Program-made: the position numbers and the translations under genes
Origin: Anaerolineales bacterium
GTDB taxonomy: Bacteria; Chloroflexota; Anaerolineae; Anaerolineales; UBA4823
Direction: 5' to 3'
Length of the DNA: 64,000 nt
NCBI GenBank assembly: GCA_016929095.1
Contig: JAFGJM010000033.1
Span: 114,482 to 178,481 of the forward strand
Notes under the pieces: generated by a model
What the model saw: the letters and a program-made list of their open reading frames with translations, nothing else
The model's database searches: none
What the model was told of the DNA's origin: nothing
Shown: positions 1 through 64,000 of the stretch, in pieces
Position numbering within the stretch: the stretch's first letter is position 1
Layout: the number at the start of each line of letters is the position of its first letter

Positions 1-14
1 TTCCGGAGGGGATC

Positions 15-95
15 ATGATGATCAAGCGTTTATCAACCATTGTCATTCTTATGTTGTTTGCCAGCTTAGGAGCCAGTTCATTATCTATGAAATAA
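15..95 (+). CDS. 26-aa signal-peptide-like small ORF (MMIKRLSTIVILMLFASLGASSLSMK), possibly a gene remnant
   Basis: GGAGGG at 5-10, ATG at 15, basic N-terminus and hydrophobic core, TAA at 93-95. Confidence 0.35.
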   Translation: MMIKRLSTIVILMLFASLGASSLSMK

Positions 96-307
96 TTCCC
101 TAAGCATGAACTTCGTTTATTTAAATTTGTAAGTTAAAACAAAAGGATGTTACTTTTAGATTATTATGATATTTCATGATGAAGTAATTTTTTACTCTGA
201 ATAAGGAAGAGTATATCAAGAAGTAATCTCCTTTCTTCTTGATATAGTGGTTGAACCTTCATTGCTTTTCAACGATTATTATTAACATTTACACCAAGGA
301 GGAAGAA

Positions 308-2353
308 ATGAAAACATTTCGGAAGTTTCTTCTCATTTTGGTTATTTTGTCCACGGTCTCTCTAAACTGCAATTTTATCTCTTCATTGGGAAACAAAGTT
401 GGATCAGTCGCCCCCAAAGAGCCAATTCGCCAGGAAGAAACTACCAATTCATCCGGTCAAGTGACATTCCGCGATCCTAGTACCAAAGAAAAAGTAACAG
501 TTACGGTACTGGAGGAAGGTAAAGCCCTTGAAGGAGCCAATGTAATTTATCTCCACGGCCAAACTTCAACTTTTGAAGCTTATTTTATCAGGGACGAGCG
601 CGGGCTGCTTGCTGTCAGGTATTTTTTGCACAATTCAGACCACGTAATTGATGTTTCAGATATCACGATTGAGGTTATCCAGGGAGAAATCCGTCCTCTT
701 AACAAAGAAGAGGCGGGAGCAGCTCTGGGTTATTTAAATGATATGAAATTGGTGAGCAGCAATACATATATAGATACCATTTCAGACGCTGAAAAAGCCG
801 AGTCGACTCTTCGAATTTTAGAAGGTCTAAATGCAAAATCAAATATCAGTTCAGTTTTGCTGATTGTGGGAGTATTAAGCGGCGGTACAATATCTGTTTT
901 TTCAGTGGCTCTTAATTTATCTTCGACTCTAGCTATTGGTTATGCTATAGATTGGGTTAAGTCTTCGATAGATCCCAATCTTCGGTGGGATTTATATCAC
1001 AGCTATGATGCCACCAATGGATATGAAAATTATGTCTATGTTTTGACTCAATCACCTATGATGCAAAAACCGACTATTAACTTTGATAAGGATGGTACCA
1101 TCAGTGCATCGATTCTAGCTAATGACCCGATGCGCTATCCTGAGGTATCCAGCCAAATGGCAGGATTGCCTGATTACACCATTTTTGAAGGGCCAACGGT
1201 TAATTCCGATCTTACCTACTATTACGATTTACTGAAAAAAGGTCAAAATACATCTGTTAGTCAGGGTGTTTTAGACCATAAATCAGCTTGCATCGGAGAT
1301 CGTTGTACTGAAACAATGATAAACTTTGGTATTCTTCCACCAGGTGAATATAATTTACATTGTTATGCAAAAGACGAAGTAGGCAACGTTTCCTCACCGA
1401 TAGTTGAAACTTTCGTAGTATGGGGGACAAATCCACCAATAACAGGAACTAAAGAACCACAGATTTCGGGTAGTGCCCAGTTCCCGTCTGAAAATATAGT
1501 CTTCCCTTCAATTAATCGTGCCAGCACAACTGGCCAGGATCTCTGGTTGATCGACCCTAATAATCATGCCAAACTTACCCGGCTGACCCGAGAGGATGCC
1601 ATATTTCACAAACCACTATGGTCACCGGACCATACTCGCATCACCTTTACTCGCCGTGAGCCGGGAAGGGATGAGGAAAGCCTGTATGTGATAAACGCCG
1701 ACGGCAGTGGGCTAAAGCAGGTAAGCAGTGCGCATGCCAGGGTGACCGCTGGCTTTTGGTCGTTGGATGACGATAAGATATACATGGTGACTTCAGAGAT
1801 GGATTCATCTTGCCAGTTTAGCTGGATCAAAGCCGATGGAAGCGTCACGCAAGCTGAGAATCCTGTATCCGGCGCAGGAAATTCTGTCTGTTCAGTTGAC
1901 GCTTCACCAGACCGCAGCCAAATCGTTTTCCGCGGCTATGGAGGCAGCCAGACTATCTACGTTGCTGACCTCGTAGATAACGGCATTCACATAGAGTCTG
2001 CCCAAACCCTGGTGGCGACGGACGCAATTCTGGGTAGCCGCGAAAACACACAGCCAGCCTGGTCTGCGGACGGCAAACGGATCGCATTTGTAGCCGACGA
2101 AGGTGATTATTTGACTAATATCTACACTATCAACAGCGATGGAAGCAATCTACAAAAAGTTACGTACTTCACCAACGCTTGGGTGACTACGCCACGTTGG
2201 TCGAATGACTCACTCTGGCTGGCAGTGCATGTTGGTTTCACAGACACCAGCCCGCAATACTCAGATATCTACTTGGTTCCCAGCGATGGATCATTTTCCG
2301 TAGTCACCAACCTGACAGATGACAGCATCCAGGATGGTGGACCGGATTGGTAA
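308..2353 (+). CDS. Putative lipoprotein with C-terminal TolB-like (PD40) beta-propeller
   Basis: AAGGAGG before ATG 308; MKTFRK + hydrophobic stretch + SLNC lipobox-like motif; repeated P.WSPD/PAWSADG/PRWSND and 'LYVINADGSGLKQV' motifs. Confidence 0.8.
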   Translation: MKTFRKFLLILVILSTVSLNCNFISSLGNKVGSVAPKEPIRQEETTNSSGQVTFRDPSTKEKVTVTVLEEGKALEGANVIYLHGQTSTFEAYFIRDERGLLAVRYFLHNSDHVIDVSDITIEVIQGEIRPLNKEEAGAALGYLNDMKLVSSNTYIDTISDAEKAESTLRILEGLNAKSNISSVLLIVGVLSGGTISVFSVALNLSSTLAIGYAIDWVKSSIDPNLRWDLYHSYDATNGYENYVYVLTQSPMMQKPTINFDKDGTISASILANDPMRYPEVSSQMAGLPDYTIFEGPTVNSDLTYYYDLLKKGQNTSVSQGVLDHKSACIGDRCTETMINFGILPPGEYNLHCYAKDEVGNVSSPIVETFVVWGTNPPITGTKEPQISGSAQFPSENIVFPSINRASTTGQDLWLIDPNNHAKLTRLTREDAIFHKPLWSPDHTRITFTRREPGRDEESLYVINADGSGLKQVSSAHARVTAGFWSLDDDKIYMVTSEMDSSCQFSWIKADGSVTQAENPVSGAGNSVCSVDASPDRSQIVFRGYGGSQTIYVADLVDNGIHIESAQTLVATDAILGSRENTQPAWSADGKRIAFVADEGDYLTNIYTINSDGSNLQKVTYFTNAWVTTPRWSNDSLWLAVHVGFTDTSPQYSDIYLVPSDGSFSVVTNLTDDSIQDGGPDW

Positions 2354-2409
2354 GCTTTACTTTACGATGCAAAACTCTTGCTAATATCCTTGTAGAATTA
2401 TGGAAGTAA

Positions 2410-3080
2410 ATCCTTCGGTCCTCCGCACCAAATGAACAGCTTCCGCGGGCTCCCTTCAGGCATTCGCATTGGTATGTTTATTATCACGATATCGATTTGT
2501 ATTATTCTCTATGTCACAGATCACCTCTTCCGGTTTGATCCCCCTACATTCGATATCTGTCATGGGTGGATTATACAAATCGGAGAGGCTTGTTGTCAAT
2601 TGTTGGTAATTTGAAAAGTATTGTTAGACAATTTACTAAAATTCAGCCACTTTAGATTTGTACCATGCTGCAATGGCATCATGGCAGCAAAACGCAATCG
2701 GGGGTGGGCGGGACCGCCACACAGGGGCCTTATGAAAGCCCCTGCGAGCATTGCCTTATTTTGATTTTTTGGATTCACCTATCTTTGATAGCCACTTTTT
2801 CGTGACCTGCTCAAAACGATCGAGCAATGCTCTGGAACGGCGAATATCTTCCATTTGTTGGGAAAGCCATTTGGCTTTCTGTTCTGATGTGCTTGTTTTC
2901 CAGTCCATGTATGTTCACCTCCCTTCCCGTCCGAAAAATTATTACTTTTGGAGCGCCTGCGCTCCGATATTCGCCGATTTTCACACCCGCCGAAGCGTGT
3001 CAAGGAGATCGCCGTAGGTGATCCCTTAAAGGTGCGAAGCATCCTTGACGCGCAAAGGAGGGTGTGAAGTTGGGTGGTGG
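2410..3080 (+). other. Non-coding hairpin cluster (candidate oriT / single-strand origin / structured RNA)
   Basis: Nested stems TTCACACCC(2980-88)/GGGTGTGAA(3060-68) and GCGTGTCAAGGA(2995-3006)/TCCTTGACGCGC(3042-53); inner hairpins with GTA and GAA loops; only short spurious ORFs. Confidence 0.5.
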
Positions 3081-3168
3081 GGGATATAAATAAACTGAGC
3101 CAATTTTGCCTGGCGAAGTATGCCTATTCCGATTGCGCAATATTCGGTGAAAGGTTGGGAGGTGCCTT

Positions 3169-3196
3169 TTGCGACTATGGATTTTTACGATAGAAT
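3169..3196 (+). promoter_or_regulatory. Putative sigma70 promoter of the HTH gene
   Basis: TTGCGA(3169-74)-16 bp-TAGAAT(3191-96). Confidence 0.45.
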
Positions 3197-3240
3197 CAGA
3201 AGATAATATTGTATGCAGAAAAAATTACGTACTGGGGCAT

Positions 3241-3471
3241 ATGGTGGAAGAGAACGAAAAAGACAGAAATAACCAACCTGGGTTGGATGAGTTAATTTCA
3301 CTTAGTGAGGCTTCGGAGATCAGCGGATTATCCCCAAGCCAGTTAAGGTTATTGGTTACACGGGGGGTGATTTGGGGGAAGAAGCTGGGGAGAAACTGGT
3401 TTACGACAGCTCTGGCTGTGAAAGAATATCTAAAAATGGATCATAAACCAGGGCCAAAACCACGAAAGTGA
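3241..3471 (+). CDS. Small HTH DNA-binding protein (HTH_17/excisionase-like)
   Basis: 'LISLSEASEISGLSPSQLRLLVTRGVIWGKKLGRNWFTT' plus a basic GPKPRK tail; ATG 3241 preferred to TTG 3169. Confidence 0.8.
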   Translation: MVEENEKDRNNQPGLDELISLSEASEISGLSPSQLRLLVTRGVIWGKKLGRNWFTTALAVKEYLKMDHKPGPKPRK

Positions 3472-3491
3472 ATTTGTATTTTTCCATTTCC

Positions 3492-3521
3492 TTGACAAAT
3501 GTAGGCGATATCGCCTATAAT
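3492..3521 (+). promoter_or_regulatory. Consensus sigma70 promoter with palindromic operator in the spacer
   Basis: TTGACA(3492-97)-18 bp-TATAAT(3516-21); perfect palindrome TAGGCGATATCGCCTA at 3502-3517. Confidence 0.8.
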
Positions 3522-3619
3522 AGATTTATATCTTCAATATCACCGAGTTGGGTAAATATCTTTCAATTCTCTATAGTTGTCCGGTGATTGTTCCTTTAGA
3601 TGCGAAAGGAGAGTGCGTC

Positions 3620-3640
3620 ATGGGTGGTGGATCCGGATAA
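3620..3640 (+). CDS. Putative minigene MGGGSG (alternatively 30 aa from in-frame TTG 3548)
   Basis: AAAGGAGAG at 3605-3613, then ATG GGT GGT GGA TCC GGA TAA; lies between the promoter and a terminator. Confidence 0.45.
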   Translation: MGGGSG

Positions 3641-3648
3641 ACAAGAAT

Positions 3649-3685
3649 GAGCGACAGGAACCGCGGCCTGTCGTCTCTGTTTAAT
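3649..3685 (+). terminator. Hairpin terminator between minigene and convergent gene
   Basis: CGACAGG-aaccgcgg-CCTGTCG stem followed by T/A-rich sequence. Confidence 0.55.
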
Positions 3686-3710
3686 ATTAATAAATCATTG
3701 ACTTCACTTC

Positions 3711-4388
3711 TTACCATTCCCACCTTAATACATATACTTCATATAATCTAGGTTTATCCTTTTCCCAGGATACCAGCCAACGACCATCTGATAGCTGGCG
3801 CTGGGTTTCTCGAGTAAGATCACGGGTATGTTTACGGTTGCTTTCTTCAAGTGCAAGTCGTGTGGGCGGTCTAGACTTCGGAAAGATTACATTGATCTTT
3901 ATGTGTCGAGTCGGGTGACTGATGTCTGTGCTCCAGTAGCCATCATTGGTTAAAAATCCTCGGCGGATATTCCATTGAATATTAAATTCATCGGTATCAC
4001 CACGGTTTTTTACTTCTCGGAGTGAAAGCAAGATGTAAGTCTTATATCCTGATCGGTAGCGATCCACAGGTTTGCCTCGATTGGTACGGTAATTGAGCAG
4101 GATTTCCCCATCACCCCAAGCATAATCCTGATAGGCGATTATGTTGTTTTGTAAGTATCGAATTTTTTTGCGCTTAATAAAAGTAGCTTTTGTACCATCT
4201 TGATTGTGAATCTCGAGAGTGGATTCATAATCCAAAACCTCATAAATTCCATTGTTCAATAAACTCTTGATAGTCTCTTGACCAATTTGCCACATGTCTG
4301 CAAGTAATTCCAATCCAGAGAATCCCAACAGGTTAGTCAGCCATTTAGAGATGATGCATGTTTGGGATTGATCTTCTTCCTCTGGCAT
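3711..4388 (-). CDS. Uncharacterised beta-strand-rich protein (225 aa)
   Basis: Clean ORF with an alternating beta-strand pattern (YEVLDYESTLEI, IKINVIFP, VYVLRWEW); no recognised family. Confidence 0.75.
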   Translation of the reverse strand: MPEEEDQSQTCIISKWLTNLLGFSGLELLADMWQIGQETIKSLLNNGIYEVLDYESTLEIHNQDGTKATFIKRKKIRYLQNNIIAYQDYAWGDGEILLNYRTNRGKPVDRYRSGYKTYILLSLREVKNRGDTDEFNIQWNIRRGFLTNDGYWSTDISHPTRHIKINVIFPKSRPPTRLALEESNRKHTRDLTRETQRQLSDGRWLVSWEKDKPRLYEVYVLRWEW

Positions 4389-4835
4389 AAGTTGTAGTGA
4401 ATTTGGAAAACACTACAACTAACAATAACAAATCTGAAGTTCCCTGTCTATAGAGATAAAAAATATCTATCAGGAGTAATTCTTTGAATGAGCACCAATA
4501 GAATTTGTGTAATCAATTGAGGTTTATATCCGGGTAAGATATTTTTATAATCAGTGTGGGAAAACTGGTTAGTAAAAGGAGTGGTTTAAAAACATCCGTT
4601 TTTCTCAAATTATAGGACGTATATTGGTTGTCACTCAGCTTTGCTATTATCGTTATTATTTATTGTCATGATTCATTTGAAGCTAATCAAAGGTCGCAAA
4701 AGGATGATTGTGCGCTGTGCCAAATTGTTTGACAAATATGATTCGATAAATCAATTACCTATGCAAATTCTTGTTTTCTAGCTATGATTGCTTGACGGCA
4801 TTCTTCACCAAAAAATCCAATCGAGTAGAACATAA

Positions 4836-5852
4836 ATGGGTTCAAAAACATTCTTATCTATCATTGGATCAATCTATATCATTGCTATTCTCCTTTATAT
4901 ATTCGATGCTGTAATTTCATACAATCGTGACAAACTAAAAAATTTCATTAAATTTATAAAATTAGATTTCCATTTAGTGCGAATCGGTTTGGATTTGATA
5001 ATGATTTTCGTGGTCCTTGCTTTAGGGAGGTCATATGCGATTTACATAGGACCGCCTGTTGAAAAACAAGTTGCTAACATAAACGAATTCGTAGATGCAA
5101 TTCCAACGACCTTACCGACGTATGTGAGGGATATCTATCATAGCGCTATTGAGTTTTATCAAGGAATTGATGGGGGCGATTTTTATGAAGTGGGATCTCC
5201 ACCACCCTATACCCCATTTATGGTGTTTGAAACAAATACACCGATTACCCCAACCAAAGCTTATAGAAAAGTTCAAACAGCAAATCCTCAACCACTTACC
5301 ACAACACAAATTCTGATGTCTTCAAAAACCTTGACATCTTTTCCTACTGAAACAATAACTTCTTTACCAACTCGCAGGACAACACCTACTATAGCAATGA
5401 ACTTGTCTAAAGTCGCTGTATCTCGGACAACGAAACAAGAATTAAAAAACTTAGAATCTATTTGGACCGTTGATCCGAATATCGATCCAATAATCCAGTC
5501 GGGATTATTTTATAAATCCTTCAAGGGTGAAATTTCTCAATCTGATCATTATAGATGGCCTATAAAGTGGTGCGCAAAAGGTCGAAACTTACTCCCGAAG
5601 AACCTTGAGATTATGGCTGTTGAATTCTTTATTGATGGCCAGGAAGTTCCTAGCAATTATGTTTATGAGTACGAAAATGCAGGAAATAATTGGTATTGCC
5701 ATTATTGGGTGAGTACACTTTCTGATTGGACTTCGTATACCAAGGTAGACTTAATGACTCGCATAATTATTAAAGAGAATTTATTTGATGGTGAAGACAC
5801 CTTTTCAAAAGGCACCTATCAAATCAAGTTACAAATTTCGGTTAATCCATGA
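4836..5852 (+). CDS. Membrane-anchored protein with Thr/Pro-rich linker and extracellular C-terminal domain
   Basis: Two N-terminal hydrophobic segments, T/P-rich middle, C-terminal 'WCAK...FFIDGQEV...WYCHYW' domain. Confidence 0.7.
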   Translation: MGSKTFLSIIGSIYIIAILLYIFDAVISYNRDKLKNFIKFIKLDFHLVRIGLDLIMIFVVLALGRSYAIYIGPPVEKQVANINEFVDAIPTTLPTYVRDIYHSAIEFYQGIDGGDFYEVGSPPPYTPFMVFETNTPITPTKAYRKVQTANPQPLTTTQILMSSKTLTSFPTETITSLPTRRTTPTIAMNLSKVAVSRTTKQELKNLESIWTVDPNIDPIIQSGLFYKSFKGEISQSDHYRWPIKWCAKGRNLLPKNLEIMAVEFFIDGQEVPSNYVYEYENAGNNWYCHYWVSTLSDWTSYTKVDLMTRIIIKENLFDGEDTFSKGTYQIKLQISVNP

Positions 5853-6016
5853 CTCATAGAATAATAAAGTTCTATCCATACCATACTCCATAAAAATTAT
5901 TTTTGGAAAATATCCCAAAGCCAGCCATTAACCAGTCAAACAGCGAACTTGCCTCACTGCCAGACCGATTGCCTCCTAAGGGGCAAGTCTCCAGAGGCAA
6001 CACGCTCCTCTTGCCA

Positions 6017-6400
6017 TCAGGTTTGTGTAAGGCTGGCTCTGGATGTTGTTGATACGTTGGGCCCGCTATTTGAATCGTTGTTTGCTTCAAACGTTTTTTC
6101 ATTTTTCCGCTTATCCCCTTTTGATTGACCGTAGTATTCAATTGCATCGCTGACAATTTTCCAAAGTGGTAATACTTTACCGGTGTGTAGCCGATAATGG
6201 TTTTGGATTTCTTGTATGGTGGCAAGAGCCTTATTCGTGAGGCTTATGGTAGTTCGTACCCTGGGCTTAAGCTGAACCGAGGATATTTCATTCCCATGTT
6301 GATTTTGGAAATCACCTTCTGCATCTTCCCCCGGTTGGAATAGGATTTTCTTTCCGACCGGTTTTGGTTCGCCTAAACCCATGACATGCTTGGGATTCAT
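6017..6400 (-). CDS. Small ribbon-helix-helix centromere-binding partner of ParA (ParG-like)
   Basis: Translationally coupled to parA (4-nt overlap); disordered N-terminus, then 'RVRTTISLT..ALATIQEIQ..LWKIVSDAIEYY' ribbon-helix-helix pattern. Confidence 0.65.
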   Translation of the reverse strand: MNPKHVMGLGEPKPVGKKILFQPGEDAEGDFQNQHGNEISSVQLKPRVRTTISLTNKALATIQEIQNHYRLHTGKVLPLWKIVSDAIEYYGQSKGDKRKNEKTFEANNDSNSGPNVSTTSRASLTQT

Positions 6401-7170
6401 AGATTGAGCTCCTCAATCAACGTTTTATATGCCAGCGCTCCCTTACTACCAGGGGCAATTTCAAAGATGCTGGAAGCTCGTCCAATGGCTTTCTGCAAAT
6501 CGTTATTCTTCGGGATAATTGAACTAAGCAACAACCCGGGAAAATGTTCCATAATACGCAAGATTGTGTCACGAGTAATTGAATATGGATCCGCCTGGGT
6601 GATTAATATCCCCCGAATTTTTGGATGACTTGCATGCAATAAGACCTCCTCGCGCACCAGGCGTACGTGTTCCTGCATACGTCCAATAGCATCAAGTTCT
6701 AATTTACCCGGTGTGACCATGATTATTACCTCATCGGATGCAGCCAGCGCATTTACAGCAAGCGGATCCAAACCTTTCCCGGTGTCAATCAAGATCAGGT
6801 CATAATCCTTCTCCGAAAGGTTATCCAATAGGTGGCGTAAGCGAGTAGGACGATTGGATAGCTTCAATGCGGCGTCAGCCAGGTCTGCGTTAGCCGGGAT
6901 CAAGAAGAGGTTTGGGTAGCGCGGTGCGGGGATGATCACATTTTCTATTGGATAATGACCGATCAGCAGAGAATGAATTGTGGGGGGCAGATAACCACTC
7001 CCCGCCTCCGGAGCACGCTGACCTAATAATGCGAAGGTAACATCTGCCTGCGGGTCCATGTCGATCACCAGGGTCTTTTTACCCTGTTCAGATAAGCCCA
7101 CGGCTAGATTTGCGACGGTGGTGGTCTTACCTACTCCCCCTTTATCGTTTGTAAAAACCAATCTTTTCAT
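6397..7170 (-). CDS. parA: ParA/Soj-family partition ATPase
   Basis: KGGVGKTT deviant Walker A, IDMDPQ, ILIDT; start placed at MKRLVF (7170). Confidence 0.92.
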   Translation of the reverse strand: MKRLVFTNDKGGVGKTTTVANLAVGLSEQGKKTLVIDMDPQADVTFALLGQRAPEAGSGYLPPTIHSLLIGHYPIENVIIPAPRYPNLFLIPANADLADAALKLSNRPTRLRHLLDNLSEKDYDLILIDTGKGLDPLAVNALAASDEVIIMVTPGKLELDAIGRMQEHVRLVREEVLLHASHPKIRGILITQADPYSITRDTILRIMEHFPGLLLSSIIPKNNDLQKAIGRASSIFEIAPGSKGALAYKTLIEELNL

Positions 7171-7189
7171 AATTGAATTGATAAAAACA

Positions 7190-7345
7190 CGATGCATTCA
7201 TTGATGCCCTGACAGCTTGATACCGGTATGCAATGATGCCAAAATTGGTATCTGCCCGTGCATAATGCTGCCATGATGCGATTCTGCCATCGCATAAGTG
7301 TGAATCCATGCTGATGGATAATGACGCAAAGGTGCTTTGGCATCG
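7190..7345. repeat. Array of TGATGCC-like heptamers upstream of parA (candidate parS centromere)
   Basis: TGATGCC 7202, TGATACC 7218, TGATGCC 7234 (16-bp period), TGATGCG 7274, TGATGGA 7312, TGACGCA 7322; inverted GGTATC 7247 and GGCATC 7339. Confidence 0.6.
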
Positions 7346-7406
7346 TCGTGCTAATCTATATTTATGCTCTCATGCCAGAGCATATTTTGTCAAGTAGGGG
7401 GAACAG

Positions 7407-8279
7407 TTAGTCGAGGAAGAGCAAAGGAACGGGCTCCACGCGGTCGATTCGATACCAAATAGGGGCATGTAAGATGGTATGAGAATTAATCTTCTCGAAT
7501 GTAGTAAAGTAAAACAAGCCTTTAGCTTCACCTTTGCGTGCCTGGCTGAGCATATTTTGCATACGACGCATGCCAGTCGTAACAACCAGCCAACGTCCCG
7601 AGCGGTAATTGAAGCGTTCCTCGTAGGCTTTGCTCTTAAGATAAGCAAGGCCAGGCAAGATTTTTTCTCGTAAAAAGCGGGGGTTATCTTCGGTACTACG
7701 GTCGATTTCAAGCAAGTAACGCAGGCGGTGTTCGCCGGTAGTGAGTGTGAAAAAACCATCCGGGCGTATATTTCGTTTGATTTGATTACTGTTATAAGTG
7801 TAGATGATTTTATCCGGGTAAGCCCAGAATTCACTCTCAGGGATCCATGTTTCCAGGGTAATACCAGACTCGGATTGGCAGGATGCCTCAAGGTCTATGC
7901 GGAAGTCGTTAATTGCCAGATCGTGTTCGACCTGAAACCAGCGTGGTTCTTTCCGCCAGGTGAATTCCTGTAACGGGATGCTATTCAAACTCGCAATGAT
8001 CTCCGCGCCGCGCCGATCTAGCCAATAGATCATGGCGGGTAAACGCCGACGTTGTTCCAGGTTGGGGCGATTGACATAGCGGTGCTGGTAGAGAAATTTC
8101 AAACGTGTCTCTGCCTGACTCTTTGATGTGAAAAATTTGCGTTGTATCTGGGAAAAACTCAACATACCATCAAAAGCATGGATGGCTTCAAGGATATGCT
8201 GGTCACGCTCTGTGAGGCGCATAGGTGGGGGATGTGATACCCGGCTATAGCGAGGTAAAGGCTGGTGTTGCTTTGTCAT
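7407..8279 (-). CDS. Replication-relaxation family (MOBC-type) relaxase
   Basis: N-terminal wHTH 'LTERDQHILEAI', 'HDLAINDF', PD-(D/E)xK-like 'IRPDGFF...LLEIDRSTE'. Confidence 0.85.
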   Translation of the reverse strand: MTKQHQPLPRYSRVSHPPPMRLTERDQHILEAIHAFDGMLSFSQIQRKFFTSKSQAETRLKFLYQHRYVNRPNLEQRRRLPAMIYWLDRRGAEIIASLNSIPLQEFTWRKEPRWFQVEHDLAINDFRIDLEASCQSESGITLETWIPESEFWAYPDKIIYTYNSNQIKRNIRPDGFFTLTTGEHRLRYLLEIDRSTEDNPRFLREKILPGLAYLKSKAYEERFNYRSGRWLVVTTGMRRMQNMLSQARKGEAKGLFYFTTFEKINSHTILHAPIWYRIDRVEPVPLLFLD

Positions 8280-8285
8280 ACCCCG

Positions 8286-8314
8286 ATTATAGAAAATCCC
8301 CCGCCGGATGTCAG
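8286..8314 (-). promoter_or_regulatory. Promoter giving a leaderless relaxase mRNA
   Basis: Minus strand reads CTGACA-17 bp-TATAAT-6 nt-ATG, with no Shine-Dalgarno. Confidence 0.6.
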
Positions 8315-8361
8315 CAGGGGAATTAGATGGGAGTTAGAGATGGATTATGCACGGATACGAT

Positions 8362-11300
8362 TTATTTTGGTTGTGCTTGTACAGATTCTGTGGATGATGC
8401 TAAAACAACACGAAACCCAGTATAGCTATCCCATAATTTTGGGGATACCCTGTGTCTACAATTACATCTGATATTTAAAAGTTCATCTTCGTAAGATCCA
8501 CCACGTACGACTCTCAGCAAATATTTTCCACCTTTAGGGTTTTCGCGGCCATCGGTATGGTTATAAGGGTATTTATAATCTGGTCTGTCACGATATTTCC
8601 CCCAAATACTACTTGTCCACTCCCAAATATTCCCGCTCATGTCTTGTACCCCATATGGGCTAGCACCAGAGGCAAAACAACCTACCGTACTGGTTGTTCG
8701 AATTCCAGTATCTTGAAAATTTGCTCTTCTAGGATCAGGTTCACCGCCCCACGGAAAAATTCGCCCATCTATGCCACGCGCAGCTTTTTCCCATTCGGCT
8801 TCTGATGGAAGTTTTATATGCCAACCTTTCTTAAGTAATGAATGAAGTGCAATAGGAGTATCATTCCACCTCATAAGTTTCTCATTTAACCATTTGCAAT
8901 ATATCATAGCATCGTACCAAGTGACAAATCGAACAGGTCTTGAGAACGAGTCATTAAGAGCTGCTTTATCATGCTTTGAATACCCAGTATCTTGTACAAA
9001 AGAACGAAATTGCGCAACTGTGACAAGGTTACGTGCTATATAGTAATCTTTCAGGTTCAGTTTGTGCTGAGGTTTTTCATAATCGTAGGCACTAAAATCT
9101 TTTTCATTGGTGCCCATTAAGAATTCGCCTTCAGGAACAATTACAAAACCTAAAAGTGGTTCATCTGGCAAGTACCAGGCATCTTCTCTAAACCGTGTAT
9201 CTCCAAGTCGGGCAAGCGTGTCACCCAGAGCAGTTCGGAATATAGGTTCAACTTGGGTTATAGGAACAGATTTTTCAAATATCTGCCTTAGTTTTTGGAC
9301 AAATTGTTTCTTAAACTCGTTTCTAACTGAAACTAGTTCTAATAGTGCACTACCAGCAATTTCTGCAGCAGCTACTTGAATATTTTGTTCAATATTTCTT
9401 TCAGAAGCATTTTCGTCCAATCCAACCAATCTCTTTAGCAGTAATTCAGCAGCATCAGGCGATACGATACTCAGGTAACCAACTAATAGCAGTGTTGGTT
9501 CTCTCCACCAACTTTCAAGAACTGTGCCATTTTCTAAAAAATTGGCAATTCCCTCTACACCAGATTGACTTCGAACAATCTCAGCCAAATATCGACCTGC
9601 TAAAAATTCTTGGAAACTTAAGTGGATAAAACGATAAGAGCCTAAACGTTCTTCTAGCAGGGTACCTCGCGTACGAGTAAGTACGATTAAATCTTCAATC
9701 TTATCCTTATACTCTGGTTTGGCTGCAATAAGTCTTCGGATACCACTTTCGCTTATCTCCCTTCCTTGCTCATTTCCACGCTCATGCATACTGAATGCCA
9801 CGAATTGTGCCAATTCACGGTGAATCTGCAGGCTTCCTCCAACCATTTGTCCGATTCGCTCACTTACCGCTTCATCTGGATTGTATTCAGGTAGCAACAT
9901 TGCATCTGTTGCTTTCATATACAATTCGGCACGTTGTTCAGGTAAATGTCGATCACTATAATGAACCACCAAAAGCAACCGTATTAATAATGGAGTTGTT
10001 ATGAGTGGTTCAATTTCCATCCCTGAACGTATTCTGCGCTCAGATTCTAATTTTTGTATACTGTGAAGTAAATCATTTGCCTTTTGTTGTGCAATAATTT
10101 GGTCTGAAGGAAATAAGCTATTATATGCTTGTGAAACAAGTGCAGCGATTTGGTCATTAGATAGCGGTTTGACTTTTAACTCCCGGAAGAGATTCGAAGG
10201 TAGGGCGGTACGTTCTTTGTACGCAATTGTCCTACAGGTCACTACAGCATGCATAGAGCCCCGTCCAACAATAAGTGTTTCTATTGCTTCGCGTACTAAT
10301 ACCCTTTCTTGTTCATTTGCTACTTCGTCCAAGCCGTCTAGTAATAAAATCACTGTTTGTCCATCCAATATTAGAAGTTCGAAGAAATCGGTCGGTAGAT
10401 TAAAGCTACTTTGTTTTTCAATCAAATAAAATGATATGAATGAAGCCAAAGTCTTCTGGCGTGCTTTGGATATATTTTTCTGACTTCGTAAGTAATCGGC
10501 ATAGGCATTAAGAGGTACATAGATTGGCAACGGAAGTTTCTTTTCAACTTCTAAAACCGTTGTATTTAACTTTAGTTCCTTCAACAAACTTTTTTCCTTT
10601 CCACCTAATTTTTTATAATCTTGCCTTACTTCCTTAAGGGTTAGTTTTAAATCTATGCCGTCTTCGAATAACCTAAATATATTCAGGTCAATTTCACTTA
10701 ACATCGACTTTTGTAAATCTGTTAAATTACGTAAACTAACTTTCAGATCTTCGATTCCTCTCTTGTCTTCTTCATAGATTCTATCTAGGTCTAATCCTAA
10801 TTTTCTAAATGCCAACTGATCGTCCCCCCTTAGGATAGCATTAGCTAATGTACTAGCTATATGTTGTAAAACAGTGGTTTTTCCAGAACCCGGACCGCCT
10901 GTTATGATCAAGCGATTTCCTTCTCCTAGCACTTGATCAAATGATATCTCTTTCTTTTTTTCGTAACTTCCACCTAATAGTGGTACATATACTTTTTCAA
11001 GATCAATTTGAATTACTTGATGTCCTTCACGCTTGATTCCACGTAATTCTATGGATCCATAACGATTACGAACCCAGTTTAAGTAATCGACAATTTGGTA
11101 ATGAAGTTTTCTTTTGTCAAATATTGTTTCTGATTGCTTCAAAAATTGATTGAGGATATAGTAGATATGATTGTTTCTTTCAGTGATTAGAATATTATCT
11201 TTTGCGCCTTCCTCGATCCAGGTCCCCTTTTTTTTAATTTTTACAGAGCTAGAATCTTGAGCAATAATCCCTTTTCCAATTATTTTTGCAATTTGAATAT

Positions 11301-11721
11301 CCGTATTTCCATACTGAGTCAATTCTTCCCTGATAGCACGAGTAAACCAATCTTTCTCGCGTTGATCTAATACGGATTCTGCTGTTGGGATAACGCTCAG
11401 CTGTTCAAGAATTGCATTAATCTCATCACGCAATTCTGGAGTTTCTTCAACCGCATTTTCCAGACTCTTTGCTGTAGTTGCTTCATCGCCTAATTCTTTC
11501 AAGTGTTGAAGTTGATTAGCAAGAAGATTGGTACCGATGACTCCACCGAGTGTCACAAGAGCTGACCAATTGCCCGCCCTGGCAGCTTCCAAGATTGGTA
11601 TTAAGCTAACAGCGCTTAAGAAGTAATATATCGAATTTACTCCTGCATGCTGCATACGCTCTTTCCACCCCCATAACCTTTTATTTACTTCTTGCTTCCA
11701 TTGTGATAAGTTGAAGGCCAT
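8362..11721 (-). CDS. NACHT NTPase with C-terminal FGE-sulfatase (C-type-lectin-fold) domain; candidate defence protein
   Basis: 'VYVPL', Walker A GGPGSGKTT, Walker B LLLDGLDE, VVTCR, 'TPLLI', 'FIHLSFQEFLAG'; C-terminal 'LPSEAEWEKAARG', 'DMSGNIWEW', 'RVVRGGS', 'GFRV'. Confidence 0.9.
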   Translation of the reverse strand: MAFNLSQWKQEVNKRLWGWKERMQHAGVNSIYYFLSAVSLIPILEAARAGNWSALVTLGGVIGTNLLANQLQHLKELGDEATTAKSLENAVEETPELRDEINAILEQLSVIPTAESVLDQREKDWFTRAIREELTQYGNTDIQIAKIIGKGIIAQDSSSVKIKKKGTWIEEGAKDNILITERNNHIYYILNQFLKQSETIFDKRKLHYQIVDYLNWVRNRYGSIELRGIKREGHQVIQIDLEKVYVPLLGGSYEKKKEISFDQVLGEGNRLIITGGPGSGKTTVLQHIASTLANAILRGDDQLAFRKLGLDLDRIYEEDKRGIEDLKVSLRNLTDLQKSMLSEIDLNIFRLFEDGIDLKLTLKEVRQDYKKLGGKEKSLLKELKLNTTVLEVEKKLPLPIYVPLNAYADYLRSQKNISKARQKTLASFISFYLIEKQSSFNLPTDFFELLILDGQTVILLLDGLDEVANEQERVLVREAIETLIVGRGSMHAVVTCRTIAYKERTALPSNLFRELKVKPLSNDQIAALVSQAYNSLFPSDQIIAQQKANDLLHSIQKLESERRIRSGMEIEPLITTPLLIRLLLVVHYSDRHLPEQRAELYMKATDAMLLPEYNPDEAVSERIGQMVGGSLQIHRELAQFVAFSMHERGNEQGREISESGIRRLIAAKPEYKDKIEDLIVLTRTRGTLLEERLGSYRFIHLSFQEFLAGRYLAEIVRSQSGVEGIANFLENGTVLESWWREPTLLLVGYLSIVSPDAAELLLKRLVGLDENASERNIEQNIQVAAAEIAGSALLELVSVRNEFKKQFVQKLRQIFEKSVPITQVEPIFRTALGDTLARLGDTRFREDAWYLPDEPLLGFVIVPEGEFLMGTNEKDFSAYDYEKPQHKLNLKDYYIARNLVTVAQFRSFVQDTGYSKHDKAALNDSFSRPVRFVTWYDAMIYCKWLNEKLMRWNDTPIALHSLLKKGWHIKLPSEAEWEKAARGIDGRIFPWGGEPDPRRANFQDTGIRTTSTVGCFASGASPYGVQDMSGNIWEWTSSIWGKYRDRPDYKYPYNHTDGRENPKGGKYLLRVVRGGSYEDELLNIRCNCRHRVSPKLWDSYTGFRVVLASSTESVQAQPK

Positions 11722-12218
11722 TATTCCCGATATTACTCTCGATCATTAGGTGTTTAAGTAATTCATCCAAATTAGATAATAGGTTTTATTGATATTTCTA
11801 TAAGCGTAGTAATTATTATTCAACTTTCATAGATGGTCAGTCTGAAACAAGATTTCGTAATTAAAATTGAACCTAATCCAGAACTGATCGGTGGATATTC
11901 ACATAAATAAGTTTCATTATGGCTTCTCAACGATTAATTTTATCAAATAAGTATAATACGTTGTTTTTAAAAAGCCCAATAATATGCTAATTTGGGAATG
12001 GCATTGATGATGCAGTAAGGAATCGTTAACCTTGGATCGAAATGATTTTTACAAGTTTAATCTTGGCATTACAGCAGGCACCGAAATGATTAAATTATCG
12101 CAAGAAGGCAACAATAAGATCATTACAGGTAAAATAATGTTGTAGATTTTTACTACCATCACACGTTCACGATTGTTAAAAAAGGAGTTGGCTGCCTAAT
12201 GATAACTATCAGCGCTCG

Positions 12219-13700
12219 TCAGACTAATTTTTCGGCAGGATGCGATTCGTCATCATCAAATAAAAACTTCCAAAAAGATCGCTCAGCAATCTCCTCTTCT
12301 ACTTCTTTACGAGTTCGTGCAAGATGTCGCGAATTTTCGCGTATTTTGTCAGCTATTTCCTTATTCCAACTATCCATACCAAGATCTTCTGTAACAATCT
12401 TATGCTCAACCAGGCGAGGTAATTGATCTTTTTCTGATGGTATGTTGATCAAACGGGACCAGGCTTGGTAATTGGGAAGTATGGAAAGTTGGTTCGCCAT
12501 TTCAGCTTCAACATCGTTATACGGTCGTCGTGGAAGTTCTACTTCTTGATATAGCTTTCCTTCATCAGTTTTCAACTCAGTTTCAATCAGAAAATTCATT
12601 CCCTGGTATTCATAATCTCTATATACAGGTTCAACACGGGTGTCAGCTGATGGCGGGGTGTTGTCAAATTGGCTCGCTAATTCGTAGCTATCTCGAACGG
12701 TTACTCGAAAAACAACCAGATTCCCGACATTTAGAGTAGACCCCTTACTTAGAAGATCCAATTGATCACGGAACTGATGAGCGACGACTACATCTACGGC
12801 ATACTTGCGTGCTTCGCTTTGTAAGATGGAAAAACTTTCGGTTGCAAAATTCTGAAACTCATCTACAATCAGATGGAATGGACGGCGTTCTCCCTTTGGG
12901 ATTGACCGGCGTTGTAGTGCAGCGATCAGCATCAAGTTTACCAGGACCGAGCCCAGAAGCGAGGAGTTCACTTCACCCAGGTCACCTTTGGATAGGTTAA
13001 CAAATAAGATCTTGCCATGATCCATCAATTGTCGCAGATCAATTGTATTTTTCGACTGACCAACGATGTTGCGCATACTGATATCCGTCACAAATGGGCT
13101 GATCTTATTCAATGTAGAACTGGTTAGCTCATAGCGAAGCTTCTCACTCCTTGGGAAAGTCTCCCAGAATTGCTTCAGGATCGGGTCTTCAAGAACTTTT
13201 ACCAGTTTCTCGTGATGTTCTTTTTTGGAGTTTAGTAACTCTATCAGCTCTTTAAAAGTGGTGTCATCGTATTGCATGACTGTGAGGAGCGTATGCCTCA
13301 AAACATGTTCCAGTCTTGGCCCCCAGGAATGCGAGAACAAACGTCCCAAGGTGCCCATGACTGTCGAGACCACCCAACGTACCTGGAATGGATCCTTACG
13401 GTCACAAGACAACAGGTTCAATCCGAATGGTCTTTCGATGTCCATGGGATCAAATAAGATGACATCGTCCACTCTTTCTGGCGGCACTAAACCAAGCATG
13501 TCATCGATCAAATCTCCATGAGGATCGATGACGCAAAGTCCATGCTCCTTATCTTGATGCATATCCTGGTAGATCATGTTTTTCAACAGCGTAGATTTCC
13601 CAGTTCCGGTGGTGCCGATAATGTACGTACCCTGGCGGCGCTCATCTAAAGATAATTCTACATGTGATCCATCGTCAATACTTGTCCCTAACCTTAGCAT
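12219..13700 (-). CDS. VirD4/TraD-like coupling ATPase without transmembrane anchor
   Basis: GTTGTGKST Walker A, VIDPHGDL, LIVDEFQNF Walker B, 'SEARKY..AHQ..QL'; GGAGG before ATG 13700. Confidence 0.85.
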   Translation of the reverse strand: MLRLGTSIDDGSHVELSLDERRQGTYIIGTTGTGKSTLLKNMIYQDMHQDKEHGLCVIDPHGDLIDDMLGLVPPERVDDVILFDPMDIERPFGLNLLSCDRKDPFQVRWVVSTVMGTLGRLFSHSWGPRLEHVLRHTLLTVMQYDDTTFKELIELLNSKKEHHEKLVKVLEDPILKQFWETFPRSEKLRYELTSSTLNKISPFVTDISMRNIVGQSKNTIDLRQLMDHGKILFVNLSKGDLGEVNSSLLGSVLVNLMLIAALQRRSIPKGERRPFHLIVDEFQNFATESFSILQSEARKYAVDVVVAHQFRDQLDLLSKGSTLNVGNLVVFRVTVRDSYELASQFDNTPPSADTRVEPVYRDYEYQGMNFLIETELKTDEGKLYQEVELPRRPYNDVEAEMANQLSILPNYQAWSRLINIPSEKDQLPRLVEHKIVTEDLGMDSWNKEIADKIRENSRHLARTRKEVEEEIAERSFWKFLFDDDESHPAEKLV

Positions 13701-13862
13701 GTCAATCCTCCACGTCGGATATATAAGAATTATAGTCATAGATTGAAAATTGGGGAAATATTTAACAATTAAAAATGGAAATCTCGAGTAAACTTATTTT
13801 AAGTGGTGAGCCTTGTACCTTAATAACTACATTTAAGCTGCCCAAGGAGGAGGTGAATTATT

Positions 13863-14192
13863 ATGGGGGGAACAATACTAGCCGATATCCTGGATGAGCT
13901 TATTGGAATTGTGAAATCTATTCCTGAAGCTTTATGGAAGGATGCATTGTTTAACCAACGATCAAGGTCAATGCAAGATAAATTTAATCTTTGGATAAAA
14001 AGCAAAGATTCATTGAACATCAGCTTGACTGATCAACTTCAATATAAGACTGGAATAAATCAAAAATTATTCCAAGAAAATATTGAAATTAGAAATCTCC
14101 TTACCCAAAAGGATAAAGAGATTTCTCGCTTGAACCAAAAAATAAAATCAAGTGAATATAACTTACATAATAGACATAAAGCCTTTAGGTAA
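13863..14192 (+). CDS. Small protein with amphipathic N-terminal helix and C-terminal coiled coil
   Basis: Strong RBS AAGGAGGAGGTGA; 109-aa ORF. Confidence 0.65.
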   Translation: MGGTILADILDELIGIVKSIPEALWKDALFNQRSRSMQDKFNLWIKSKDSLNISLTDQLQYKTGINQKLFQENIEIRNLLTQKDKEISRLNQKIKSSEYNLHNRHKAFR

Positions 14193-14344
14193 GTAAAAAA
14201 TTAATCATAAGTAGAGTAGTGATAAGTGTTACAAGGCTCCCACTACTCCCATGACATTGTAGGGGTTTTCTATCGAAAAAACAACCTGGCATTTTAACCA
14301 CGACTAACTTTACTATTAAATAACCAAAAAATGGGAAAACCAAA

Positions 14345-15304
14345 ATGGATCTCAAACATATACGACATGCAAACTTAGCCAGTCTTCTTGGGTATTATCT
14401 GGATGGATGGGCGGATTTAATTGAGGGAATGGGTGATAAAGCAGAGGAAGTGGAGAATGCCGTTTTTGATCAGCTCATTCAGCAAAATATGCCAGATGTC
14501 AATGTAACTAAAGTGAGTATGCGAGAAGGATTTTTATCTGGGGAATATCGAGACTATATCAAAACTACTACTTCACCAGGTGCCACCACAACGATATATT
14601 TTTCAAAACACGGAAAAAATTTATATGCTTCCTGGCGTTCTTTTATTTTAGTGATCCCAAATTTAAAGTTGTTACTGATTTATTTACTCATGTCGATCGT
14701 CATAACCATTATTGTGGGATTAATTATTACTGAATCAATCATATTTAAAATCCACCATTTAATCATAAATTCTGTGAATTGGGAAATTTTCAAAGATGCC
14801 ATTGGCAGGTGGGCATTATTTGCGATTCTCGTATTCGGATGTGAATTACTTGTTCTAGTTGTAGCAGGGAGAGTCATTCGTAGACATGAACGCGCTTTTC
14901 TGGCGAAAGGAATTATTATTATCGCTTCGATATTTGCGATTATCATCCCACTTTTTGTAGAAAATATTGGAAAAGAAATAGGGCAGGGTATCAGCTATAT
15001 CTTTAAAACTTATTGGACAGGATTTGGTTTATTGTTGTTTAAACTGATCAATATTCCGCTTTATGCTTTATGGACCATAACAATAATTTTGGTTTTAGCT
15101 GCAATCTTGGGTTTGATTATCAGAAGAAATATCTTCGCTTTCTTTTTGAAGGAGCCTAGTCTATTTGACGCGGAAGATATTTCGGCTATGAATATTTCAG
15201 TCCATAAGGTTATTTTACGTGCGTTAGATTCCCAGGGAATCGATATAACAAAATTACGTATAAAGCGGGATTTTAAAGGTGGGCGACGAGAAGAAAACGT
15301 TTGA
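14345..15304 (+). CDS. Multi-pass membrane protein of unknown function
   Basis: Four hydrophobic segments arranged as two similar pairs (…AGRVIRRHERAFL / …LGLIIRRNIFAFFL). Confidence 0.75.
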   Translation: MDLKHIRHANLASLLGYYLDGWADLIEGMGDKAEEVENAVFDQLIQQNMPDVNVTKVSMREGFLSGEYRDYIKTTTSPGATTTIYFSKHGKNLYASWRSFILVIPNLKLLLIYLLMSIVITIIVGLIITESIIFKIHHLIINSVNWEIFKDAIGRWALFAILVFGCELLVLVVAGRVIRRHERAFLAKGIIIIASIFAIIIPLFVENIGKEIGQGISYIFKTYWTGFGLLLFKLINIPLYALWTITIILVLAAILGLIIRRNIFAFFLKEPSLFDAEDISAMNISVHKVILRALDSQGIDITKLRIKRDFKGGRREENV

Positions 15305-15309
15305 TAAGT

Positions 15310-16251
15310 TTATAAAAGAATATGCGCTAAGTCTCTGATTGCAGATTTGAAATCACAACTTTTCCATTTCATCCAAAAATCTATGATGCTGCCTCCCCCA
15401 CATTCGGCAAAACAGCACCAGTAATTCTCATCTAAATTCACCGCAAAACTTTCATGTTGATCATCATGAAAAGGGCACAAGCCTCGTCCGGTAGGGGAGA
15501 TGTCCACATAGCGGCATACAAAATCATATACGGTAATACTGTCCTTGATACGGCTTGAAAGTGACTCACTGGACTCCTGTATTGGTATAGGAACCGGTTT
15601 CTGATCGAAAGATAGTGGATCATGCATTATCTTTCGAAACGCCCTTTCTGTGACCATACAAGGGTTGGTAAGGATATTAATTTGATCTTCAGTTTTATTG
15701 GCTAAAGCCTTACCATCGGGAGTGATAAAGCCGTATCGCTCACCTGTTTTGCGATGGATACCAAAAGGTAAACGAACTAGAGAACCCGGGCCGGTCTTCA
15801 GTTCGTTTTGTTTGGGAAATAATTCAAGGGTGGAGAAATCAAATTGTTTCAATAAGCGCTTGCCAAACGAGCGAGCTGTTTTGCCTGGGATGGATTTCCA
15901 AAAGAAAATCCACAAATGTCCACCCCGGCGGCTGGTTTCAAGGTAGGAGGGAATATCACGTTGAGATAAGGTGGTGGACATTTGGATCAGACGATCCCAT
16001 GTGGGTTGATCGTCTGCATCGAAAACTATAAACCTTGCCTCACTTTGTTCATTCAGCACATAACACCCCAAAGTGATCTCACCTTTTAGGTGAGAGAGGA
16101 TGTGTGACATGGTTAGGGTTTTCTTAATACAGACATAGCTTCCATCATTCAACTGCAGGGGATACAAATCCCACCGTTGAATAAAGGTGTTTGTCAAAGA
16201 CCTGACACAATTTTCAAGCTCGATTGAATTTAAGAGAACTTCTTTTTGCAT
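15310..16251 (-). CDS. Archaeo-eukaryotic primase domain fused to a CHC2 zinc finger
   Basis: AEP motifs 'FIVFDAD', 'ETSRRGGHLW', 'ELFPKQ', 'VRLPFG'; C-terminal 'CPFHDD...WCCFAECGGGSIIDF'; GGAGG RBS. Confidence 0.85.
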   Translation of the reverse strand: MQKEVLLNSIELENCVRSLTNTFIQRWDLYPLQLNDGSYVCIKKTLTMSHILSHLKGEITLGCYVLNEQSEARFIVFDADDQPTWDRLIQMSTTLSQRDIPSYLETSRRGGHLWIFFWKSIPGKTARSFGKRLLKQFDFSTLELFPKQNELKTGPGSLVRLPFGIHRKTGERYGFITPDGKALANKTEDQINILTNPCMVTERAFRKIMHDPLSFDQKPVPIPIQESSESLSSRIKDSITVYDFVCRYVDISPTGRGLCPFHDDQHESFAVNLDENYWCCFAECGGGSIIDFWMKWKSCDFKSAIRDLAHILL

Positions 16252-16454
16252 GGTAACCCTCCACGCTCACTGTATCAAAACTAAAAGAAGTTGTCTTGTT
16301 TTGAATTAGTATCGAGTAAGATGCAGGAGGAAAATAGTAAAGAAAGAAATGTAGCATGGAAATGAAATGCCTCGTTTCCATGCCTTTATTTACGGATGAG
16401 ATCTGGACAAAGTCGATGGATAGAGCGATTAAAGAGATTGAAAAATATAAATGT

Positions 16455-16915
16455 AGCGCCTTCGGCGCTTTACCTTACGGTCTTGAGGCTGCCGGAGAGG
16501 TCCAGGAGAAACCGGCGGCCGCACGTGTCGGCGTTGAAGACGCCGACTGCCAACGCGATAGCGAATGCCTGAATCCTGCGAAGCAGGTTTCAGGCGAAGC
16601 GTGGCGCCGAGGAGACGGCGAGCGAAGCGACACCGATCAACGAGGGCACCCTGGCTGAAAACCGTTAGGTTGAAGGACAGGGCGCAGCGTTGGCAGTCGG
16701 GGTCGGTCTCGAAAGAGATCGACGCCCGACACGCTGGCTTGGCGATGGGGGGTCTGGCGAAACGGTCTGTTTTGGAGCAAAAAATGCGGAAAAACTGTCC
16801 GTTTAGGGCTGTTTTATAGCCTAAAAGCTATGGCCTCCTTGAGACAAGGCAGAATCTCCTGGCTCAAGGCGAGGGCTCGATGCCCGAAGGCTTGAGAATT
16901 GAGCCTCTGGCTCGC
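16455..16915. other. GC-rich branched hairpin region (candidate single-strand origin / primase assembly site or oriT)
   Basis: 14-bp perfect inverted repeat 16543-56/16687-700; AGCGCC-TTC-GGCGCT; CCTGC-GAA-GCAGG; GTCGGTCTC-GAAA-GAGATCGAC; several GCGAAGC. Confidence 0.6.
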
Positions 16916-17054
16916 ATCTACCCCCAGGCAACTAACCTATACTATTGCATAGGGTTTTGCCTGGGATTTGTCTAATTTCTTTTTACCCATTTATTGGTCA
17001 ATAAAAGTGTTCGAATTGGGTATTTTAGAAATATATAACGGCGAAAGCCGCAAG

Positions 17055-17195
17055 TTATCCACATTAATTCGTGTGAACGAGAACTGTATCTTAGTTTTCT
17101 GCTTTTTAATAACTGCATATTATTTGTGTAAAAATAACAGACATCAAGATGGAAAAGAAATTGACATCTAGATGTAAAATATTTTGACATCAGGA
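17055..17195. other. Putative theta replication origin: DnaA box, AT-rich tract, three iterons
   Basis: TTATCCACA 17055-63; GACATC at 17140, 17163 and 17186 (23-bp period); directly downstream of the wHTH initiator stop. Confidence 0.7.
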
Positions 17196-17200
17196 ATGAT

Positions 17201-17560
17201 TTATTTATGTCTTCTCCAGAACGAGGCTTTGATATTTACGGTATAGATATTTGGACGTCCCTGCCCACGCCTTTGCACACTAATTAACCCTGATTGACGA
17301 AGTTCACTAATATAGGTATTTACACTTTGACGGGTAGTCCCCATATCTTTTGCCAATCGATCTTGCCCAGGGAAACATTCATCCAATTCGCGGGCATATT
17401 TAAGTAACATAGCGTAGGTAAGTTTAGCCCCTACGGAAATTTCTTTGCTTTCTAAGATGAAATTGGGAACACCAGTCCAACCACGTTGAGTGGCTATGTC
17501 TGCCCCCGAAAGGCGCAGATTGCGGTCTTTAAATGCTTGTGTCTCTCCCAAACGTTGCAT
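17201..17560 (-). CDS. Short winged-HTH replication initiator-like protein (HTH_36 type)
   Basis: 'GWTGVPNFIL..ISVGAKLTYAMLLKYA..CFPGQDRLAKDMGTTRQSVNTYISEL..GLI...RRGQGRPNIY'. Confidence 0.8.
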   Translation of the reverse strand: MQRLGETQAFKDRNLRLSGADIATQRGWTGVPNFILESKEISVGAKLTYAMLLKYARELDECFPGQDRLAKDMGTTRQSVNTYISELRQSGLISVQRRGQGRPNIYTVNIKASFWRRHK

Positions 17561-17588
17561 AGATCATGATTAAATTGCGCCTGGAAAT

Positions 17589-17618
17589 ATTATAATTCCC
17601 GATAGATTGTGGTGTCAA
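17589..17618 (-). promoter_or_regulatory. Consensus promoter for the initiator, divergent from the lexA-like pair
   Basis: Minus strand TTGACA(17618-13)-18 bp-TATAAT(17594-89); the ATTATAAT core also gives TATAAT on the plus strand (17591-96). Confidence 0.65.
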
Positions 17619-17639
17619 ATTGAATTGGGAGGCTGGTAA

Positions 17640-18380
17640 ATGCCGCATGCACTGTCAGAACGGCAAAAAGAATACCTTAATTTCATTCGGGAATACATCC
17701 GCGCAAACGAGATGTCTCCAGGGCTTGATGAAATTGCCCGGCATTTCGACGTAAAGTCGCCGACTGCTCATAAGATTCTGGAAGCATTGCAGGCAAAAGG
17801 TTTTATCTATTTTGTTCGATCCAGTGAGGCTGGTTTTTATATTCGCTTGGTCGAACGAGCTGGAATGCATGAAGTGGTGATGCCTGTCCCGATTTTTGGG
17901 AAAGTGGATTACCTTGGGGAAATTCAAAACTTTCCAGAATATTTCGGTGGATTCGATGATTTCTTCTTCGGTGGAAAACCAAATACAATCTTTGCGGTAG
18001 TATTAACCAAAGATATCCCAATCGCCAATATGAAAGCTGGGGACACCATAGTCTTCGACCAAAGTAAAAAGCCACAACCCGGTGATATTTGCATCCTGCC
18101 GATCGGACAGAGGTTATTTTTGGCGAAGATAGCCAGCAAAACGATGGATAGAGAAGTTCATTCAGTGGAAACATCTATCAAATACCCAATCCCCGTGGAT
18201 TTATGTAATCCTAATGTTGAGCAATTGTTGAACTATTATCCCTTGGCGTTTGATGAGAATACGGAAGAGATATTGTTCGCTATCGCCGAAGATCAAGACT
18301 GGCCGCTTGTGCCTTTACCAACCAGCTTCGCAGTAGCTACTGCTCTGCACCTTTGGCGAAAGTTCGAAGTGGGCGGATAA
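17640..18380 (+). CDS. LexA-like repressor, degenerate S24 domain (paralog 1)
   Basis: LexA wHTH 'LSERQKEYLNFI...SPGLDEIARHF.VKSPTAHKILEAL..KGFI'; no Ala-Gly site and no GDSM serine. Confidence 0.8.
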   Translation: MPHALSERQKEYLNFIREYIRANEMSPGLDEIARHFDVKSPTAHKILEALQAKGFIYFVRSSEAGFYIRLVERAGMHEVVMPVPIFGKVDYLGEIQNFPEYFGGFDDFFFGGKPNTIFAVVLTKDIPIANMKAGDTIVFDQSKKPQPGDICILPIGQRLFLAKIASKTMDREVHSVETSIKYPIPVDLCNPNVEQLLNYYPLAFDENTEEILFAIAEDQDWPLVPLPTSFAVATALHLWRKFEVGG

Positions 18381-18383
18381 ACG

Positions 18384-19031
18384 ATGACTCGAAGATCAGA
18401 TCTACGAAGCGAATATCTAAAGTTCATACGCAAATACATAGATGACAATCATTGTGCACCACGATTGGAAGAGATAGCCCAGTATTTCAATGTAACCAAA
18501 CCGACGGCTCATAAAATGCTAAGTTCTTTGATGAAGGAAGGACAACTGGTTTTTAATCGAGATGATTATTCCGGGTTCTACATACGACAAATTGAAAAGG
18601 TTGGAACTACAGCATATTTAACTGAAATTGTTATCGCGGGTGGGATCGATAGATTTGGTCGTCTGCACGAATTTCCAAAAAAACATGGGCATTTCCCGCT
18701 TGTATTACCTGGATACGATCCGGATAAATTGTTTGCATTACAGGCTTGGCAACACATTCCACAGGCGGATATTCTGTCTAATGATTTGTTGATTTTTTAT
18801 CAGGAATTGGAACCGCGGATTGGTGGGATTTGCATTATTCCAGTTGACGATGACTGGCTGATAGTTCGCCTAGTTAAGCAGGATGAAAACAGGCTGTTTT
18901 TTTGGTCTCCGGTTGTTAATAGTGAAGGTGAAAAGGATACTTGTAGGAGTTTGGGGGTAACGCAAGAGCCAATCACAAAAGAATTTGTATTGGCGAATGC
19001 CATTGCTTTAAAACGTACTTTATCGATCTGA
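18384..19031 (+). CDS. LexA-like repressor, degenerate S24 domain (paralog 2)
   Basis: 'YLKFIRKYI...APRLEEIAQYF.VTKPTAHKML'; S24-like pattern without catalytic Ser/Lys. Confidence 0.78.
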   Translation: MTRRSDLRSEYLKFIRKYIDDNHCAPRLEEIAQYFNVTKPTAHKMLSSLMKEGQLVFNRDDYSGFYIRQIEKVGTTAYLTEIVIAGGIDRFGRLHEFPKKHGHFPLVLPGYDPDKLFALQAWQHIPQADILSNDLLIFYQELEPRIGGICIIPVDDDWLIVRLVKQDENRLFFWSPVVNSEGEKDTCRSLGVTQEPITKEFVLANAIALKRTLSI

Positions 19032-19142
19032 TCAACGTAATCGAATAGCTAACTAATAGCTAATTTACTTAAAGACATGTAATGGACTTTCAAATAGGAT
19101 TCCGGTAATTATTGTGTCATACCAGGATTACCTATTTGGAAG

Positions 19143-19364
19143 ATGATAATGAATGTAAATGTTTCTGAAGAGCCATCGCAAGAACATATTGTTTCCATTG
19201 ATGAAGTCAATCGAATATTAGAAGTGGGTCGTTTGTTGTTATCCACACTTTCTCAGGAAGAGAAGAATCACCTTGAGCGGACTGTGAACAATACTCCACT
19301 TCAAGAATGGGTCGAGAATCCCATCTTGTCTGAAACTAGAATAGGTAACACCAGCGTCACTTGA
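19143..19364 (+). CDS. Small protein upstream of the recombinase (possible directionality factor)
   Basis: 73-aa ORF immediately before the recombinase; function inferred from position only. Confidence 0.45.
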   Translation: MIMNVNVSEEPSQEHIVSIDEVNRILEVGRLLLSTLSQEEKNHLERTVNNTPLQEWVENPILSETRIGNTSVT

Positions 19365-21049
19365 CGCGCGGAAGAAATATTTATAGGATTCATAATCATC
19401 AATTATTGGAGAAGGATTTGGCAGACCGAATTAACTCACCTGGTTGGGCAACTTATCTTCGAGTGAGTGATGAAGACAAACAGACTCCCGAGCGTTCTTT
19501 TGCCATGCAAAGGCAGCGAATTCAGGAGCATTTACTCACTTCATCGAATATCCCATTTAAGCGTGAGTATACGGATATGTTGACAGGGACATCTCCCAAC
19601 CGTACTGAATATCAACAAATGCTGGTGGATGCTGAATCTGGAATGTTTTCCCATTTGGGTTTATATCGGGCAGATCGTTTTGGGCGCAATACGGTTGAGG
19701 GATTGCAGTCTGCCACTCGACTGATCGGGTTAGGAATCAAGATCCGGGTGGCGCATATGCCTAGTCTGCGTCCAGAAGAACCGGATGGATTCTTCATGTT
19801 CTTGATCCAAATGGGTCTGGCACAACGTGAGGTTGATGTTCTAAAACAACGTACGGCTGATGGAATGGCAGCCAAAATGAGAGCAGGGGGATGGCCTCAA
19901 CGAGCACCGGATGGTTACGTCAATAAAGAGCGATTGGTAAGCAGCAATAAATATGAGCGCTGGATAGAAATAGACCCTGAATATAGTCAAGTAATCCGTT
20001 ATGCCTGGGATTTATTATTGACTGGCCGATACACCATGATCCAGATTTGTGAAGAATTAGCAAATATGGGATATTCTCGAAGAGGAGGTTCCCCCTGGGT
20101 TTGGGAAGATACTCAAACTGGAAAAAAGAAGCATGCGGATAATCGCTTGCATCGTATCTTTCATAATCCATTTTATGCTGGTTGGGCAGTATCGGAAAGA
20201 TTTGGGATAAAAAAAGGTGAAGTTCGGGGACAATGGGAGCCGATCATCACACCAGATGAATTTGAAAAAGGGAATGCAATTCTTCGTCAACATGATGACC
20301 AGAAATCAAGAAACAAAAAGCAATTCTACCTTCTCAGAGGGCTGGTTTCGGTAGAGGAAAATAACAAGCGTTATAAGATGTATGTATCCACACCCAGTGG
20401 ATGTCGGCAAAGCTATTCTTATTACATAACTCATACCGAAATCAATGGAAAAAGACTCCATATTCCCAGTGGCATAGTCGATGAGCAAATTGACCAGTGG
20501 GTAAATCTAATACAGGTTGATCCGACTAAGATACCTGCTATTCGCAAATTGTACCAATTCGAGATTAAAAACGTGACACATGATAATCGAGAGGAAACAA
20601 TAGACGGATTAAAACGTCAATTGACGAGATTGAAAGATGAAGAAGGGAGGTTGGGACGATTACTAATTACAAATAAAATTAGTGAAACGACCTACGACCA
20701 ACTGCGTAAAGAATGGCAAGAGAAAATCCAGCGTATGGAAATAAACATAGCTGATCTTGAGCGCGAAACACTTGTTCGTGTGGATGATTTGGATGTTGCC
20801 CTAGTATTGATGGGAAATATAAGTCTTTTGTATCAAAGACTAAAAGGGAAAAACCGGGCAACGCTCTTGCAGATTTTAGTAAAGCAGTTTATAGTTGACG
20901 TGCAAGGAAAAATAATCAATTGTGAATTGAATTCCCCGTTTACATACTTGAAGATCCTTGCGAATGAAATTAACCCTAATACCCACGAGTCATGTAGTTC
21001 GACTCAGGTCTTCGTAGGGGCACCAAAAACCGCTCAACGATTGTGTTGA
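19361..21049 (+). CDS. Large serine recombinase (integrase); start may be TTG 19418
   Basis: 'YLRVS...Q', 'DRFGRN', 'RAPDGY', recombinase domain 'IFHNPFYAG...WEPII', 'YLLRGL', coiled coil; GGAGAAGG precedes TTG 19418. Confidence 0.93.
   Translation: MTRGRNIYRIHNHQLLEKDLADRINSPGWATYLRVSDEDKQTPERSFAMQRQRIQEHLLTSSNIPFKREYTDMLTGTSPNRTEYQQMLVDAESGMFSHLGLYRADRFGRNTVEGLQSATRLIGLGIKIRVAHMPSLRPEEPDGFFMFLIQMGLAQREVDVLKQRTADGMAAKMRAGGWPQRAPDGYVNKERLVSSNKYERWIEIDPEYSQVIRYAWDLLLTGRYTMIQICEELANMGYSRRGGSPWVWEDTQTGKKKHADNRLHRIFHNPFYAGWAVSERFGIKKGEVRGQWEPIITPDEFEKGNAILRQHDDQKSRNKKQFYLLRGLVSVEENNKRYKMYVSTPSGCRQSYSYYITHTEINGKRLHIPSGIVDEQIDQWVNLIQVDPTKIPAIRKLYQFEIKNVTHDNREETIDGLKRQLTRLKDEEGRLGRLLITNKISETTYDQLRKEWQEKIQRMEINIADLERETLVRVDDLDVALVLMGNISLLYQRLKGKNRATLLQILVKQFIVDVQGKIINCELNSPFTYLKILANEINPNTHESCSSTQVFVGAPKTAQRLC
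20997..21025 (+). other. Putative attR: displaced tRNA 3' end plus T-loop-like motif
   Basis: GTTCGACTC at 20997-21005 and GGGGCACCA at 21017-21025, immediately followed by a terminator. Confidence 0.65.
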
Positions 21050-21063
21050 GCGGTTTATTTTTA
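21027..21063. terminator. Bidirectional intrinsic terminator
   Basis: AAACCGCTCAAC-gattgt-GTTGAGCGGTTT followed by a T-run. Confidence 0.8.
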
Positions 21064-21119
21064 GGTATCCGCATCATTGTGTGTTCGAGAAACCTGCTCC
21101 CACAGGTTTCTTGAATCTC

Positions 21120-22541
21120 CTATACATCGAAATATAAACTCATTTCGTATGGATGCGGGCGGTTACGCACCGGGTAATATTCTTTATTGCGCTTGTAGTC
21201 TATCCACTGTGCGATCAGAAGTTCGCTGAACACATCCCCTGCCAGCAAGAATTCATGGTCATTCTCCAGCGCCACCAGCGCCTCGTCTAACGTGGCAGGT
21301 AGACTCTTGACCGCAGCCCGCTGTTCGTCCGTCCAGGAAAAAATATTAGCATCAATGGGCCCAAACCCGGCTTCGGTGGGATCGATCTTGCGCTGAATAC
21401 CATCCATGCCAGCCAATAGCATAGCCGCCAGGGCTAAATAAACATTACAGGTGGCATCCGGAGTGCGGAATTCCATACGTGCTGTATCGGGTTGGGTGGC
21501 ATATTTAGGGACTCTTACCGCCGCAGAGCGATTCCCCAGAGAGAAGAAGGCATTTACCGGCGCTTCGAAACCTGGAACTAATCGGCTGTACGAATTGGTG
21601 CTCGGGTTGGTTAATGCCAACAATGCCGGGCTGTGTTTGAGTAAACCACCAATATAATAAAGAGCAGTCTGACTCAGACAACCGTAACCTTTCGAATCAT
21701 AGAATACATTCACGCCATCTTTAAATAGATGCTGGTGGAAATGCATCCCACTGCCAGCCTCCCCGTACAACGGTTTGGGCATGAAAGTCACTGTTTTACC
21801 GCTTTGGTGCGCCACCATTTTTGTCACATACTTAATGATCATTGTGGCGTCACCCGCTTGAACCAACCCCATCATGGGTGTCTCGATCTCCGATTGTCCG
21901 GGTCCGCCTACTTCGTGATGGTGATACTTGACCGGTACACCCATTTCTTGTAAGCGCAGGCACATCTCGCTGCGTAGATTGAAAAATTGGTCCTTGGGCG
22001 GGATAGCATGATAGCCTCCATGAAGGGGGATGTAGTGTCCGTGACCTCCTTCAGCGCTGTTCCAATCAGCTTCCGTACAGTCAACCCGATAGCTGGCGCG
22101 GTTTACCCCATATTCGTAGGAGACGCTGTCGAAAATATAAAACTCGAATTCTGGACCCCAGCGAGAATCGGTGGCAATATTGCTCTTGCGAAGATGCTCC
22201 TCTGCACGAATGGCAATGTTACGCGGGTCATTTGGGAAGATATCATGCGTGTCAGCTTCCAGTGTGGCGCAGATGAAGCTGAGGGTCTCTGCCTGCCAAA
22301 AGGGGTCGCGCATCGCGGTAGCTAACTCGGGCACCAGCACCATGTCGCCGGCTTTCACACTTTTCAACCCCACTGCAGAACCGTCAAACCCAATGCCGTT
22401 TTCCATTAAATCGAGTGAAAATTGATTTGCCGGAACACTTAAGTGGTGCCAACGCCCATATAGATCGCAGAACTTAAGATCTACGATCTGAATATTTTGC
22501 TCTTTGATATAATGCTGAGCCTGTTCAAATTTTGAAAACAT
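21120..22541 (-). CDS. glnA: Glutamine synthetase type I
   Basis: FDGSA, GPEFEF, HHHEV, TFMPKP, GSGMHFH, NRSAAVRVP, EFRTPD; GGAGG before ATG 22541. Confidence 0.92.
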   Translation of the reverse strand: MFSKFEQAQHYIKEQNIQIVDLKFCDLYGRWHHLSVPANQFSLDLMENGIGFDGSAVGLKSVKAGDMVLVPELATAMRDPFWQAETLSFICATLEADTHDIFPNDPRNIAIRAEEHLRKSNIATDSRWGPEFEFYIFDSVSYEYGVNRASYRVDCTEADWNSAEGGHGHYIPLHGGYHAIPPKDQFFNLRSEMCLRLQEMGVPVKYHHHEVGGPGQSEIETPMMGLVQAGDATMIIKYVTKMVAHQSGKTVTFMPKPLYGEAGSGMHFHQHLFKDGVNVFYDSKGYGCLSQTALYYIGGLLKHSPALLALTNPSTNSYSRLVPGFEAPVNAFFSLGNRSAAVRVPKYATQPDTARMEFRTPDATCNVYLALAAMLLAGMDGIQRKIDPTEAGFGPIDANIFSWTDEQRAAVKSLPATLDEALVALENDHEFLLAGDVFSELLIAQWIDYKRNKEYYPVRNRPHPYEMSLYFDV

Positions 22542-22635
22542 ACCAGGTCCTCCCATCATATTTTTTGATATCAATTTTTCTCAAGGTTGGGGTTGCTGCA
22601 AAGCCGGATGATGTATTAAGAGTATACATTGGTTT

Positions 22636-24450
22636 TTAATGTTTTAGATAATGCCTGAACCAATTCACAATAGCCTCATTGGTTTTGACCCTGGTTGAAA
22701 CCTGTTTAAATTGATGACCTTCGTTTGGAAAGATATACTGATTAAAAGTGACGTTTTTTTTATAAAGCATGCGCGATAATTGGTCTGGTTCACTCAACGG
22801 CACATTGCGATCATTCTCCCCATGCAAGATAAGCAGAGGCGCCTCGATCTTTTGAGCCCAATGAATGGGAGATAACTTGCGTAACATTTGCCGGTCTGTT
22901 TTAGGGTCGCCATATTTCAGTTTTGAGATGGCGGCTATCCAGGGTTCGGTGTAGGTGAAAAATGTCTCAAAATTCACGAATCCTGAGATCGTCACCCCCG
23001 CGTTAAATAATTGTGGGTAAAGAGCCAGACCGGAAACCGTGAGATATCCGCCATAGGAAGCCCCCATAATTCCCAGGCATTGCGGATTTGTATAGCCCTC
23101 CTTGCAGATAAACTCTGCACTGGATTGGATGTCTCTTAGAGTGTTCAGGCGATTTATCCCATTATCCCAGTTCATGAATACTTTTCCATACCCGGAAGAG
23201 CCGCGGATGTTAGGAGCCATGACGGCAATTCCGGCGCATAAAAGCGCCTGATAAGTGCTATTAAAGGCGGGAAGTTCTTGTGCTTCAGGCCCTCCATGAA
23301 AACACAGCACAAGAGGACCCGGGGGTGAAAAGGTACGAGGGATGTATAACCACCCACTCAATTCGTACCCATCATGCGATGAATAGGTGACAAGTTCTGG
23401 CTGGATCAGTGATTGCAGCCTGATTCCAGCGTGAGGACTGGCACTAATGGGGGATATTTGCTCGTTATCCAATGCCAAGAGGTAAATATTTTCGGGCAAG
23501 TTTGATCCGGTAGCAGCGATGACCACATGTTTTCCATCAGGTGAAATCTTAATCTGCGTAATAATATCTGCGGGCGTTGGCAGGTGTTTTGGTTCTTGCC
23601 TGCCCTCCAGGGAAACCCATTCCAATTCGCTGCGCCCGTTAACATTCCACATCATCACCACCGAGTGTTTGTCGGTATGAACATCGAATGTTTGCAGGTC
23701 TGCATCTTCTCTCTCATAAAGGATTTCCAACTGATTCAAGTCGATATCGGTAGCTAATGGCAAGCGGGCAAAGGCGGTTCGATCTCGTCCAAGGTTAGTA
23801 GCCAGTAAAATATTCTTGCCATCTGGAGAAAAACGTGCCTGTGGAAATTGTGCAATATCTTGATGAGGAATTAGCTGATGCTCCCTGCCATGTATCAAAT
23901 CGAGCAATAAGAGTTCTTCATCACATCGATTTAAGCGGCGAACCAACAATGCTAAACCACTGGCTTGATGAAAGTCGGCGAACAATCCATCGCCGACGTC
24001 GTGGGTGATGAGTTGGGGGTGATCGCTTGAGATGTCGTACTGGTACAGGTCCATTTTTTCGGGTGAACGGCGGTTTGAGAAGTAAGTGAGCGTTTTTCCA
24101 TCTGAAAGCCAGTTTGCTAAAAAGTTAATCTCATTACCACCATTTGTCAGACAACGCAGATCGCTCCCATCCGGACGAACGATAAAGATTTGTTCATTCA
24201 TTCCGCCGGCCGGGGCAACGCCGAAAGCCAGCCATTCTCCTGCCGGAGACCAAACTACTTTAGAAACCGGGTCATCCAGTACAGTGATTGGGGTTGGCCA
24301 TCCACCGCATACAGGGACTCGCCACACTTGAGGGAGACCGCTCAGATCGGAAAGGAATGCCAATTGCGTGCCATCCGGAGAAAAGACCGGCGCCCAACAA
24401 GCACCTGCTTTAGCAAGGAGTGTGGTTTGGGTGGGAAGCGAGTAGACCAT
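22636..24450 (-). CDS. S9-family (prolyl oligopeptidase/acylaminoacyl) peptidase
   Basis: Beta-propeller N-terminus; HGGPE, GASYGG, HGENDRNV, EGH catalytic motifs. Confidence 0.9.
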   Translation of the reverse strand: MVYSLPTQTTLLAKAGACWAPVFSPDGTQLAFLSDLSGLPQVWRVPVCGGWPTPITVLDDPVSKVVWSPAGEWLAFGVAPAGGMNEQIFIVRPDGSDLRCLTNGGNEINFLANWLSDGKTLTYFSNRRSPEKMDLYQYDISSDHPQLITHDVGDGLFADFHQASGLALLVRRLNRCDEELLLLDLIHGREHQLIPHQDIAQFPQARFSPDGKNILLATNLGRDRTAFARLPLATDIDLNQLEILYEREDADLQTFDVHTDKHSVVMMWNVNGRSELEWVSLEGRQEPKHLPTPADIITQIKISPDGKHVVIAATGSNLPENIYLLALDNEQISPISASPHAGIRLQSLIQPELVTYSSHDGYELSGWLYIPRTFSPPGPLVLCFHGGPEAQELPAFNSTYQALLCAGIAVMAPNIRGSSGYGKVFMNWDNGINRLNTLRDIQSSAEFICKEGYTNPQCLGIMGASYGGYLTVSGLALYPQLFNAGVTISGFVNFETFFTYTEPWIAAISKLKYGDPKTDRQMLRKLSPIHWAQKIEAPLLILHGENDRNVPLSEPDQLSRMLYKKNVTFNQYIFPNEGHQFKQVSTRVKTNEAIVNWFRHYLKH

Positions 24451-24454
24451 GATT

Positions 24455-25384
24455 TCAAGAAGACCTGGTTTTTGAAAAAATTTGTTGAAAGTGAGGGTCC
24501 AAAGCATTCCTCAACCCGTCCCCCACAAAGTTGAATCCCATCACAGTGAGCATGATTGCCAGCCCAGGGAAGATTCCCAACCAGGGTGCAGACTGGATGA
24601 ATCCCCGGCTTTCTTTTAGCATCCTACCCCAACTTGGGTCTGGAATTTGGGTGCCCAGTCCTAAGAAACTCAAAGCGGCTTCGTTCAATATCGCAAAGGC
24701 GAGACTTAAGGATGCCTCTACAATAATTGGCGCAGATACGTTGGGCAAGAGATGGGAAAAAATAATCCACCCGTCACTTGCCCCCAAAGCACGGCTGGCT
24801 TCTACGTATGTTGTCTGACGAACGGTTAATGCGCTGCCGCGTGTGATACGAGCGAAGATTGGAGTATAAACAACCCCAATTGCTATCATCGCATTTTCGA
24901 CCCCCTCACCTAAAATTGCCAGGATTGCTATTGCCAGCAGGATAGCCGGAAAGGCAAATAGGATGTCCATGAGACGCATTATGATTTCATCTATCAAACC
25001 GCCGTAATAGCCACTCAAAACACCCAATAAAGTTCCGGCGACCATGGAGATGCCTACGGCGATCAATCCAACTTTCAAGGAAACTTGAGCGCCATAGATA
25101 ATCCGGCTTAACACATCCCGGCCGAATTCGTCTGTTCCCAGGAGATGGTTCGAGTCTGGCGTTGATAGACGATTGGCCATATCCAAAGCATTTGGGTCAT
25201 AGGGCGCCAGATATGGCCCTGCAACTGCCATCACCAGCAATAATATCAAGATCAGTAAACCAATGCGCGCTAAGCGGTTTCCCAAGAGACGACGCAGGAT
25301 CAGCAACCAACCGTGTGTGGGTTGGTTTATTTCTTGAGGTTTTTCTTCCAGAATTAGATCCGTTGACGTAAGATTTGTCATCAA
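24455..25384 (-). CDS. Peptide/nickel ABC permease (DppC/OppC-like)
   Basis: 'LGTDEFGRD', 'YVEASRALGAS', 'EAALSFLGLG'. Confidence 0.92.
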   Translation of the reverse strand: MMTNLTSTDLILEEKPQEINQPTHGWLLILRRLLGNRLARIGLLILILLLVMAVAGPYLAPYDPNALDMANRLSTPDSNHLLGTDEFGRDVLSRIIYGAQVSLKVGLIAVGISMVAGTLLGVLSGYYGGLIDEIIMRLMDILFAFPAILLAIAILAILGEGVENAMIAIGVVYTPIFARITRGSALTVRQTTYVEASRALGASDGWIIFSHLLPNVSAPIIVEASLSLAFAILNEAALSFLGLGTQIPDPSWGRMLKESRGFIQSAPWLGIFPGLAIMLTVMGFNFVGDGLRNALDPHFQQIFSKTRSS

Positions 25385-25396
25385 ATTAACCTTCTG

Positions 25397-26344
25397 TCAC
25401 TCGGAGTACTTAATACGCGGATCTAGAAACGTGTATAAAATATCCACGAATAAATTTATCAAGGTGAAAGTGAAAGCCACCAATAATACTGCCCCCTGCA
25501 CCATCGGGTAATCTCTGCGGGTCACACTATCCAAGGTTAACCTGCCAAGCCCAGGCCAGGCAAAAATGATTTCAACCACAATAACACCGCTAAGTAATGA
25601 TGCCAACTGCATACCCACCGCTGTCACAATGGGGATGGCTGCATTCCGCAGAACATGCCGAAGGATTACACGGCGTTCTCGCATACCTTTTGCGCGGGCT
25701 GCACGTACATAATCTTCGTGTAAGACTTCAATCACTGCTGAACGGATGAAGCGGGTCAAGATCGAGGCTGTGATCACGCCCACCGTTAACGAAGGCAATA
25801 TCAGATGTTTCAACCACATGAGTGGCTCGGTGGATAAGTCAGTATATCCGGAAGGAGGTAACCAACCCAAAAATAAAGAAAAAACCAGAATAAGCATGAT
25901 TCCCATCCAAAAATCAGGGATGGACATACCTATCTGGCTGAAAAGAGCGGCGGCATAATCCCATGCTCGCCCGGGATAAAGGGCAGAAATAATTCCGGTT
26001 GGCAGGGCTATTACCAGGGCAATGAGCAATGAAGCGACTGCAAGTGTCATTGTGGCAGGTAATCGCTGCAATACTGCCTGGGTAACTTTTTCTCCGGTAA
26101 GAATGCTGAAGCCTAAATCTCCCTGCAAGGCAGACCAAAGCCATTTACCAAACTGAACCAGCAAAGGACGGTCGTATCCCAATTGGCGGCGAATCAATTC
26201 CACTTTTTCTTGATCTGCTTGTAAGCCCAGCATGATACGAACCGGGTCGCCTGGCACCATATGGATGATCATAAACACGACGAATGCAATGCCAAATAAG
26301 ACCAGAAGAGTTGTCAGTAGGCGTTTTAATAGATAAGCGGGCAT
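25397..26344 (-). CDS. Peptide/nickel ABC permease (DppB/OppB-like)
   Basis: 'PGDPV', 'DYVRAARAKG', 'FAWPGLG', 'RDYP'. Confidence 0.92.
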   Translation of the reverse strand: MPAYLLKRLLTTLLVLFGIAFVVFMIIHMVPGDPVRIMLGLQADQEKVELIRRQLGYDRPLLVQFGKWLWSALQGDLGFSILTGEKVTQAVLQRLPATMTLAVASLLIALVIALPTGIISALYPGRAWDYAAALFSQIGMSIPDFWMGIMLILVFSLFLGWLPPSGYTDLSTEPLMWLKHLILPSLTVGVITASILTRFIRSAVIEVLHEDYVRAARAKGMRERRVILRHVLRNAAIPIVTAVGMQLASLLSGVIVVEIIFAWPGLGRLTLDSVTRRDYPMVQGAVLLVAFTFTLINLFVDILYTFLDPRIKYSE

Positions 26345-26358
26345 AGAAACCTGCAGGT

Positions 26359-26392
26359 GGAAGGGGAAGCCATCCCTTCTGCTTCCCCTTCC
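26359..26392 (-). terminator. Intercistronic hairpin after the substrate-binding protein gene (mRNA stabiliser/attenuator)
   Basis: GGAAGGGGAAGC / GCTTCCCCTTCC 12-bp stem. Confidence 0.6.
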
Positions 26393-26402
26393 CGATGGTT
26401 AA

Positions 26403-28028
26403 TTAACGATCAAGCCAGGTGCTATCAAAGTTGATGGCATTATCACTGCGGGTAAAGTAACCCCGCACGTAAGGCTGCCAGGCATTGACATTAGCCGGAT
26501 TATACAGGAACACATAAGGGGCGTCATCAATCACGATCTTCGACACTTCGGAGTAGATGTCCATACGAGTAGCGACGTCTGTTTCAACCCGTCCTTTTTC
26601 CAATAACTCATCCAGGGTCGGATTGCTGTAGCCGGTAAAGTTGAACACCTCACCCGTGTGGTGTACAGAATAATAAAATTCATCGGGATCCATGTTTCCG
26701 ATCCAGCCCATGATATACATATCGTAATTGCCCTTACCTTCATCCTCCAGCCAGGCGCCCCATTCCAGTGTACGGATTTCGGCATTGATCCCAATCTGCG
26801 CCAGTTGTGCCTGTAGGACTTGAGCGGCGCGTACAGTCTCTTCGTAAAAATTGGTGACCATAAATTCAGTCTTGAAGCCATCCGGATACCCTGCTTCAGC
26901 CAATAACTGGCGGGCTTTTTCCAAATCCTGGGTATATGGCTGGTAATCTGAATACCAGGAACTGGTATTTGGTATTGGTCCCTGGTTGGCGGTAGCTGTA
27001 TCCCATTTCGCACCCATCGCGACCTCAGCCCGGTTAATGGCATAGGCAATGGCCTGACGGACTTTTACATCATCGAAAGGCTTGCGATTGAGATTTAGCC
27101 CAATATACCAGTAGTCATTGCCGGATACTTTATCTACAATCACTTCACCAGATGTAGCCAGCTCGGTAACCTGTTGTGGAGGCAGGGTTCCAGCCCAGTC
27201 CACTTCGCCGGTTAAAAGGTTGGTCAATAAGACCGTCTCTTCAGGAATAATCTTGAAGGTAACGCCATCCAAATAGGGCTTGCCTTCTTCCCAATAATCC
27301 GAATTGGCCTCCAGTACCACACGGTCGCCGGGAACATACTCAACGAATTTAAACGGTCCGGTGCCAATGGGAGTGGTGTTCACAGTGCCATCGTCAACGA
27401 TTTCTTTTGGGACGATGGACATCCCTTTATACCCGCCAATCATATTCAGCAAGTTCGGGCTGGGCGATGCGACGCGGATGACGACGGTCAGCGCATCAGG
27501 CGCATCGATGCTTTCGACTGCGCTAAAACGCCAGGAAGCGCCAGATCCTGTATCTGGGTTCATAATGCGTTGGTAGCTATAGACCACATCATCGGCGGTG
27601 AGTTCGCGGCCGTTATGGAATTTAATACCTTCTTGAAGGTGGAAGGTCCAGGTCAGGTTATCCTCCGAAATTTCCCAGCCCGTTGCCAGCGAAGGAACCA
27701 TATTCAAATTTTCATCCACAGTTACCAGGGTATCATACACATTTTCAAGCACCTGGAAACTGGAATATGCCGAAGTTATGTGAGGGTCAAACCCTTGTGG
27801 ATCGGCGGATATGGCGGCATTCAATATCCCGCCGCGTTTGATACCCGATGGATCAGCCGTCGGCGTGACCAGTTTCTCAACCTCCACCTCTTGGGTTACA
27901 ACAGTTTGCACTTCCTTTGTGACCACAACAGTTTCTTTCAGGGTACTTTGCTGTGGGCTGCATGCGGTTATGATGAGTGTAACCAGCACAAGCAATACTA
28001 CAGTTTTGATCAAGCGTTGATTATGCAT
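26403..28028 (-). CDS. Peptide ABC substrate-binding lipoprotein (SBP family 5)
   Basis: ITAC lipobox; 'VYDTLV', 'LATGWE', 'PIGTGPFKF', 'VRQAIAYAINR'. Confidence 0.92.
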   Translation of the reverse strand: MHNQRLIKTVVLLVLVTLIITACSPQQSTLKETVVVTKEVQTVVTQEVEVEKLVTPTADPSGIKRGGILNAAISADPQGFDPHITSAYSSFQVLENVYDTLVTVDENLNMVPSLATGWEISEDNLTWTFHLQEGIKFHNGRELTADDVVYSYQRIMNPDTGSGASWRFSAVESIDAPDALTVVIRVASPSPNLLNMIGGYKGMSIVPKEIVDDGTVNTTPIGTGPFKFVEYVPGDRVVLEANSDYWEEGKPYLDGVTFKIIPEETVLLTNLLTGEVDWAGTLPPQQVTELATSGEVIVDKVSGNDYWYIGLNLNRKPFDDVKVRQAIAYAINRAEVAMGAKWDTATANQGPIPNTSSWYSDYQPYTQDLEKARQLLAEAGYPDGFKTEFMVTNFYEETVRAAQVLQAQLAQIGINAEIRTLEWGAWLEDEGKGNYDMYIMGWIGNMDPDEFYYSVHHTGEVFNFTGYSNPTLDELLEKGRVETDVATRMDIYSEVSKIVIDDAPYVFLYNPANVNAWQPYVRGYFTRSDNAINFDSTWLDR

Positions 28029-28236
28029 CCTTTCCTCTCCTTTATAAGTCGATATGAAATCAAAGTCCTGCCTTTTAGTTCACAATAACATACCCCCGCC
28101 AATAGAACGCCAAGAGAGTGTTAAAAGAATTATTGGTATTAACATTACACTATGTGTATTTCGCTTGATAAAAAACTGCCAAATAACATGATGACGAAAG
28201 CATGATTTTTGATTTACTAAGGTGGCCAAGGTATGA

Positions 28237-31200
28237 CTATCCAGCTCTGAGTTGTTGTTCGTAGTTATGGCGAGAAAGACTTAATTCACGTTGATCCCCC
28301 ACTAAACTCAATAAGCTTACACTACGCTCGCTGTAGGGTAATGGATCTCCCAGGCCGCTTTCCGGCCAGGCAACTGCGATTTCCCCAAGCAGACGATAGA
28401 TAATGCCCAGGTCTTCCTGGCTGCCCAGCTCTTGAGCAAGCTCTTGAGCCAGGCAAGCATATTTATATGCACTTTGCCAATCGCCATCATATATAGCCGC
28501 CTGACTCAAAATTCGCTGGACTTTAACAGTCACCCAGCTGGCGTGCACCTGTTCGCATAGGGACAATGCCTCTGCCAGCACCTGGCGCGCTGCCTCAGAG
28601 TTATTGGCGTGTAAGTAGGCTTGACCGATATTCGTTAAATGGACAGATTGACCTTCAATCTGTCCTAATCCTCGGCGTAAAGCCAGGGCTTTTTGAAATG
28701 AATCTATAGCTCCGTCGTAATCTCCCAGAGCGTCTTTCACGATGCCAATATTATTATGACAGGCGCCCATCCAGAGCTGATCCTTTAAGGTTTCATGGAT
28801 TTCCAGTGCCTGATTGTAGAGTTCCAGAGCCCGCGGGTAGTTGCCTAAGCGATAAGAAGCAATGCCAAGATGAGTCAATCCCACTGCTTTTTGCGATAGA
28901 TGACCTATCTTTTCGGCGCATTGGATCGCAAGTTGGGCGTAAGAGTCCAGATCCTCATAATTGCTGCGCAGGTAACTTAAAAAGCTAAACATGTTATTGA
29001 TGAACGCCTGTTCGTCAAACCTTTGCCTTACCCTGGCGGACTCAAGCGCCTGGTTGAATTCGATCTCAGCTTCAGGGTAACGTCCCAGGCGTTGGTATAT
29101 CAAACCCAGTTGACAATGGATTAAGTTGGCGACACCCAAAGATCCGTAGGGTTCATTTGCCGGGCTATAAAATGGGATTGCTTTTGAAGCCATAGCTGCG
29201 GGTAAATCTTCCTCCAAACCCGATTGGCTTAACCGTAAAGCACGTTGGTATTGAACCAGGGCATCTTCATCGGCATATAATTCTACAGCCCGGCTGGCTG
29301 CTTGCAGAGCAAAATCTCGCGCCTTCGTTAACTCGCCCGCTTTCTCAAGATGGGCAGAGATAAGACTGAAATAAGATGGAAGCCGGGAATCTGGCAGCTT
29401 CATCAGGTGTTCGACTACCCGTTGATGAAGGTGTTTTCGCCGGCTGCCGGTCAGGCTGGCGTATAGCACAGATTGTACTTTTTCATGGTTGAAATTAAAA
29501 CCCGTACCCCGCTCGGCAATCAAACCCGACCGGCAGCCTTCCTCTAAAGCAGACAAAATTAACTCGGATGGTTGTCCGGTAACCTCTTTAATGGTGAAAT
29601 AATCGAAATTACGCCCAATGACAGTCGCTACAGAAAGCAAGCTGCGTGTGGAAGGTGAAAGACGACTTAGCCGGTTGGATATCACTCCTTGAACAGTGGA
29701 AGGGAGTGGCCAATCTCCGGTCAATGACAGGGGCTCGGTTTGTAGCATTCGCAATGTTTCCATTACAAACAATGGGTTACCTTCTGTCTCTGCGAATAGT
29801 CGTTCAAAAAAGGCGGGAGGCGCCATCTCTCCCACCCCTAAAGTATGCGATAAAGCTGTAACCTCCGATAAAGTAAGCGGAGACAAATATAGAAATGAAC
29901 ACAAATTTTCTCTACCCAATACATCCAGAGCCCGTTTTAAATTGAATTCCGCTTCGGTTTCCCGCTCTGTTCCTATTATAAAGAGGGGTTGATCGGAAGT
30001 ACGCCTCAGAATATACTCGAGAAGGGCAAGACTGGCCTGGTCTATCCATTGAAGATCATCAAGGAACAAACATACAGGCTGTTGACTGCAAAGGGCTTCA
30101 AGCCATAAACGAACGGCTTCTGACAGGCGGCCGCGTAAAAGCTCTGGGTCTGGAGCATATGCCGGTAAACTGGATTGAACCTCTTCACATAATTCCGGCG
30201 CTAAGCGGCCAAGCTCAGCCATCCATACCTTTGCCAACCCCAGTTTTTTCCAATTCACCTCTTGCAAAGAAGCGCGTAATAAATCTATCCACGGATGGTA
30301 AGGAACGCTATTCTCGGCTTCAAAACAGCGTCCTGTTACACAGTACAATCCATAGCTTCGTTGGATCCACTCTTGTGCCAGGCGCGTCTTCCCAATCCCG
30401 GCTTCCCCTCGTATGAGCAATAACCTGGGTTGACGGGTTTGAAGAATTAACTGCAGTTCTTCGCTGAGGCTATCCATCTCCGTCTGGCGACCCACAAAAG
30501 CTAATGAGGATGCTGAAACGCCATCTGAATGAAAATTTTTATGAAGTGGTTCCCCCTTTGAGCGTTGGCCTGATAAGACTTTTTGATAAAGCGCCTGTGT
30601 CCGCGGGTCCGGAGTAACCCCGAGTTCAGTCTCAAGCAGCTTACGACAGCGTTCATACTGTTGCGCAACAGCCATCCTGTCTTCCTGGAGAAAATATAAT
30701 CGGATCAATTGTCGATGCCCACGTTCGCGCAGGGGGTTTAAAGTCAACATCGTATTGGCAGCATCCACTGCTTCACGCAGCATTCCTGCCGCTTCATACG
30801 CCTGGCTTAATGCCAGCCAACCATCTTCGTGAATGCTATCCAATTGGGTGCGGATGGGAGTGAGCCACTCATCAAAACCTGGCGCTCCGTCAACGATCAG
30901 ACCGTCCAGAAAAGGTCCGCGCCACAAGTTCAGCCCATTTTGCAGGCTAACAATGTTCTTTTCTTGACGTAAAGTCATCTTAAAATCAGCCACATCCAGC
31001 CATACTTCGTTTAGGTCTAAAGAGACGTCTGAAAGATTGGCTTTTAATACCTGGTATGGCTTTAACGCCTGGCTAAGAGAAGAGAGAGCATTCCGCAGAC
31101 TATTTCGGGCATGGTGATCATCCGATTCGCCCCATAAAAGGGTAGCCAAACTGACCCGGCTATGTCCATGTGCGGTAACAGACAGATATGCCAGTAAGCC

Positions 31201-31290
31201 ATATAGCTTTTTATATGGCAGGTTGACGCGTTTGCCATCGACCTCGACGAGGGGGGGGCCAAGCAGATGCACGCGGATGGGAGAATTCAC
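28237..31290 (-). CDS. SARP/BTAD-STAND ATPase-TPR transcriptional regulator
   Basis: 'VHLLGP', 'LWRGPFLDG', 'LNPLRE', GEAGIGKT, DDLQW, 'EGNPLF', C-terminal TPRs. Confidence 0.9.
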   Translation of the reverse strand: MNSPIRVHLLGPPLVEVDGKRVNLPYKKLYGLLAYLSVTAHGHSRVSLATLLWGESDDHHARNSLRNALSSLSQALKPYQVLKANLSDVSLDLNEVWLDVADFKMTLRQEKNIVSLQNGLNLWRGPFLDGLIVDGAPGFDEWLTPIRTQLDSIHEDGWLALSQAYEAAGMLREAVDAANTMLTLNPLRERGHRQLIRLYFLQEDRMAVAQQYERCRKLLETELGVTPDPRTQALYQKVLSGQRSKGEPLHKNFHSDGVSASSLAFVGRQTEMDSLSEELQLILQTRQPRLLLIRGEAGIGKTRLAQEWIQRSYGLYCVTGRCFEAENSVPYHPWIDLLRASLQEVNWKKLGLAKVWMAELGRLAPELCEEVQSSLPAYAPDPELLRGRLSEAVRLWLEALCSQQPVCLFLDDLQWIDQASLALLEYILRRTSDQPLFIIGTERETEAEFNLKRALDVLGRENLCSFLYLSPLTLSEVTALSHTLGVGEMAPPAFFERLFAETEGNPLFVMETLRMLQTEPLSLTGDWPLPSTVQGVISNRLSRLSPSTRSLLSVATVIGRNFDYFTIKEVTGQPSELILSALEEGCRSGLIAERGTGFNFNHEKVQSVLYASLTGSRRKHLHQRVVEHLMKLPDSRLPSYFSLISAHLEKAGELTKARDFALQAASRAVELYADEDALVQYQRALRLSQSGLEEDLPAAMASKAIPFYSPANEPYGSLGVANLIHCQLGLIYQRLGRYPEAEIEFNQALESARVRQRFDEQAFINNMFSFLSYLRSNYEDLDSYAQLAIQCAEKIGHLSQKAVGLTHLGIASYRLGNYPRALELYNQALEIHETLKDQLWMGACHNNIGIVKDALGDYDGAIDSFQKALALRRGLGQIEGQSVHLTNIGQAYLHANNSEAARQVLAEALSLCEQVHASWVTVKVQRILSQAAIYDGDWQSAYKYACLAQELAQELGSQEDLGIIYRLLGEIAVAWPESGLGDPLPYSERSVSLLSLVGDQRELSLSRHNYEQQLRAG

Positions 31291-31317
31291 TTCTCACTAC
31301 TCACTGTTCACCCCACA

Positions 31318-32631
31318 CTAATTCCGTTCCTGTATTGCCTTATATACTGCCTGTACGCCAAATTCCAGCGCATCGATTGGAACACGTTCATCGGCAGCGT
31401 GTGCCAACCCCGACATATCGAAATCATCCGGAACGCGCAGCGGAGTGAAACCATAGGTTTGAATGCCGAGTTGGTTAAAAAAGCGTGCATCGGTAACCCA
31501 GCTTCCCACGAACGGAATGGGTATGCCTTGCGGATCGGCTTCTTTCAGGATATTACTCAGGGTATCAAACAGACCCATATCCAGGTTATATAGTGTAGGA
31601 CTGTAATCCACTACTTCGATATCGAAATCTTTCCCTAATAAAGCGTGTAATTCCACTTGCATATCTTCGGGAGTGAACCCAGGAAGGAGGCGCCCATCCA
31701 AGCCTAGAGATACTTTTGAAGGGATCACATTGATTTTATCGCTGGCTTGCAGCATGGTCGGGCTGACCGTATTATGTAAAATTGGGCTGAACAAGACGGC
31801 TTGTTTTCCCAATATTTTTAAAATCAATTCGGTCGCAACAGGATTAAGTAACTGACGTAACACAAATTCTGAAGCGCCGCCAATCGCCTTGGCAATGTAT
31901 TCAATCATCAAACGTACCGGCGGCGTGACATGAACGGGAAGGGGTTTTTTATCTAAAGTGAGTAATGCTCTGCCAAGTTTGGCCATTGCCCCGCCATGCA
32001 CTGGCATGGAAGCGTGCCCTCCTGCGCCATGGAAATCCATCCGCATGGCGCAGGTTTGTTTCTCGGAGATTTGGATGGGGTAGATCCGTTTGCCTACCAT
32101 TGAGATATTGAAACCGCCGAACTCACTCAACCCATATTTTACCCCCTCAAACAATTGGGGATGTTCTTCTACCAGGAATTTCGCGCCATACTCACCGCCG
32201 ACTTCTTCATCAGCAGTAGCCGCAAAGATCACATCACCGGGAATGAGGAGATTCTCCGCTTTTGCTTTTAGGATGGCGCACAGGTACATGCTGATGGCGT
32301 GTTTATTGTCGATTGCGCCGCGCCCCCAAACACATCCATCGGCAATAACGCCTTCGAAAGGCGGGTGAGTCCATTTTTGGTTTTTGGTCGAAACCACATC
32401 GACATGACCGTAGAGTAAGAGAGGGGACGCTTTACCATCCCCTTTCAACCTGGTGATGATATTGGGGCGCTCGGGAGTCTTGGCAACGATAGTTGTATCG
32501 AAACCAGCATCTTTCAACAAACCATTAATAAATTCGATACAGGCTCGCTCATTGCCTGGTGGATTGGTAGTATCGAATCGGATGAGGGTTTGTAATAATT
32601 CGGCGGGTTTTTGGTATATGAAAGTGCTCAC
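31318..32631 (-). CDS. M20/M25/M40 metallopeptidase
   Basis: GHVDVV, GRGAIDNK, ADEE, GGHAS, HAADE. Confidence 0.9.
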   Translation of the reverse strand: MSTFIYQKPAELLQTLIRFDTTNPPGNERACIEFINGLLKDAGFDTTIVAKTPERPNIITRLKGDGKASPLLLYGHVDVVSTKNQKWTHPPFEGVIADGCVWGRGAIDNKHAISMYLCAILKAKAENLLIPGDVIFAATADEEVGGEYGAKFLVEEHPQLFEGVKYGLSEFGGFNISMVGKRIYPIQISEKQTCAMRMDFHGAGGHASMPVHGGAMAKLGRALLTLDKKPLPVHVTPPVRLMIEYIAKAIGGASEFVLRQLLNPVATELILKILGKQAVLFSPILHNTVSPTMLQASDKINVIPSKVSLGLDGRLLPGFTPEDMQVELHALLGKDFDIEVVDYSPTLYNLDMGLFDTLSNILKEADPQGIPIPFVGSWVTDARFFNQLGIQTYGFTPLRVPDDFDMSGLAHAADERVPIDALEFGVQAVYKAIQERN

Positions 32632-32868
32632 GAATATCTCCTGTGCAGATAAATAATTATTTTTCGAAAAATCGTTTTCAGTGTTGCCAGCTTAATATTG
32701 ATATGATTGCGATGAGATTTGTTCCACGTAATTTCGCGGCAGAATATACATAAATAAGGATCGTTTACAAGAATGATATATTATAATCTTCGAAAAAAGG
32801 GATTCGGGTAATATTCATTGAACCATTTCTTGACAATCCTGGTATTTGTATAAAGGACAGGGTTCATA

Positions 32869-33858
32869 TTGGCGCGTTTTGTGTTTCGAAGATTATTGAT
32901 CTTACCCCTGGCGATGATCCTGGCAAACTTTCTGGGATTAGCTTATTCGCACCTGGCGCATTATTTCCACGAGGTTCAAAATCCATTTGGCAGTGCAGTT
33001 GTCAACCCGACGCCAATTTGGTCGGTTTATCTTAATTACATCCATGGTATAAGCCAGCTTGACTTCGGCAGCATGCCTTTATCGGGGGGGAAAACCGTAC
33101 CGGTGATTGAAGTCATTACCGACTCTACCCTGGCCAGCATAGGACTTTTAGCATTGGCGTATATACTGAGTCTGGTGTTGGGTTTAGCCATAGGATTCAG
33201 CGCAACCCGTAATGAACCGGCTGAAGTAAAAGGCTGGCTGGCACCGATTTCGGCTGCCGGGCAAGCCATGCCAGGTTTTTATGTTGGAACATTGTTTATT
33301 TTGGGTGGAATCATAGTGATCGGCCATAGCGGAGCAGATTCTGAATTCTGGCTGCCATTGCAAGGTTTTGGCTGGGATAGTCACCTGGTGCTGCCTACCC
33401 TGGCGCTGCTAGCCAGGCCAACCGTTCAGATTGCTCAACTCACCGCGAATTTGTTATCCGACGAATTAGGCAAACAATACGTTGTCGCTGCCCGTAGCCA
33501 TGGACTTACCTGGCGTATGGCAAGATGGAAACATGCATTACGTAATGTGTTGGCGCCGGTAATCCTGAATATGGCAGCTTCATTCCGTACTATGGTGTGC
33601 GAATTGATATTGGTGGAATACCTCTTCGGTTGGCAGGGTTTGGGCAGATTATTGGCGTTAACGTTAATTCCGCCCAGCACTGCCACTGTAAGTGGACTGG
33701 CAAATGTAAATAACACCTTTTTACACCCGGAGTTAACCGCCGCCTTGATGGCGATCTTTACATTACTGTTCCTGGTTGCCGATGGGATTGCCTCCACTGC
33801 TGCTCGATTGGTCGACCATCGCTTGCAAAGCACTGGAGAAGAGAGACACTTTGGATAA
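32869..33858 (+). CDS. Divergent DppB-like ABC permease
   Basis: 'YVVAARSHGL', 'HALRN', 'VEYLFGWQGLG'. Confidence 0.82.
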   Translation: MARFVFRRLLILPLAMILANFLGLAYSHLAHYFHEVQNPFGSAVVNPTPIWSVYLNYIHGISQLDFGSMPLSGGKTVPVIEVITDSTLASIGLLALAYILSLVLGLAIGFSATRNEPAEVKGWLAPISAAGQAMPGFYVGTLFILGGIIVIGHSGADSEFWLPLQGFGWDSHLVLPTLALLARPTVQIAQLTANLLSDELGKQYVVAARSHGLTWRMARWKHALRNVLAPVILNMAASFRTMVCELILVEYLFGWQGLGRLLALTLIPPSTATVSGLANVNNTFLHPELTAALMAIFTLLFLVADGIASTAARLVDHRLQSTGEERHFG

Positions 33859-36247
33859 TCCTGCACTCGATCAATTACCCTCAGATCACGTTGAGAGTAA
33901 CAATATTATCATACGCAGGGCAGCGCCATGGAACTGGCAGTTGTGGTTGGGAACGATATTGGTGGGTTTAGTGTGTTTCCTGGCATTTTTTGGAGCAGGA
34001 TTGGCGCCGCGTGACCCGATGGAAGTCAATTACATCGTTCAACACCCTGAAACCAAGGAATTCATCAAACCACCGCTGGCGCCATTCGACGCGCCGGGTT
34101 TTCCGTTGGGTAGTGATTTGCAGGGGCGCGATTACCTGAGCCAGCTCCTTTGGGCGGTAAGACCGACATTACAACTCGTGATATTGGTGGCTGCATTCCG
34201 GCTGGTGATCGGATTGATCATCGGACTGGCCGCAGGATGGTCTGTAACATGGTTTGGTAAAAGCCTGGATTCTGTCATCTCCTGGACCTTAGCGCTGCCG
34301 GTCTTGTTTGTGGCATTGGTATTGATCGCTGCCCTGGGGATCAAGTTGGGAAGCGCAGCGTTTTTATTAGGTCTCACGCTTACCGGCTGGGCAGAAACGG
34401 CTCAACTGGTAAGAGATGTCACCAAAACCAACCGTGGGCAGCCATTCATCGAGGCGGCTCGCGCTTTAGGATTAACCCAATTACAAATTGTCTCTCGCCA
34501 TATATTGCCGCAAATCCTGCCGCTTATGTGGACATTGTTTTCGTTCGAGATCAGCAATACACTGATGACCGTAGCGGGATTAGGTTTTTTGGGGTATTAC
34601 ATGTATGCAATTTGGGTGCCGATGGGTGATACCTCGGCCTTGCGTACCAGCGGACGGGCAGAGATCGGGCAGATGCTTGCCAGCGGTGTATCTTCGGCGT
34701 TAAAACACCCATGGGGTTTGGTGATAGCCGGCAGCGCGGTTTTCGTGATCATATTGGCATTCAACCTGTTTGGCGAAGGATTGAGGCTGCGCCAGGAGAG
34801 GTTGCGTTATCGCAGTAAAAAGAATGCTATAGGAAAGATGTTGGAAAGAACCGAAAACTGGGTGGAAGAACGCTGGTTTGGCGCGGATTCTGCCTGGCGG
34901 AGGAATGCGCAAACTGCCTTGATTGTCGTATTCCTGGCCGCGGTTGTGGTTGCCGGGGGCGTGACGTTATTCAACTCGCAATCTCAGGTAGAGGTAGAAG
35001 CCGTTGTTAAAGGCAATGGGCAAATGTGGGCATCCGAGCTGAGCAACGCTCAGGGAACAATGTGGATGGAGGCTGTTGGACCACAGGAGCCTGTCTTTGT
35101 GTGGTCATTCTCCGACCCATCCGGTTTTAGCGGTGGTCCGGTGCTTGATAAAGATGGTAATATCTACCTCACTTCCAACGGAGGACGGGTATATTCCCTG
35201 AGCAGGGATGGTGTGATACGCTGGTGGTTATCTCTCCAAACGCAGTTTTGCCTTACCCCTGTTTTGGATAAACAGGGAAATATGTATGCCGCAGATATTC
35301 ATGGGCGGGTGTGGGCGTTTTCACCACAGGGTAAGAAATTATGGAAAATCGATGCAGATGCAGGTGAAATTCCCATCTCAAGCCCGGTTATCGACGAACA
35401 GGGCACAATTTATTTGGTAAATCAGTTTCATCTTCTGGCGATCTCCGATTCGGGCAATTTACTATGGAAAGTGCGTATCCCCAAGTATAGTTATATCAAT
35501 CCGAAGTTGCGATTGAGTTACGATGAAGATTATATTTTTTTTGATGACGTGGTCATTAGCGTGGCTACAGGCGACATTGTTTTCGGTGAGACTAAAGACG
35601 ATCAGTTGGATAAATATATCGTAGGGACGGATGGCAAGACTTATCTATCGGCGTTGGATAGTATTTCTGAATTTCAAACCGGTGAGGGTGCGGCGAGTAT
35701 TTTGAAATATGTGACCTGGGATGCGGTAACCCAGGGATTAAGTGTGCGCCAGCCGATGACAGCCGGGGTTATTCCGGATGGTCGTACCTGGACACTTTAT
35801 TCCGGATATCAAGAATACATGAAATTAATTTGGGTTGATCGGCAAGGGCAAATATTTTCCAATGCCGGTTACCCCTGGCGGGATGATTCCTATGTGGTCA
35901 TTGGTCTGGATAATCAGGCGACGTTCTATGCCTGCGGAGTGAATTACAATCAACGTGATACCATCCAATGCCGGGCAAACCGTGTGGGGCAAAATGAGCC
36001 TTTTTGGATGTTGGATATGGAAATCGGGAAGATTCAATCGGATTGGACGTATGTCAGTGTGTATAATTCCAACATTCCAGCTGGAGGGGCGATGGCGCCG
36101 GGAAGATTATACGTGGTAACCAGCAGCGGGATGTTATATGCCATCGGCGAAAGCAGCGAAATGATAACCCAGGCTATTTCTAAACAACCTACGGTAACGC
36201 CTTTGGCGAGGGTTTATTGGTATTTTTTCCCTATGATAGGGAGATGA
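33851..36247 (+). CDS. DppC-like ABC permease fused to a C-terminal PQQ-like beta-propeller
   Basis: 'LGSDLQGRD', 'FIEAARALG'; extra TM, then repeats 'PVLDKDGNIY', 'PVIDEQGTIY', 'G.LLW'; TTG 33851 overlaps the upstream stop. Confidence 0.82.
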   Translation: MDNPALDQLPSDHVESNNIIIRRAAPWNWQLWLGTILVGLVCFLAFFGAGLAPRDPMEVNYIVQHPETKEFIKPPLAPFDAPGFPLGSDLQGRDYLSQLLWAVRPTLQLVILVAAFRLVIGLIIGLAAGWSVTWFGKSLDSVISWTLALPVLFVALVLIAALGIKLGSAAFLLGLTLTGWAETAQLVRDVTKTNRGQPFIEAARALGLTQLQIVSRHILPQILPLMWTLFSFEISNTLMTVAGLGFLGYYMYAIWVPMGDTSALRTSGRAEIGQMLASGVSSALKHPWGLVIAGSAVFVIILAFNLFGEGLRLRQERLRYRSKKNAIGKMLERTENWVEERWFGADSAWRRNAQTALIVVFLAAVVVAGGVTLFNSQSQVEVEAVVKGNGQMWASELSNAQGTMWMEAVGPQEPVFVWSFSDPSGFSGGPVLDKDGNIYLTSNGGRVYSLSRDGVIRWWLSLQTQFCLTPVLDKQGNMYAADIHGRVWAFSPQGKKLWKIDADAGEIPISSPVIDEQGTIYLVNQFHLLAISDSGNLLWKVRIPKYSYINPKLRLSYDEDYIFFDDVVISVATGDIVFGETKDDQLDKYIVGTDGKTYLSALDSISEFQTGEGAASILKYVTWDAVTQGLSVRQPMTAGVIPDGRTWTLYSGYQEYMKLIWVDRQGQIFSNAGYPWRDDSYVVIGLDNQATFYACGVNYNQRDTIQCRANRVGQNEPFWMLDMEIGKIQSDWTYVSVYNSNIPAGGAMAPGRLYVVTSSGMLYAIGESSEMITQAISKQPTVTPLARVYWYFFPMIGR

Positions 36248-36355
36248 GTAAGAAGAACCACCAAAATTGCAACGTCAGGTATCAATCGACTCAATAATTG
36301 TAGAATTAATTTATAATTCAACACGCATTTATCAGAATTCTTTGGAGAATAGTCT

Positions 36356-39300
36356 TTGAAAATTGATTTTTGGAAAAAGCATCTCTCGAGCTGGCTTCCA
36401 AGGGTGATGCTTTTAAGTTTTATGTTTCTGTTAATGGCTTTTCCCTTCGTGAGCGCCAGCAGTAATGATGAAAATGATGGCAAACCGATAATCGAACCGG
36501 AGCTGGTGAAACAGATCAACCGCGATTCCAGAGTGGGTTATATGATCTTTTTTGAGGAGAGTCCCGATCTTTCTGCGGCGTATGGGATGGATTGGGAAGA
36601 GCGGGGTGAATATGTGTATGAGACACTGCAAACGGCAGTGGACAAATCTCAAAAAGAAGTGCGGGATTACCTGGATAAAAATGGGGTGGATTATCAATCG
36701 TTCTGGATTGACAATATTATTGTCGTAGATGAATCCAGCAGGACAGTTTTCAATGGATTAATGGAATTCTCGGAGATCGAAGCGCTGCGCGCCCGCCGTA
36801 TTATGGGCTTGATCGAACCTGAGAGAGTGTCTGACACCAATGAAATACTGGACGTTGAAGCGAATATTTCTCATGTTGGCGCACCGGATGTGTGGGATTT
36901 AGGATACACCGGTGAGGGGATTGTGGTTGCCAATATCGATACCGGAGTGCGCTATACCCATGAGGCTTTGCTTCCTCATTACCGCGGTTTCCTGGGCGGC
37001 GGCACTTATGACCATGATTACAACTGGTGGGATCCTACCGGTGTGTATACGACTGCTCCGGGCGATAATAACGGGCACGGCTCACACACCATGGGCATCA
37101 TGATCGGGGATGATAATAGCAGTAATCAGATCGGCATGGCGCCAGGTGCCGAATGGATGGCATGTAAAGGATGCACATCCACTTCGTGTCCTGATGCATA
37201 TTTACTCGAATGTGCCCAATTTATTACCGCGCCAACGGATTTAGACGGCGCAAACCCTGATTCTTCAAAACGACCCAATATTGTGAATAATTCGTGGGGA
37301 GATTGTGGTACTACGGTTGACTATTGGTATCAGGATGTGGTGAATGCCTGGCAAGCAGCGGGGATATACCCGGTTTTCTCCAATGGGAACGCCGGTAATT
37401 GCGGTTACGATGTACCCCCAGGGCTGGACACGGTGGGCAATCCGGCGCGCTATGGTAATGTGACCAGTGTTGGTTCCAGCGGCAAAAGCGACGGCGCTTA
37501 TGCCACTCATTCCAATTGGGGCCCAACAGACGACCCGGATACGATCAATCCAAGAGGTTACCCTTACTTGAAACCGCAAGTGATCGCACCGGGTGTCAGT
37601 ATTCGCTCAGCGTATCGTTACTCCGATACGTCCTATGCCGGCATGACCGGTACCTCAATGTCTGCGCCACATGTTGCGGGGTTGATTGCATTAATGTGGG
37701 ATGCCGCACCGTGTTTGATCGGCGATTATGCCAACACCGAAACCATCATTGAACAAACCGCTACCGCCATTCCTTATGCTACCGGAGGCACACCGCCACC
37801 CGGACCGGGGAATGTACCTAATTACGCCACAGGTTGGGGCGAGATCGATGCATTGGCTGCCACTCAACTGGCAGAATCGTATTGCGGCACATTAACCGGA
37901 ACGGTGACCGAAAGCGGCGGCAGTCAGACGATCGATGATGCGTTAATCAGCGCAGCAGGTGTTTACAAATATTCCACTAATACTGCTCTCACTGGAATTT
38001 ATTCTTTATCTGTGATTACCGGTGTATATACCGTGACAACCTCTCACTACGGTTATTATCCGGAAGTTATCACCAACGTAATCATAGAGGGTGATGTCTC
38101 CCAGGATATTTCTTTGGATCCAGCCCCGCCTGTAATCATTTCCGGAACGGTGACGGATGACACTTCGGACTGGCCAGTTTATGCCAAACTCACGATCGAT
38201 GATTATCCGGGTGAACCAATATGGACAAATCCCACGACTGGTTGGTATTCTGTGGAATTGCCCTTAGGATCGGATTACACCTTCACCGTCAATGATTTTT
38301 GGGAAAGCTACAATATCGAGGAAACCAGCACCGGTGTTTTGGCTGGAGAAATGACGCTTGATTTTACTTTGGGTATCAGTGATTCTATCTGCACCGCGCC
38401 CGGTTACCATAAATCAATTGCGCTAGATGAGAGTTTCGACAACGGCGTAGTTCCTACAGGCTGGACGGTGGTCGATAACGCCGGCACGGGGGCAATATGG
38501 ACATTCGACGATCCGGATTCAAACAGTAACCTGACTGGTGGAACTGGCTTATTCGCTGACGCCAACAGCGATACAGCAGGTTCTATCGATATGGATACTG
38601 AGTTACGGACGCCAATTCTCAATTTCACGGGTTATTCGGACCTGTCGTTGAATTTTAACTATGATTGGTACGTGTATCCAAGCGGGGGTAGCGAAATCGC
38701 CGATGTGGATATCAGCCTGAATGGCAGCAGCGGTCCATGGACGAATTTGTGGCGAAGAACTTACGCTGCCAACGACCGGGGTCCCAAAACCGCTGACATC
38801 GATCTGTCCGCGTACAGCGGTCAGAGCAATGTCATGTTACGGTTTCATTATTACAATGCATATTTCGACTGGTGGTGGCAAATCGATGATGTCCAGATAT
38901 CCAATCCATGTGAACGGTTAATGGGTGGTTTGGTAGCTGGTCATGTATATGATGGCGATCTATCCACACCATTAAATGGTGCCCAGATATCGAACGAGGA
39001 TCAAATTACAACCGCCAGTGTGTCCACACCGGAGGATGACAATGTTGAGGACGGTTTCTACACGATTGCCTCATTGGATGGCACGCATACTTTAACCACC
39101 ACCATGACAGGTTACCAACCAGATATTGACTTGATCAGTGTTATTCTTTCTGATACGGTAGCACATGATTTCACGCTTTATACACCCCTGACTGCCGAAT
39201 TTTCTGCCTCTCCCACCTCCGGAGAGCCGCCGCTTACCGTCACCTTCACCGATGCCTCTGACGGATCAATTTCCTCCTGGTTGTGGGATTTTGGGGATGG

Positions 39301-39958
39301 TATCACCAGCACGCTTCAAAATCCGTATCATGTTTTTTCCGATGTTGGGTTTTATACAGTCACCCTCGACATTAGCGGTCCAGGGGGTAGTGATCAAGAG
39401 GAAAAACCGGATTATATTACAGCGGCATATGCTCCGGTAGCTGGATTTAGTGCTTCGCCCACCATGGGAATAGCCCCCATGACAGTCACGTTTACCGATA
39501 CTTCCACGGGGACCATCACTTCCTGGTTATGGGATTTCGGGGATAACATCACCAGCACGTTACAAAATCCAAGCCATTTGTACACCTTGGATGATATTTA
39601 TTCGGTATCTTTGCTGGTTACGGGTCCGGGCGGGAACGACCTGGAAGAGAAGACAGACTATATTACGGTCTACATGACTCCCACGGCTGATTTTTCCGCC
39701 TCGCCAACCTTTGGTATCGCACCGATGACGGTTTCATTTACCGATACCTCCACGGGGAGCGTTGCCTCCTGGTTGTGGGATTTTGGCGATGGCATTACCA
39801 GCACACTGCAAAATCCAAATCATGATTTTCTTCTCAGGGGACTCTACACGATCACACTCGATGTGTTTGGACCTGCCGGAAGTGATCGGGAAATCAAAGC
39901 GAACTACATTAAAACGTGCTGTTCGGTCTATATCCCCTTTTTAATTATGCATGAATAA
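36356..39958 (+). CDS. Secreted S8 subtilisin-like protease (bacillopeptidase F-like) with carboxypeptidase-regulatory-like and three PKD domains
   Basis: Signal peptide; IDTG, HGSHTMG, GTSMSAPHVAG; three 'WLWDFGD' repeats. Confidence 0.92.
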   Translation: MKIDFWKKHLSSWLPRVMLLSFMFLLMAFPFVSASSNDENDGKPIIEPELVKQINRDSRVGYMIFFEESPDLSAAYGMDWEERGEYVYETLQTAVDKSQKEVRDYLDKNGVDYQSFWIDNIIVVDESSRTVFNGLMEFSEIEALRARRIMGLIEPERVSDTNEILDVEANISHVGAPDVWDLGYTGEGIVVANIDTGVRYTHEALLPHYRGFLGGGTYDHDYNWWDPTGVYTTAPGDNNGHGSHTMGIMIGDDNSSNQIGMAPGAEWMACKGCTSTSCPDAYLLECAQFITAPTDLDGANPDSSKRPNIVNNSWGDCGTTVDYWYQDVVNAWQAAGIYPVFSNGNAGNCGYDVPPGLDTVGNPARYGNVTSVGSSGKSDGAYATHSNWGPTDDPDTINPRGYPYLKPQVIAPGVSIRSAYRYSDTSYAGMTGTSMSAPHVAGLIALMWDAAPCLIGDYANTETIIEQTATAIPYATGGTPPPGPGNVPNYATGWGEIDALAATQLAESYCGTLTGTVTESGGSQTIDDALISAAGVYKYSTNTALTGIYSLSVITGVYTVTTSHYGYYPEVITNVIIEGDVSQDISLDPAPPVIISGTVTDDTSDWPVYAKLTIDDYPGEPIWTNPTTGWYSVELPLGSDYTFTVNDFWESYNIEETSTGVLAGEMTLDFTLGISDSICTAPGYHKSIALDESFDNGVVPTGWTVVDNAGTGAIWTFDDPDSNSNLTGGTGLFADANSDTAGSIDMDTELRTPILNFTGYSDLSLNFNYDWYVYPSGGSEIADVDISLNGSSGPWTNLWRRTYAANDRGPKTADIDLSAYSGQSNVMLRFHYYNAYFDWWWQIDDVQISNPCERLMGGLVAGHVYDGDLSTPLNGAQISNEDQITTASVSTPEDDNVEDGFYTIASLDGTHTLTTTMTGYQPDIDLISVILSDTVAHDFTLYTPLTAEFSASPTSGEPPLTVTFTDASDGSISSWLWDFGDGITSTLQNPYHVFSDVGFYTVTLDISGPGGSDQEEKPDYITAAYAPVAGFSASPTMGIAPMTVTFTDTSTGTITSWLWDFGDNITSTLQNPSHLYTLDDIYSVSLLVTGPGGNDLEEKTDYITVYMTPTADFSASPTFGIAPMTVSFTDTSTGSVASWLWDFGDGITSTLQNPNHDFLLRGLYTITLDVFGPAGSDREIKANYIKTCCSVYIPFLIMHE
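39187..39915 (+). repeat. Three tandem PKD-domain coding repeats
   Basis: Repeated TCCTGGTT(G/A)TGGGATTT..CACCAGCAC..CAAAATCC at about 246-bp spacing. Confidence 0.8.
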
Positions 39959-39974
39959 TTTAAAGAAAAAACCA

Positions 39975-40121
39975 TCTAACAGTTTTAGTGAACTGTGATT
40001 GCGAGTGAGGAACGAGCGCAGCAATCTTGATATCAACAGGAAATTTTCATATGGTGGAAGATTTCTTCCCTATTGGGATGCTGCGCGATCGTCGCCCTGG
40101 TGAATTACTCGCCACAACAAG
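39975..40121. repeat. REP/MITE-like palindromic element, copy 1
   Basis: TGTGATTGCGAG..GCAATCTTGATATC..AGATTTCTTCC..GCGATCGTCGCCCTGG..CTCGC; similar to 45095-45240. Confidence 0.75.
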
Positions 40122-40373
40122 TAACCATTCGGGCAATTAAGTTTAAATCACAAATCTTTTCATGGCATGATTATTATTAAACATAGAGAAAAAATTTTGT
40201 TAATGCAATTTATCGATTGAGATATAATTGGTGAGTGTTGACCGTGGTGGGAAATCAAAAATATCCAAATTGACTTGAAAAACTTAGATTTTTGACGGCT
40301 AATGTATATTCGAACGCATCTTGAATGAAAGCGATGTAATTCTTGGTGAGAACGTTGAAGAAAGGATACGTAT

Positions 40374-42212
40374 ATGCTTGATCAAATCAAGCGGGTGTTG
40401 ATCGGTCCACCCTTAGCTACTTCTCAGCAAGCTGAAAAACGATTGAATAAGATACAGGCTCTGGCAGCTTTTTCACCAGATGCACTCTCATCGATTGCCT
40501 ATGCAAACCAGGAAATATACCTGGGATTAATGGTTGCCGGCGCGGCAGGATTATCGAATGCCTGGCCAATTGGAATTACGATCACCATTGTATTAATCAC
40601 GGTTGCTTTTTCCTATTTTCAAACCATCCATGGGTATCCGGGTGGGGGAGGCTCATATGTTGTAGCACGAGAAAACCTGGGTACGGTTCCCGGTCTGGTC
40701 GCCGCAGCGGCTTTAATGGTCGATTATATGCTGAACGCCGCGGTTAGCCTCACTGCGGGCGTAGCCGCGCTGGCTTCGGCTTTTCCGGTGCTTTGGCAGT
40801 ATCGTGTCGAGGCTTCTCTTATATTACTTTTGGTGATCACCATCATAAACCTTCGAGGGTTACAAGAAACCGGAACAGTCATGTCGATACCGGTATATTT
40901 ATTCTTGGGAACATATTTTCCGCTATTGATATATGGAGCTTTTCGTTTATGGCAAGGCGGAGTGGGGAATTTGGAAACAGCGATTCCGGTTGCTAGCCAA
41001 CCTTTAACCATGTTCCTGGTGTTACGGACATTCGCTTCAGGATGCACGGCATTAACCGGCATCGAAGCTATCAGTAACGGGGTGCCGGTATTTAAACCAC
41101 CTGAGGCGCGCAACGCAGGACGCACGTTAATCGTCATGGCAGTATTGATGAGCTTGTTGTTCCTTGGCAGCAATGGTTTGATCCAGGCATTAGGTGTAGT
41201 GGCGGTTTCCGGTGAAACGATACTATCAGCATTGGCGCGGAAATTATTAGGCAGCGGAACACTTTATCTATTGATTCAGACTTCGACTTTGCTCATCTTA
41301 ACCGTCGCAGCTAATACCAGCTTTGCGGGTTTCCCACGCATTACCGCTTTACTAGCCAAAGATGGTTTCTTGCCACGCCAACTTACTGGCTTGGGAGACA
41401 GGCTTGTTTTTGTTAATGGCATTATTTTATTAGCATTCGCTACCGGAGTTTTAATTGTGGCATTTGGGGGAGATTCACATGCACTGATACCATTATTTGC
41501 GGTCAGCGCTTTTATGGCATTCACCATTTCACAATTCGGAATGGTTGTGCATTGGTGGAGAGAGAGAGGAAGTAATTGGATATTAAAAATAACAGCTAAT
41601 ATATTGGGAGGAATTGTTACTGTTACTGTTTTATTGGTAATTGGAGTGAGCCAGTTCCTTCACGGCGCCTGGATATCGATCCTGGTGATCCCGGCATTGG
41701 TTTATGGTTTTTTCCAAATCCGCGCTCATTATCGAGATGTATCGAAACAGCTCAGCCTGCGCGGTTTACCGCCGGAATTAAAACCTTTTCCACCTATGCG
41801 GTGTGTTATTCCTATTTCCGGTGTTCACCGGGGAATGGTGGATGCTATCCGCTTTGCGCAATCGATCAGCAAGGATGTGACTGTAGTCTATGTCAATTTG
41901 GAACCCGGTAAAGAAGTGAGCATATCTAAAGATTGGAAAAACTGGTGGCCTGATATTCCTCTGGTGATCCTTGCCTCACCATATCGCTCGATCGTCACCC
42001 CATTACTTGAATACCTGGATGAAACCGACCGGCAATGGAATGACGGACGGCAGGCAGTGGTGATATTGCCCGAATTTGTGCCGGCGAAATGGTGGCATAC
42101 GCTGCTCCATAACCAGACTTCTTTTGTATTAAAAACCGAACTTCTTTATCATCGCCGCCAATTTGGCTACCAGCGAGTGATCATCGATGTACCATTCCAT
42201 TTGCGTAAGTAA
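40374..42212 (+). CDS. kimA: KimA/YdaO-like APC-family potassium transporter
   Basis: 'FSPDALSSIAYA..EI', 'YPGGGGSY', 'GCTALTGIEAISNG', 'SPYRS', 'LHNQT'. Confidence 0.8.
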   Translation: MLDQIKRVLIGPPLATSQQAEKRLNKIQALAAFSPDALSSIAYANQEIYLGLMVAGAAGLSNAWPIGITITIVLITVAFSYFQTIHGYPGGGGSYVVARENLGTVPGLVAAAALMVDYMLNAAVSLTAGVAALASAFPVLWQYRVEASLILLLVITIINLRGLQETGTVMSIPVYLFLGTYFPLLIYGAFRLWQGGVGNLETAIPVASQPLTMFLVLRTFASGCTALTGIEAISNGVPVFKPPEARNAGRTLIVMAVLMSLLFLGSNGLIQALGVVAVSGETILSALARKLLGSGTLYLLIQTSTLLILTVAANTSFAGFPRITALLAKDGFLPRQLTGLGDRLVFVNGIILLAFATGVLIVAFGGDSHALIPLFAVSAFMAFTISQFGMVVHWWRERGSNWILKITANILGGIVTVTVLLVIGVSQFLHGAWISILVIPALVYGFFQIRAHYRDVSKQLSLRGLPPELKPFPPMRCVIPISGVHRGMVDAIRFAQSISKDVTVVYVNLEPGKEVSISKDWKNWWPDIPLVILASPYRSIVTPLLEYLDETDRQWNDGRQAVVILPEFVPAKWWHTLLHNQTSFVLKTELLYHRRQFGYQRVIIDVPFHLRK

Positions 42213-42265
42213 ATTTCTAAGGGATAAAACTCATAAGAATTCCCCCAATCATTTGTGTTGATAGA

Positions 42266-43726
42266 TCACTTCACTGGATTATTTACCCTCTGAAAGGGTA
42301 AATATGAGTAAAATGGCATATATCCTTCCATCGCCCAACGCATGACCTGATAAATATGCGTATTATCTAAATAACGCCCTCTCTCCGGATCACCCATTGT
42401 GTTGAAGATATTGAAATAAGCGGCGCCAAAACCTTTCGCATAGAGCGGCACTAAACTATTGGTGTGTCCGGTCGTATTCCATGCCCAGTATACATTTTCA
42501 CCGTCATCGATAAGGTCATTCAGGTTTGCGTCATCCCAACTGGCGCGCAAACCGGTTCCGGAAATCGTTTTCTCCAGGGCAAGTGTGGCATTGGTAACGT
42601 GAGTGGGAGGCTGGTTGGGGAATTGGTTATAAAATGTATTCAAATAACCGGTTTCATGATCTGCAGTGACGATCACCAAGGTGTTTTGCCAGGTACTCTC
42701 ATTGGTTGGGTCATCCACCCAATCGATCACGGTTTGAACAGCGTTGTTAAAATCAATGGCTTCACCGATCATTAAATCCATATTATCAGCGTGACATGCC
42801 CAATCGATAGCGCCGCCTTCCACCATTAATACAAATCCCTCCGGGTTACGACTCAACACTTTTAATGCGGCGCTGGTCATTTGTGGCAGGGTTGGATTCT
42901 CAGGGTCATAGCCAGACATATCCGCGTGGAGATAATCAATATTTCCTCCAGCGCCGCCAAACAATCCTGCCAAACGGGTAACCTCGGGATTATTGGCAAG
43001 ATCCGCCAGACGAATACCTGCATCAGCCAGACCTGTTTGGCGCTCAATAAAATGGTATGAACCGGGATTACCACTTTCATTGTAGAGTTTTTCCCTTATC
43101 GCCCAATTTACAAAATTGGCGCCTTTCCATTGGGGGTGACCGGCGCCTATAAGAACGTCTGCCGGCTGGTGAATCGGACAGATCCCTCCTTCATAGTAGG
43201 TCAGTGTGGAGGTCATCGTGGTAGTTGGGTTGCCCCATAAAGATTCTGCAGCAATGGCAAAACCATTATTCCGGTTCTCGTTGTGCGCCAGCCAGGCTCC
43301 TGGCGTAGCATGAGAAATATAAACAGAACTAACCGCGCCTGTAGCTTTACTCTGTAAACGGGCTTCATCGGATATATTTGTGAGGCAGTCTCCTTCAAAC
43401 GAGACATTCACCCCGGCATTATAAGTTTTAACACCGCTATATATAGCCGTGGCTGCAGCCGCGCTATCGGTAGGATTTTGTTTTATATAATCGAAATCAC
43501 TCCAGGTAGATGCTGGATCATAGCTTCCCCCGTAAGAGAAAGTGGATACCCAATAGCGCGGCCAGTTTTGGTATGGCGGGACAGACCCGGTATAAGCATT
43601 TACTGCTTGCTGGTGGTTATACCCGTAGCCGTCGCCAATCAAAAGGATGATATATTTCGCCTCATGCTGGTGTGGGAAGTAAGTTAATGACGAAAGCAAT
43701 AAGAAAACCGATAAAAATAATCTCAT
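42266..43726 (-). CDS. Alkaline phosphatase
   Basis: IGDG, TDSAAAAT (catalytic Ser), HATP, EGGAIDWACH, TADHETG, TGH. Confidence 0.9.
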   Translation of the reverse strand: MRLFLSVFLLLSSLTYFPHQHEAKYIILLIGDGYGYNHQQAVNAYTGSVPPYQNWPRYWVSTFSYGGSYDPASTWSDFDYIKQNPTDSAAAATAIYSGVKTYNAGVNVSFEGDCLTNISDEARLQSKATGAVSSVYISHATPGAWLAHNENRNNGFAIAAESLWGNPTTTMTSTLTYYEGGICPIHQPADVLIGAGHPQWKGANFVNWAIREKLYNESGNPGSYHFIERQTGLADAGIRLADLANNPEVTRLAGLFGGAGGNIDYLHADMSGYDPENPTLPQMTSAALKVLSRNPEGFVLMVEGGAIDWACHADNMDLMIGEAIDFNNAVQTVIDWVDDPTNESTWQNTLVIVTADHETGYLNTFYNQFPNQPPTHVTNATLALEKTISGTGLRASWDDANLNDLIDDGENVYWAWNTTGHTNSLVPLYAKGFGAAYFNIFNTMGDPERGRYLDNTHIYQVMRWAMEGYMPFYSYLPFQRVNNPVK

Positions 43727-43899
43727 CTTGGCATTTTAAAAAGAAATGTGGTGAATATTACAATTAAATTCAACGATAAACTAGAAGAAACGTTACACTA
43801 ACAAGATCATCACTTATTAATACAAAGTTTATATTTAATGATTGTCTTGATTGTATAATAGAGCCATTAAATAAGACGTAAATTATCAGGATAAAAAAC

Positions 43900-45078
43900 A
43901 TGAAAAGAATATTAAATCAAAGCACACCGGTTCTCATTGGATTAGCAATTTTTGTCATCTTTACTTCAGTGGCATGCGGGTTGTCGATCCCGAAGACCGA
44001 AGGTATGGGTGAAGCGCCAACTATTTCACACACACAAGTAATACCAACGCCAGCAGTTATATCCTTGCCTGAAGCGGTCACAGATGAACAAGGCGTATTG
44101 ATCAGCTTATATGCCCTGGTAAACCCTTCTGTGGTTAACATCACGATTTATGGGTCACAAGGCGGGCAGGTTACCGCAATTTCCCAGGGATCGGGATTTG
44201 TTTACGATGGAGATGGGCATATCATCACCAATGCCCACGTGGTTGAAGGCGCCGATCAGGTAGATGTAACATTTTCTGAAGGCACCACACGGCTCGCAAA
44301 AGTAGTCGGGACAGATCTTCATGCCGATCTGGCGGTAATTAGGATCGACGATATGCCGCCGGGAATAGCGCCTTTACCGTTGGGTGATATCAATGACGTG
44401 TTAGTCGGTCAAACAGTGGTTGCCATTGGTAATCCTTTCGGATTGCAAGGCACCCTGACCAAGGGGATCGTCAGCGCCCTGGGACGCAACATCCCGGCTT
44501 TAACAGCATTTTCCATTCCACAATCCATCCAAACCGATGCTGCGATCAATCCGGGTAATTCAGGCGGCCCATTATTAGATTTACAAGGCAAAGTGGTGGG
44601 AGTAAATGCTCAGATCGAAACATCGAGCCTTTACCAAACGAATAGCGGGGTAGGTTTTGCCATTCCGGTCAGCATCGTGAAGCTGGTAGTTCCCGATTTG
44701 ATCGAAAAGGGGGAACATGAATGGGCGTGGTTGGGCGTACGCGGTTCCAATCTGTCGGCAACGGTTGTGCAAGCCATGAATTTGACGATCGATAAAGGCG
44801 CTTATATTGCGGAAATCACTGAGGGGGGTCCGGCAGAAAAAGCAGACATGCGCGGCGCCAGCGGCATAAAAACTGTGGATGGACGCGCGGTGGATGTCGG
44901 CGGCGATATCGTTACCGCAATTAATGGGAGTCCCGTTCATTCATTCGATGATCTGCTGATCTATATTGCCATGGAAACCAGACCGGGTGATGAAGTCATA
45001 TTAGAGATTATGCGAGATGGAAAGTTGATAGAAGTCAGAGTGACCTTGGAAAAGCGACCAGGTTATTTAAGTGAATAA
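43900..45078 (+). CDS. HtrA/DegP-like serine protease with PDZ, lipoprotein
   Basis: VACG lipobox; TNAHV, DLAV, GNSGGPL; PDZ domain. Confidence 0.92.
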   Translation: MKRILNQSTPVLIGLAIFVIFTSVACGLSIPKTEGMGEAPTISHTQVIPTPAVISLPEAVTDEQGVLISLYALVNPSVVNITIYGSQGGQVTAISQGSGFVYDGDGHIITNAHVVEGADQVDVTFSEGTTRLAKVVGTDLHADLAVIRIDDMPPGIAPLPLGDINDVLVGQTVVAIGNPFGLQGTLTKGIVSALGRNIPALTAFSIPQSIQTDAAINPGNSGGPLLDLQGKVVGVNAQIETSSLYQTNSGVGFAIPVSIVKLVVPDLIEKGEHEWAWLGVRGSNLSATVVQAMNLTIDKGAYIAEITEGGPAEKADMRGASGIKTVDGRAVDVGGDIVTAINGSPVHSFDDLLIYIAMETRPGDEVILEIMRDGKLIEVRVTLEKRPGYLSE

Positions 45079-45094
45079 AAAATAAACTAATCAC

Positions 45095-45240
45095 CTGACA
45101 GTTCATGAGAACTGTCAGTGCGAGTGAGGAACAAGCAAAGCAATCTTGATATCAGTAGATGATTTTAATTTTCTGGAAGATTGCTTCCCTAAAGAGTTGC
45201 TATGCGATCGTCGCCCTGGCAAGCCTCTCGCAATGACAAG
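45095..45240. repeat. REP/MITE-like palindromic element, copy 2
   Basis: TGTCAGTGCGAG..AAGCAATCTT..AAGATTGCTT..CTCGCAATGACA, between convergent genes. Confidence 0.78.
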
Positions 45241-45278
45241 CAGCAAACTGTCGGGAGACTAGAAAATTAACAATACCG

Positions 45279-46339
45279 TTAATACCCACGCGCCAAATTT
45301 ATATGATTCAAGAGGGGTTCGCCGGTAAGATATCGCTCTAAATTGGTGATAAACACTTCCAATGCCTGCTCGTTATACCGGCTGGTTGTGCCAGCAATAT
45401 GGGGTGTAATGATGATCTCTGGCATTTCCCACAACGGGTTGTCGGGCAGGAGCGGTTCTGCAGGGAATACATCTAGTGCCGCACCGGCTAAATTTTGATC
45501 TTTAATCGCTGAAATCAACGCCGCGTGGTCAACAATTCCACCACGAGAGATGTCGATAAGAAAAGCGGTTGGTTTACATACTGCAAATTCATTTTCACTT
45601 ATCAGGTTGATTGTTTCGGGAGTTTTTGGAGTGCAGATGACGATAAAATCGCATTCCTTAAGCATCGACTTTATGGCCATACCGGGATAGATACGTTTAA
45701 CCAAATCTGCATTGGGATCTCCCATATTCTCGGGCATATAGCCGGTATCTTCTATATGCATGGCGTCATGTTTGGCAGCTAAGACATTTGCGCCAAAAGG
45801 AATTAATAATTTTGCGATCTGCCGTCCAATACTGCCATATCCGACAATTCCTACCGTGCTGTGGCGTAATTCCAGCGGGCGAAAGCGTTTCCAGCGATCT
45901 TCCGGCCATTCAGTGCGGTTTTGTAAGGCCATAGCCTGGGGCAAGTGATGTCCCAAAGCCAAAAGCATCATGATGACATATTCTGCCGCCTGAGAGGCAG
46001 CCGCGCCACTCAAGGTGGTTGCCATTAATCCAGGCTTATGCAATATGGGGGCATCGATCATGCTGTCAATGCCTGCCCAATGGAATTGGACCCAGCGTAG
46101 ATTTGATGCTTGTTCGGGGGAAGGTAAAACATCACTGGTATATAAAATTTTTGTTTTCCCCCAAATATCTTCAGGGATATCTGTAGTATCGCGGGTAATG
46201 ATTTGGTTTACATGCAAACGGGGAGATGCCTTTTCGATTTGTTTGATTTGCTCGGAATTGAACCCAACAGTAACTAAGACTTCAATAATATCATCCATTC
46301 GTATTTGAATTTCCTTATCTAAGGAGAATTTTTCTCCAT

Positions 46340-46343
<4 letters not shown>
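45279..46343 (-). CDS. D-2-hydroxyacid dehydrogenase
   Basis: GYGSIG, ISRG, LDVF..EP, TPHIAG. Confidence 0.9.
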
Positions 46344-47389
<1,046 letters not shown>

Positions 47390-47610
47390 GTTACTATGCT
47401 TTCCGATAGAATGTTCAAACACATAATCTTACCGATTTTTTTACTGACCAAAACCGGTATTTATATTATCACATATGAATAGCGTCTATATTTATTTGAA
47501 ATTTATGATGCTTATGCTATGATTATCATACAATGCGCTTGAAAATTCAAGTATTGTATAGGTATATAACCTCATAACAATATTTAGTTCTGAATGATCG
47601 GGAGGAACGT

Positions 47611-48825
47611 ATGGCTGGACGAATATTAGTGGTAGATGATGATCCCATGAATGTAAAACTGGTTGAAACAGCTCTGGCAAAAGATGAGTATGAGATTATC
47701 ACTGCTGGTGATGGAAAAACGGCATTAAAGATGGCAGAAGAACACAATCCGGATGTTATTCTCCTGGATGTAATGATGCCGGAAATGGATGGATTTGAAG
47801 TTTGTAGCCGACTTCGGAAAAAACCCGCCACCGCTCACAAACCGATCATGATGCTCACGGCATTAAATACCGTCGAAGAAAGAATCAAGGGATTTGATGC
47901 AGGCGCGGATGATTATCTACCCAAGCCCTTTGCGCCAACAGAATTGCAAGCGCGGGTAAAAGTACTTTTTCGGCGTGCTGCACCAGTTCACGTTGAAAAA
48001 GAGATTAAAGAAGCGAAAATCATCGCGGTTTTTTCTCTAAGGGGCGGTGTTGGGATTTCTTCCTTAGCAGCCAACCTGGCAGCAGGGTTGACCCAATTAT
48101 GGAGTCAGCCATGTGTTCTGGTCGACCTGGCACTTAATGCCGGACAAAGCGCATTAATGTTCAACTTACCTTTTCGCCGCAGTTGGGAAAATCTGGCTGT
48201 AATTCCTCCAGCAGAAATTGATATTCACGTGCTCGACGATGTTTTGTTGCAGCATTCGAGTGATACCCATATTCTGGCATCCTCGCCTCGACCTGAACAA
48301 AATGAATTGATCGATGGTGAAAAAGTTACCAGGGTATTGAGTTTATTATCAAAAGAATATAATTATTTAGTATTGGATTTGCCTCATGATTTTCATGATA
48401 CTACGATCGCCGGCTTAGACCTGGCTCATGAAATCCTACTTGTATTAACTCCCGACCTAGCAAGCGTGCGCTCGACCGTCTGCGCTTTGGATGTTTTTAA
48501 CACGCTTGAATACGATCCGCAGAAAATTAGATTGGTACTCAATTGGACGTTTCAGCGGAATGGTCTACCTCGTAAAGATATTGAAGCGGCGGTCAAGCAT
48601 CCCATCGATTTTGTGATACCCTTTGCTCCAGAACCATTTGTAATGGCCATTAACCTGGGTAAGCCAACCGTGATCGATAATCCTAAAAGTCCCTTAGGGG
48701 CGTTGTATGAGGATTTTGCTTTCATACTAAGCAAAGAAAATAATATGAAAGAAAGACCCCAATTTCCCTCCGATGCCTGGGAAAGAACAGTCTCCCGTTT
48801 GAAGCAGCGTCAACAAAAAGGTTAA
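47611..48825 (+). CDS. Response-regulator receiver fused to a CpaE/TadZ-like MinD ATPase
   Basis: REC 'LVVDDD..LLDVMMP..KPF'; 'FSLRGGVGISS', 'VLDLP'. Confidence 0.85.
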   Translation: MAGRILVVDDDPMNVKLVETALAKDEYEIITAGDGKTALKMAEEHNPDVILLDVMMPEMDGFEVCSRLRKKPATAHKPIMMLTALNTVEERIKGFDAGADDYLPKPFAPTELQARVKVLFRRAAPVHVEKEIKEAKIIAVFSLRGGVGISSLAANLAAGLTQLWSQPCVLVDLALNAGQSALMFNLPFRRSWENLAVIPPAEIDIHVLDDVLLQHSSDTHILASSPRPEQNELIDGEKVTRVLSLLSKEYNYLVLDLPHDFHDTTIAGLDLAHEILLVLTPDLASVRSTVCALDVFNTLEYDPQKIRLVLNWTFQRNGLPRKDIEAAVKHPIDFVIPFAPEPFVMAINLGKPTVIDNPKSPLGALYEDFAFILSKENNMKERPQFPSDAWERTVSRLKQRQQKG

Positions 48826-50486
48826 CTTTTACTAAGGTAACCCAATTCCGCTAAAAAACTTTGTACTTTTTCCCAGCCGCCGGGTTTGATAATGATCGAG
48901 GTTGCGCCTAGCGAATCGCCTAAAAACCGGGCAACTTTCGATTCTTTTAATTTCTTAATTAATTCGGCATCTCTCACACGTAACACAGCTACATGTTCCA
49001 GGCGGGCTTCACACCCGTGATTTTCCCAGCGGGAAAGGGCTGTTACTAGAATGGGCGGGATACCGGATGCATAGCGTTGAAGCAAAGATTGCAGTTGTGG
49101 AATATGTAGCCCTTGCCGGATAGCCAGATCTAGTGATTCGGGGGTGATCCGGTAATGGTATTCTGCAGTTTTTTTATGCTCCCAACGACAAAATCGGGAA
49201 ATTTGATAACGCGCTGCTCGTGGTGCAAGAACCGGTATACGTAAACGCCCATCCGCATAGGCATAGATATGCTCATTTTCTTCTTTAAATCCAACGGGTA
49301 TATGACCGGATAGTAAGGATTGTCCCCATGGTGTAATTCGGAAGGCAAGGATGGCGGATGTTTCTTCAGCCGATGCCAGGTCGAGAACACCCATCCAATG
49401 GAGCGGAGCCGTAAGGATGAAACGGATCAAAGCGCCTTCGACGTCATTCCAATGGTCAAAACCGCGCAGACTTGCATTGGTAGAAGCTTGGCGGATATAC
49501 CAGGTGTCGTATTCACCGCCTCTTCGCTGGAAGTCCGGATTTTGTTGATAAATGAAATCGATAAATGCCGGCAAACTCCACCATGTTTTCGGAGGAACTG
49601 CCATGAGGTAGGATAAAACCGCACGGCGGGCTTCTCGCGGATCGTTCTGCCAATTCCCTTCGAAGGCTAATGAGGAAACCATGCGTAAATCATTATATTG
49701 GGAGGATGATACCCAAGCCTGATAAAGCTGGGTTACGGCTTCTGCTCTGGAAGCTTCTAAAAAGGTGCGTGTAGATTCTGGATTGGGAATATCTTTCTCC
49801 CCCAATAAACTGGCTGACCGCAGGCACGCTATAAGGCTGGAAATTGAAGGGGTGGTATATGGTTGTTCGATAGTGGCGGGGATTTTTCCCAGCCATTCTT
49901 CGGCGATGGCATCCAGTTGTTGGCGGTTGTATTCCAGTCTTAAGGCAGCCAGCAGTGTGCAGGTGTGATCGAGGATGGAATCATTTACCAGGAATTGCAT
50001 ACGGCATTCGTCAGACAAGGCTGGTCTTCCGGGAAGGCTATCCTGAGGTTTTTTAATTCGCGGAATGATCGATATTACCTCTTGGGGTATATAGGCAAAT
50101 TCTTCGGAACCCTGGGGTGTTTCTTGAAAAATCCGGAATAAAATACCCCGATACCATAAAACCTCGGTAGATGAAATGGGGGAAAGAAATGGTTTCTCCC
50201 GGTCACGGCGAGCGGCGCCCATCTCTCGTAATTTTCCATATTGTCTGGTAAAGACAGACCAGGGTATGGCGCCCTGGTTTTGAGCGAGATCGCTCAAGGC
50301 TGACTGCCCTTCACTTGTCAATGTTTCGAAAAATTCCGGGTTGGATAATCGTTCGAGGATAGATTTCACCAGGAAGGGGATTAATTCTACATCCTTTACT
50401 GCCGAAAGATTAATTCCCCATAATTCAGCCACAATGTGCAGAAATTCTCCATCTTTATTCTTCAGACTCTGAGCCAGACCAGGCAT
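48822..50486 (-). CDS. XPB/Ssl2 helicase-associated domain protein
   Basis: C-terminal 'YRITPESL..AI..G....L..LL' motif typical of the Helicase_C_3 domain. Confidence 0.65.
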   Translation of the reverse strand: MPGLAQSLKNKDGEFLHIVAELWGINLSAVKDVELIPFLVKSILERLSNPEFFETLTSEGQSALSDLAQNQGAIPWSVFTRQYGKLREMGAARRDREKPFLSPISSTEVLWYRGILFRIFQETPQGSEEFAYIPQEVISIIPRIKKPQDSLPGRPALSDECRMQFLVNDSILDHTCTLLAALRLEYNRQQLDAIAEEWLGKIPATIEQPYTTPSISSLIACLRSASLLGEKDIPNPESTRTFLEASRAEAVTQLYQAWVSSSQYNDLRMVSSLAFEGNWQNDPREARRAVLSYLMAVPPKTWWSLPAFIDFIYQQNPDFQRRGGEYDTWYIRQASTNASLRGFDHWNDVEGALIRFILTAPLHWMGVLDLASAEETSAILAFRITPWGQSLLSGHIPVGFKEENEHIYAYADGRLRIPVLAPRAARYQISRFCRWEHKKTAEYHYRITPESLDLAIRQGLHIPQLQSLLQRYASGIPPILVTALSRWENHGCEARLEHVAVLRVRDAELIKKLKESKVARFLGDSLGATSIIIKPGGWEKVQSFLAELGYLSKS

Positions 50487-50489
50487 AGT

Positions 50490-51407
50490 TTATACAATGG
50501 CTTGAATAGCCCCGGGTATCATCTCGCTGGAAAACCACTGGATATCAGAGTTGAAACCGGCAATAATTTCACCATCTACATGGATGATCATCGGGAGATT
50601 TGATTCAATTTCCAGTTTATGAAAATCGCCCATGATGACTTGTGAAAGGCGACCATGGGTTCCTTTCATGACCTCAGGAAGGATACGCAGCATGGTTAAC
50701 CTGGATACCTGTCGGATACCCGTATATTGATAAACACCATCATCCGGTTTTGCCGTGGGAGCCACCAGGAATCCACCTCCTTCACGGCTGCCATTACAAA
50801 GGACGAATAACAGCAATTTTTCTTCCAGGGATTCGCAGTCGGTTTTAATTTTAAAACATGGCGCTTCATGGTTGAGTAAAATGGTTTGAAGAACTGCCAT
50901 TAAATAAATCAAAAAACCTTTTAGATAAGTAAATTTTCGAGAACGGATGGTGACGGTTGCATCAAAACCTATGCCTATGGCGTTGGCCCAATATTCAATT
51001 CTTCCATGGTCATCCACCATTCTTCCGACATCGATCTGTTTGATTTTTCCGGTAAAAATTTGACGTACAGCCATTTCCGGAAGCGGATTCATACCGATAG
51101 CATGGGCAAAATCGTTCCCAGAACCCAGGGGAATAACGCCTAATTTAGGGCGTTTTTCTTTAGGAAATTGCATAAAGGCATTGATAACTTCGTGCGTTGT
51201 TCCATCACCGCCGCCGGCAATGATCAAAGAGTAATCGTCTTCTATGGCTCTGCGTGTGATTTCAATAGCATGCGATGGATAGACTGTTCCGATCCAATCT
51301 GCACCGCCTAATTCATCCACAATAGAGCGTAAGAGAGCAGCTTTGATTCGAGCTCGCCCGAGATCAGCATTGGGATTTACGATGATAATGGCTTTATGTT
51401 TTCCCAT
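50490..51407 (-). CDS. Diacylglycerol kinase family (YegS/BmrU-like) lipid kinase
   Basis: VNPNA, GGDGT, PLGSGNDF, GFDA, VDGE. Confidence 0.9.
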   Translation of the reverse strand: MGKHKAIIIVNPNADLGRARIKAALLRSIVDELGGADWIGTVYPSHAIEITRRAIEDDYSLIIAGGGDGTTHEVINAFMQFPKEKRPKLGVIPLGSGNDFAHAIGMNPLPEMAVRQIFTGKIKQIDVGRMVDDHGRIEYWANAIGIGFDATVTIRSRKFTYLKGFLIYLMAVLQTILLNHEAPCFKIKTDCESLEEKLLLFVLCNGSREGGGFLVAPTAKPDDGVYQYTGIRQVSRLTMLRILPEVMKGTHGRLSQVIMGDFHKLEIESNLPMIIHVDGEIIAGFNSDIQWFSSEMIPGAIQAIV

Positions 51408-51411
51408 TTTT

Positions 51412-52191
51412 TTATTTTGCAGATTGATACCGTGTTTTTAATGCACCCGTTGGGACGAAGATCAATCCCTCTTGAGTATCCCCCACGCTGGTGGATTGAT
51501 CGGGATGGTTTACTATCCACCAGGCTGTGAAAGCTGCTACAAGGGCATCCAATTCTTCAGCTGATAATAATAAATCTAAAGGCAGGCTGCCGGTGAGAAT
51601 GCGGTGGCGGGTAATCTCTTCAAGGAAACGCATGGGATCGGCGACATTAATATTATTTTCATAAAGGATGAGCTGTCGTTGTAAACGGCCTTCCAGGCTG
51701 TGTTTAGGATAGGGACTTTTTTCCAATAACACTGTATAACTGGCGTGCGGATAGACTTCCAAATATTGATGCGGGTCATTATCGGACGGGTAGGGTTGAT
51801 AACCAAGTTTTTCAAGACGCTGAAAAATTTTAAATCCCATTTTCATCCAGCGAGGGCACTTACTTTCTTCAGCGGGGGTTTGAGGGATGGTGATATGACG
51901 GCAACGTAATTGATATTCAGCGACCCGATAATTAATCCATCTGCCAAGACGCGGTGGCGGGATAAGCCTGGCGCGGACTTCGTCTTGTTGCATCAAACCC
52001 ATATTGGGGCGGTTTGGGGCGCAAACGGCAATAACCGCACTGGCTTGCCCGGCAACAAAAGCCAGCGTTTCATCAATACTGCCATGACATATCGATAGGA
52101 TATTTAATCCTTGATCGATCGCCACATAGGTCAGGGGGCGTTTTCCCGCAGTGGGATCGATTCCCAGAAAAGTGCTTTGATTGAATAACAT
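51412..52191 (-). CDS. DUF429-like RNase H-fold protein
   Basis: LGID, 'RVAEY', 'LEVYPHA', 'ELDALVAA'. Confidence 0.75.
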   Translation of the reverse strand: MLFNQSTFLGIDPTAGKRPLTYVAIDQGLNILSICHGSIDETLAFVAGQASAVIAVCAPNRPNMGLMQQDEVRARLIPPPRLGRWINYRVAEYQLRCRHITIPQTPAEESKCPRWMKMGFKIFQRLEKLGYQPYPSDNDPHQYLEVYPHASYTVLLEKSPYPKHSLEGRLQRQLILYENNINVADPMRFLEEITRHRILTGSLPLDLLLSAEELDALVAAFTAWWIVNHPDQSTSVGDTQEGLIFVPTGALKTRYQSAK

Positions 52192-52396
52192 TCTTTGATT
52201 CCCTGGTATGAGTTTAGCGCAATATCATCGGAAATGCAAATGAAATATGGAAATCTGTCATGGGAATAATCATACACCTATCTTTTGACGAGAAGGCAAG
52301 GCTAGGCTATACTAATGAAAAGCGAATTCTATGTGACGGGAAAACCAAATAAAATTTTTGTGTTCATACTTTTATCGATATATGGAGGTTAGTGCA

Positions 52397-53971
52397 ATGG
52401 CTGAAAAATTTATTATGACGTACGCGACCATGTTCAACCCCCCCGAAGAGTTGCACACGCGCTTCGAGGAAGCCTTGGCAGGTATAAAAGCCAAATTGGG
52501 TCAAGAATATGGCATGATCATTAATAATAAAGATTGTTTTGCGGCCGAGAAGTTCGAGGATCGATCCCCTGCCAATACCGATGTGGTCTTGGGGGTATTT
52601 CAAAAGGGAAGTGAGAAAGATGCCCAGGAGGCGTTGGCTGCGGCGCGCAAAGCGTTTCCCGTTTGGAGTGGGATGAAATGGCAAGATCGGGTTGCTTTGA
52701 TCAGAAAAGTTGCAGATATCATCGACGAGCGAACTTTCACCATCAGCGCAGCGCTGGCGATGGAAGTTGGTAAGAATCGGATGGAAGCCATCGGTGATGT
52801 GGCGGAGACGGCCGATTTGGTGCGTTATTCTTGCTATCAAATGGAAAAGAACGACGGTTTCATCGTTGAAATGGGACGCGACCCCTTGGTGGGGTATTCT
52901 TCTACCAATGTTTCAGTTTTACGACCTTATGGTGTGTGGCTGGTAATCAGCCCCTTCAATTTCCCGGCAGCTTTAACAGGTGGTCCGTCGGGGGCGGCTT
53001 TAGCAACCGGAAATACATTGATCATGAAACCAGCCACCGACACGCCCATGACTGTAAGATTACTGGCAGAATGTTTCCGAGATGCCGGTTTACCCGAAGG
53101 CGTTGTTAATTATGTTACCGGACCGGGCAGAACTTTAGGACAGACTCTGATTGATAGTCCTGAGGTAGATGGCGTCACGTTCACCGGTTCGATGGATGTT
53201 GGTATGAAGATCTTCCGCGATTTTGGAAATGGAAAGTATGTACGCCCAACCGTTTTGGAATTAGGCGGCAAGAATCCGGCTATTGTGTCTCGAAACGCCG
53301 ATTTGGAACGAGCAGGCATCGGTATCGTTCGGTCTGCATTTGGGTTGCAAGGACAAAAATGCTCGGCTTGTTCCCGTGTCTTTGTAGAAGAACCTTTATT
53401 TGATGAACTGGTGGAGCGGGTTGTTGCATTGACAGAAAAACTGGTGGTTGGCGATCCAACCGATAGAAGCGTTTTCCTGGGCCCGGTGGTCAATAAGAGC
53501 AGCTATGAGGATTATAAGAAATTCGTGGAGGAATTATCCAAAGCAGGCAAGATTCTCACCGGTGGAAAAGTATTAACCGATGGTGATTATGCCAAAGGAT
53601 ATTTCTGCGCGCCAACCCTGGTGGTCGATTTACCGTATTCTCATAATCTTTGGAAACAGGAAATGTTCCTGCCTATCACTACGATTGGTAAAGTGAAAAA
53701 TTTGGATGAGGCTATGCAACTGGCAAACGATGTGGATTACGGCCTCACTGCGGGATTCTATGGTTCTAAAGAAGAGACAACCTGGTTCTTCAAAAATATT
53801 CATGCCGGCGTCACCTATGCAAACAGACCACAAGGCGCGACCACAGGTGCGTGGCCGGGCTTTCAGCCTTTCGGCGGATGGAAAGGCTCCGGTTCAACCG
53901 GGAAAAATGCCGGTGGACATTACTACCTGCCGCTATACATGCATGAACAAATACAAACATTAGTCGAGTAA
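52397..53971 (+). CDS. Aldehyde dehydrogenase (P5C-dehydrogenase-like)
   Basis: SPFNFP, FTGS, ELGGKN, GQKCSAC, EMFLP, QPFGG; GGAGG before ATG 52397. Confidence 0.9.
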   Translation: MAEKFIMTYATMFNPPEELHTRFEEALAGIKAKLGQEYGMIINNKDCFAAEKFEDRSPANTDVVLGVFQKGSEKDAQEALAAARKAFPVWSGMKWQDRVALIRKVADIIDERTFTISAALAMEVGKNRMEAIGDVAETADLVRYSCYQMEKNDGFIVEMGRDPLVGYSSTNVSVLRPYGVWLVISPFNFPAALTGGPSGAALATGNTLIMKPATDTPMTVRLLAECFRDAGLPEGVVNYVTGPGRTLGQTLIDSPEVDGVTFTGSMDVGMKIFRDFGNGKYVRPTVLELGGKNPAIVSRNADLERAGIGIVRSAFGLQGQKCSACSRVFVEEPLFDELVERVVALTEKLVVGDPTDRSVFLGPVVNKSSYEDYKKFVEELSKAGKILTGGKVLTDGDYAKGYFCAPTLVVDLPYSHNLWKQEMFLPITTIGKVKNLDEAMQLANDVDYGLTAGFYGSKEETTWFFKNIHAGVTYANRPQGATTGAWPGFQPFGGWKGSGSTGKNAGGHYYLPLYMHEQIQTLVE

Positions 53972-54039
53972 TCGTTTTTTTGGAATACAGCCGTAAATTG
54001 AATAAACCCCCAATGGGGTTCTCAAAGAAGTCACTACAG

Positions 54040-54100
54040 TCAAATTGAGCGAAGCGAAACAGCTATACAGAGAAGAGCCTTCGCTTCGCTCAAAGTGATA
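54040..54100. repeat. REP-like palindrome (GAGCGAAGCGAA family)
   Basis: TTGAGCGAAGCGAA ... TTCGCTTCGCTCAA inverted repeat downstream of the ALDH gene. Confidence 0.7.
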
Positions 54101-54386
54101 GCCGGATTTTCGGGCAGTTCCGTTGGGAAAATGATTTGGTAGGATAATAGTTTTTTACTAGAATTGACCTTGCGTTACAAAATTGCATAACTTTCTTTTT
54201 TTATTCGTGTTATATTATCGGTCGATTTTTTTACCGGATGCGGATAGACAGATTTTTTTGTTAATGCTGTCATCACCAGGGAATGTTACCTGGAATAATT
54301 CTTATGTAAGATTGAGTAACTGAACCGTTGAGCAAATTGATTAGACCATTTTATAGAACCGATCACAACCAAAAGAAAGAACAACT

Positions 54387-55289
54387 ATGACCAAATTAAT
54401 CACATTGTCGGAAGCGATAAACAAATTTGTAGAAGATGGCGATACAGTGTATGCCGCAGGGTTCACGCATATGATTCCATTTGCAGCCGGGCATGAGATC
54501 ATCCGTCAGGAGAAGAAAAACCTGATCCTGGCGCGTGCCACACCCGATTTGATATATGATCAAATGGTAGCTGCAGGGTGTGCAAAAAAAGTGATTTTCT
54601 CATACATAGGGAATCCTGGCGTAGGCTCTTTACGATTTGTACGGGCGGAAATCGAAGCCGGTAGATTGGAATGGGAAGAGTATTCCCATTTCAGCATGAT
54701 TTCTCGCCTGCAAGCCGGCGCGACCGGGTTACCCTTCATGCCGATGAACCCTACGGCTGCAAAGGATTTGGAAAAAGCCAATCCTTTTTATCGCACCGTT
54801 ATAGACCCATATACTGGAGGGGAGGTGGTCGTCGTGCCGCCGCTTAAACCCGATGTGGCGATTGTGCATGTACAGAGAGTCGACGCCGAGGGAAATGCTC
54901 AGATTTGGGGCATCATAGGGGAACAAAAGGAAGCCGCTTTTGCTGCAGAGCGCGTGATTGTGACCGCAGAAGAAATCGTAGACGAAGCGATTATCCGATC
55001 TGACCCAAACCGGACAGTTATCCCAGGCTTTATCGTGGATGCGGTATGCCATGTGCCGTATTGCGCTCATCCTTCTTATACTCAGGGATATTATGACCGC
55101 GATAATTCATTCTATCTGGCGTGGGATGAGATCAGTAAAACTCCCGAATCAGTAAACGCATATCTGGATGAATGGGTCTATGGTATTGCTGACCGGATGG
55201 AATATTGGGAAAAATTAGGCGCCGAAGTGCATGAACGTTTGAAAGTTGCCAGTTTACCCAGCGCAACCGTTGACTACGGTAAATACTAA
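54387..55289 (+). CDS. Family I CoA-transferase subunit A (glutaconate/3-oxoadipate-type)
   Basis: 'PFAAGHEIIRQ', 'PDVAIVHVQRVD..GN', 'HPSY..GYY'. Confidence 0.88.
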   Translation: MTKLITLSEAINKFVEDGDTVYAAGFTHMIPFAAGHEIIRQEKKNLILARATPDLIYDQMVAAGCAKKVIFSYIGNPGVGSLRFVRAEIEAGRLEWEEYSHFSMISRLQAGATGLPFMPMNPTAAKDLEKANPFYRTVIDPYTGGEVVVVPPLKPDVAIVHVQRVDAEGNAQIWGIIGEQKEAAFAAERVIVTAEEIVDEAIIRSDPNRTVIPGFIVDAVCHVPYCAHPSYTQGYYDRDNSFYLAWDEISKTPESVNAYLDEWVYGIADRMEYWEKLGAEVHERLKVASLPSATVDYGKY

Positions 55290-55313
55290 TAGAGTGTTGA
55301 ATAACAATATACC

Positions 55314-56090
55314 ATGAATGAGATTACATATACTTCATCTGAACTTTTAACCATTAACGCCTCCCGTCTATTACGGGACGGAGATGTGGTTTTTGTGGGT
55401 GTAGGACTCCCCAACCTGGCTTGTAACCTGGCACGACGGACGCACGCCCCAAACCTGGTCATGATCTATGAAGCCGGGGTGATCGGAGCGCAGCCAGCGC
55501 GCTTGCCGTTATCTATAGGCGATCCAACTCTGGTGAGCGGGGCGCTTTCTGTCTGCAGTATGTACGATATTTTTGCATTCTACTTGCAACGCGGCAACGT
55601 CGACGTGGGATTTTTAGGCGGCGCGCAAATCGATCGCTTCGGGAATATCAATGCCACAGTCATTGGCGAATATGATCACCCAAAGGTACGCTTACCCGGT
55701 TCGGGCGGTTCAATGGAAATTGCAGCCTGGGCTAATCGATGTTATATCATCACGCCTCACCAAAAACGGCGTTTTCCCGAAAAAGTACATTTCCGTACTT
55801 CGGCCGGATATTTGAGTGGTAGATCTGAACGTGAGGCAGCCAGACTACACGGCGCCGGTCCTTTAGCTGTTGTTACCGACCTGGGTGTCATGGAACCAGA
55901 CGAAACCGGTGAATTGGTTTTAACCGCTTTGCATCCTGGCGCCAGTGAAGAGCAGGCACGCGAGAATACGGGTTGGGATTTAAAAGTAGCATCCAATTTA
56001 AAAACCACCGATCCATTAACGGCAGTGGAACTGGGGATTTTACGCAACGAACTCGATCCGGAGCGCATTTACCTTAAAGGAGGGGAGTAA
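55314..56090 (+). CDS. Family I CoA-transferase subunit B
   Basis: 'VGVGLP', 'IYEAG' (catalytic Glu), 'GGAQIDRFGNIN', 'LPGSGG'. Confidence 0.88.
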   Translation: MNEITYTSSELLTINASRLLRDGDVVFVGVGLPNLACNLARRTHAPNLVMIYEAGVIGAQPARLPLSIGDPTLVSGALSVCSMYDIFAFYLQRGNVDVGFLGGAQIDRFGNINATVIGEYDHPKVRLPGSGGSMEIAAWANRCYIITPHQKRRFPEKVHFRTSAGYLSGRSEREAARLHGAGPLAVVTDLGVMEPDETGELVLTALHPGASEEQARENTGWDLKVASNLKTTDPLTAVELGILRNELDPERIYLKGGE

Positions 56091-56119
56091 CCATCAGCGC
56101 TTCTTCTGTTACTTCGTTT

Positions 56120-56998
56120 TTGTCCCGTGTATTCATGTCACCCGGCGAACGACGATTACGCGCCGGGTGGCGTCTGTTAGGGCAAGGCATGATTTTTTTT
56201 GCTCTCACATTAGTGTTAACCATTCCTGCGATTTTTTGGCAAGGACTTGATTTTGATGTTTATTCTTTATTGGCGCAATTTATTACCTTTTTGGCAGTCA
56301 CGATTTCGGTGTTTATTGCCAGGCGGCTTTTTGATCGGCGTTCAATACGAAGCCTTGGATTTACATGGAATTGGCAGGCATTGGCCGATTTGGCGGTTGG
56401 ATTTTTTATCGCCGGTTTAATGATGGGCTTGATCTTCCTGATTGAGTGGGCTGCCGGATGGTTGAAGATTGAGGGGTTTGCCTGGCAGCAATATTCGTTT
56501 ACTCAAATCGTCAAAGATATCGTGTACATGCTCGGGATATTTATCCTGGTGGGATGGCAGGAAGAATTATCAAGCCGCGGCTACCAATTGCAAAATCTGG
56601 CGCAGGGGTTGAATTTGTTTTGGGGCGTTATCCTTTCCTCAGCAGTGTTCGCTATCCTACATTTGAGTAATCCGTCCGTTTCCTTCATGGCCGTGATCGG
56701 TCTGTTCATTTCCGGACTATTTCTTGCTTATGGTTATGTAACCACACGATTGTTATGGCTGCCAATTGGATTACATATTGGCTGGAATTTCTTCGAGGGC
56801 ACGGTATTTGGATTTGAAGTCAGTGGCGTGGTAGGATGGCCGCGCCTGATCTATCAAACCGTGGAAGGTAATCCTCTGTTTACGGGGGGAAAGTTTGGAC
56901 CGGAAGCCGGGATCGTATTATTACCAGGAGTAATTTTGGGTATATTAATGGTTTATCTCTATACACGCGATCGGGAAATTCACACTTCCAGCTCTTGA
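56120..56998 (+). CDS. CPBP (Abi/CAAX) intramembrane glutamic endopeptidase
   Basis: 'EEL..RGY', 'FAILH', 'LHIGWN'. Confidence 0.88.
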   Translation: MSRVFMSPGERRLRAGWRLLGQGMIFFALTLVLTIPAIFWQGLDFDVYSLLAQFITFLAVTISVFIARRLFDRRSIRSLGFTWNWQALADLAVGFFIAGLMMGLIFLIEWAAGWLKIEGFAWQQYSFTQIVKDIVYMLGIFILVGWQEELSSRGYQLQNLAQGLNLFWGVILSSAVFAILHLSNPSVSFMAVIGLFISGLFLAYGYVTTRLLWLPIGLHIGWNFFEGTVFGFEVSGVVGWPRLIYQTVEGNPLFTGGKFGPEAGIVLLPGVILGILMVYLYTRDREIHTSSS

Positions 56999-57004
56999 AC
57001 AGCT

Positions 57005-58555
57005 ATGATGAATTTTTTACTTTCCCTCACACCAATTATTTTAATCCTTATCCTGATGGTGGGATATAAATGGAGTGCAGCCCGGGCTGGCGCTGCGGGA
57101 TATCTATGGGTGTTGTGTTTGGCTGTCCTTTTCTTCGGCGCAAACCCCAAATTATTAGCTTATGCCCACACCAAAGCATTGTTGTTAACCATCGATGTTT
57201 TGATGATCGTATGGACGGCGTTTTTGCTTTACCGGGTTACCGATGAAGCAGGTGCAATAAAAACCATCGGCGAAGCCTTGCCTCACCTCACAAACGATAA
57301 GGGAATGCAGATTATCGTGATTGGCTGGGTGTTTGCTTCTTTCTTACAGGGTGTGGGCGGATTTGGTGTACCGGTGGCAGTCACGGCGCCCATGCTGGTT
57401 GGCTTGGGGTTTTCACCACTGGTAGCAGTGGTCAGCGGTTCGGTTGGACACGCCTGGGCAGTCACCTTTGGTTCGATGGGATCCTCATTTCAAGCGTTAA
57501 TTGCTTCGACGAACCTGCCGGATTATATGCTGGCGCCTTATGCCGCCATCTTCCTGGGAATTGCCGGGATCGCTGGGGGCTTTATGGTGGCTTATATTTG
57601 CGGCGGATGGAAAGCCTTACGCCGGTTATATGGCGTTGTTATCATTATTGGTTTGGTGATGGGATTTGCTCATTATTGTGTGGCCGTCACCCGATTGTGG
57701 AATATCGCTTCATTTGTGGGTGGAATTGCCGGTTTGGTCGTCGCCTTTCCATTGGCGCGGCGTTTCCGAGGGGAACAAACCGACAATGGTGTATTGAACT
57801 GGAAAGCGTTAGCCGTAGCCCTTTTAGGATACCTGGTTCTGATTATCGTAATATTAATCGTGCAGGTTTTTCCACCGGTCAAACAAATCCTCAGCAAAGT
57901 GGTGCTCTCGGTGGAGTTCCCGGAAATTTCCACTTCAAGCGGAATCCTGGGTAATGCCCCTTTTGTCACACCAGCTGGTTCCGGAAGAAATATCGTCCTA
58001 TTTCGACACACCGGCATGGTGCTGTTGTACACATCGATTCTGGCATATGTGATCTATCGTTGGGCAGGATGTTATTCACGCGGTTCGGCACAGCGAATTA
58101 TTAACGGTACACTTTCCAGTGTGCTATCGTCCAGTGTGAGTATTACCTCTATGGTGACCATGGCGGTAATTATGGAACATACCGGCATGACCGATATCCT
58201 GGCGCGAGGAATGGCGAGCGGTGTAGGGGTATTGTTCCCGCTTGTATCTCCCTGGATCGGTGGATTGGGCGCGTTTATTACCGGAAGCAACACAAATTCC
58301 AATGTGGTTTTTGCGGGACTGCAGATGCAAACTGCGTTATTACTCAAACTCAATGTCGCCATCATTCTGGCAGGTCAGACAGCGGGTGGGGCATTAGCTT
58401 CCGCCATTGCGCCGACGAAAATTATTGTTGGCGCAAGCACCGCAGGGATGGCAGGCAAGGAGGGCGAGGTGATGCGTTTACTGGCGCCCTATATCGGAAT
58501 GTTAATCGTAATTATCAGCATCTTGACTGTTTTGGGGGTGTGGTTAGTTATTTAA
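57005..58555 (+). CDS. L-lactate permease family transporter
   Basis: 'FLQG..GFGVP', 'TGSNTNSN', multiple TM segments. Confidence 0.85.
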   Translation: MMNFLLSLTPIILILILMVGYKWSAARAGAAGYLWVLCLAVLFFGANPKLLAYAHTKALLLTIDVLMIVWTAFLLYRVTDEAGAIKTIGEALPHLTNDKGMQIIVIGWVFASFLQGVGGFGVPVAVTAPMLVGLGFSPLVAVVSGSVGHAWAVTFGSMGSSFQALIASTNLPDYMLAPYAAIFLGIAGIAGGFMVAYICGGWKALRRLYGVVIIIGLVMGFAHYCVAVTRLWNIASFVGGIAGLVVAFPLARRFRGEQTDNGVLNWKALAVALLGYLVLIIVILIVQVFPPVKQILSKVVLSVEFPEISTSSGILGNAPFVTPAGSGRNIVLFRHTGMVLLYTSILAYVIYRWAGCYSRGSAQRIINGTLSSVLSSSVSITSMVTMAVIMEHTGMTDILARGMASGVGVLFPLVSPWIGGLGAFITGSNTNSNVVFAGLQMQTALLLKLNVAIILAGQTAGGALASAIAPTKIIVGASTAGMAGKEGEVMRLLAPYIGMLIVIISILTVLGVWLVI

Positions 58556-58574
58556 TATATCGAGGTTTGATGTT

Positions 58575-58754
58575 ATGACTTTATTGAAATGGATGCGTTC
58601 CCATAAGCCCACAAGTTTTTTGATTGCCTTGTTGTTAATGACAGTACCTTCAGCCGGGCTGTTTTCTGCAGCTAATAATACAGCGGTTCCATGGATTTGG
58701 GTTGGCATCAGCCTGATAATCTTGGGGAATGTCATCGCACTGCTAGTAAAATAA
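58575..58754 (+). CDS. Small two-TM protein (59 aa, below the ORF-track cut-off)
   Basis: GAGG at 58562; MTLLKWMRSHKPTSFLIALLLMTVPSAGLFSAANNTAVPWIWVGISLIILGNVIALLVK*. Confidence 0.6.
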   Translation: MTLLKWMRSHKPTSFLIALLLMTVPSAGLFSAANNTAVPWIWVGISLIILGNVIALLVK

Positions 58755-58823
58755 CGCTATCTTGCATTAAAATGGGGAGTGTAAGTATCAGATTTATTGA
58801 TAATTTTTCTTGGGAGATCAACA

Positions 58824-59993
58824 ATGGATGTCGTATCCCCATATAAAGAAGTTTTCAAGTCTAAACCGCGTTTAGTGGTGAGAGGACCAGGGAGGGTAAA
58901 TCTTTTAGGGGAGCATGTAGATTACAATGGCGGTCCGGTTTTACCGGCGGCCATCGAGCAATCCGTGTGGATTGCCGCAGACGATTCCGGTTCGGAGCAG
59001 ATCAATATCCGTGCGCTGGATCTAAATGAGGCGGTTTCCTTTTGTTTGGATGATATGGGGGCAAAACAAGATAAGAAGGGACACGCTTTGCCTGTTTGGG
59101 CGCTGTACCCGGCTGGTGTAGCCTGGATATTGAAGAAAAACGATTTGAAGATCAAGGGGATCAATGCCGTTTTCTCCTCGAATATTCCCATGGGTTCGGG
59201 ACTGAGTTCATCGGCAGCCATTGAAGTGGCTTTTGCGGTTTTATGGCAAACATTGGGTGGTTGGTCTTGTGATCGGTTAAAGTTAGCCCAGTTATGCCAG
59301 CAGGCTGAAAACCAATATGTGGGGGTGGCATGTGGGATCATGGATCAATTTGCCACGGCGTGCGGGGTGAAAGACCATGCATTATATTTCGATACTCGCA
59401 GCCTGGAATGGTATCCTGCTCCTTTACCAAAGGGCACAGTGCTTGTCATCGCCGACTCTGGGATGCGCCGCAGCCTTACATCCTCTGCATACAATGACAG
59501 GCGGGCGGCATGTGAAGAAGCGGTTCGTTTATTGCAAAAATATAAGCCGGAGATGACCTGCTTACGTGACATTTCACCCCAAGAATTTGTAGCGTATGGA
59601 GAATATTTACCTCCACTGATCAGAAAACGAGCAGAGCATGTCGTAAAAGAAATCGCCCGGGTGGAGTCGGCGGTCAATGCGTTGGAGCGGGAAGATACCC
59701 GCGCCATCGGTGCTTTGATGTTTGCCGGGCATGTCAGTTTGCGGGATTATTACGAAGTCAGCATTCCTGAATTGGATTGTTTGGTGTCGTTGGCGCGATC
59801 GCTGCCGGGCTGTATTGGGGCGCGCCTCACCGGCGCCGGATTTGGCGGCTGCACGATCAATTTGGTGTGGGCTGCCCAGGCGGATGAATTTATCGCCGGA
59901 TTAGAACAGGGGTATCGGGAAAAAACCGGTAGACAGGCAAAAGTTTATGTTTGCCATGCCAGTGAGGGGACGACGATATTACCGGTTGAATAA
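58824..59993 (+). CDS. galK: Galactokinase
   Basis: PGRVNLLGEHVDYN, GSGLSSSAA, CGIMDQ, GARLTGAGFGGC. Confidence 0.95.
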   Translation: MDVVSPYKEVFKSKPRLVVRGPGRVNLLGEHVDYNGGPVLPAAIEQSVWIAADDSGSEQINIRALDLNEAVSFCLDDMGAKQDKKGHALPVWALYPAGVAWILKKNDLKIKGINAVFSSNIPMGSGLSSSAAIEVAFAVLWQTLGGWSCDRLKLAQLCQQAENQYVGVACGIMDQFATACGVKDHALYFDTRSLEWYPAPLPKGTVLVIADSGMRRSLTSSAYNDRRAACEEAVRLLQKYKPEMTCLRDISPQEFVAYGEYLPPLIRKRAEHVVKEIARVESAVNALEREDTRAIGALMFAGHVSLRDYYEVSIPELDCLVSLARSLPGCIGARLTGAGFGGCTINLVWAAQADEFIAGLEQGYREKTGRQAKVYVCHASEGTTILPVE

Positions 59994-60000
59994 AATATTC

Positions 60001-61200
60001 CTAAGGTCTTATCCCCCAAATACGGATCGTGCCGTCATAAGATGCCGAAGCCAGGAATTTCCCATCCGGAGAAAAGGTCACAAAGTCTACACCGTGCGTA
60101 TGTCCTTCCAGGGTGCGCAATAATTCACCCGTCTCCACCCGCCATAATTTAACGGCAGTGCTGTCGTAACTCTCCCCGGTAGCCAGGATATGCCCATCCG
60201 GGCTGAAAACCAGGCTTTCAACGATCCCTGTAGTAGACATATTCTTTAGTGATTGCCCTGTCTTGGCATCAATAATGCGGATGGAGCCGTCGTAATGTCC
60301 GGTAGCCAGGATGTCGCCATTTGGGGAAAATGTCAGACAGTTTATGGCGCCGGTGAAGGATGTGGGCAATTTATAAAGCAAATCACCACTTTTCGTATCC
60401 CAAATATTGATGGCGTATCGATCCGGAACAGACGCTAATGTTCCTCCACTGGCTGAATAGGCGATTTCGAGCACAGTGCCGGTATATAGTGTTTGGGTGA
60501 CTTCCCAGGTCAGTGTATTGTAGAAATCGACTGAATTACCCCAATAATCTGTGCTGGTGAAAGCGGCGGCCATTAAATAATCCGATGGTGAGAACGCCAC
60601 GGCGGAAACAGGACGTGAATCTCCAAAAGCGCCCCAGGAATCCCATTTTGGGGAGCGCCAGATATGAAAATACCCGGTGAAACCCGATTGGTCATCACCT
60701 AAACGATGAGAGGTTGCCAGCCAGGTTCCTCCAGGGCTGAACGCAAAATTAACCAAGCCTTCACCGGTATCGATAAAGCTTGTTTGCGTTTGATTTTGCA
60801 CATTATAGATGGCAATCCCATTGGTTGTAGCCACACCCAGCGAATCGCTGGCGGGCAGCCAACTGATGTAATTGATGACTTGCTCTTGCCAGGAGGTCAA
60901 CCCCGATACATTGGCGGCATTTTCCACAATAATAAAGGGGATGTCGGAAGGTAACGGCATACCGGCTGGAACAAGCAGTTCGGGTGTGGGGGTGGGTGTT
61001 TCGGTAGGGGTAGAGGTGGCGGTAGGGGTGGAAGTGTCTGTAGGCGAGGGGGTGAGTGTCCAGGTAGCCGTTGCAGTCGCTGTGGCTGTAGCTGTTGGTG
61101 TAGGGGTTGACCGCTGAAGGATTGAAGAAAACCTACAACCCGAAAGCAATACGCTCGGGATGATTATGGCAATTAAAAAATCGATGAGACGTGGACGCAT
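60001..61200 (-). CDS. WD40-repeat lipoprotein with Thr/Pro linker
   Basis: LSGC lipobox, TPTPTATAT linker, 'FSPDG..LAT/SAS.DG.IRIW' repeats. Confidence 0.88.
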   Translation of the reverse strand: MRPRLIDFLIAIIIPSVLLSGCRFSSILQRSTPTPTATATATATATWTLTPSPTDTSTPTATSTPTETPTPTPELLVPAGMPLPSDIPFIIVENAANVSGLTSWQEQVINYISWLPASDSLGVATTNGIAIYNVQNQTQTSFIDTGEGLVNFAFSPGGTWLATSHRLGDDQSGFTGYFHIWRSPKWDSWGAFGDSRPVSAVAFSPSDYLMAAAFTSTDYWGNSVDFYNTLTWEVTQTLYTGTVLEIAYSASGGTLASVPDRYAINIWDTKSGDLLYKLPTSFTGAINCLTFSPNGDILATGHYDGSIRIIDAKTGQSLKNMSTTGIVESLVFSPDGHILATGESYDSTAVKLWRVETGELLRTLEGHTHGVDFVTFSPDGKFLASASYDGTIRIWGIRP

Positions 61201-61204
61201 AAGA

Positions 61205-64000
61205 TTAACGAACCCATACTCCTGGGAAATAGAACTTTGCCGGGATTACCACATTCGCCCAGGCAAGCCTGCGACCTCCTGTAAAAAGCAGGTCTGTTTT
61301 GGTGATCAATGTGGCGCCGCCAACGTGTAAGTTTACCTTACCATTATAAAAGATGTTCACTGCTTGATTTGGCAAAACCTCCCCTTGCCAGATGAAGCCG
61401 TTGCTGTTGACGGCGATCGACCCCAGAGTGCTGGTTATATTCCCCGAGGCGACCGATAAACTGATGGGGATGGTCTCGGTGATATCCACCGGTGTGTTTA
61501 CCACGCCGGTGTTTGTAAATGTGATCGTGTAGAATAAATGACTTTCCAGGGCGGCTTCCGATTGATTTACTTTTTTGTCCAAAATGATCCAGGGTGCATC
61601 TACCAGAACCGGAGTCTGATTCACAACAACCAATCCTTTATCATCGTAATATTGTGTCGAAAAAGGCAGTATTGTACCATCCGGAATACCGGTGGATAAT
61701 TCCAGCAAAGCCCCCATAGACAGAAATGAGGTGGGGGAGAGGCTGCCGTCCCAAGAAAGAGTATGGGAAATGGTGTTGTAATGCCAGTCTCCAATCAGGC
61801 TGCCGGGCACCAGGGAAGTCTCAGATGGCAATGGAAGGATCACTGAAGCCTCCGGCAGCGATGCGGAAGTTGCCAGACCGATGGTAAGCGTCAGGGGGAA
61901 TTGACTGCCATCAAGCACTGCGGTGGGGGCGTGTAATTGGCTTTCGCCAAAGGGGCTGAGCCAGAGGAGATTTTGGTTGAGTATTGTCTGCAGAGCATCG
62001 TCATCTAAAGCTTCCAGGGGAAATGCATAGAAAGATGTGCGCCAATTTGTGTCGGAATGAGTTACGCCGACATTGAGCTGCTGTTGGTCTATGATCACCG
62101 CTGAACTGCCGCTTTGAGGTGTGATGCCATCGCTCCAATTTTTATAAGGGAAATCCAGCGTCCAGGGAATGGGTGGAATATTCAACGGATTGCCGGAAAG
62201 AGCCATGACTTCGGTAGATGTGATAGTCAGGCGCGATCTTGCGATCCCCAAACGATTTTTAATAAAATCGTCCACACCGCTGACATCCAGCAAATCCTGG
62301 CTGCTTAACAGAAGACGTCCTCCCTGGTCGAGATAGTCGGCAAGATGGCTTTCATCGCTGGCGCTTAATGGAAGATGCCAGTCATAACCGGTTGTCCAAA
62401 CGGTTATTGGATAATTTACTAATGTATCAGAAGATGGACCTGTATTTCCGCCCGTGTTGACCACATCATAGGGTATCCCTAAGGTTTCTAAAGTTTCAGT
62501 ATAGCGGTGCTGGTAATTGTACCAACGCTCATCGTCTACGATCAGCACCGGGGAGGGTGTTTTGGCGGTCAGGGTTACCGTCTGGCTGATCAAGGGTGCG
62601 CTGTCACTGGAGATGTGGATCGGGAAACTTTCAACAGTGTTGCGCGGCAAATTATTGGGTACAGTAATGGTAGCGGTGATAACAGCAAGGCTGCAACCCG
62701 GCAAGTTGATATCGGTAGCCGTCGAAAATTGATCGCCATTGGGTAATGTAAACCTGGTTTCCCAATCGCCACTCAATCGAGCGATGTGATAAATATCGGG
62801 TTGCGTCCCCGTGGAATAGAGTTTAATGATCTGAGAAACCTGGCTACCCGGCGCGCCGATCAGAATTTGTGAGGCGGTTTTCATTTGCAACCCGAAAGTT
62901 TCTGGGGGGGCTTCAAACCAATCCAGGAATTTTTGCAAAGTCGATAAACGCGCCTGGCGCGGTCCGACGCCTTCCAGTCCAAACCCCAGCCAGGCAGCTT
63001 TATAAGGGGTGCATGTACCGGCAGTAACCGCAGCAATAGATTGGTCGCCCCAGCGGAAAGCCGGTTTTGTGAGAATGGTATCGCTGATCACGACTGCATC
63101 GGGCGTGATTTGTTGATTGGCGCTATCGGGTGTATTGACAGTCAGCGTAACTGAAGAAAGCGCCCCCTCACCGCTCAATTCACCCATATAACCTTCATTC
63201 TTATAGTGAATGCTGGTCATATGATAAAGATATGGTTGGATACCAGGAAATGTTTCTCCCCCTGCGTCCCAGTATGCCACATCCTGACCGCTGACTAAAA
63301 ATTTTCCACCGGAGGCAAGATAATCGGAAATGACATCCCCGGCGCTGATATATCCCGGGGAATCTTCAGGCGCCGACCATAGCACGATGTCATACATTGC
63401 CAGTGTACTGGAAGTGGGACGATTGTCGGCGGGAGATAACTGCCGAATGGACCATAAAGTATAGGGGTAATCCAGCGATTCCAGGGCATCTTCATAATAA
63501 TCAATAGCGCTGCCGTAATACCAGGGTCCGCTATCCACCAGCAGGATATTGGGGCCGGGTTCAAGTGCCACATCTATCTGTTGACTGATTCCCGCGGTTA
63601 CCGTTGGGGTGATATGACCCAGCCGGTGGCTGTCGGCGCTAATGCGTACGTTCCAGGTACCCGCGGGCAAGGAAATATTATATGCGCCGGTCGTTGGATT
63701 GGATTGCGTTTTTACCGGTGTGTTAAGTACGGTTATGGTAGCGGAAAGCGGCGCCTCTGAAATTTCATCGGTTACCCAGCCATAGACTTTGCCTGTGGGT
63801 TTTGCCGTCAGGGTGATATCGAGACGGGATTGAACATTGGTAATGACTGAAATTCCGTAGATTGTCTCCGGATAGTAGCCAAATGCCTGACCAGTGACAT
63901 CGTATAAACCGGCTGGCAACGGCGTGGCATATTCTCCATTATCGCCGCTGCTGACGGTGATCGTGATTTCCCCGTCTCTGCGCAAGGCTATCACGGAGGC
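61205..64000 (-). CDS. C-terminal part of a large secreted multidomain protein (carboxypeptidase-regulatory-like and DUF11-like domains); 5' end beyond the window
   Basis: Frame open to the window edge; 'GLYDVTG.AFGY', 'ILLVD', 'VLIVDD', 'YTITFTNTG' domains. Confidence 0.75.
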   Translation of the reverse strand, partial: ASVIALRRDGEITITVSSGDNGEYATPLPAGLYDVTGQAFGYYPETIYGISVITNVQSRLDITLTAKPTGKVYGWVTDEISEAPLSATITVLNTPVKTQSNPTTGAYNISLPAGTWNVRISADSHRLGHITPTVTAGISQQIDVALEPGPNILLVDSGPWYYGSAIDYYEDALESLDYPYTLWSIRQLSPADNRPTSSTLAMYDIVLWSAPEDSPGYISAGDVISDYLASGGKFLVSGQDVAYWDAGGETFPGIQPYLYHMTSIHYKNEGYMGELSGEGALSSVTLTVNTPDSANQQITPDAVVISDTILTKPAFRWGDQSIAAVTAGTCTPYKAAWLGFGLEGVGPRQARLSTLQKFLDWFEAPPETFGLQMKTASQILIGAPGSQVSQIIKLYSTGTQPDIYHIARLSGDWETRFTLPNGDQFSTATDINLPGCSLAVITATITVPNNLPRNTVESFPIHISSDSAPLISQTVTLTAKTPSPVLIVDDERWYNYQHRYTETLETLGIPYDVVNTGGNTGPSSDTLVNYPITVWTTGYDWHLPLSASDESHLADYLDQGGRLLLSSQDLLDVSGVDDFIKNRLGIARSRLTITSTEVMALSGNPLNIPPIPWTLDFPYKNWSDGITPQSGSSAVIIDQQQLNVGVTHSDTNWRTSFYAFPLEALDDDALQTILNQNLLWLSPFGESQLHAPTAVLDGSQFPLTLTIGLATSASLPEASVILPLPSETSLVPGSLIGDWHYNTISHTLSWDGSLSPTSFLSMGALLELSTGIPDGTILPFSTQYYDDKGLVVVNQTPVLVDAPWIILDKKVNQSEAALESHLFYTITFTNTGVVNTPVDITETIPISLSVASGNITSTLGSIAVNSNGFIWQGEVLPNQAVNIFYNGKVNLHVGGATLITKTDLLFTGGRRLAWANVVIPAKFYFPGVWVR

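Follow-up and report, generated by a model that had tools for sequence, protein, structure and literature searches.

A conserved cassette of Anaerolineae and other Chloroflexota with a six-codon glycine-rich mini-ORF: a candidate undescribed peptide- or translation-based module

The locus described here belongs to an Anaerolineales bacterium and lies within a stretch of 64,000 nucleotides, the whole of which was analysed and is called the window in this paper. It comprises a small gene for a winged helix-turn-helix (HTH) protein, a consensus promoter with a palindrome in its spacer, a mini-ORF of six codons, a GC-rich hairpin, and a convergent gene for a partner protein of 225 amino acids. The elements listed in a first-pass annotation of this DNA were each found in place when the sequence was re-read, and they are given below in window coordinates together with the further features.

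3241-3471, plus strand: small winged-HTH gene from the ORF list (76 aa, Xis/MerR-like, with a KPGPKPRK tail at the C-terminus)
3492-3521, plus strand: consensus sigma-70-type promoter TTGACA-18-TATAAT (TTGACA 3492-3497, TATAAT 3516-3521)
3502-3517, no strand: operator candidate, the perfect 16-bp palindrome TAGGCGATATCGCCTA, filling the spacer and overlapping the -10 box
3528-3690, plus strand: predicted small transcript of ~150-160 nt, its start placed from the -10 box and its 3' end after the hairpin
3532-3535, plus strand: CTTC in the 5' part of the transcript, read in the sequence
3604-3613, plus strand: Shine-Dalgarno (SD) sequence GAAAGGAGAG, with the AAGGAG end 8 nt before the ATG
3620-3640, plus strand: mini-ORF ATG GGT GGT GGA TCC GGA TAA, read in the sequence and encoding MGGGSG
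3651-3684, no strand: GC-rich hairpin (3651-3674; stem GCGACAGG/CCTGTCGT, loop AACCGCGG) and T-rich tail
3711-4388, minus strand: convergent gene of the 225-aa partner, from the ORF list
4422-4430, minus strand: extended -10-like TGTTATTGT, the putative promoter of the 225-aa gene, ~33 nt upstream of its ATG

The hairpin at 3651-3684 probably serves as a bidirectional terminator common to both convergent units, and a TTTGCTATnGT or TTGTTATTGT-like motif was seen by eye 25-40 nt upstream of the family start codon at many related loci. The promoter of the small unit scores 12/12 against the consensus. For TTGACA-N18-TATAAT with at most one mismatch the window has 3 sites where 0.53 would be expected, a count of 3 being reached in 1 of 100 shuffles, and the 16-bp palindrome occurs only once in the window even when 3 mismatches are allowed (0.18 expected). 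It had been argued from the window alone that so complete an expression unit was unlikely to be there by chance. This was confirmed, and the decisive evidence is the recurrence of the unit in other loci.

Recurrence was scored at 89 family loci, those whose downstream flank measured 150 nt or more. At 81 of them the gene for the relative of the 225-aa protein is accompanied by the HTH gene, by the promoter with its palindrome and by the string SD-M-G-G-x-S-G-stop, with synonymous variation. The SD and mini-ORF are adjacent to the partner gene at 75 loci (74 by filter and L099 by inspection), and at 6 more the cassette of HTH gene, promoter, mini-ORF and hairpin is intact and displaced by 0.8-1.7 kb of inserted genes. 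The module is kept at protein identities of 25-33% (L011, L012, L014, L015). A paralogue on another contig of the same genome (C29) has identical anatomy and encodes MGGGSGT, with AGT for Ser where the window has TCC. The view that HTH gene, operator-gated promoter, glycine-rich minigene and convergent protein form a real and undescribed module is supported by these loci; in the literature, the MGGGSG string was met only as a synthetic linker, and a description of such a glycine mini-ORF module was not found.

The mini-ORFs are 5-14 codons long, mostly 6-7, and are made up of Gly, Ser and Thr codons after the start, usually as MGGGSG or MSGGSGT. Among the 71 non-identical loci, which carry 25 peptide variants, the ATG is invariant and AAAGGAG is conserved at -15 to -9; the 3' end of the 16S rRNA was not found in this metagenome-assembled genome. 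Entropy at the three codon positions is 0.11, 0 and 1.0 bits for codon 3 and 0.40, 0.46 and 1.16 bits for codon 4. Serine is encoded by AGC (24), TCT (21), TCC (16), AGT (11), TCA (6) and TCG (2), the stop is TAG (35), TAA (29) or TGA (7), and all four Gly codons are in use across loci for the last Gly of MGGGSG. Because the third positions vary, Ser is drawn from both the TCN and AGY boxes and all three stops are used, the mini-ORF evolves like coding sequence. The codon choice reflects more than the amino acid. A Gly codon with another Gly after it is GGY in 129 of 131 cases, and where a run of Gly ends, the codon is GGA in 86 of 138 cases, compared with a genome-wide GGA share of 21%. The former bias is explicable by avoidance of SD-like GGRGG words, which does not explain the latter.

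As a measure of specificity, a filter for Gly/Ser/Thr mini-ORFs gave 23 matches on both strands of the 7.8-Mb source genome, those of the GGGSG type being the two modules only, and a stricter pattern gave 2 matches in the source genome and none in 400 other genomes of the class, with none for the reversed control. A 30-aa in-frame version of the peptide had also been considered in the first-pass annotation. It is open in the window and is not conserved: an in-frame stop lies within 10 codons upstream of the mini-ORF at 19 of 71 loci, and at 33 of 71 the transcript offers no start codon upstream in that frame.

The downstream hairpin is conserved as well. In the ten-pair stem (alignment A3), 95.6% of cells are paired and compensatory change is seen at all 10 pairs, values that were reached in 0 of 500 shuffles. 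The whole small RNA folds no better than shuffled sequences (z -0.75), and the letters of the TCACCG/CGGTGA stem once proposed for its 5' part are present, but the stem is absent from the minimum free energy fold and not conserved. Some sequence words are conserved too, namely CCGCGG within 60 nt after the mini-ORF stop (48 of 71 loci), CTTC at most 18 nt from the -10 box (48 of 64) and the palindrome GACGGCCGTC in the untranslated region (32 of 64). Since the hairpin stem, the CCGCGG of its loop and the palindrome are conserved in sequence and not in structure only, a function at the RNA or DNA level is suggested that the peptide does not explain. Two further pairings were rejected: a 5'-CUUC/GAAG-3' clamp around the mini-ORF, with a weak 74% of cells paired, and a pairing of GGCCG in the untranslated region with GGYGG in the ORF, which showed no compensatory change. 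Rfam gave no family at the gathering threshold in the window and chance-level matches only around the locus, and three metatranscriptome runs from the same study yielded one unrelated 35-nt piece and no module transcript.

Two rival explanations involve the terminator hairpin. In the first, the promoter fires toward the 225-aa gene, whose silencing results from convergent transcription or from pairing between the hairpins of the shared terminator, as in plasmid type I toxin-antitoxin (TA) systems, and the mini-ORF merely loads ribosomes that stabilise the RNA. The convergent geometry and the shared bidirectional hairpin of the window fit this, and stabilisation by ribosome binding is described for the mccA RNA (PMC4231749). 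Moreover, 6-7 short variants lack the hairpin and place the mini-ORF stop 2-4 nt from the partner stop codon, with no terminator between, so that their RNA must run antisense into the partner gene. However, in most loci a hairpin terminator precedes the partner gene, at least 6 displaced cassettes have their own hairpin and other genes between them and the partner, and a stabilising ORF would need no conserved amino-acid sequence or length. This explanation is regarded as quite improbable. The second, a leader-peptide attenuator in which a ribosome on the Gly codons decides terminator formation and so reports glycyl-tRNA or translation status downstream, is held to be very unlikely. In the window 10 nt separate the mini-ORF stop from the hairpin, and a ribosome terminating there would overlap the 5' arm; termination under ribosome control is documented at such a unit, mccA (PMC4231749); and a co-directional gene follows the hairpin in L023, L028 and L064. 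But most loci have no co-directional gene past the hairpin, the partner being convergent, the distance from stop to hairpin varies between loci, classical leader peptides are longer, and Gly is here interspersed with Ser and Thr.

The promoter and its operator recur as well. Among the 70 related loci with upstream DNA, the promoter scores 12/12 in 41, 11 in 15 and 10 in 8, and 34 loci have an 18-nt spacer and 30 a 17-nt one. Inverted repeats occupy the same promoter position, with arms that differ between loci and match each other. An HTH-homologous ORF ends between -12 and +36 nt from the -35 box at nearly all related loci. The 76-aa protein of the window matches Pfam MerR, HTH_17 and MerR_1 at E 0.016-0.052, all below the curated cut-offs, and the PHROG excisionase family phrog_2655 at E 9.3e-6. 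In an alignment of 55 HTH sequences (A4), the class of the operator arm tracks that of the recognition helix, as counted over the 55 loci without correction for phylogeny: CGCC goes with S-P-N/S-H/Q-LRLLV in 10 of 11 loci, CGGG with DHLRRLVR in 5 of 5, CGTG with DHLRRL[A/M] in 4 of 4, and CGGA with FTTRHLR in 3 of 3. This covariation of helix and half-site fits binding of the HTH protein to the palindrome, as had been suggested for the window, and the protein is presumed to be the repressor of the promoter that follows its gene. A complex prediction for the HTH protein with the 225-aa protein scored 0.00 and yielded no verdict.

The 225-aa protein had been read as an all-beta protein of no recognised family. 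The second part holds, as no family of Pfam, NCBIfam, PADLOC or PHROG includes it, an ESM Atlas search returned clusters of "hypothetical protein" only, and viral contigs gave no relative; its own family counts 821 unannotated proteins. The first part holds for residues 46-225, which are modelled as a beta domain, and fails for the N-terminus, where the model places an amphipathic helical hairpin of two helices (residues 8-44). This model, built on a deep alignment (pLDDT 91.2), superseded an earlier one from a shallow alignment (pLDDT 57). The modelled beta domain is similar in fold to the N-domain found in M1 aminopeptidases and in LTA4H (Foldseek E 7e-8, TMq 0.42-0.48; VIA Z 11-12.3 for M1-type N-domains, with Z 12.0-12.3 and rmsd 2.7-3.3 over ~160 residues for LTA4H and ERAP1) and also the N-domain of ribophorin I (OST1) (Z 14.5-14.8), at sequence identities of 6-14%. 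Peptidase_M1_N of Pfam has no match in the protein, which has the beta-domain fold and no catalytic zinc domain, the chain ending at residue 225, and is not placed in peptidase family M1. The beta fold is widespread, and fold likeness does not show function.

Unlike the M1 peptidases and ribophorin I, the family carries N-terminal modules of its own. Schlafen AlbA_2 fusions occur in P0177 (E 2e-18) and P0196 (E 1e-17) and in the 320-aa protein of locus L111 (E 1.3e-18), where the HTH gene and a mini-ORF for MEGGGSGGG are retained. TM-like N-terminal helices were seen in 18 of 61 family members, two helices in 11 of the 18, and none of this type was found in the genome sample of the phylum. The N-terminal module is thus variable (amphipathic hairpin, TM helices or Schlafen AlbA_2) and the C-terminal beta domain constant.

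Of 401 genomes sampled from the phylum, 98 contain relatives of the HTH gene and 4-5 contain the 225-aa family. When 31 HTH-like ORFs were examined, a Gly mini-ORF accompanied 3 of 3 with a family neighbour and, by the Gly-rich filter, 0 of 28 without one, a pattern that ties the mini-ORF to the beta domain and not to the HTH gene. Genomes with two scored copies have copies that differ in both peptide and operator (5 of 5), and the peptide class may just follow descent. The window itself contains ParA and Replic_Relax genes, and the neighbours at 16 loci (82 ORFs) include ParA, TraG/TrwB, FtsK, SSB, DUF2958, AbiEii, HsdM, methylases and Cas1/2, the last at only one of the 16 loci scanned (L037). 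Such neighbours are typical of mobile elements, defence or TA systems, and by gene content the cassette is a conserved, three-part unit on mobile elements of Anaerolineae and other Chloroflexota.

Several known systems share parts of this architecture. The haloarchaeal CreT of CreTA sequesters the tRNA for Arg or Ile by consecutive rare codons, AGA or AUA. Sequestration of tRNA by rare codons was set aside for the present module because Gly codon usage in the genome is even (GGT 0.27, GGC 0.32, GGA 0.21, GGG 0.20), with tRNA-Gly GCC and UCC both present. CreT RNAs are described as products of a strong promoter under repression, in which an efficient SD and AUG lead into a mini-ORF of 4-6 codons, two of them alike and consecutive, and a stable stem-loop follows (PMC8501985). 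P. aeruginosa CreT, a "proline-codon toxin", needs an SD, a GC hairpin and a mini-ORF of 15 nt in which two codons are for Pro, synonymous codons being tolerated (bioRxiv 10.64898/2026.06.02.729485).

The module can be matched element by element to that published outline (PMC8501985): the GAAAGGAG SD 8 nt before an invariant ATG, a mini-ORF of few codons, 2-3 consecutive Gly codons with an invariant GGY-GGA core, the compensated 10-bp GC stem-loop downstream, the operator over the -10 box, and a setting of mobile elements and TA neighbourhoods. At locus L140, moreover, a related cassette with an SD, MKGDDG and a hairpin stands with no family protein detected nearby. The RNA itself may be a toxin: once the repressor is lost or displaced, the SD-AUG-Gly-Gly(-Gly)-hairpin RNA would tie up ribosomes or translation factors. 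We consider this the main rival of the explanation favoured below, although on balance an unlikely one, and equally doubtful are the roles that it would assign, with the HTH protein as antitoxin and the 225-aa protein as an accessory or a safeguarded cargo. Unlike in CreT, none of the Gly codons is rare in the source genome, the operator is a palindrome beside a small HTH gene instead of a target of CreA-guided Cascade, and the module lies outside CRISPR-Cas loci, with no CRISPR or CreA component. Selection spans the whole peptide of 6-8 residues and its length and reaches beyond a Gly pair, Ser moves between codon boxes read by different tRNAs, and the short variants dispense with the hairpin. 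A dedicated 225-aa partner co-occurs, and its strict linkage through the beta domain across swapped N-terminal modules would be left unexplained.

From mccA, the precursor gene of microcin C, a free peptide, itself the functional product, is made by way of an RNA with an SD, a seven-codon ORF and a terminator (PMC4231749, PMC6495379), which gives a precedent for the explanation favoured below. The module likewise has a very short ORF with its own SD and an intrinsic terminator on a short RNA. A precursor of the microcin C kind has seven residues, ends in Asn and is encoded next to an MccB adenylyltransferase. The module differs in that Asn ends none of the 25 peptide variants, and in that its peptide sequence is conserved where MccA sequences are not. 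An MccB/ThiF-like enzyme was found neither among the window ORFs nor among the 82 neighbour ORFs, and export or immunity genes were not seen among the neighbours scanned.

Small, separate transcriptional regulators are combined with effectors on mobile elements in plasmid TA loci of the three-component kind (omega-epsilon-zeta) and of type I (par of pAD1), and par has convergent units with a common bidirectional terminator. These likenesses extend to the present module, whose putative small partner is, in contrast, a hydrophilic peptide of 6-7 residues, neither a folded antitoxin nor a hydrophobic toxin; composed of Gly, Ser and Thr, it is not the small hydrophobic membrane peptide of type I toxins. 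Homology to components of omega-epsilon-zeta or par was not found. In arbitrium, a secreted pre-pro-peptide is sensed by a TPR-HTH receptor. Here, the ORF has only 6-7 codons and no signal sequence, a longer in-frame form is not conserved, and the 76-aa HTH protein is without TPR.

The explanation that we tentatively favour, with less than even confidence, is that a free fMet-hexapeptide has its target in the beta domain of an effector built from modules. A Xis/MerR-like winged-HTH protein of 70-100 aa would bind the inverted repeat over the spacer and -10 box and gate the promoter, most likely by repression. The short RNA made from the promoter would carry a strong SD followed by an AUG, and its ORF of 6-8 codons would be translated into a peptide of tiny residues, M-[G/S]-G-G-[S/T]-G-[T], which probably keeps its formyl-Met because it is so short. 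The GC hairpin would usually end the RNA, terminating transcription and stabilising the message. The peptide would be the functional product and would presumably bind the partner at its constant C-terminal beta domain, the variable N-terminal module being the effector. The whole would be a repressor-gated peptide-receptor-effector module of the TA or abortive-infection kind. Whether the peptide switches the effector on as a burst signal or holds it off as a labile antidote is nearly balanced, with a slight lean to activation. What has been shown comprises the anatomy, the conservation, the coding-type evolution, the covariation of operator and HTH, the modular N-termini and the mobile-element context. 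Against the favoured explanation stands the fact that a Gly-rich hexapeptide has few side chains for specific recognition. The codon biases, the sequence-level conservation of the hairpin and the palindrome, and the L140 cassette also weigh against it.

A more specific form of the favoured explanation, which we regard as improbable though worth stating, makes the fMet-hexapeptide a second messenger produced by the ribosome. A trigger, such as phage attack or the loss or transfer of the element, would release a burst of mini-ORF RNA, and the fMGGGSG-type peptide, made in quantity and received by the beta-sandwich domain, would turn on one of several swappable effectors, namely the membrane hairpin, the TM helices or the Schlafen-type nuclease. 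Different operators and different peptides would insulate co-resident copies from one another.

Gene callers do not see genes of 6-7 codons, and for few of these has a role been demonstrated; the main examples of this scale found in the literature are the mini-ORFs of mccA and CreT. The present case appears to be a control or toxin module, not described before, that works through a peptide or through translation, and its family combines full expression signals and coding-type conservation over at least 71 distinct loci with a covarying repressor-operator pair of its own and a dedicated partner whose exchangeable N-termini resemble effectors. A ligand role for the peptide would amount to a new logic of toxin-antitoxin or anti-phage signalling. 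Were the RNA the toxin instead, the CreT principle would operate outside CRISPR-Cas and extend to glycine codons. Should the second-messenger reading hold, defence or addiction signalling would be carried by an unprocessed, gene-encoded peptide of 6-7 residues, and these would be among the shortest conserved protein-coding genes known. Either way, the module opens a first route to the function of more than 800 unannotated proteins, and it supplies small repressors, each with its operator on a consensus promoter, that appear to be orthogonal to one another.

Reading of window 2900-4700 together with the window ORF list recovered all the elements that the first-pass annotation had reported, from the HTH gene and its gated promoter to the MGGGSG minigene and the convergent protein. 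They are listed below with two neighbours, those of the module by sequence reading unless another source is named.

Features of the window locus
3241-3471 (+): HTH ORF, 76 aa (also in the ORF list)
3492-3497 (+): -35 box TTGACA
3516-3521 (+): -10 box TATAAT, after an 18-nt spacer
3502-3517: perfect palindrome TAGGCGATATCGCCTA, within the spacer and reaching into the -10 box
3604-3613: Shine-Dalgarno (SD) sequence GAAAGGAGAG
3620-3640: mini-ORF ATG GGT GGT GGA TCC GGA TAA
3651-3674: hairpin with a T-rich tail
3711-4388 (-): convergent 225-aa ORF, the partner protein (ORF list)
6397-7197: ParA
7407-8279: Replic_Relax protein

The promoter scores 12/12, and the window has three occurrences of TTGACA-18-TATAAT with at most one mismatch, where 0.53 would be expected; the palindrome occurs once. 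A second perfect promoter lies at 2599..2570 (-) in a long non-coding gap (2354-3240), and an ATG 6 nt past its -10 box opens a 35-aa Cys-containing ORF (MTDIECRG...; 2456-2563), which suggests a leaderless mRNA; this unit (2456-2599, -) is convergent on a 700-aa PD40-repeat gene. A third perfect promoter is found at 17589-17618 (-). No family was found in an Rfam search of the locus, nor did the 225-aa protein match any family in Pfam, NCBIfam, PADLOC or PHROG. The HTH protein gave sub-threshold MerR/HTH_17 matches and a PHROG excisionase match (E 9e-6). The 225-aa gene has no obvious SD, and its start codon is abutted by a perfect 10-bp inverted repeat (AGTTGTAGTG / CACTACAACT, 4390-4420), which was not seen at the equivalent place in related loci and whose Rfam mir-67 match is at chance level.

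A second copy of the module is present in the same genome on contig C29, where the partner paralogue has 57% identity. Its layout matches that of the window: a 79-aa HTH with an identical KPGPKPRK tail, a TTGACA-18-TATAAT promoter with an unlike spacer repeat, the SD GAAAGGAGG, the mini-ORF ATG GGT GGT GGA AGT GGT ACC TAA (MGGGSGT), a similar hairpin and a convergent gene. Serine is encoded by AGT in this copy, whereas TCC is used in the window. The partner family comprises 821 proteins (E<=1e-3; 778 cluster representatives), all unnamed, with source names indicating Anaerolineae and Chloroflexota, and it is sparse among species representatives of the phylum (4-5/401 genomes). Loci from genomes (26) and metagenomes (66) were compared, and promoters and mini-ORFs were called by custom scripts with stated filters; 89 of the 98 protein hits had >=150 nt of downstream flank. 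An SD, an ATG and a Gly/Ser/Thr mini-ORF on the opposite strand were detected by filter in 74 of these 89. One further locus (L099) has a mini-ORF with a GGGGG-type SD outside the filter, and in six (L020, L023, L024, L028, L059, L064) the whole HTH-promoter-mini-ORF-hairpin cassette is intact and displaced by 0.8-1.7 kb. The recurrence with synonymous variation for which the first-pass annotation had proposed a homologue check was thus seen in 81/89 loci, counts that are not independent events because the loci are related by descent. The displaced loci carry AbiEi/AbiEii pairs, a 235-aa protein (MISGVQVDAW...) or a 281-aa protein, inserted between the mini-ORF hairpin and the partner stop codon, and this gap looks like a cargo hotspot. 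As for the mini-ORF-negative loci, four (L048, L054, L056, L100) are on contigs of <=1.5 kb, L094 has a replaced start codon and a broken partner gene, L096 is on a broken, error-prone contig, and in L026 and L045 no mini-ORF was found in the available surrounding DNA; L061, with a short flank, has ATC where others have ATG. The Gly/Ser/Thr mini-ORF filter was passed at 23 places in the 7.8 Mb of the own genome, the GGGSG type only in the two modules, and a stricter pattern matched twice there and in 0/400 other genomes of the class.

Among 71 non-identical loci, 25 peptide variants were found, the commonest of which are as follows.

Peptide variants and numbers of loci
MGGGSG: 22
MSGGSGT: 11
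MGGGSGT: 8
MGGGSGG: 3
MGGGTGT: 3
MSGGTGS: 3
MSGGGGT: 3

The farthest-diverged peptides are MDGGGSGT, MEGGGSGGG, MNGGGGNGGK, MKSGGSGT and MKGLGSGT. The ATG is invariant, codon positions 1 and 2 are far more conserved than position 3 or the SD-ATG spacer, both serine codon boxes are used, Thr replaces Ser, and stops of all three kinds occur. By this pattern of substitution, the mini-ORF shows coding-type evolution; the 30-aa in-frame version also envisaged earlier is an extension that is not conserved across loci. Codon choice is only partly free: Gly before Gly is GGY in 129/131 cases, so that SD-like GGRGG words are avoided, and the run-final Gly is GGA in 86/138 cases versus 21% GGA in the genome. 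None of the Gly codons is rare in the own genome, in which tRNA-Gly GCC and UCC were both found. A CreT-like RNA toxin would account for this GGY-GGA core and for the architecture; it leaves the partner protein unaccounted for, and we consider this reading rather unlikely.

Among the 70 loci that have upstream DNA, the promoter scores 12/12 in 41; 15 loci score 11 and 8 score 10, and the spacers measure 17 or 18 nt. The inverted repeat is always in the spacer and extends into the -10 box (ATTATA-xxxx...xxxx-TATAAT), and its inner arms vary among loci yet match each other. The distance between the end of the HTH ORF and the -35 box is -12 to +36 nt, the TGA often falling within TTGACA, and since no terminator separates the two, transcription of the HTH gene likely reads through into the promoter region. 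The recognition helices were compared in 55 loci grouped by the four bases before TATAAT.

Bases before TATAAT and HTH helix
CGCC: S-P-N/S-H/Q-LRLLV, 10/11
CGGG: DHLRRLVR, 5/5
CGTG: DHLRRL[A/M], 4/4
CGGA: FTTRHLR, 3/3
CAAA (CTTTG arms): TQEHLxxLIR, 3/4

Such pairing would be expected of an HTH that reads the repeat; the counts carry no correction for shared descent. Because the predicted operator covers the -10 box, the bound HTH would repress the promoter.

An alignment of 50 long-type transcripts revealed a conserved GCTTC close to the inferred start, together with the conserved SD and ORF. The conserved hairpin, GGCGACAGG-xACCGCGGx-CCTGTCGYC, has 95.6% of its stem cells paired and compensatory changes at all 10 pairs. 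The leader palindrome TGACGGCCGTC occurs in 32/64 loci (the window carries GTCCGGTGA, 3579-3587) and the loop word CCGCGG in 48/71 (window 3659-3666); these GC-rich palindromes are explained by none of the models considered. Six or seven short variants lack the hairpin; their leaders measure 24-31 nt, and only 2-4 nt separate the mini-ORF stop from the partner stop codon. The invariant core is therefore the promoter, operator, SD and mini-ORF. Antisense control by the small RNA is weakened by the displaced cassettes and seems improbable, and attenuation, for which most loci have no downstream target, is more improbable still. The build of this RNA is shared with two published systems: CreT RNA toxins of CreTA modules, with an SD, an AUG, a mini-ORF of two like codons, a hairpin and a strong, repressed promoter (PMC8501985; bioRxiv 10.64898/2026.06.02.729485), and the microcin C precursor gene mccA, a 7-codon ORF with a terminator, which has the peptide as its product and an RNA that ribosomes stabilise (PMC4231749; PMC6495379).

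The partner model (pLDDT 91.2, from a deeper alignment of 61 sequences) consists of helices 8-21 and 26-44 followed by an all-beta domain (46-225). This domain is similar in structure to the N-domains of M1 aminopeptidases/LTA4H (Foldseek E 7e-8, TMq 0.42-0.48; VIA Z 11-12.3), ribophorin I/OST1 (Z 14.5-14.8) and the structural-genomics proteins 4g2a and 3kd4 (Z about 12); no catalytic domain is present in the partner protein. The N-terminal part varies across the family: TM-like helices are found in 18/61 aligned members, two of them in 11 of these, and a Schlafen AlbA_2 domain (E about 1e-18) forms the N-terminus in two representatives and in locus L111 (320 aa), where HTH, gated promoter and a mini-ORF for MEGGGSGGG are all retained. 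Abortive-infection and TA effectors are usually built in this way, with a constant domain joined to alternative modules of a membrane or nuclease-like kind.

HTH relatives are frequent (98/401 genomes) and precede gated promoters with other cargo. In L141 and L142 the HTH and palindrome-gated promoter are directly followed by CheY-like receiver ORFs, on account of which the HTH cassette looks like a more general switch serving different cargo. In L121, L122 and L126, the HTH relatives bear an IPKKYR tail, and the TTGACA-like promoters after them, again with palindromes in the spacer, drive a conserved GC-rich RNA-like stretch of ~100 nt (atgaaatgacg...ggtgctggtaacacc...) without an Rfam match. 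Of 31 HTH-like ORFs, only the 3 adjoining a family protein are accompanied by the Gly mini-ORF. L140 is an exception of another sort: it has a related HTH and gated promoter, a hairpin, an SD with ATG AAA GGC GAC GAC GGC TAA (MKGDDG) and another hairpin, and no family protein was detected within 1.8 kb. The Gly mini-ORF thus goes with the beta domain, also where identity falls to 25-33% and where the N-terminus is swapped.

Our tentative preference is that the peptide may be the functional product, acting on the beta domain. It is favoured because selection spans the whole peptide and its length, because the linkage of the mini-ORF is with the beta domain and not with the HTH, because this linkage outlasts physical separation and effector swapping, and because copies within one genome have different peptides and different operators (5/5 genomes). 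Oligoglycine is recognised by narrow grooves in lysostaphin SH3b, and peptide N-termini are recognised by M1 domain I.

The window's left 14 kb, with ParA, Replic_Relax and a 506-aa ORF (12219-13739, -; PADLOC mad8 E 2.7e-17, HerA/DndH-type ATPase models also matched), resembles a mobile or defence island. The C29 paralogue adjoins a PIN/antitoxin-like pair (ORFs judged by eye). A scan of 82 ORFs around 16 loci found DUF2958 near five, DUF3276 near two and AbiEii near two; ParA-type ATPases adjoin L019, L022, L030 and L038, and further neighbours include TrwB/TraG coupling protein, FtsK/SpoIIIE, SSB, a DDE transposase, HsdM and other DNA methylases, and Cas1/Cas2. These neighbours mark the module as cargo that mobile elements and defence/TA islands carry, with a gap between its halves that accepts inserts.

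Follow-up and report, generated by a model that had tools for sequence, protein, structure and literature searches.

Organization of the element and its flanks

The window, the whole 64,000-nucleotide stretch of Anaerolineales DNA analysed here, contains the right 21 kb (positions 1–21020) of an integrative element of 59,579 bp, the other 38.6 kb of which lie further left on the same contig (G000:C47:75923-114481). G+C is 0.34–0.48 to the left of position 21000 and 0.45–0.53 to the right. Genes of the element in the window include those for a ParA-like protein (6397–7197), a Replic_Relax protein (7407–8279), an NACHT-FGE protein (8362–11721), a TrwB/FtsK-like ATPase (12219–13739) and an AEP primase (15310–16251). 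Judging from its mobile-element and defence content (ParM-like, ParA, Replic_Relax, TrwB-like ATPase, AEP primase, BREX, Gabija and ZacABC), the element is an integrative, defence-loaded island.

At the right end of the element, two LexA-DNA-binding-type winged-helix proteins of 246 and 215 aa (17640–19031, plus strand; Pfam) form part of a conserved integrase module and are kept beside the integrase at many loci. A 73-aa ORF (19143–19364, plus strand) runs at its end into the start of the integrase gene and is kept at this upstream position in relatives, with tblastn matches at 51 of the 118 loci searched (E ≤ 1e-4); it has no Pfam match and belongs to no known family. The integrase ORF (19361–21049, plus strand) and an intrinsic terminator (21027–21062, plus strand) follow, the latter facing the host-flank gene glnA on the other strand (21120–22574, minus strand; Pfam Gln-synt_C, E 8.4e-112).

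The integrase

By Pfam, homologs and fold, ORF 19361–21049 (562 aa from a TTG start) is identified as the gene of a large serine integrase (LSI), here in the form left by integration, which has no tail. The database copy (P0002), at 543 aa, would begin 19 codons after the TTG. The catalytic domain matches PF00239 Resolvase (E 6.4e-20, residues 30–178), with Arg34, Ser36 and Asp37 invariant across 57 aligned sequences and YLRVSDEDKQ as the invariant catalytic region, and DBD1 matches PF07508 Recombinase (E 4e-10, residues 206–309). The integrase has at least 434 homologs. Sequence search of the PDB yielded matches to the catalytic domain only (best E 9e-5), and a fold search was therefore needed.

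The AF2 model used for this was built on a natural full-length homolog (P0006; mean pLDDT 84.3), and includes a helix (121–154) in the place of the long alpha-E helix, followed by a mixed domain, and two long helices (368–416 and 422–465) inserted in a beta-rich domain. Foldseek aligned the model over 540–600 columns to the SPbeta (E 3.7e-17), phiC31, Bxb1 and LI integrases; these alignments are full length and include their DBD2, at an identity of 12–16% to the solved LSIs. In its order of catalytic domain, recombinase domain and, going by the predicted fold, a DBD2 with an embedded coiled coil, this protein resembles the LI/A118, phiC31, Bxb1 and SPbeta enzymes. The earlier note had spoken of a zinc-ribbon motif; the integrase has no match to the Pfam model Zn_ribbon_recom, and CxxC pairs are absent both from its sequence and from the consensus. 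As far as its sequence tells, the DNA-binding domain is probably a cysteine-less DBD2 and not a zinc ribbon in the strict sense.

attR within the integrase gene

The ORF runs ...VFVGAPKTAQRLC* through the attR stretch. A symmetry scan assigns attR to 20991–21045, with the dyad centre between 21020 and 21021; the P half-site, which is part of the element and within the ORF, extends to 21020, and the B' half-site, which belongs to the host, begins at 21021. The P arm has its distal (DBD2-type) motif, GTTCG, at positions -24 to -20 (20997–21001, plus strand), where it is read as codons for Ser-Ser-Thr, and is probably recognized by DBD2. GTTCGACTC is present at 20997–21005, with its first T at 20998, and GGGGCACCA at 21017–21025. 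From 20998 to 21025 the span is 28 nt, whereas T54 and A76 of a tRNA span 23 nt, which confirms the displaced T-loop mimic that the earlier note had described. The mimic is not a tRNA gene in itself: ARAGORN detected no gene anywhere in the window, and 20800–21250 had no tRNA match in Rfam, while the real tRNA-Glu used as a control scored 56.8 bits.

The shared core GGGGCACC (21017–21024) is identical to the 3' end of tRNA-Glu (acceptor 3' strand, discriminator A and CC), and occurs in 53 copies, counting both strands, in the 3.9-Mb genome. The crossover must fall inside this core, probably at the central G|C. Immediately beyond it, a terminator-like hairpin (21027–21056; 13 pairs, six of them G-C) is followed by ATTTTT, in line with the terminator that the earlier note had placed behind the mimic. 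From its sequence context, this terminator evidently served tRNA-Glu originally and now ends the integrase gene. The ORF ends in K-T-A-Q-R-L-C-stop (21025–21049, plus strand), a segment translated from what used to be the trailer and terminator of tRNA-Glu. A host origin had been proposed for the last ~10 residues (GAPKTAQRLC) and the stop codon; this is unambiguous for the last seven residues and the stop, whereas the preceding G-A-P comes from the shared core.

attL and the empty site

A plus-strand tRNA-Glu(UUC) gene on the same contig (G000:C47:75852-75926), 59.6 kb upstream and outside the window, ends in GGGGCACC and constitutes attL. A plus-strand tRNA ending in GGGGCACC(A) to the left of the window had been predicted and indeed exists; the predicted tRNA type, Leu or Arg, is incorrect, as the target is Glu(UUC), though relatives use Arg and Lys genes. 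The intact tRNA-Glu at attL and the 8-bp repeat at attR fit the pattern of tRNA-targeting elements, which also includes an empty site in relatives.

In a genome of the same genus (G002), tRNA-Glu(UUC) is immediately followed by a terminator, with a homologous trailer and a hairpin that has an 11-nt identity (AAAACCGCTCA) with the attR terminator. In a second same-genus genome (G001), a different trailer follows tRNA-Glu and runs into a dispersed repeat, which makes this genome uninformative about the empty site. In both genomes, the gene after tRNA-Glu is a homolog of window ORF 36356–39958, and glnA was not found. Thus, of the proposed empty-site order tRNA-terminator-glnA, the first part is present in G002 and glnA is not the next gene, and the case for an empty site comes down to the tRNA-terminator adjacency in G002.

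Seven relatives from other genera carry glnA at 68–73% DNA identity. None of the seven has a tRNA within 1.5 kb of glnA; within 11–20 kb, which was covered in five of them, only tRNA-Pro was found, in two relatives and more than 10 kb off. Four left-flank proteins searched for in the other-genus relatives gave no match. Synteny is not conserved in these genera, and this search therefore says nothing for or against the empty site. Among public sequencing runs, a single run, probably the source sample, contains the locus; in it one contig runs straight across attR, and neither an attB or attP joint nor a loose end at 21020 was seen, which has no bearing on excision. No RNA run is listed for the locus, and the two RNA runs of that study placed nothing on it, which likewise has no bearing on expression.

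Dyad symmetry and the 5-bp register

When the P and P' arms are joined, they form a dyad matching at 19 of 27 positions (18 of 25) at the centre, the next best centre scoring 11. The corresponding scores for attL, attR and attB are only 9–14, and high values in these sites are due to terminator hairpins. Among 200,000 random chimeras drawn from this contig, the highest score was 17 and none attained 18/25. GTTCG starts at -24 in both P and P' (in P' on the reverse strand, next to the tRNA); in the T-loop arm of the tRNA it starts at -19. The B' arm has little likeness to the other half-sites.

The -24/-24/-19 geometry is present in all five element/tRNA pairs, i.e., in the present element (G000; 59,579 bp, Glu-UUC) and in four independent ones: L041 (3,545 bp, Arg-CCG), G041 (34,086 bp, Glu-UUC), G042 (45,523 bp, Arg-CCG) and G044 (7,000 bp, Arg-CCU). 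At junctions of opposite orientation, where the tRNA is antisense to the adjoining integrase, a 43-nt span (24 + 19) is found in four of five cases. A 38%-identical integrase adjoining tRNA-Arg(UCU) (L050) is without GTTCG at -24, showing that the geometry is not universal in distant relatives. All 38 correctly centred junctions of the direct class have Y-R-Y at +1 to +3, as expected for tRNA positions 72–74.

In LSIs, the distance from DBD2 motif to centre is described as 5 bp shorter in attB than in attP (PMC11722253). The 5-bp shift pointed out in the earlier note is borne out and is stronger than had been stated, being -24 in both arms of the element and -19 in the tRNA arm in 5/5 pairs. 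The T-loop at -19 in the host and GTTCG at -24 in the element correspond to attB and attP geometry, respectively. Judged on these positions, this arrangement fits the Van Duyne/Rice LSI model. An imperfect attP dyad of ~50 bp, a shorter attB and a distal motif 5 bp nearer the centre in attB are common to these sites and those of the solved LSIs. The sites under study differ in that attB is a tRNA 3' end whose T-loop serves as the distal motif and in that attP is inside the integrase ORF, and the integrase itself differs in its low identity and in the absence of zinc-binding cysteines.

A further difference concerns the central dinucleotide. At the dyad centre this is GC, which is palindromic, in G000, G041 and G044, GT in L041 and AC in G042. 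Characterised LSI sites are known to use non-palindromic central dinucleotides, which set polarity. The centre predicted from the dyad is thus palindromic in three of the five pairs.

Exchange of the C-terminal tail

In all five elements, the DNA beside the tRNA continues the integrase frame into a tail containing FLxxLRFxxRxKLxEL. As the ORF crosses the crossover, the excised circle would encode an integrase with another C-terminus, of 40 residues and carrying this conserved motif, together with a ~25-residue disordered linker; a different C-terminus in the circle had been anticipated in the earlier note. The model shows disorder in the stretch encoded around the core (residues 521–545, pLDDT < 50) and, in the tail, a pair of short helices (pLDDT 73–83).

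Among the matches listed, 23 of 120 homologs carry the tail in frame. The profile of these 23 tails has one strong match in the genome of the window (E 2.6e-11), right after tRNA-Glu, and in four other genomes five of the six matches with E < 0.1 lie directly 3' of a same-strand tRNA. The motif is conserved among homologs that are 56–76% identical to each other. The in-frame-tail homologs were considered as possible excised circles and this was rejected: where DNA is readable, either the canonical P' arm (L039, L053, L119 and L132) or GTTCG (L042 and L052) is missing, and no natural contiguous attP of the split type was seen. From their sequences, these homologs indicate no more than that the protein has long had this conserved tail.

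Complex prediction weakly supports docking of the tail on the integrase body, with scores of 0.49, 0.49 and 0.45 against 0.00 for the best of three controls; the runs were made on custom-built alignments, had contact agreement of at least 95% and gave a partner pLDDT of at least 64. The docking mark is reached by 116 of 157 solved complexes and by 2 of 215 mismatches, and scores of 0.60 or below include only 18 of the 157 solved complexes together with both mismatches that passed. The idea that the tail is a built-in directionality factor was discarded on logical grounds: it is the circle form that has the tail, and a factor promoting excision would be needed in the other state. The phiC31 Int-RDF fusion served only as a lead.

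Proposed mechanism and alternatives

Taken as a whole, the geometry and the tail very probably reflect an element of 59,579 bp that resides in the 3' end of tRNA-Glu(UUC) and has an LSI gene at its right end, with window positions ~20991–21045 as attR. By sequence, attP is an imperfect ~50-bp dyad inside the integrase ORF with GTTCG 24 bp from the centre in both arms, and the host site combines the T-loop of the tRNA itself, where GTTCGA lies 19 bp from the centre, with the final bases of the acceptor stem. Recombination in the 8-bp core leaves the tRNA whole at attL, with loss of only the encoded A76, and places the tRNA trailer and terminator behind the integrase body at attR. The circular form would encode the integrase with the disordered linker and the conserved motif, followed by a translationally coupled small HTH gene. 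The integrated form would keep the same catalytic and DNA-binding body, with seven host-derived residues in place of the tail.

A wider reading is conceivable and on present evidence doubtful: a family of serine integrases in which DBD2 anchors on the universal tRNA T-loop, the particular tRNA being picked by a few crossover-flanking bases, and in which the integrase gene is itself an integration-state switch. The tailed enzyme, co-transcribed with the small HTH protein in the circle, would integrate, and the tail-less enzyme of the island would have a different directionality or activity, such that no separate directionality factor would be needed. Integration-dependent control and use as a broad-host tool, both raised in the earlier note, are at this stage conjecture.

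A standing a little below even is given to the explanation that the att assignment is right and the overlap of ORF and att site is mere compaction. The tail swap would then have no regulatory meaning: both forms might behave alike, or the tail might serve, for example, stability or partner binding in the circle. Every recognised LSI domain lies upstream of the crossover, and the predicted disorder around the core would leave this region free to evolve as a DNA site. LSIs are, moreover, described as already unidirectional when unaided, and the weak support for tail docking is also in line with compaction. However, the tail motif is conserved at a divergence of 56–76% identity and the tail frame is kept across the crossover in 5/5 split elements, and the Mx8 integrase, when shortened by integration, is reported to be less active (PMC4701971).

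It is rather improbable that the truncated integrase is inactive and the island locked, as with the 'suicidal' SSV-type integrases, so that exit would occur only when a full-length copy is supplied. SSV-type integrases do split their own gene on integration, according to a review (PMC8371274), and among the 56 loci with a readable 3' end the integrase is truncated at 45 and carries the tail in frame at only five. Against such a lock, the loss is confined to ~40 C-terminal residues beyond DBD2, and the catalytic domain, recombinase domain, DBD2 and coiled coil are intact in an open frame; in addition, the 45 truncated loci vary in core and downstream sequence and the paired elements reside in several tRNA genes, implying ongoing mobility.

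The explanation that GGGGCACCA is a tRNA fragment left by a tyrosine integrase or a coincidental 8-mer, with the recombinase acting elsewhere or being a resolvase or invertase, is close to refuted: the 8-bp repeat alone is weak, given its 53 genome copies, and attR has no tRNA-like fold, but no tyrosine integrase is present on the 212-kb contig, the P/P' dyad is unmatched by the random chimeras, the same architecture recurs at four inverted junctions and in four further elements, at attL the reading frame runs on into the tail, and the protein has full LSI length and fold.

Comparison with known systems

Precedents are known both for serine recombinases that target tRNA genes and for att sites in the integrase's own gene. 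As to the former, Mycobacterium AICEs (tRNA-Leu) and phiRSM1 (tRNA-Ser) have been described, and called rare, as cases in which a serine recombinase uses a tRNA gene as attB, like the present element (Ghinet et al., 2011; PMC3218068). They differ in host phylum and recombinase lineage, and the phiRSM1 enzyme is small and resolvase-like; the likeness is drawn from that report's description, whose relevant passages give neither half-site geometry nor an int/att overlap.

As to the latter, the attR of streptococcal rumA ICEs lies within a serine integrase gene, and the excised form encodes a protein of other length and C-terminus (Ambroset et al., 2016; PMC4701971). In both respects these ICEs resemble the window element, as compared by description; their target is a protein gene and not a tRNA, and the passages of that report on these ICEs mention neither a conserved motif in the tail nor a T-loop mimic, and contain no 5-bp analysis. 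The same source presents Mx8 IntP, a tyrosine integrase with attP within int, in which integration swaps a C-terminus of 112 aa for one of 13 aa and the shortened form is less active (PMC4701971). This enzyme works by another mechanism, and in the window integrase the exchange is limited to ~40 residues that lie outside the known domains.

Archaeal SSV-type integrases, termed 'suicidal', have the site in their own ORF and target tRNA genes, and the gene is partitioned on integration (PMC8371274; see also PMC7253208). They are described as tyrosine recombinases split into two non-functional parts, whereas the window protein is a serine recombinase that keeps its catalytic and DNA-binding body whole, with all recognised domains in one open frame. 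It does share an att site within its own gene, as the ORF crosses the crossover and the frame continues at attL in 5/5 pairs. One review states that self-disrupting recombinases are exclusively archaeal (PMC8371274); this statement does not cover C-terminal swaps such as those of the window integrase or the rumA ICEs.

Significance

For the insertion of large DNA, LSIs are the principal tools, and their discrimination of attP from attB is an active structural question. In the sites described here, nature illustrates the 5-bp register rule cleanly, since the geometry of one half-site, the tRNA T-loop plus the acceptor end, is known and fixed. With an attP that spans the integrase gene, a bacterial serine recombinase joins the few known integrases that yield a different product according to integration state. 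If the reading as a T-loop-anchored switch is true, it would provide a ready-made, retargetable system for integration at tRNA sites as well as a new form of LSI direction control. The element also shows the movement of BREX, Gabija and ZacABC defence cargo in Anaerolineae. Across related enzymes, the tRNA targets include Glu-UUC, Glu-CUC, Arg-CCG, Arg-CCU and Lys-UUU, and their sites vary in the core but not in the distal motif, which provides a natural data set on retargeting of the inner half-site.

Integrase and attR locus

At the 3′ end of the integrase gene, 20997–21005 reads GTTCGACTC and 21017–21025 reads GGGGCACCA, and the stretch running from that first T through the final A measures 28 nt, as the earlier note had described, instead of the 23 nt of a tRNA. 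A hairpin at 21027–21056 precedes a T run. The ORF (19361–21049) reads through this stretch, and its product ends in VFVGAPKTAQRLC. According to ARAGORN the window contains no tRNA, and Rfam has no tRNA match in 20800–21250, which indicates that this stretch itself is not a tRNA.

The ORF encodes a large serine integrase (LSI), because it has Pfam Resolvase (E 6.4e-20) and Recombinase (E 4e-10) matches and because a structure model of a homolog aligns with full-length LSIs. This model, of the natural full-length protein P0006 (72% identical to the integrase; 49 aligned sequences; mean pLDDT 84.3, pTM 0.45), aligned in Foldseek over 540–600 columns with the integrases of SPbeta (9dxd, E 3.7e-17), LI (4kis, E 2e-10), phiC31 (9rah) and Bxb1 (9iu2). 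A database search gave 434 homologs, the best 120 of which are 57–100% identical; the few named ones among these 120 are Anaerolineae or Chloroflexi recombinases. The source genome (G000) has a single member of this family, and all four of its tyrosine integrase matches are on contigs other than C47, the contig on which the window takes up positions 114482–178481. The label of zinc ribbon, previously used for the DNA-binding domain, may not apply in the strict sense: the zinc-ribbon Pfam model has no match in the integrase, and CxxC pairs are absent from both its sequence and the family consensus. Judging from the sequence, DBD2 would be the safer name.

The left end and the reconstructed attP

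Among the 36 tRNAs that ARAGORN finds in the whole assembly, a plus-strand tRNA sharing the core is present to the left, as had been predicted, at C47:75852–75926 (Rfam tRNA, 56.8 bits). It is tRNA-Glu(UUC), ending in GGGGGCACC, and not the Leu or Arg tRNA that had been proposed. The 8-bp core GGGGCACC is common to this tRNA end and window 21017–21024, the two copies being 59,579 bp apart.

When DNA left of the integrase-end core (the P arm) is joined to DNA right of the tRNA-end core (the P′ arm), the chimera forms an imperfect dyad of 19/27 (18/25) centered between GGGG and CACC; no other center scores above 11. Scores of attL (the tRNA end), attR (the integrase end) and the reconstructed attB are at best 9–14, the high values being terminator hairpins. 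None of 200,000 random-position chimeras from the same contig reached 18/25; the maximum, 17, occurred five times. The two element ends are thereby predicted to be halves of one attP.

The 5-bp register

GTTCG starts 24 bp from the center in P and likewise, on the other strand, in P′, whereas the T-loop GTTCGA in the tRNA arm (B) starts 19 bp from it. This agrees with the proposed 5-bp shift between attP and attB: according to PMC11722253, DBD2 motifs in attB are 5 bp, or half a turn, nearer the center than in attP. The 28-nt span therefore places in P-type register a motif whose host-supplied copy is in B-type register. The B′ arm, consisting of the tRNA trailer and terminator, resembles the other arms only near the center. 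Overall, the analysis supports the finding as real and the structural interpretation of the earlier note with corrections.

The predicted central dinucleotide is a palindromic GC in three of the five pairs, at center 21020|21021 in the window and in L070/L035 and L073/L030, and is GT and AC in the other two. If cleavage is central, a palindromic GC overlap could not set orientation. Both orientation classes are represented in the family, though by distinct lineages whose cores differ.

Replicate elements

Integrase loci comprised 46 from species-representative genomes, 32 of them from Chloroflexota relatives, and 80 added by a metagenome scan. Four further elements have both ends on one contig, contig identity being verified for each pair: L041 in tRNA-Arg(CCG) (3,545 bp), and those of genomes G041 in Glu(UUC) (34,086 bp), G042 in Arg(CCG) (45,523 bp) and G044 in Arg(CCU) (7,000 bp). 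In all four, as in the window element, P joined to P′ gives the best dyad (14–17/25), the dyad center lies within the common core and GTTCG is at −24, −24 and −19.

In five further loci of opposite orientation, an antisense tRNA adjoins the integrase 3′ end; it is whole, or in L034 a 3′ fragment. The span from GTTCG to the tRNA CGAAC is 24 + 19 = 43 nt in four of these, and this span is absent in the fifth (L050, with a 38%-identical enzyme).

The integrase 3′ end is readable in 56 of 112 loci, of which 45 lack the conserved C-terminal tail, six run off the contig end and five have the tail in frame, a count omitting L039, whose in-frame tail was missed by the script's pattern. Automatic centering was wrong in 4 of the 45 tail-less loci, and some loci are near-duplicates. 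Y-R-Y directly follows the center in all 38 correctly centered direct-class junctions, as tRNA positions 72–74 would read.

Many integrase loci are at or near contig ends (L023, L024, L028, L031, L032, L033, L038 and others), which suggests assemblies breaking at att/tRNA sites or at multi-copy elements. Two MAGs carry four integrase copies each (L025, L026, L034, L044; and L031, L033, L038, L046). At L038:2830–3100, one integrase gene is followed by two copies, about 90 nt apart, of the P-arm sequence and of the peptide GSVHIREGAYAAPGGAA, which may represent tandem sites or stacked elements.

A candidate empty site

The earlier note had predicted an empty site of tRNA, terminator and glnA. 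The left flank with tRNA-Glu(UUC) is present in both same-genus genomes, G001 and G002; flanks in other-genus relatives are non-syntenic and uninformative on this site. In G002, a hairpin terminator lies directly 3′ of the tRNA; it has both AAAACCGCTCA and the stem in common with the window terminator (21027–21056), and this adjacency is, as far as sequence can tell, the arrangement expected of attB. The tRNA–terminator part of the prediction thus holds; neither G001 nor G002 yielded glnA. The gene beyond the tRNA in both (L079, L082) is a homolog of window ORF 36356–39958 (69% amino acid, 72% nucleotide identity). Because this homolog follows the tRNA and no glnA turned up there, the 15-kb glnA-to-M20 block (21120–36356: glnA, S9 peptidase, Opp-type transporter, BTAD-TPR regulator, M20 peptidase) represents a second indel at the locus, perhaps an older island or a difference between species. 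The single public run with the locus, probably its source, showed no joint of an excised or circular form; the contig of that run spans attR.

A sequence of about 110 bp directly after tRNA-Glu in G001 (L082:29–160) has dozens of copies at 70–97% identity on many contigs of the source genome, one at C47:168520–168598 (window ~54039–54117), and resembles a dispersed repeat of the MITE or REP kind.

A C-terminal tail across the crossover

At attR, the integrase frame runs from G-A-P of the core into seven host-encoded residues and a stop, bearing out the view that the ORF reads through the junction and has a host-derived end. At attL, natural DNA in the same phase encodes G-A-P and then 40 residues containing VEEFLESLRFDKRDKLSELP, so that the circle form would end differently. 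The frame is continuous from core into tail at attL in 5/5 pairs. Of the best 120 of 434 homologs, 23 carry the tail motif FLxxLRFxxRxKLxEL in frame at their C-terminus. A profile of these 23 tails has one strong match in the source genome, directly after tRNA-Glu (E 2.6e-11; next E 1.9). In four other genomes it has nine matches at E ≤ 10, six of them at E < 0.1. Five of these six are directly 3′ of a same-strand tRNA (Glu-UUC, Glu-CUC, Arg-CCG, and Arg-CCU twice). The remaining match, L075 (G041:C7:428608–428676, minus strand), is a P′ arm plus tail that no tRNA precedes on the left, situated 19.6 kb downstream of the attR of another integrase (L051) in the same orientation. Its target may be something other than a tRNA, or the elements may be nested or in tandem.

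In the P0006 model, residues 521–545, encoded around the core, are disordered (pLDDT < 50), with the tail folding into two short helices (pLDDT 73–83). Controlled co-folding of the integrase body (1–555) with the 36-residue tail scored 0.49, 0.49 and 0.45 (best of three controls, 0.00), in a range (≤0.60) where most passes prove wrong unless the pairing was already a likely one; these models hint weakly at docking of the tail on the body.

None of the in-frame-tail homologs with DNA examined has the canonical P′ arm, so they offer no natural contiguous example of a split-type attP, with the crossover inside the integrase frame. In three such homologs a right-hand CGAAC-like motif is nearer the core than in split elements, by ~11–12 bp at L053:3246–3300 and by ~5–6 bp at L119:1775–1835 and the L037 3′ end.

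Relation to known systems

PMC4701971 describes streptococcal ICEs in rumA in which attR is inside the serine integrase gene, giving another C-terminus upon excision, and recalls Mx8, in which integration replaces 112 residues with 13 and lowers activity. tRNA genes are rare targets of serine recombinases, according to PMC3218068, which names Mycobacterium AICEs (tRNA-Leu) and phiRSM1 (tRNA-Ser). SSV-type integrases, which split their own gene, are termed exclusively archaeal in PMC8371274. The island combines three features, each rare but known before: a serine integrase, insertion into a tRNA gene and an attP within int. New here are the clean mechanistic reading and the conserved, gene-spanning tail. 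Full-text searches, with most subscription journals outside their scope, gave no paper whose title or abstract start concerns the T-loop as a distal LSI motif, a 5-bp-shifted attP mimic or the Anaerolineae integrase family.

Conserved modules and cargo

At the integrase end, the conserved module is made up of a 73-aa ORF, a LexA-type winged-helix protein and the integrase itself. At the tRNA end, the stop of the tail and the start of a gene of ~88 aa overlap (ATGA); this gene is kept in six other loci and scores below threshold against HTH_17 (20.5 and 24.7 bits; cut-off 27). In the circle it would share a transcript with the integrase, and in the island it lies behind the tRNA. At L028:4712–5075 (minus strand), where no tRNA is called, a tail fragment and the small HTH gene occur 2.5 kb downstream of an integrase attR on the opposite strand, and may belong to another element that faces the first one.

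To the left of 21000 the G+C content is lower. The genes lying between the tRNA and the integrase include those for a ParM-like ATPase, BREX proteins PglX, BrxC, BrxD and BrxHI, Gabija GajA and GajB, ZacABC, an AddAB-like pair and UvrD-like helicase-nucleases, and DUF2958; the element part within the window carries ParA, Replic_Relax, a NACHT-FGE protein, a TrwB/FtsK-like ATPase and an AEP primase-CHC2 protein. The defence systems BREX, Gabija and ZacABC are stacked with the AddAB-like pair on the island (G000:C47:80353–114481 and window 1–16251), and the NACHT-FGE-sulfatase-domain protein (1119 aa; window 8362–11721), which has no PADLOC match, is encoded within the latter interval.
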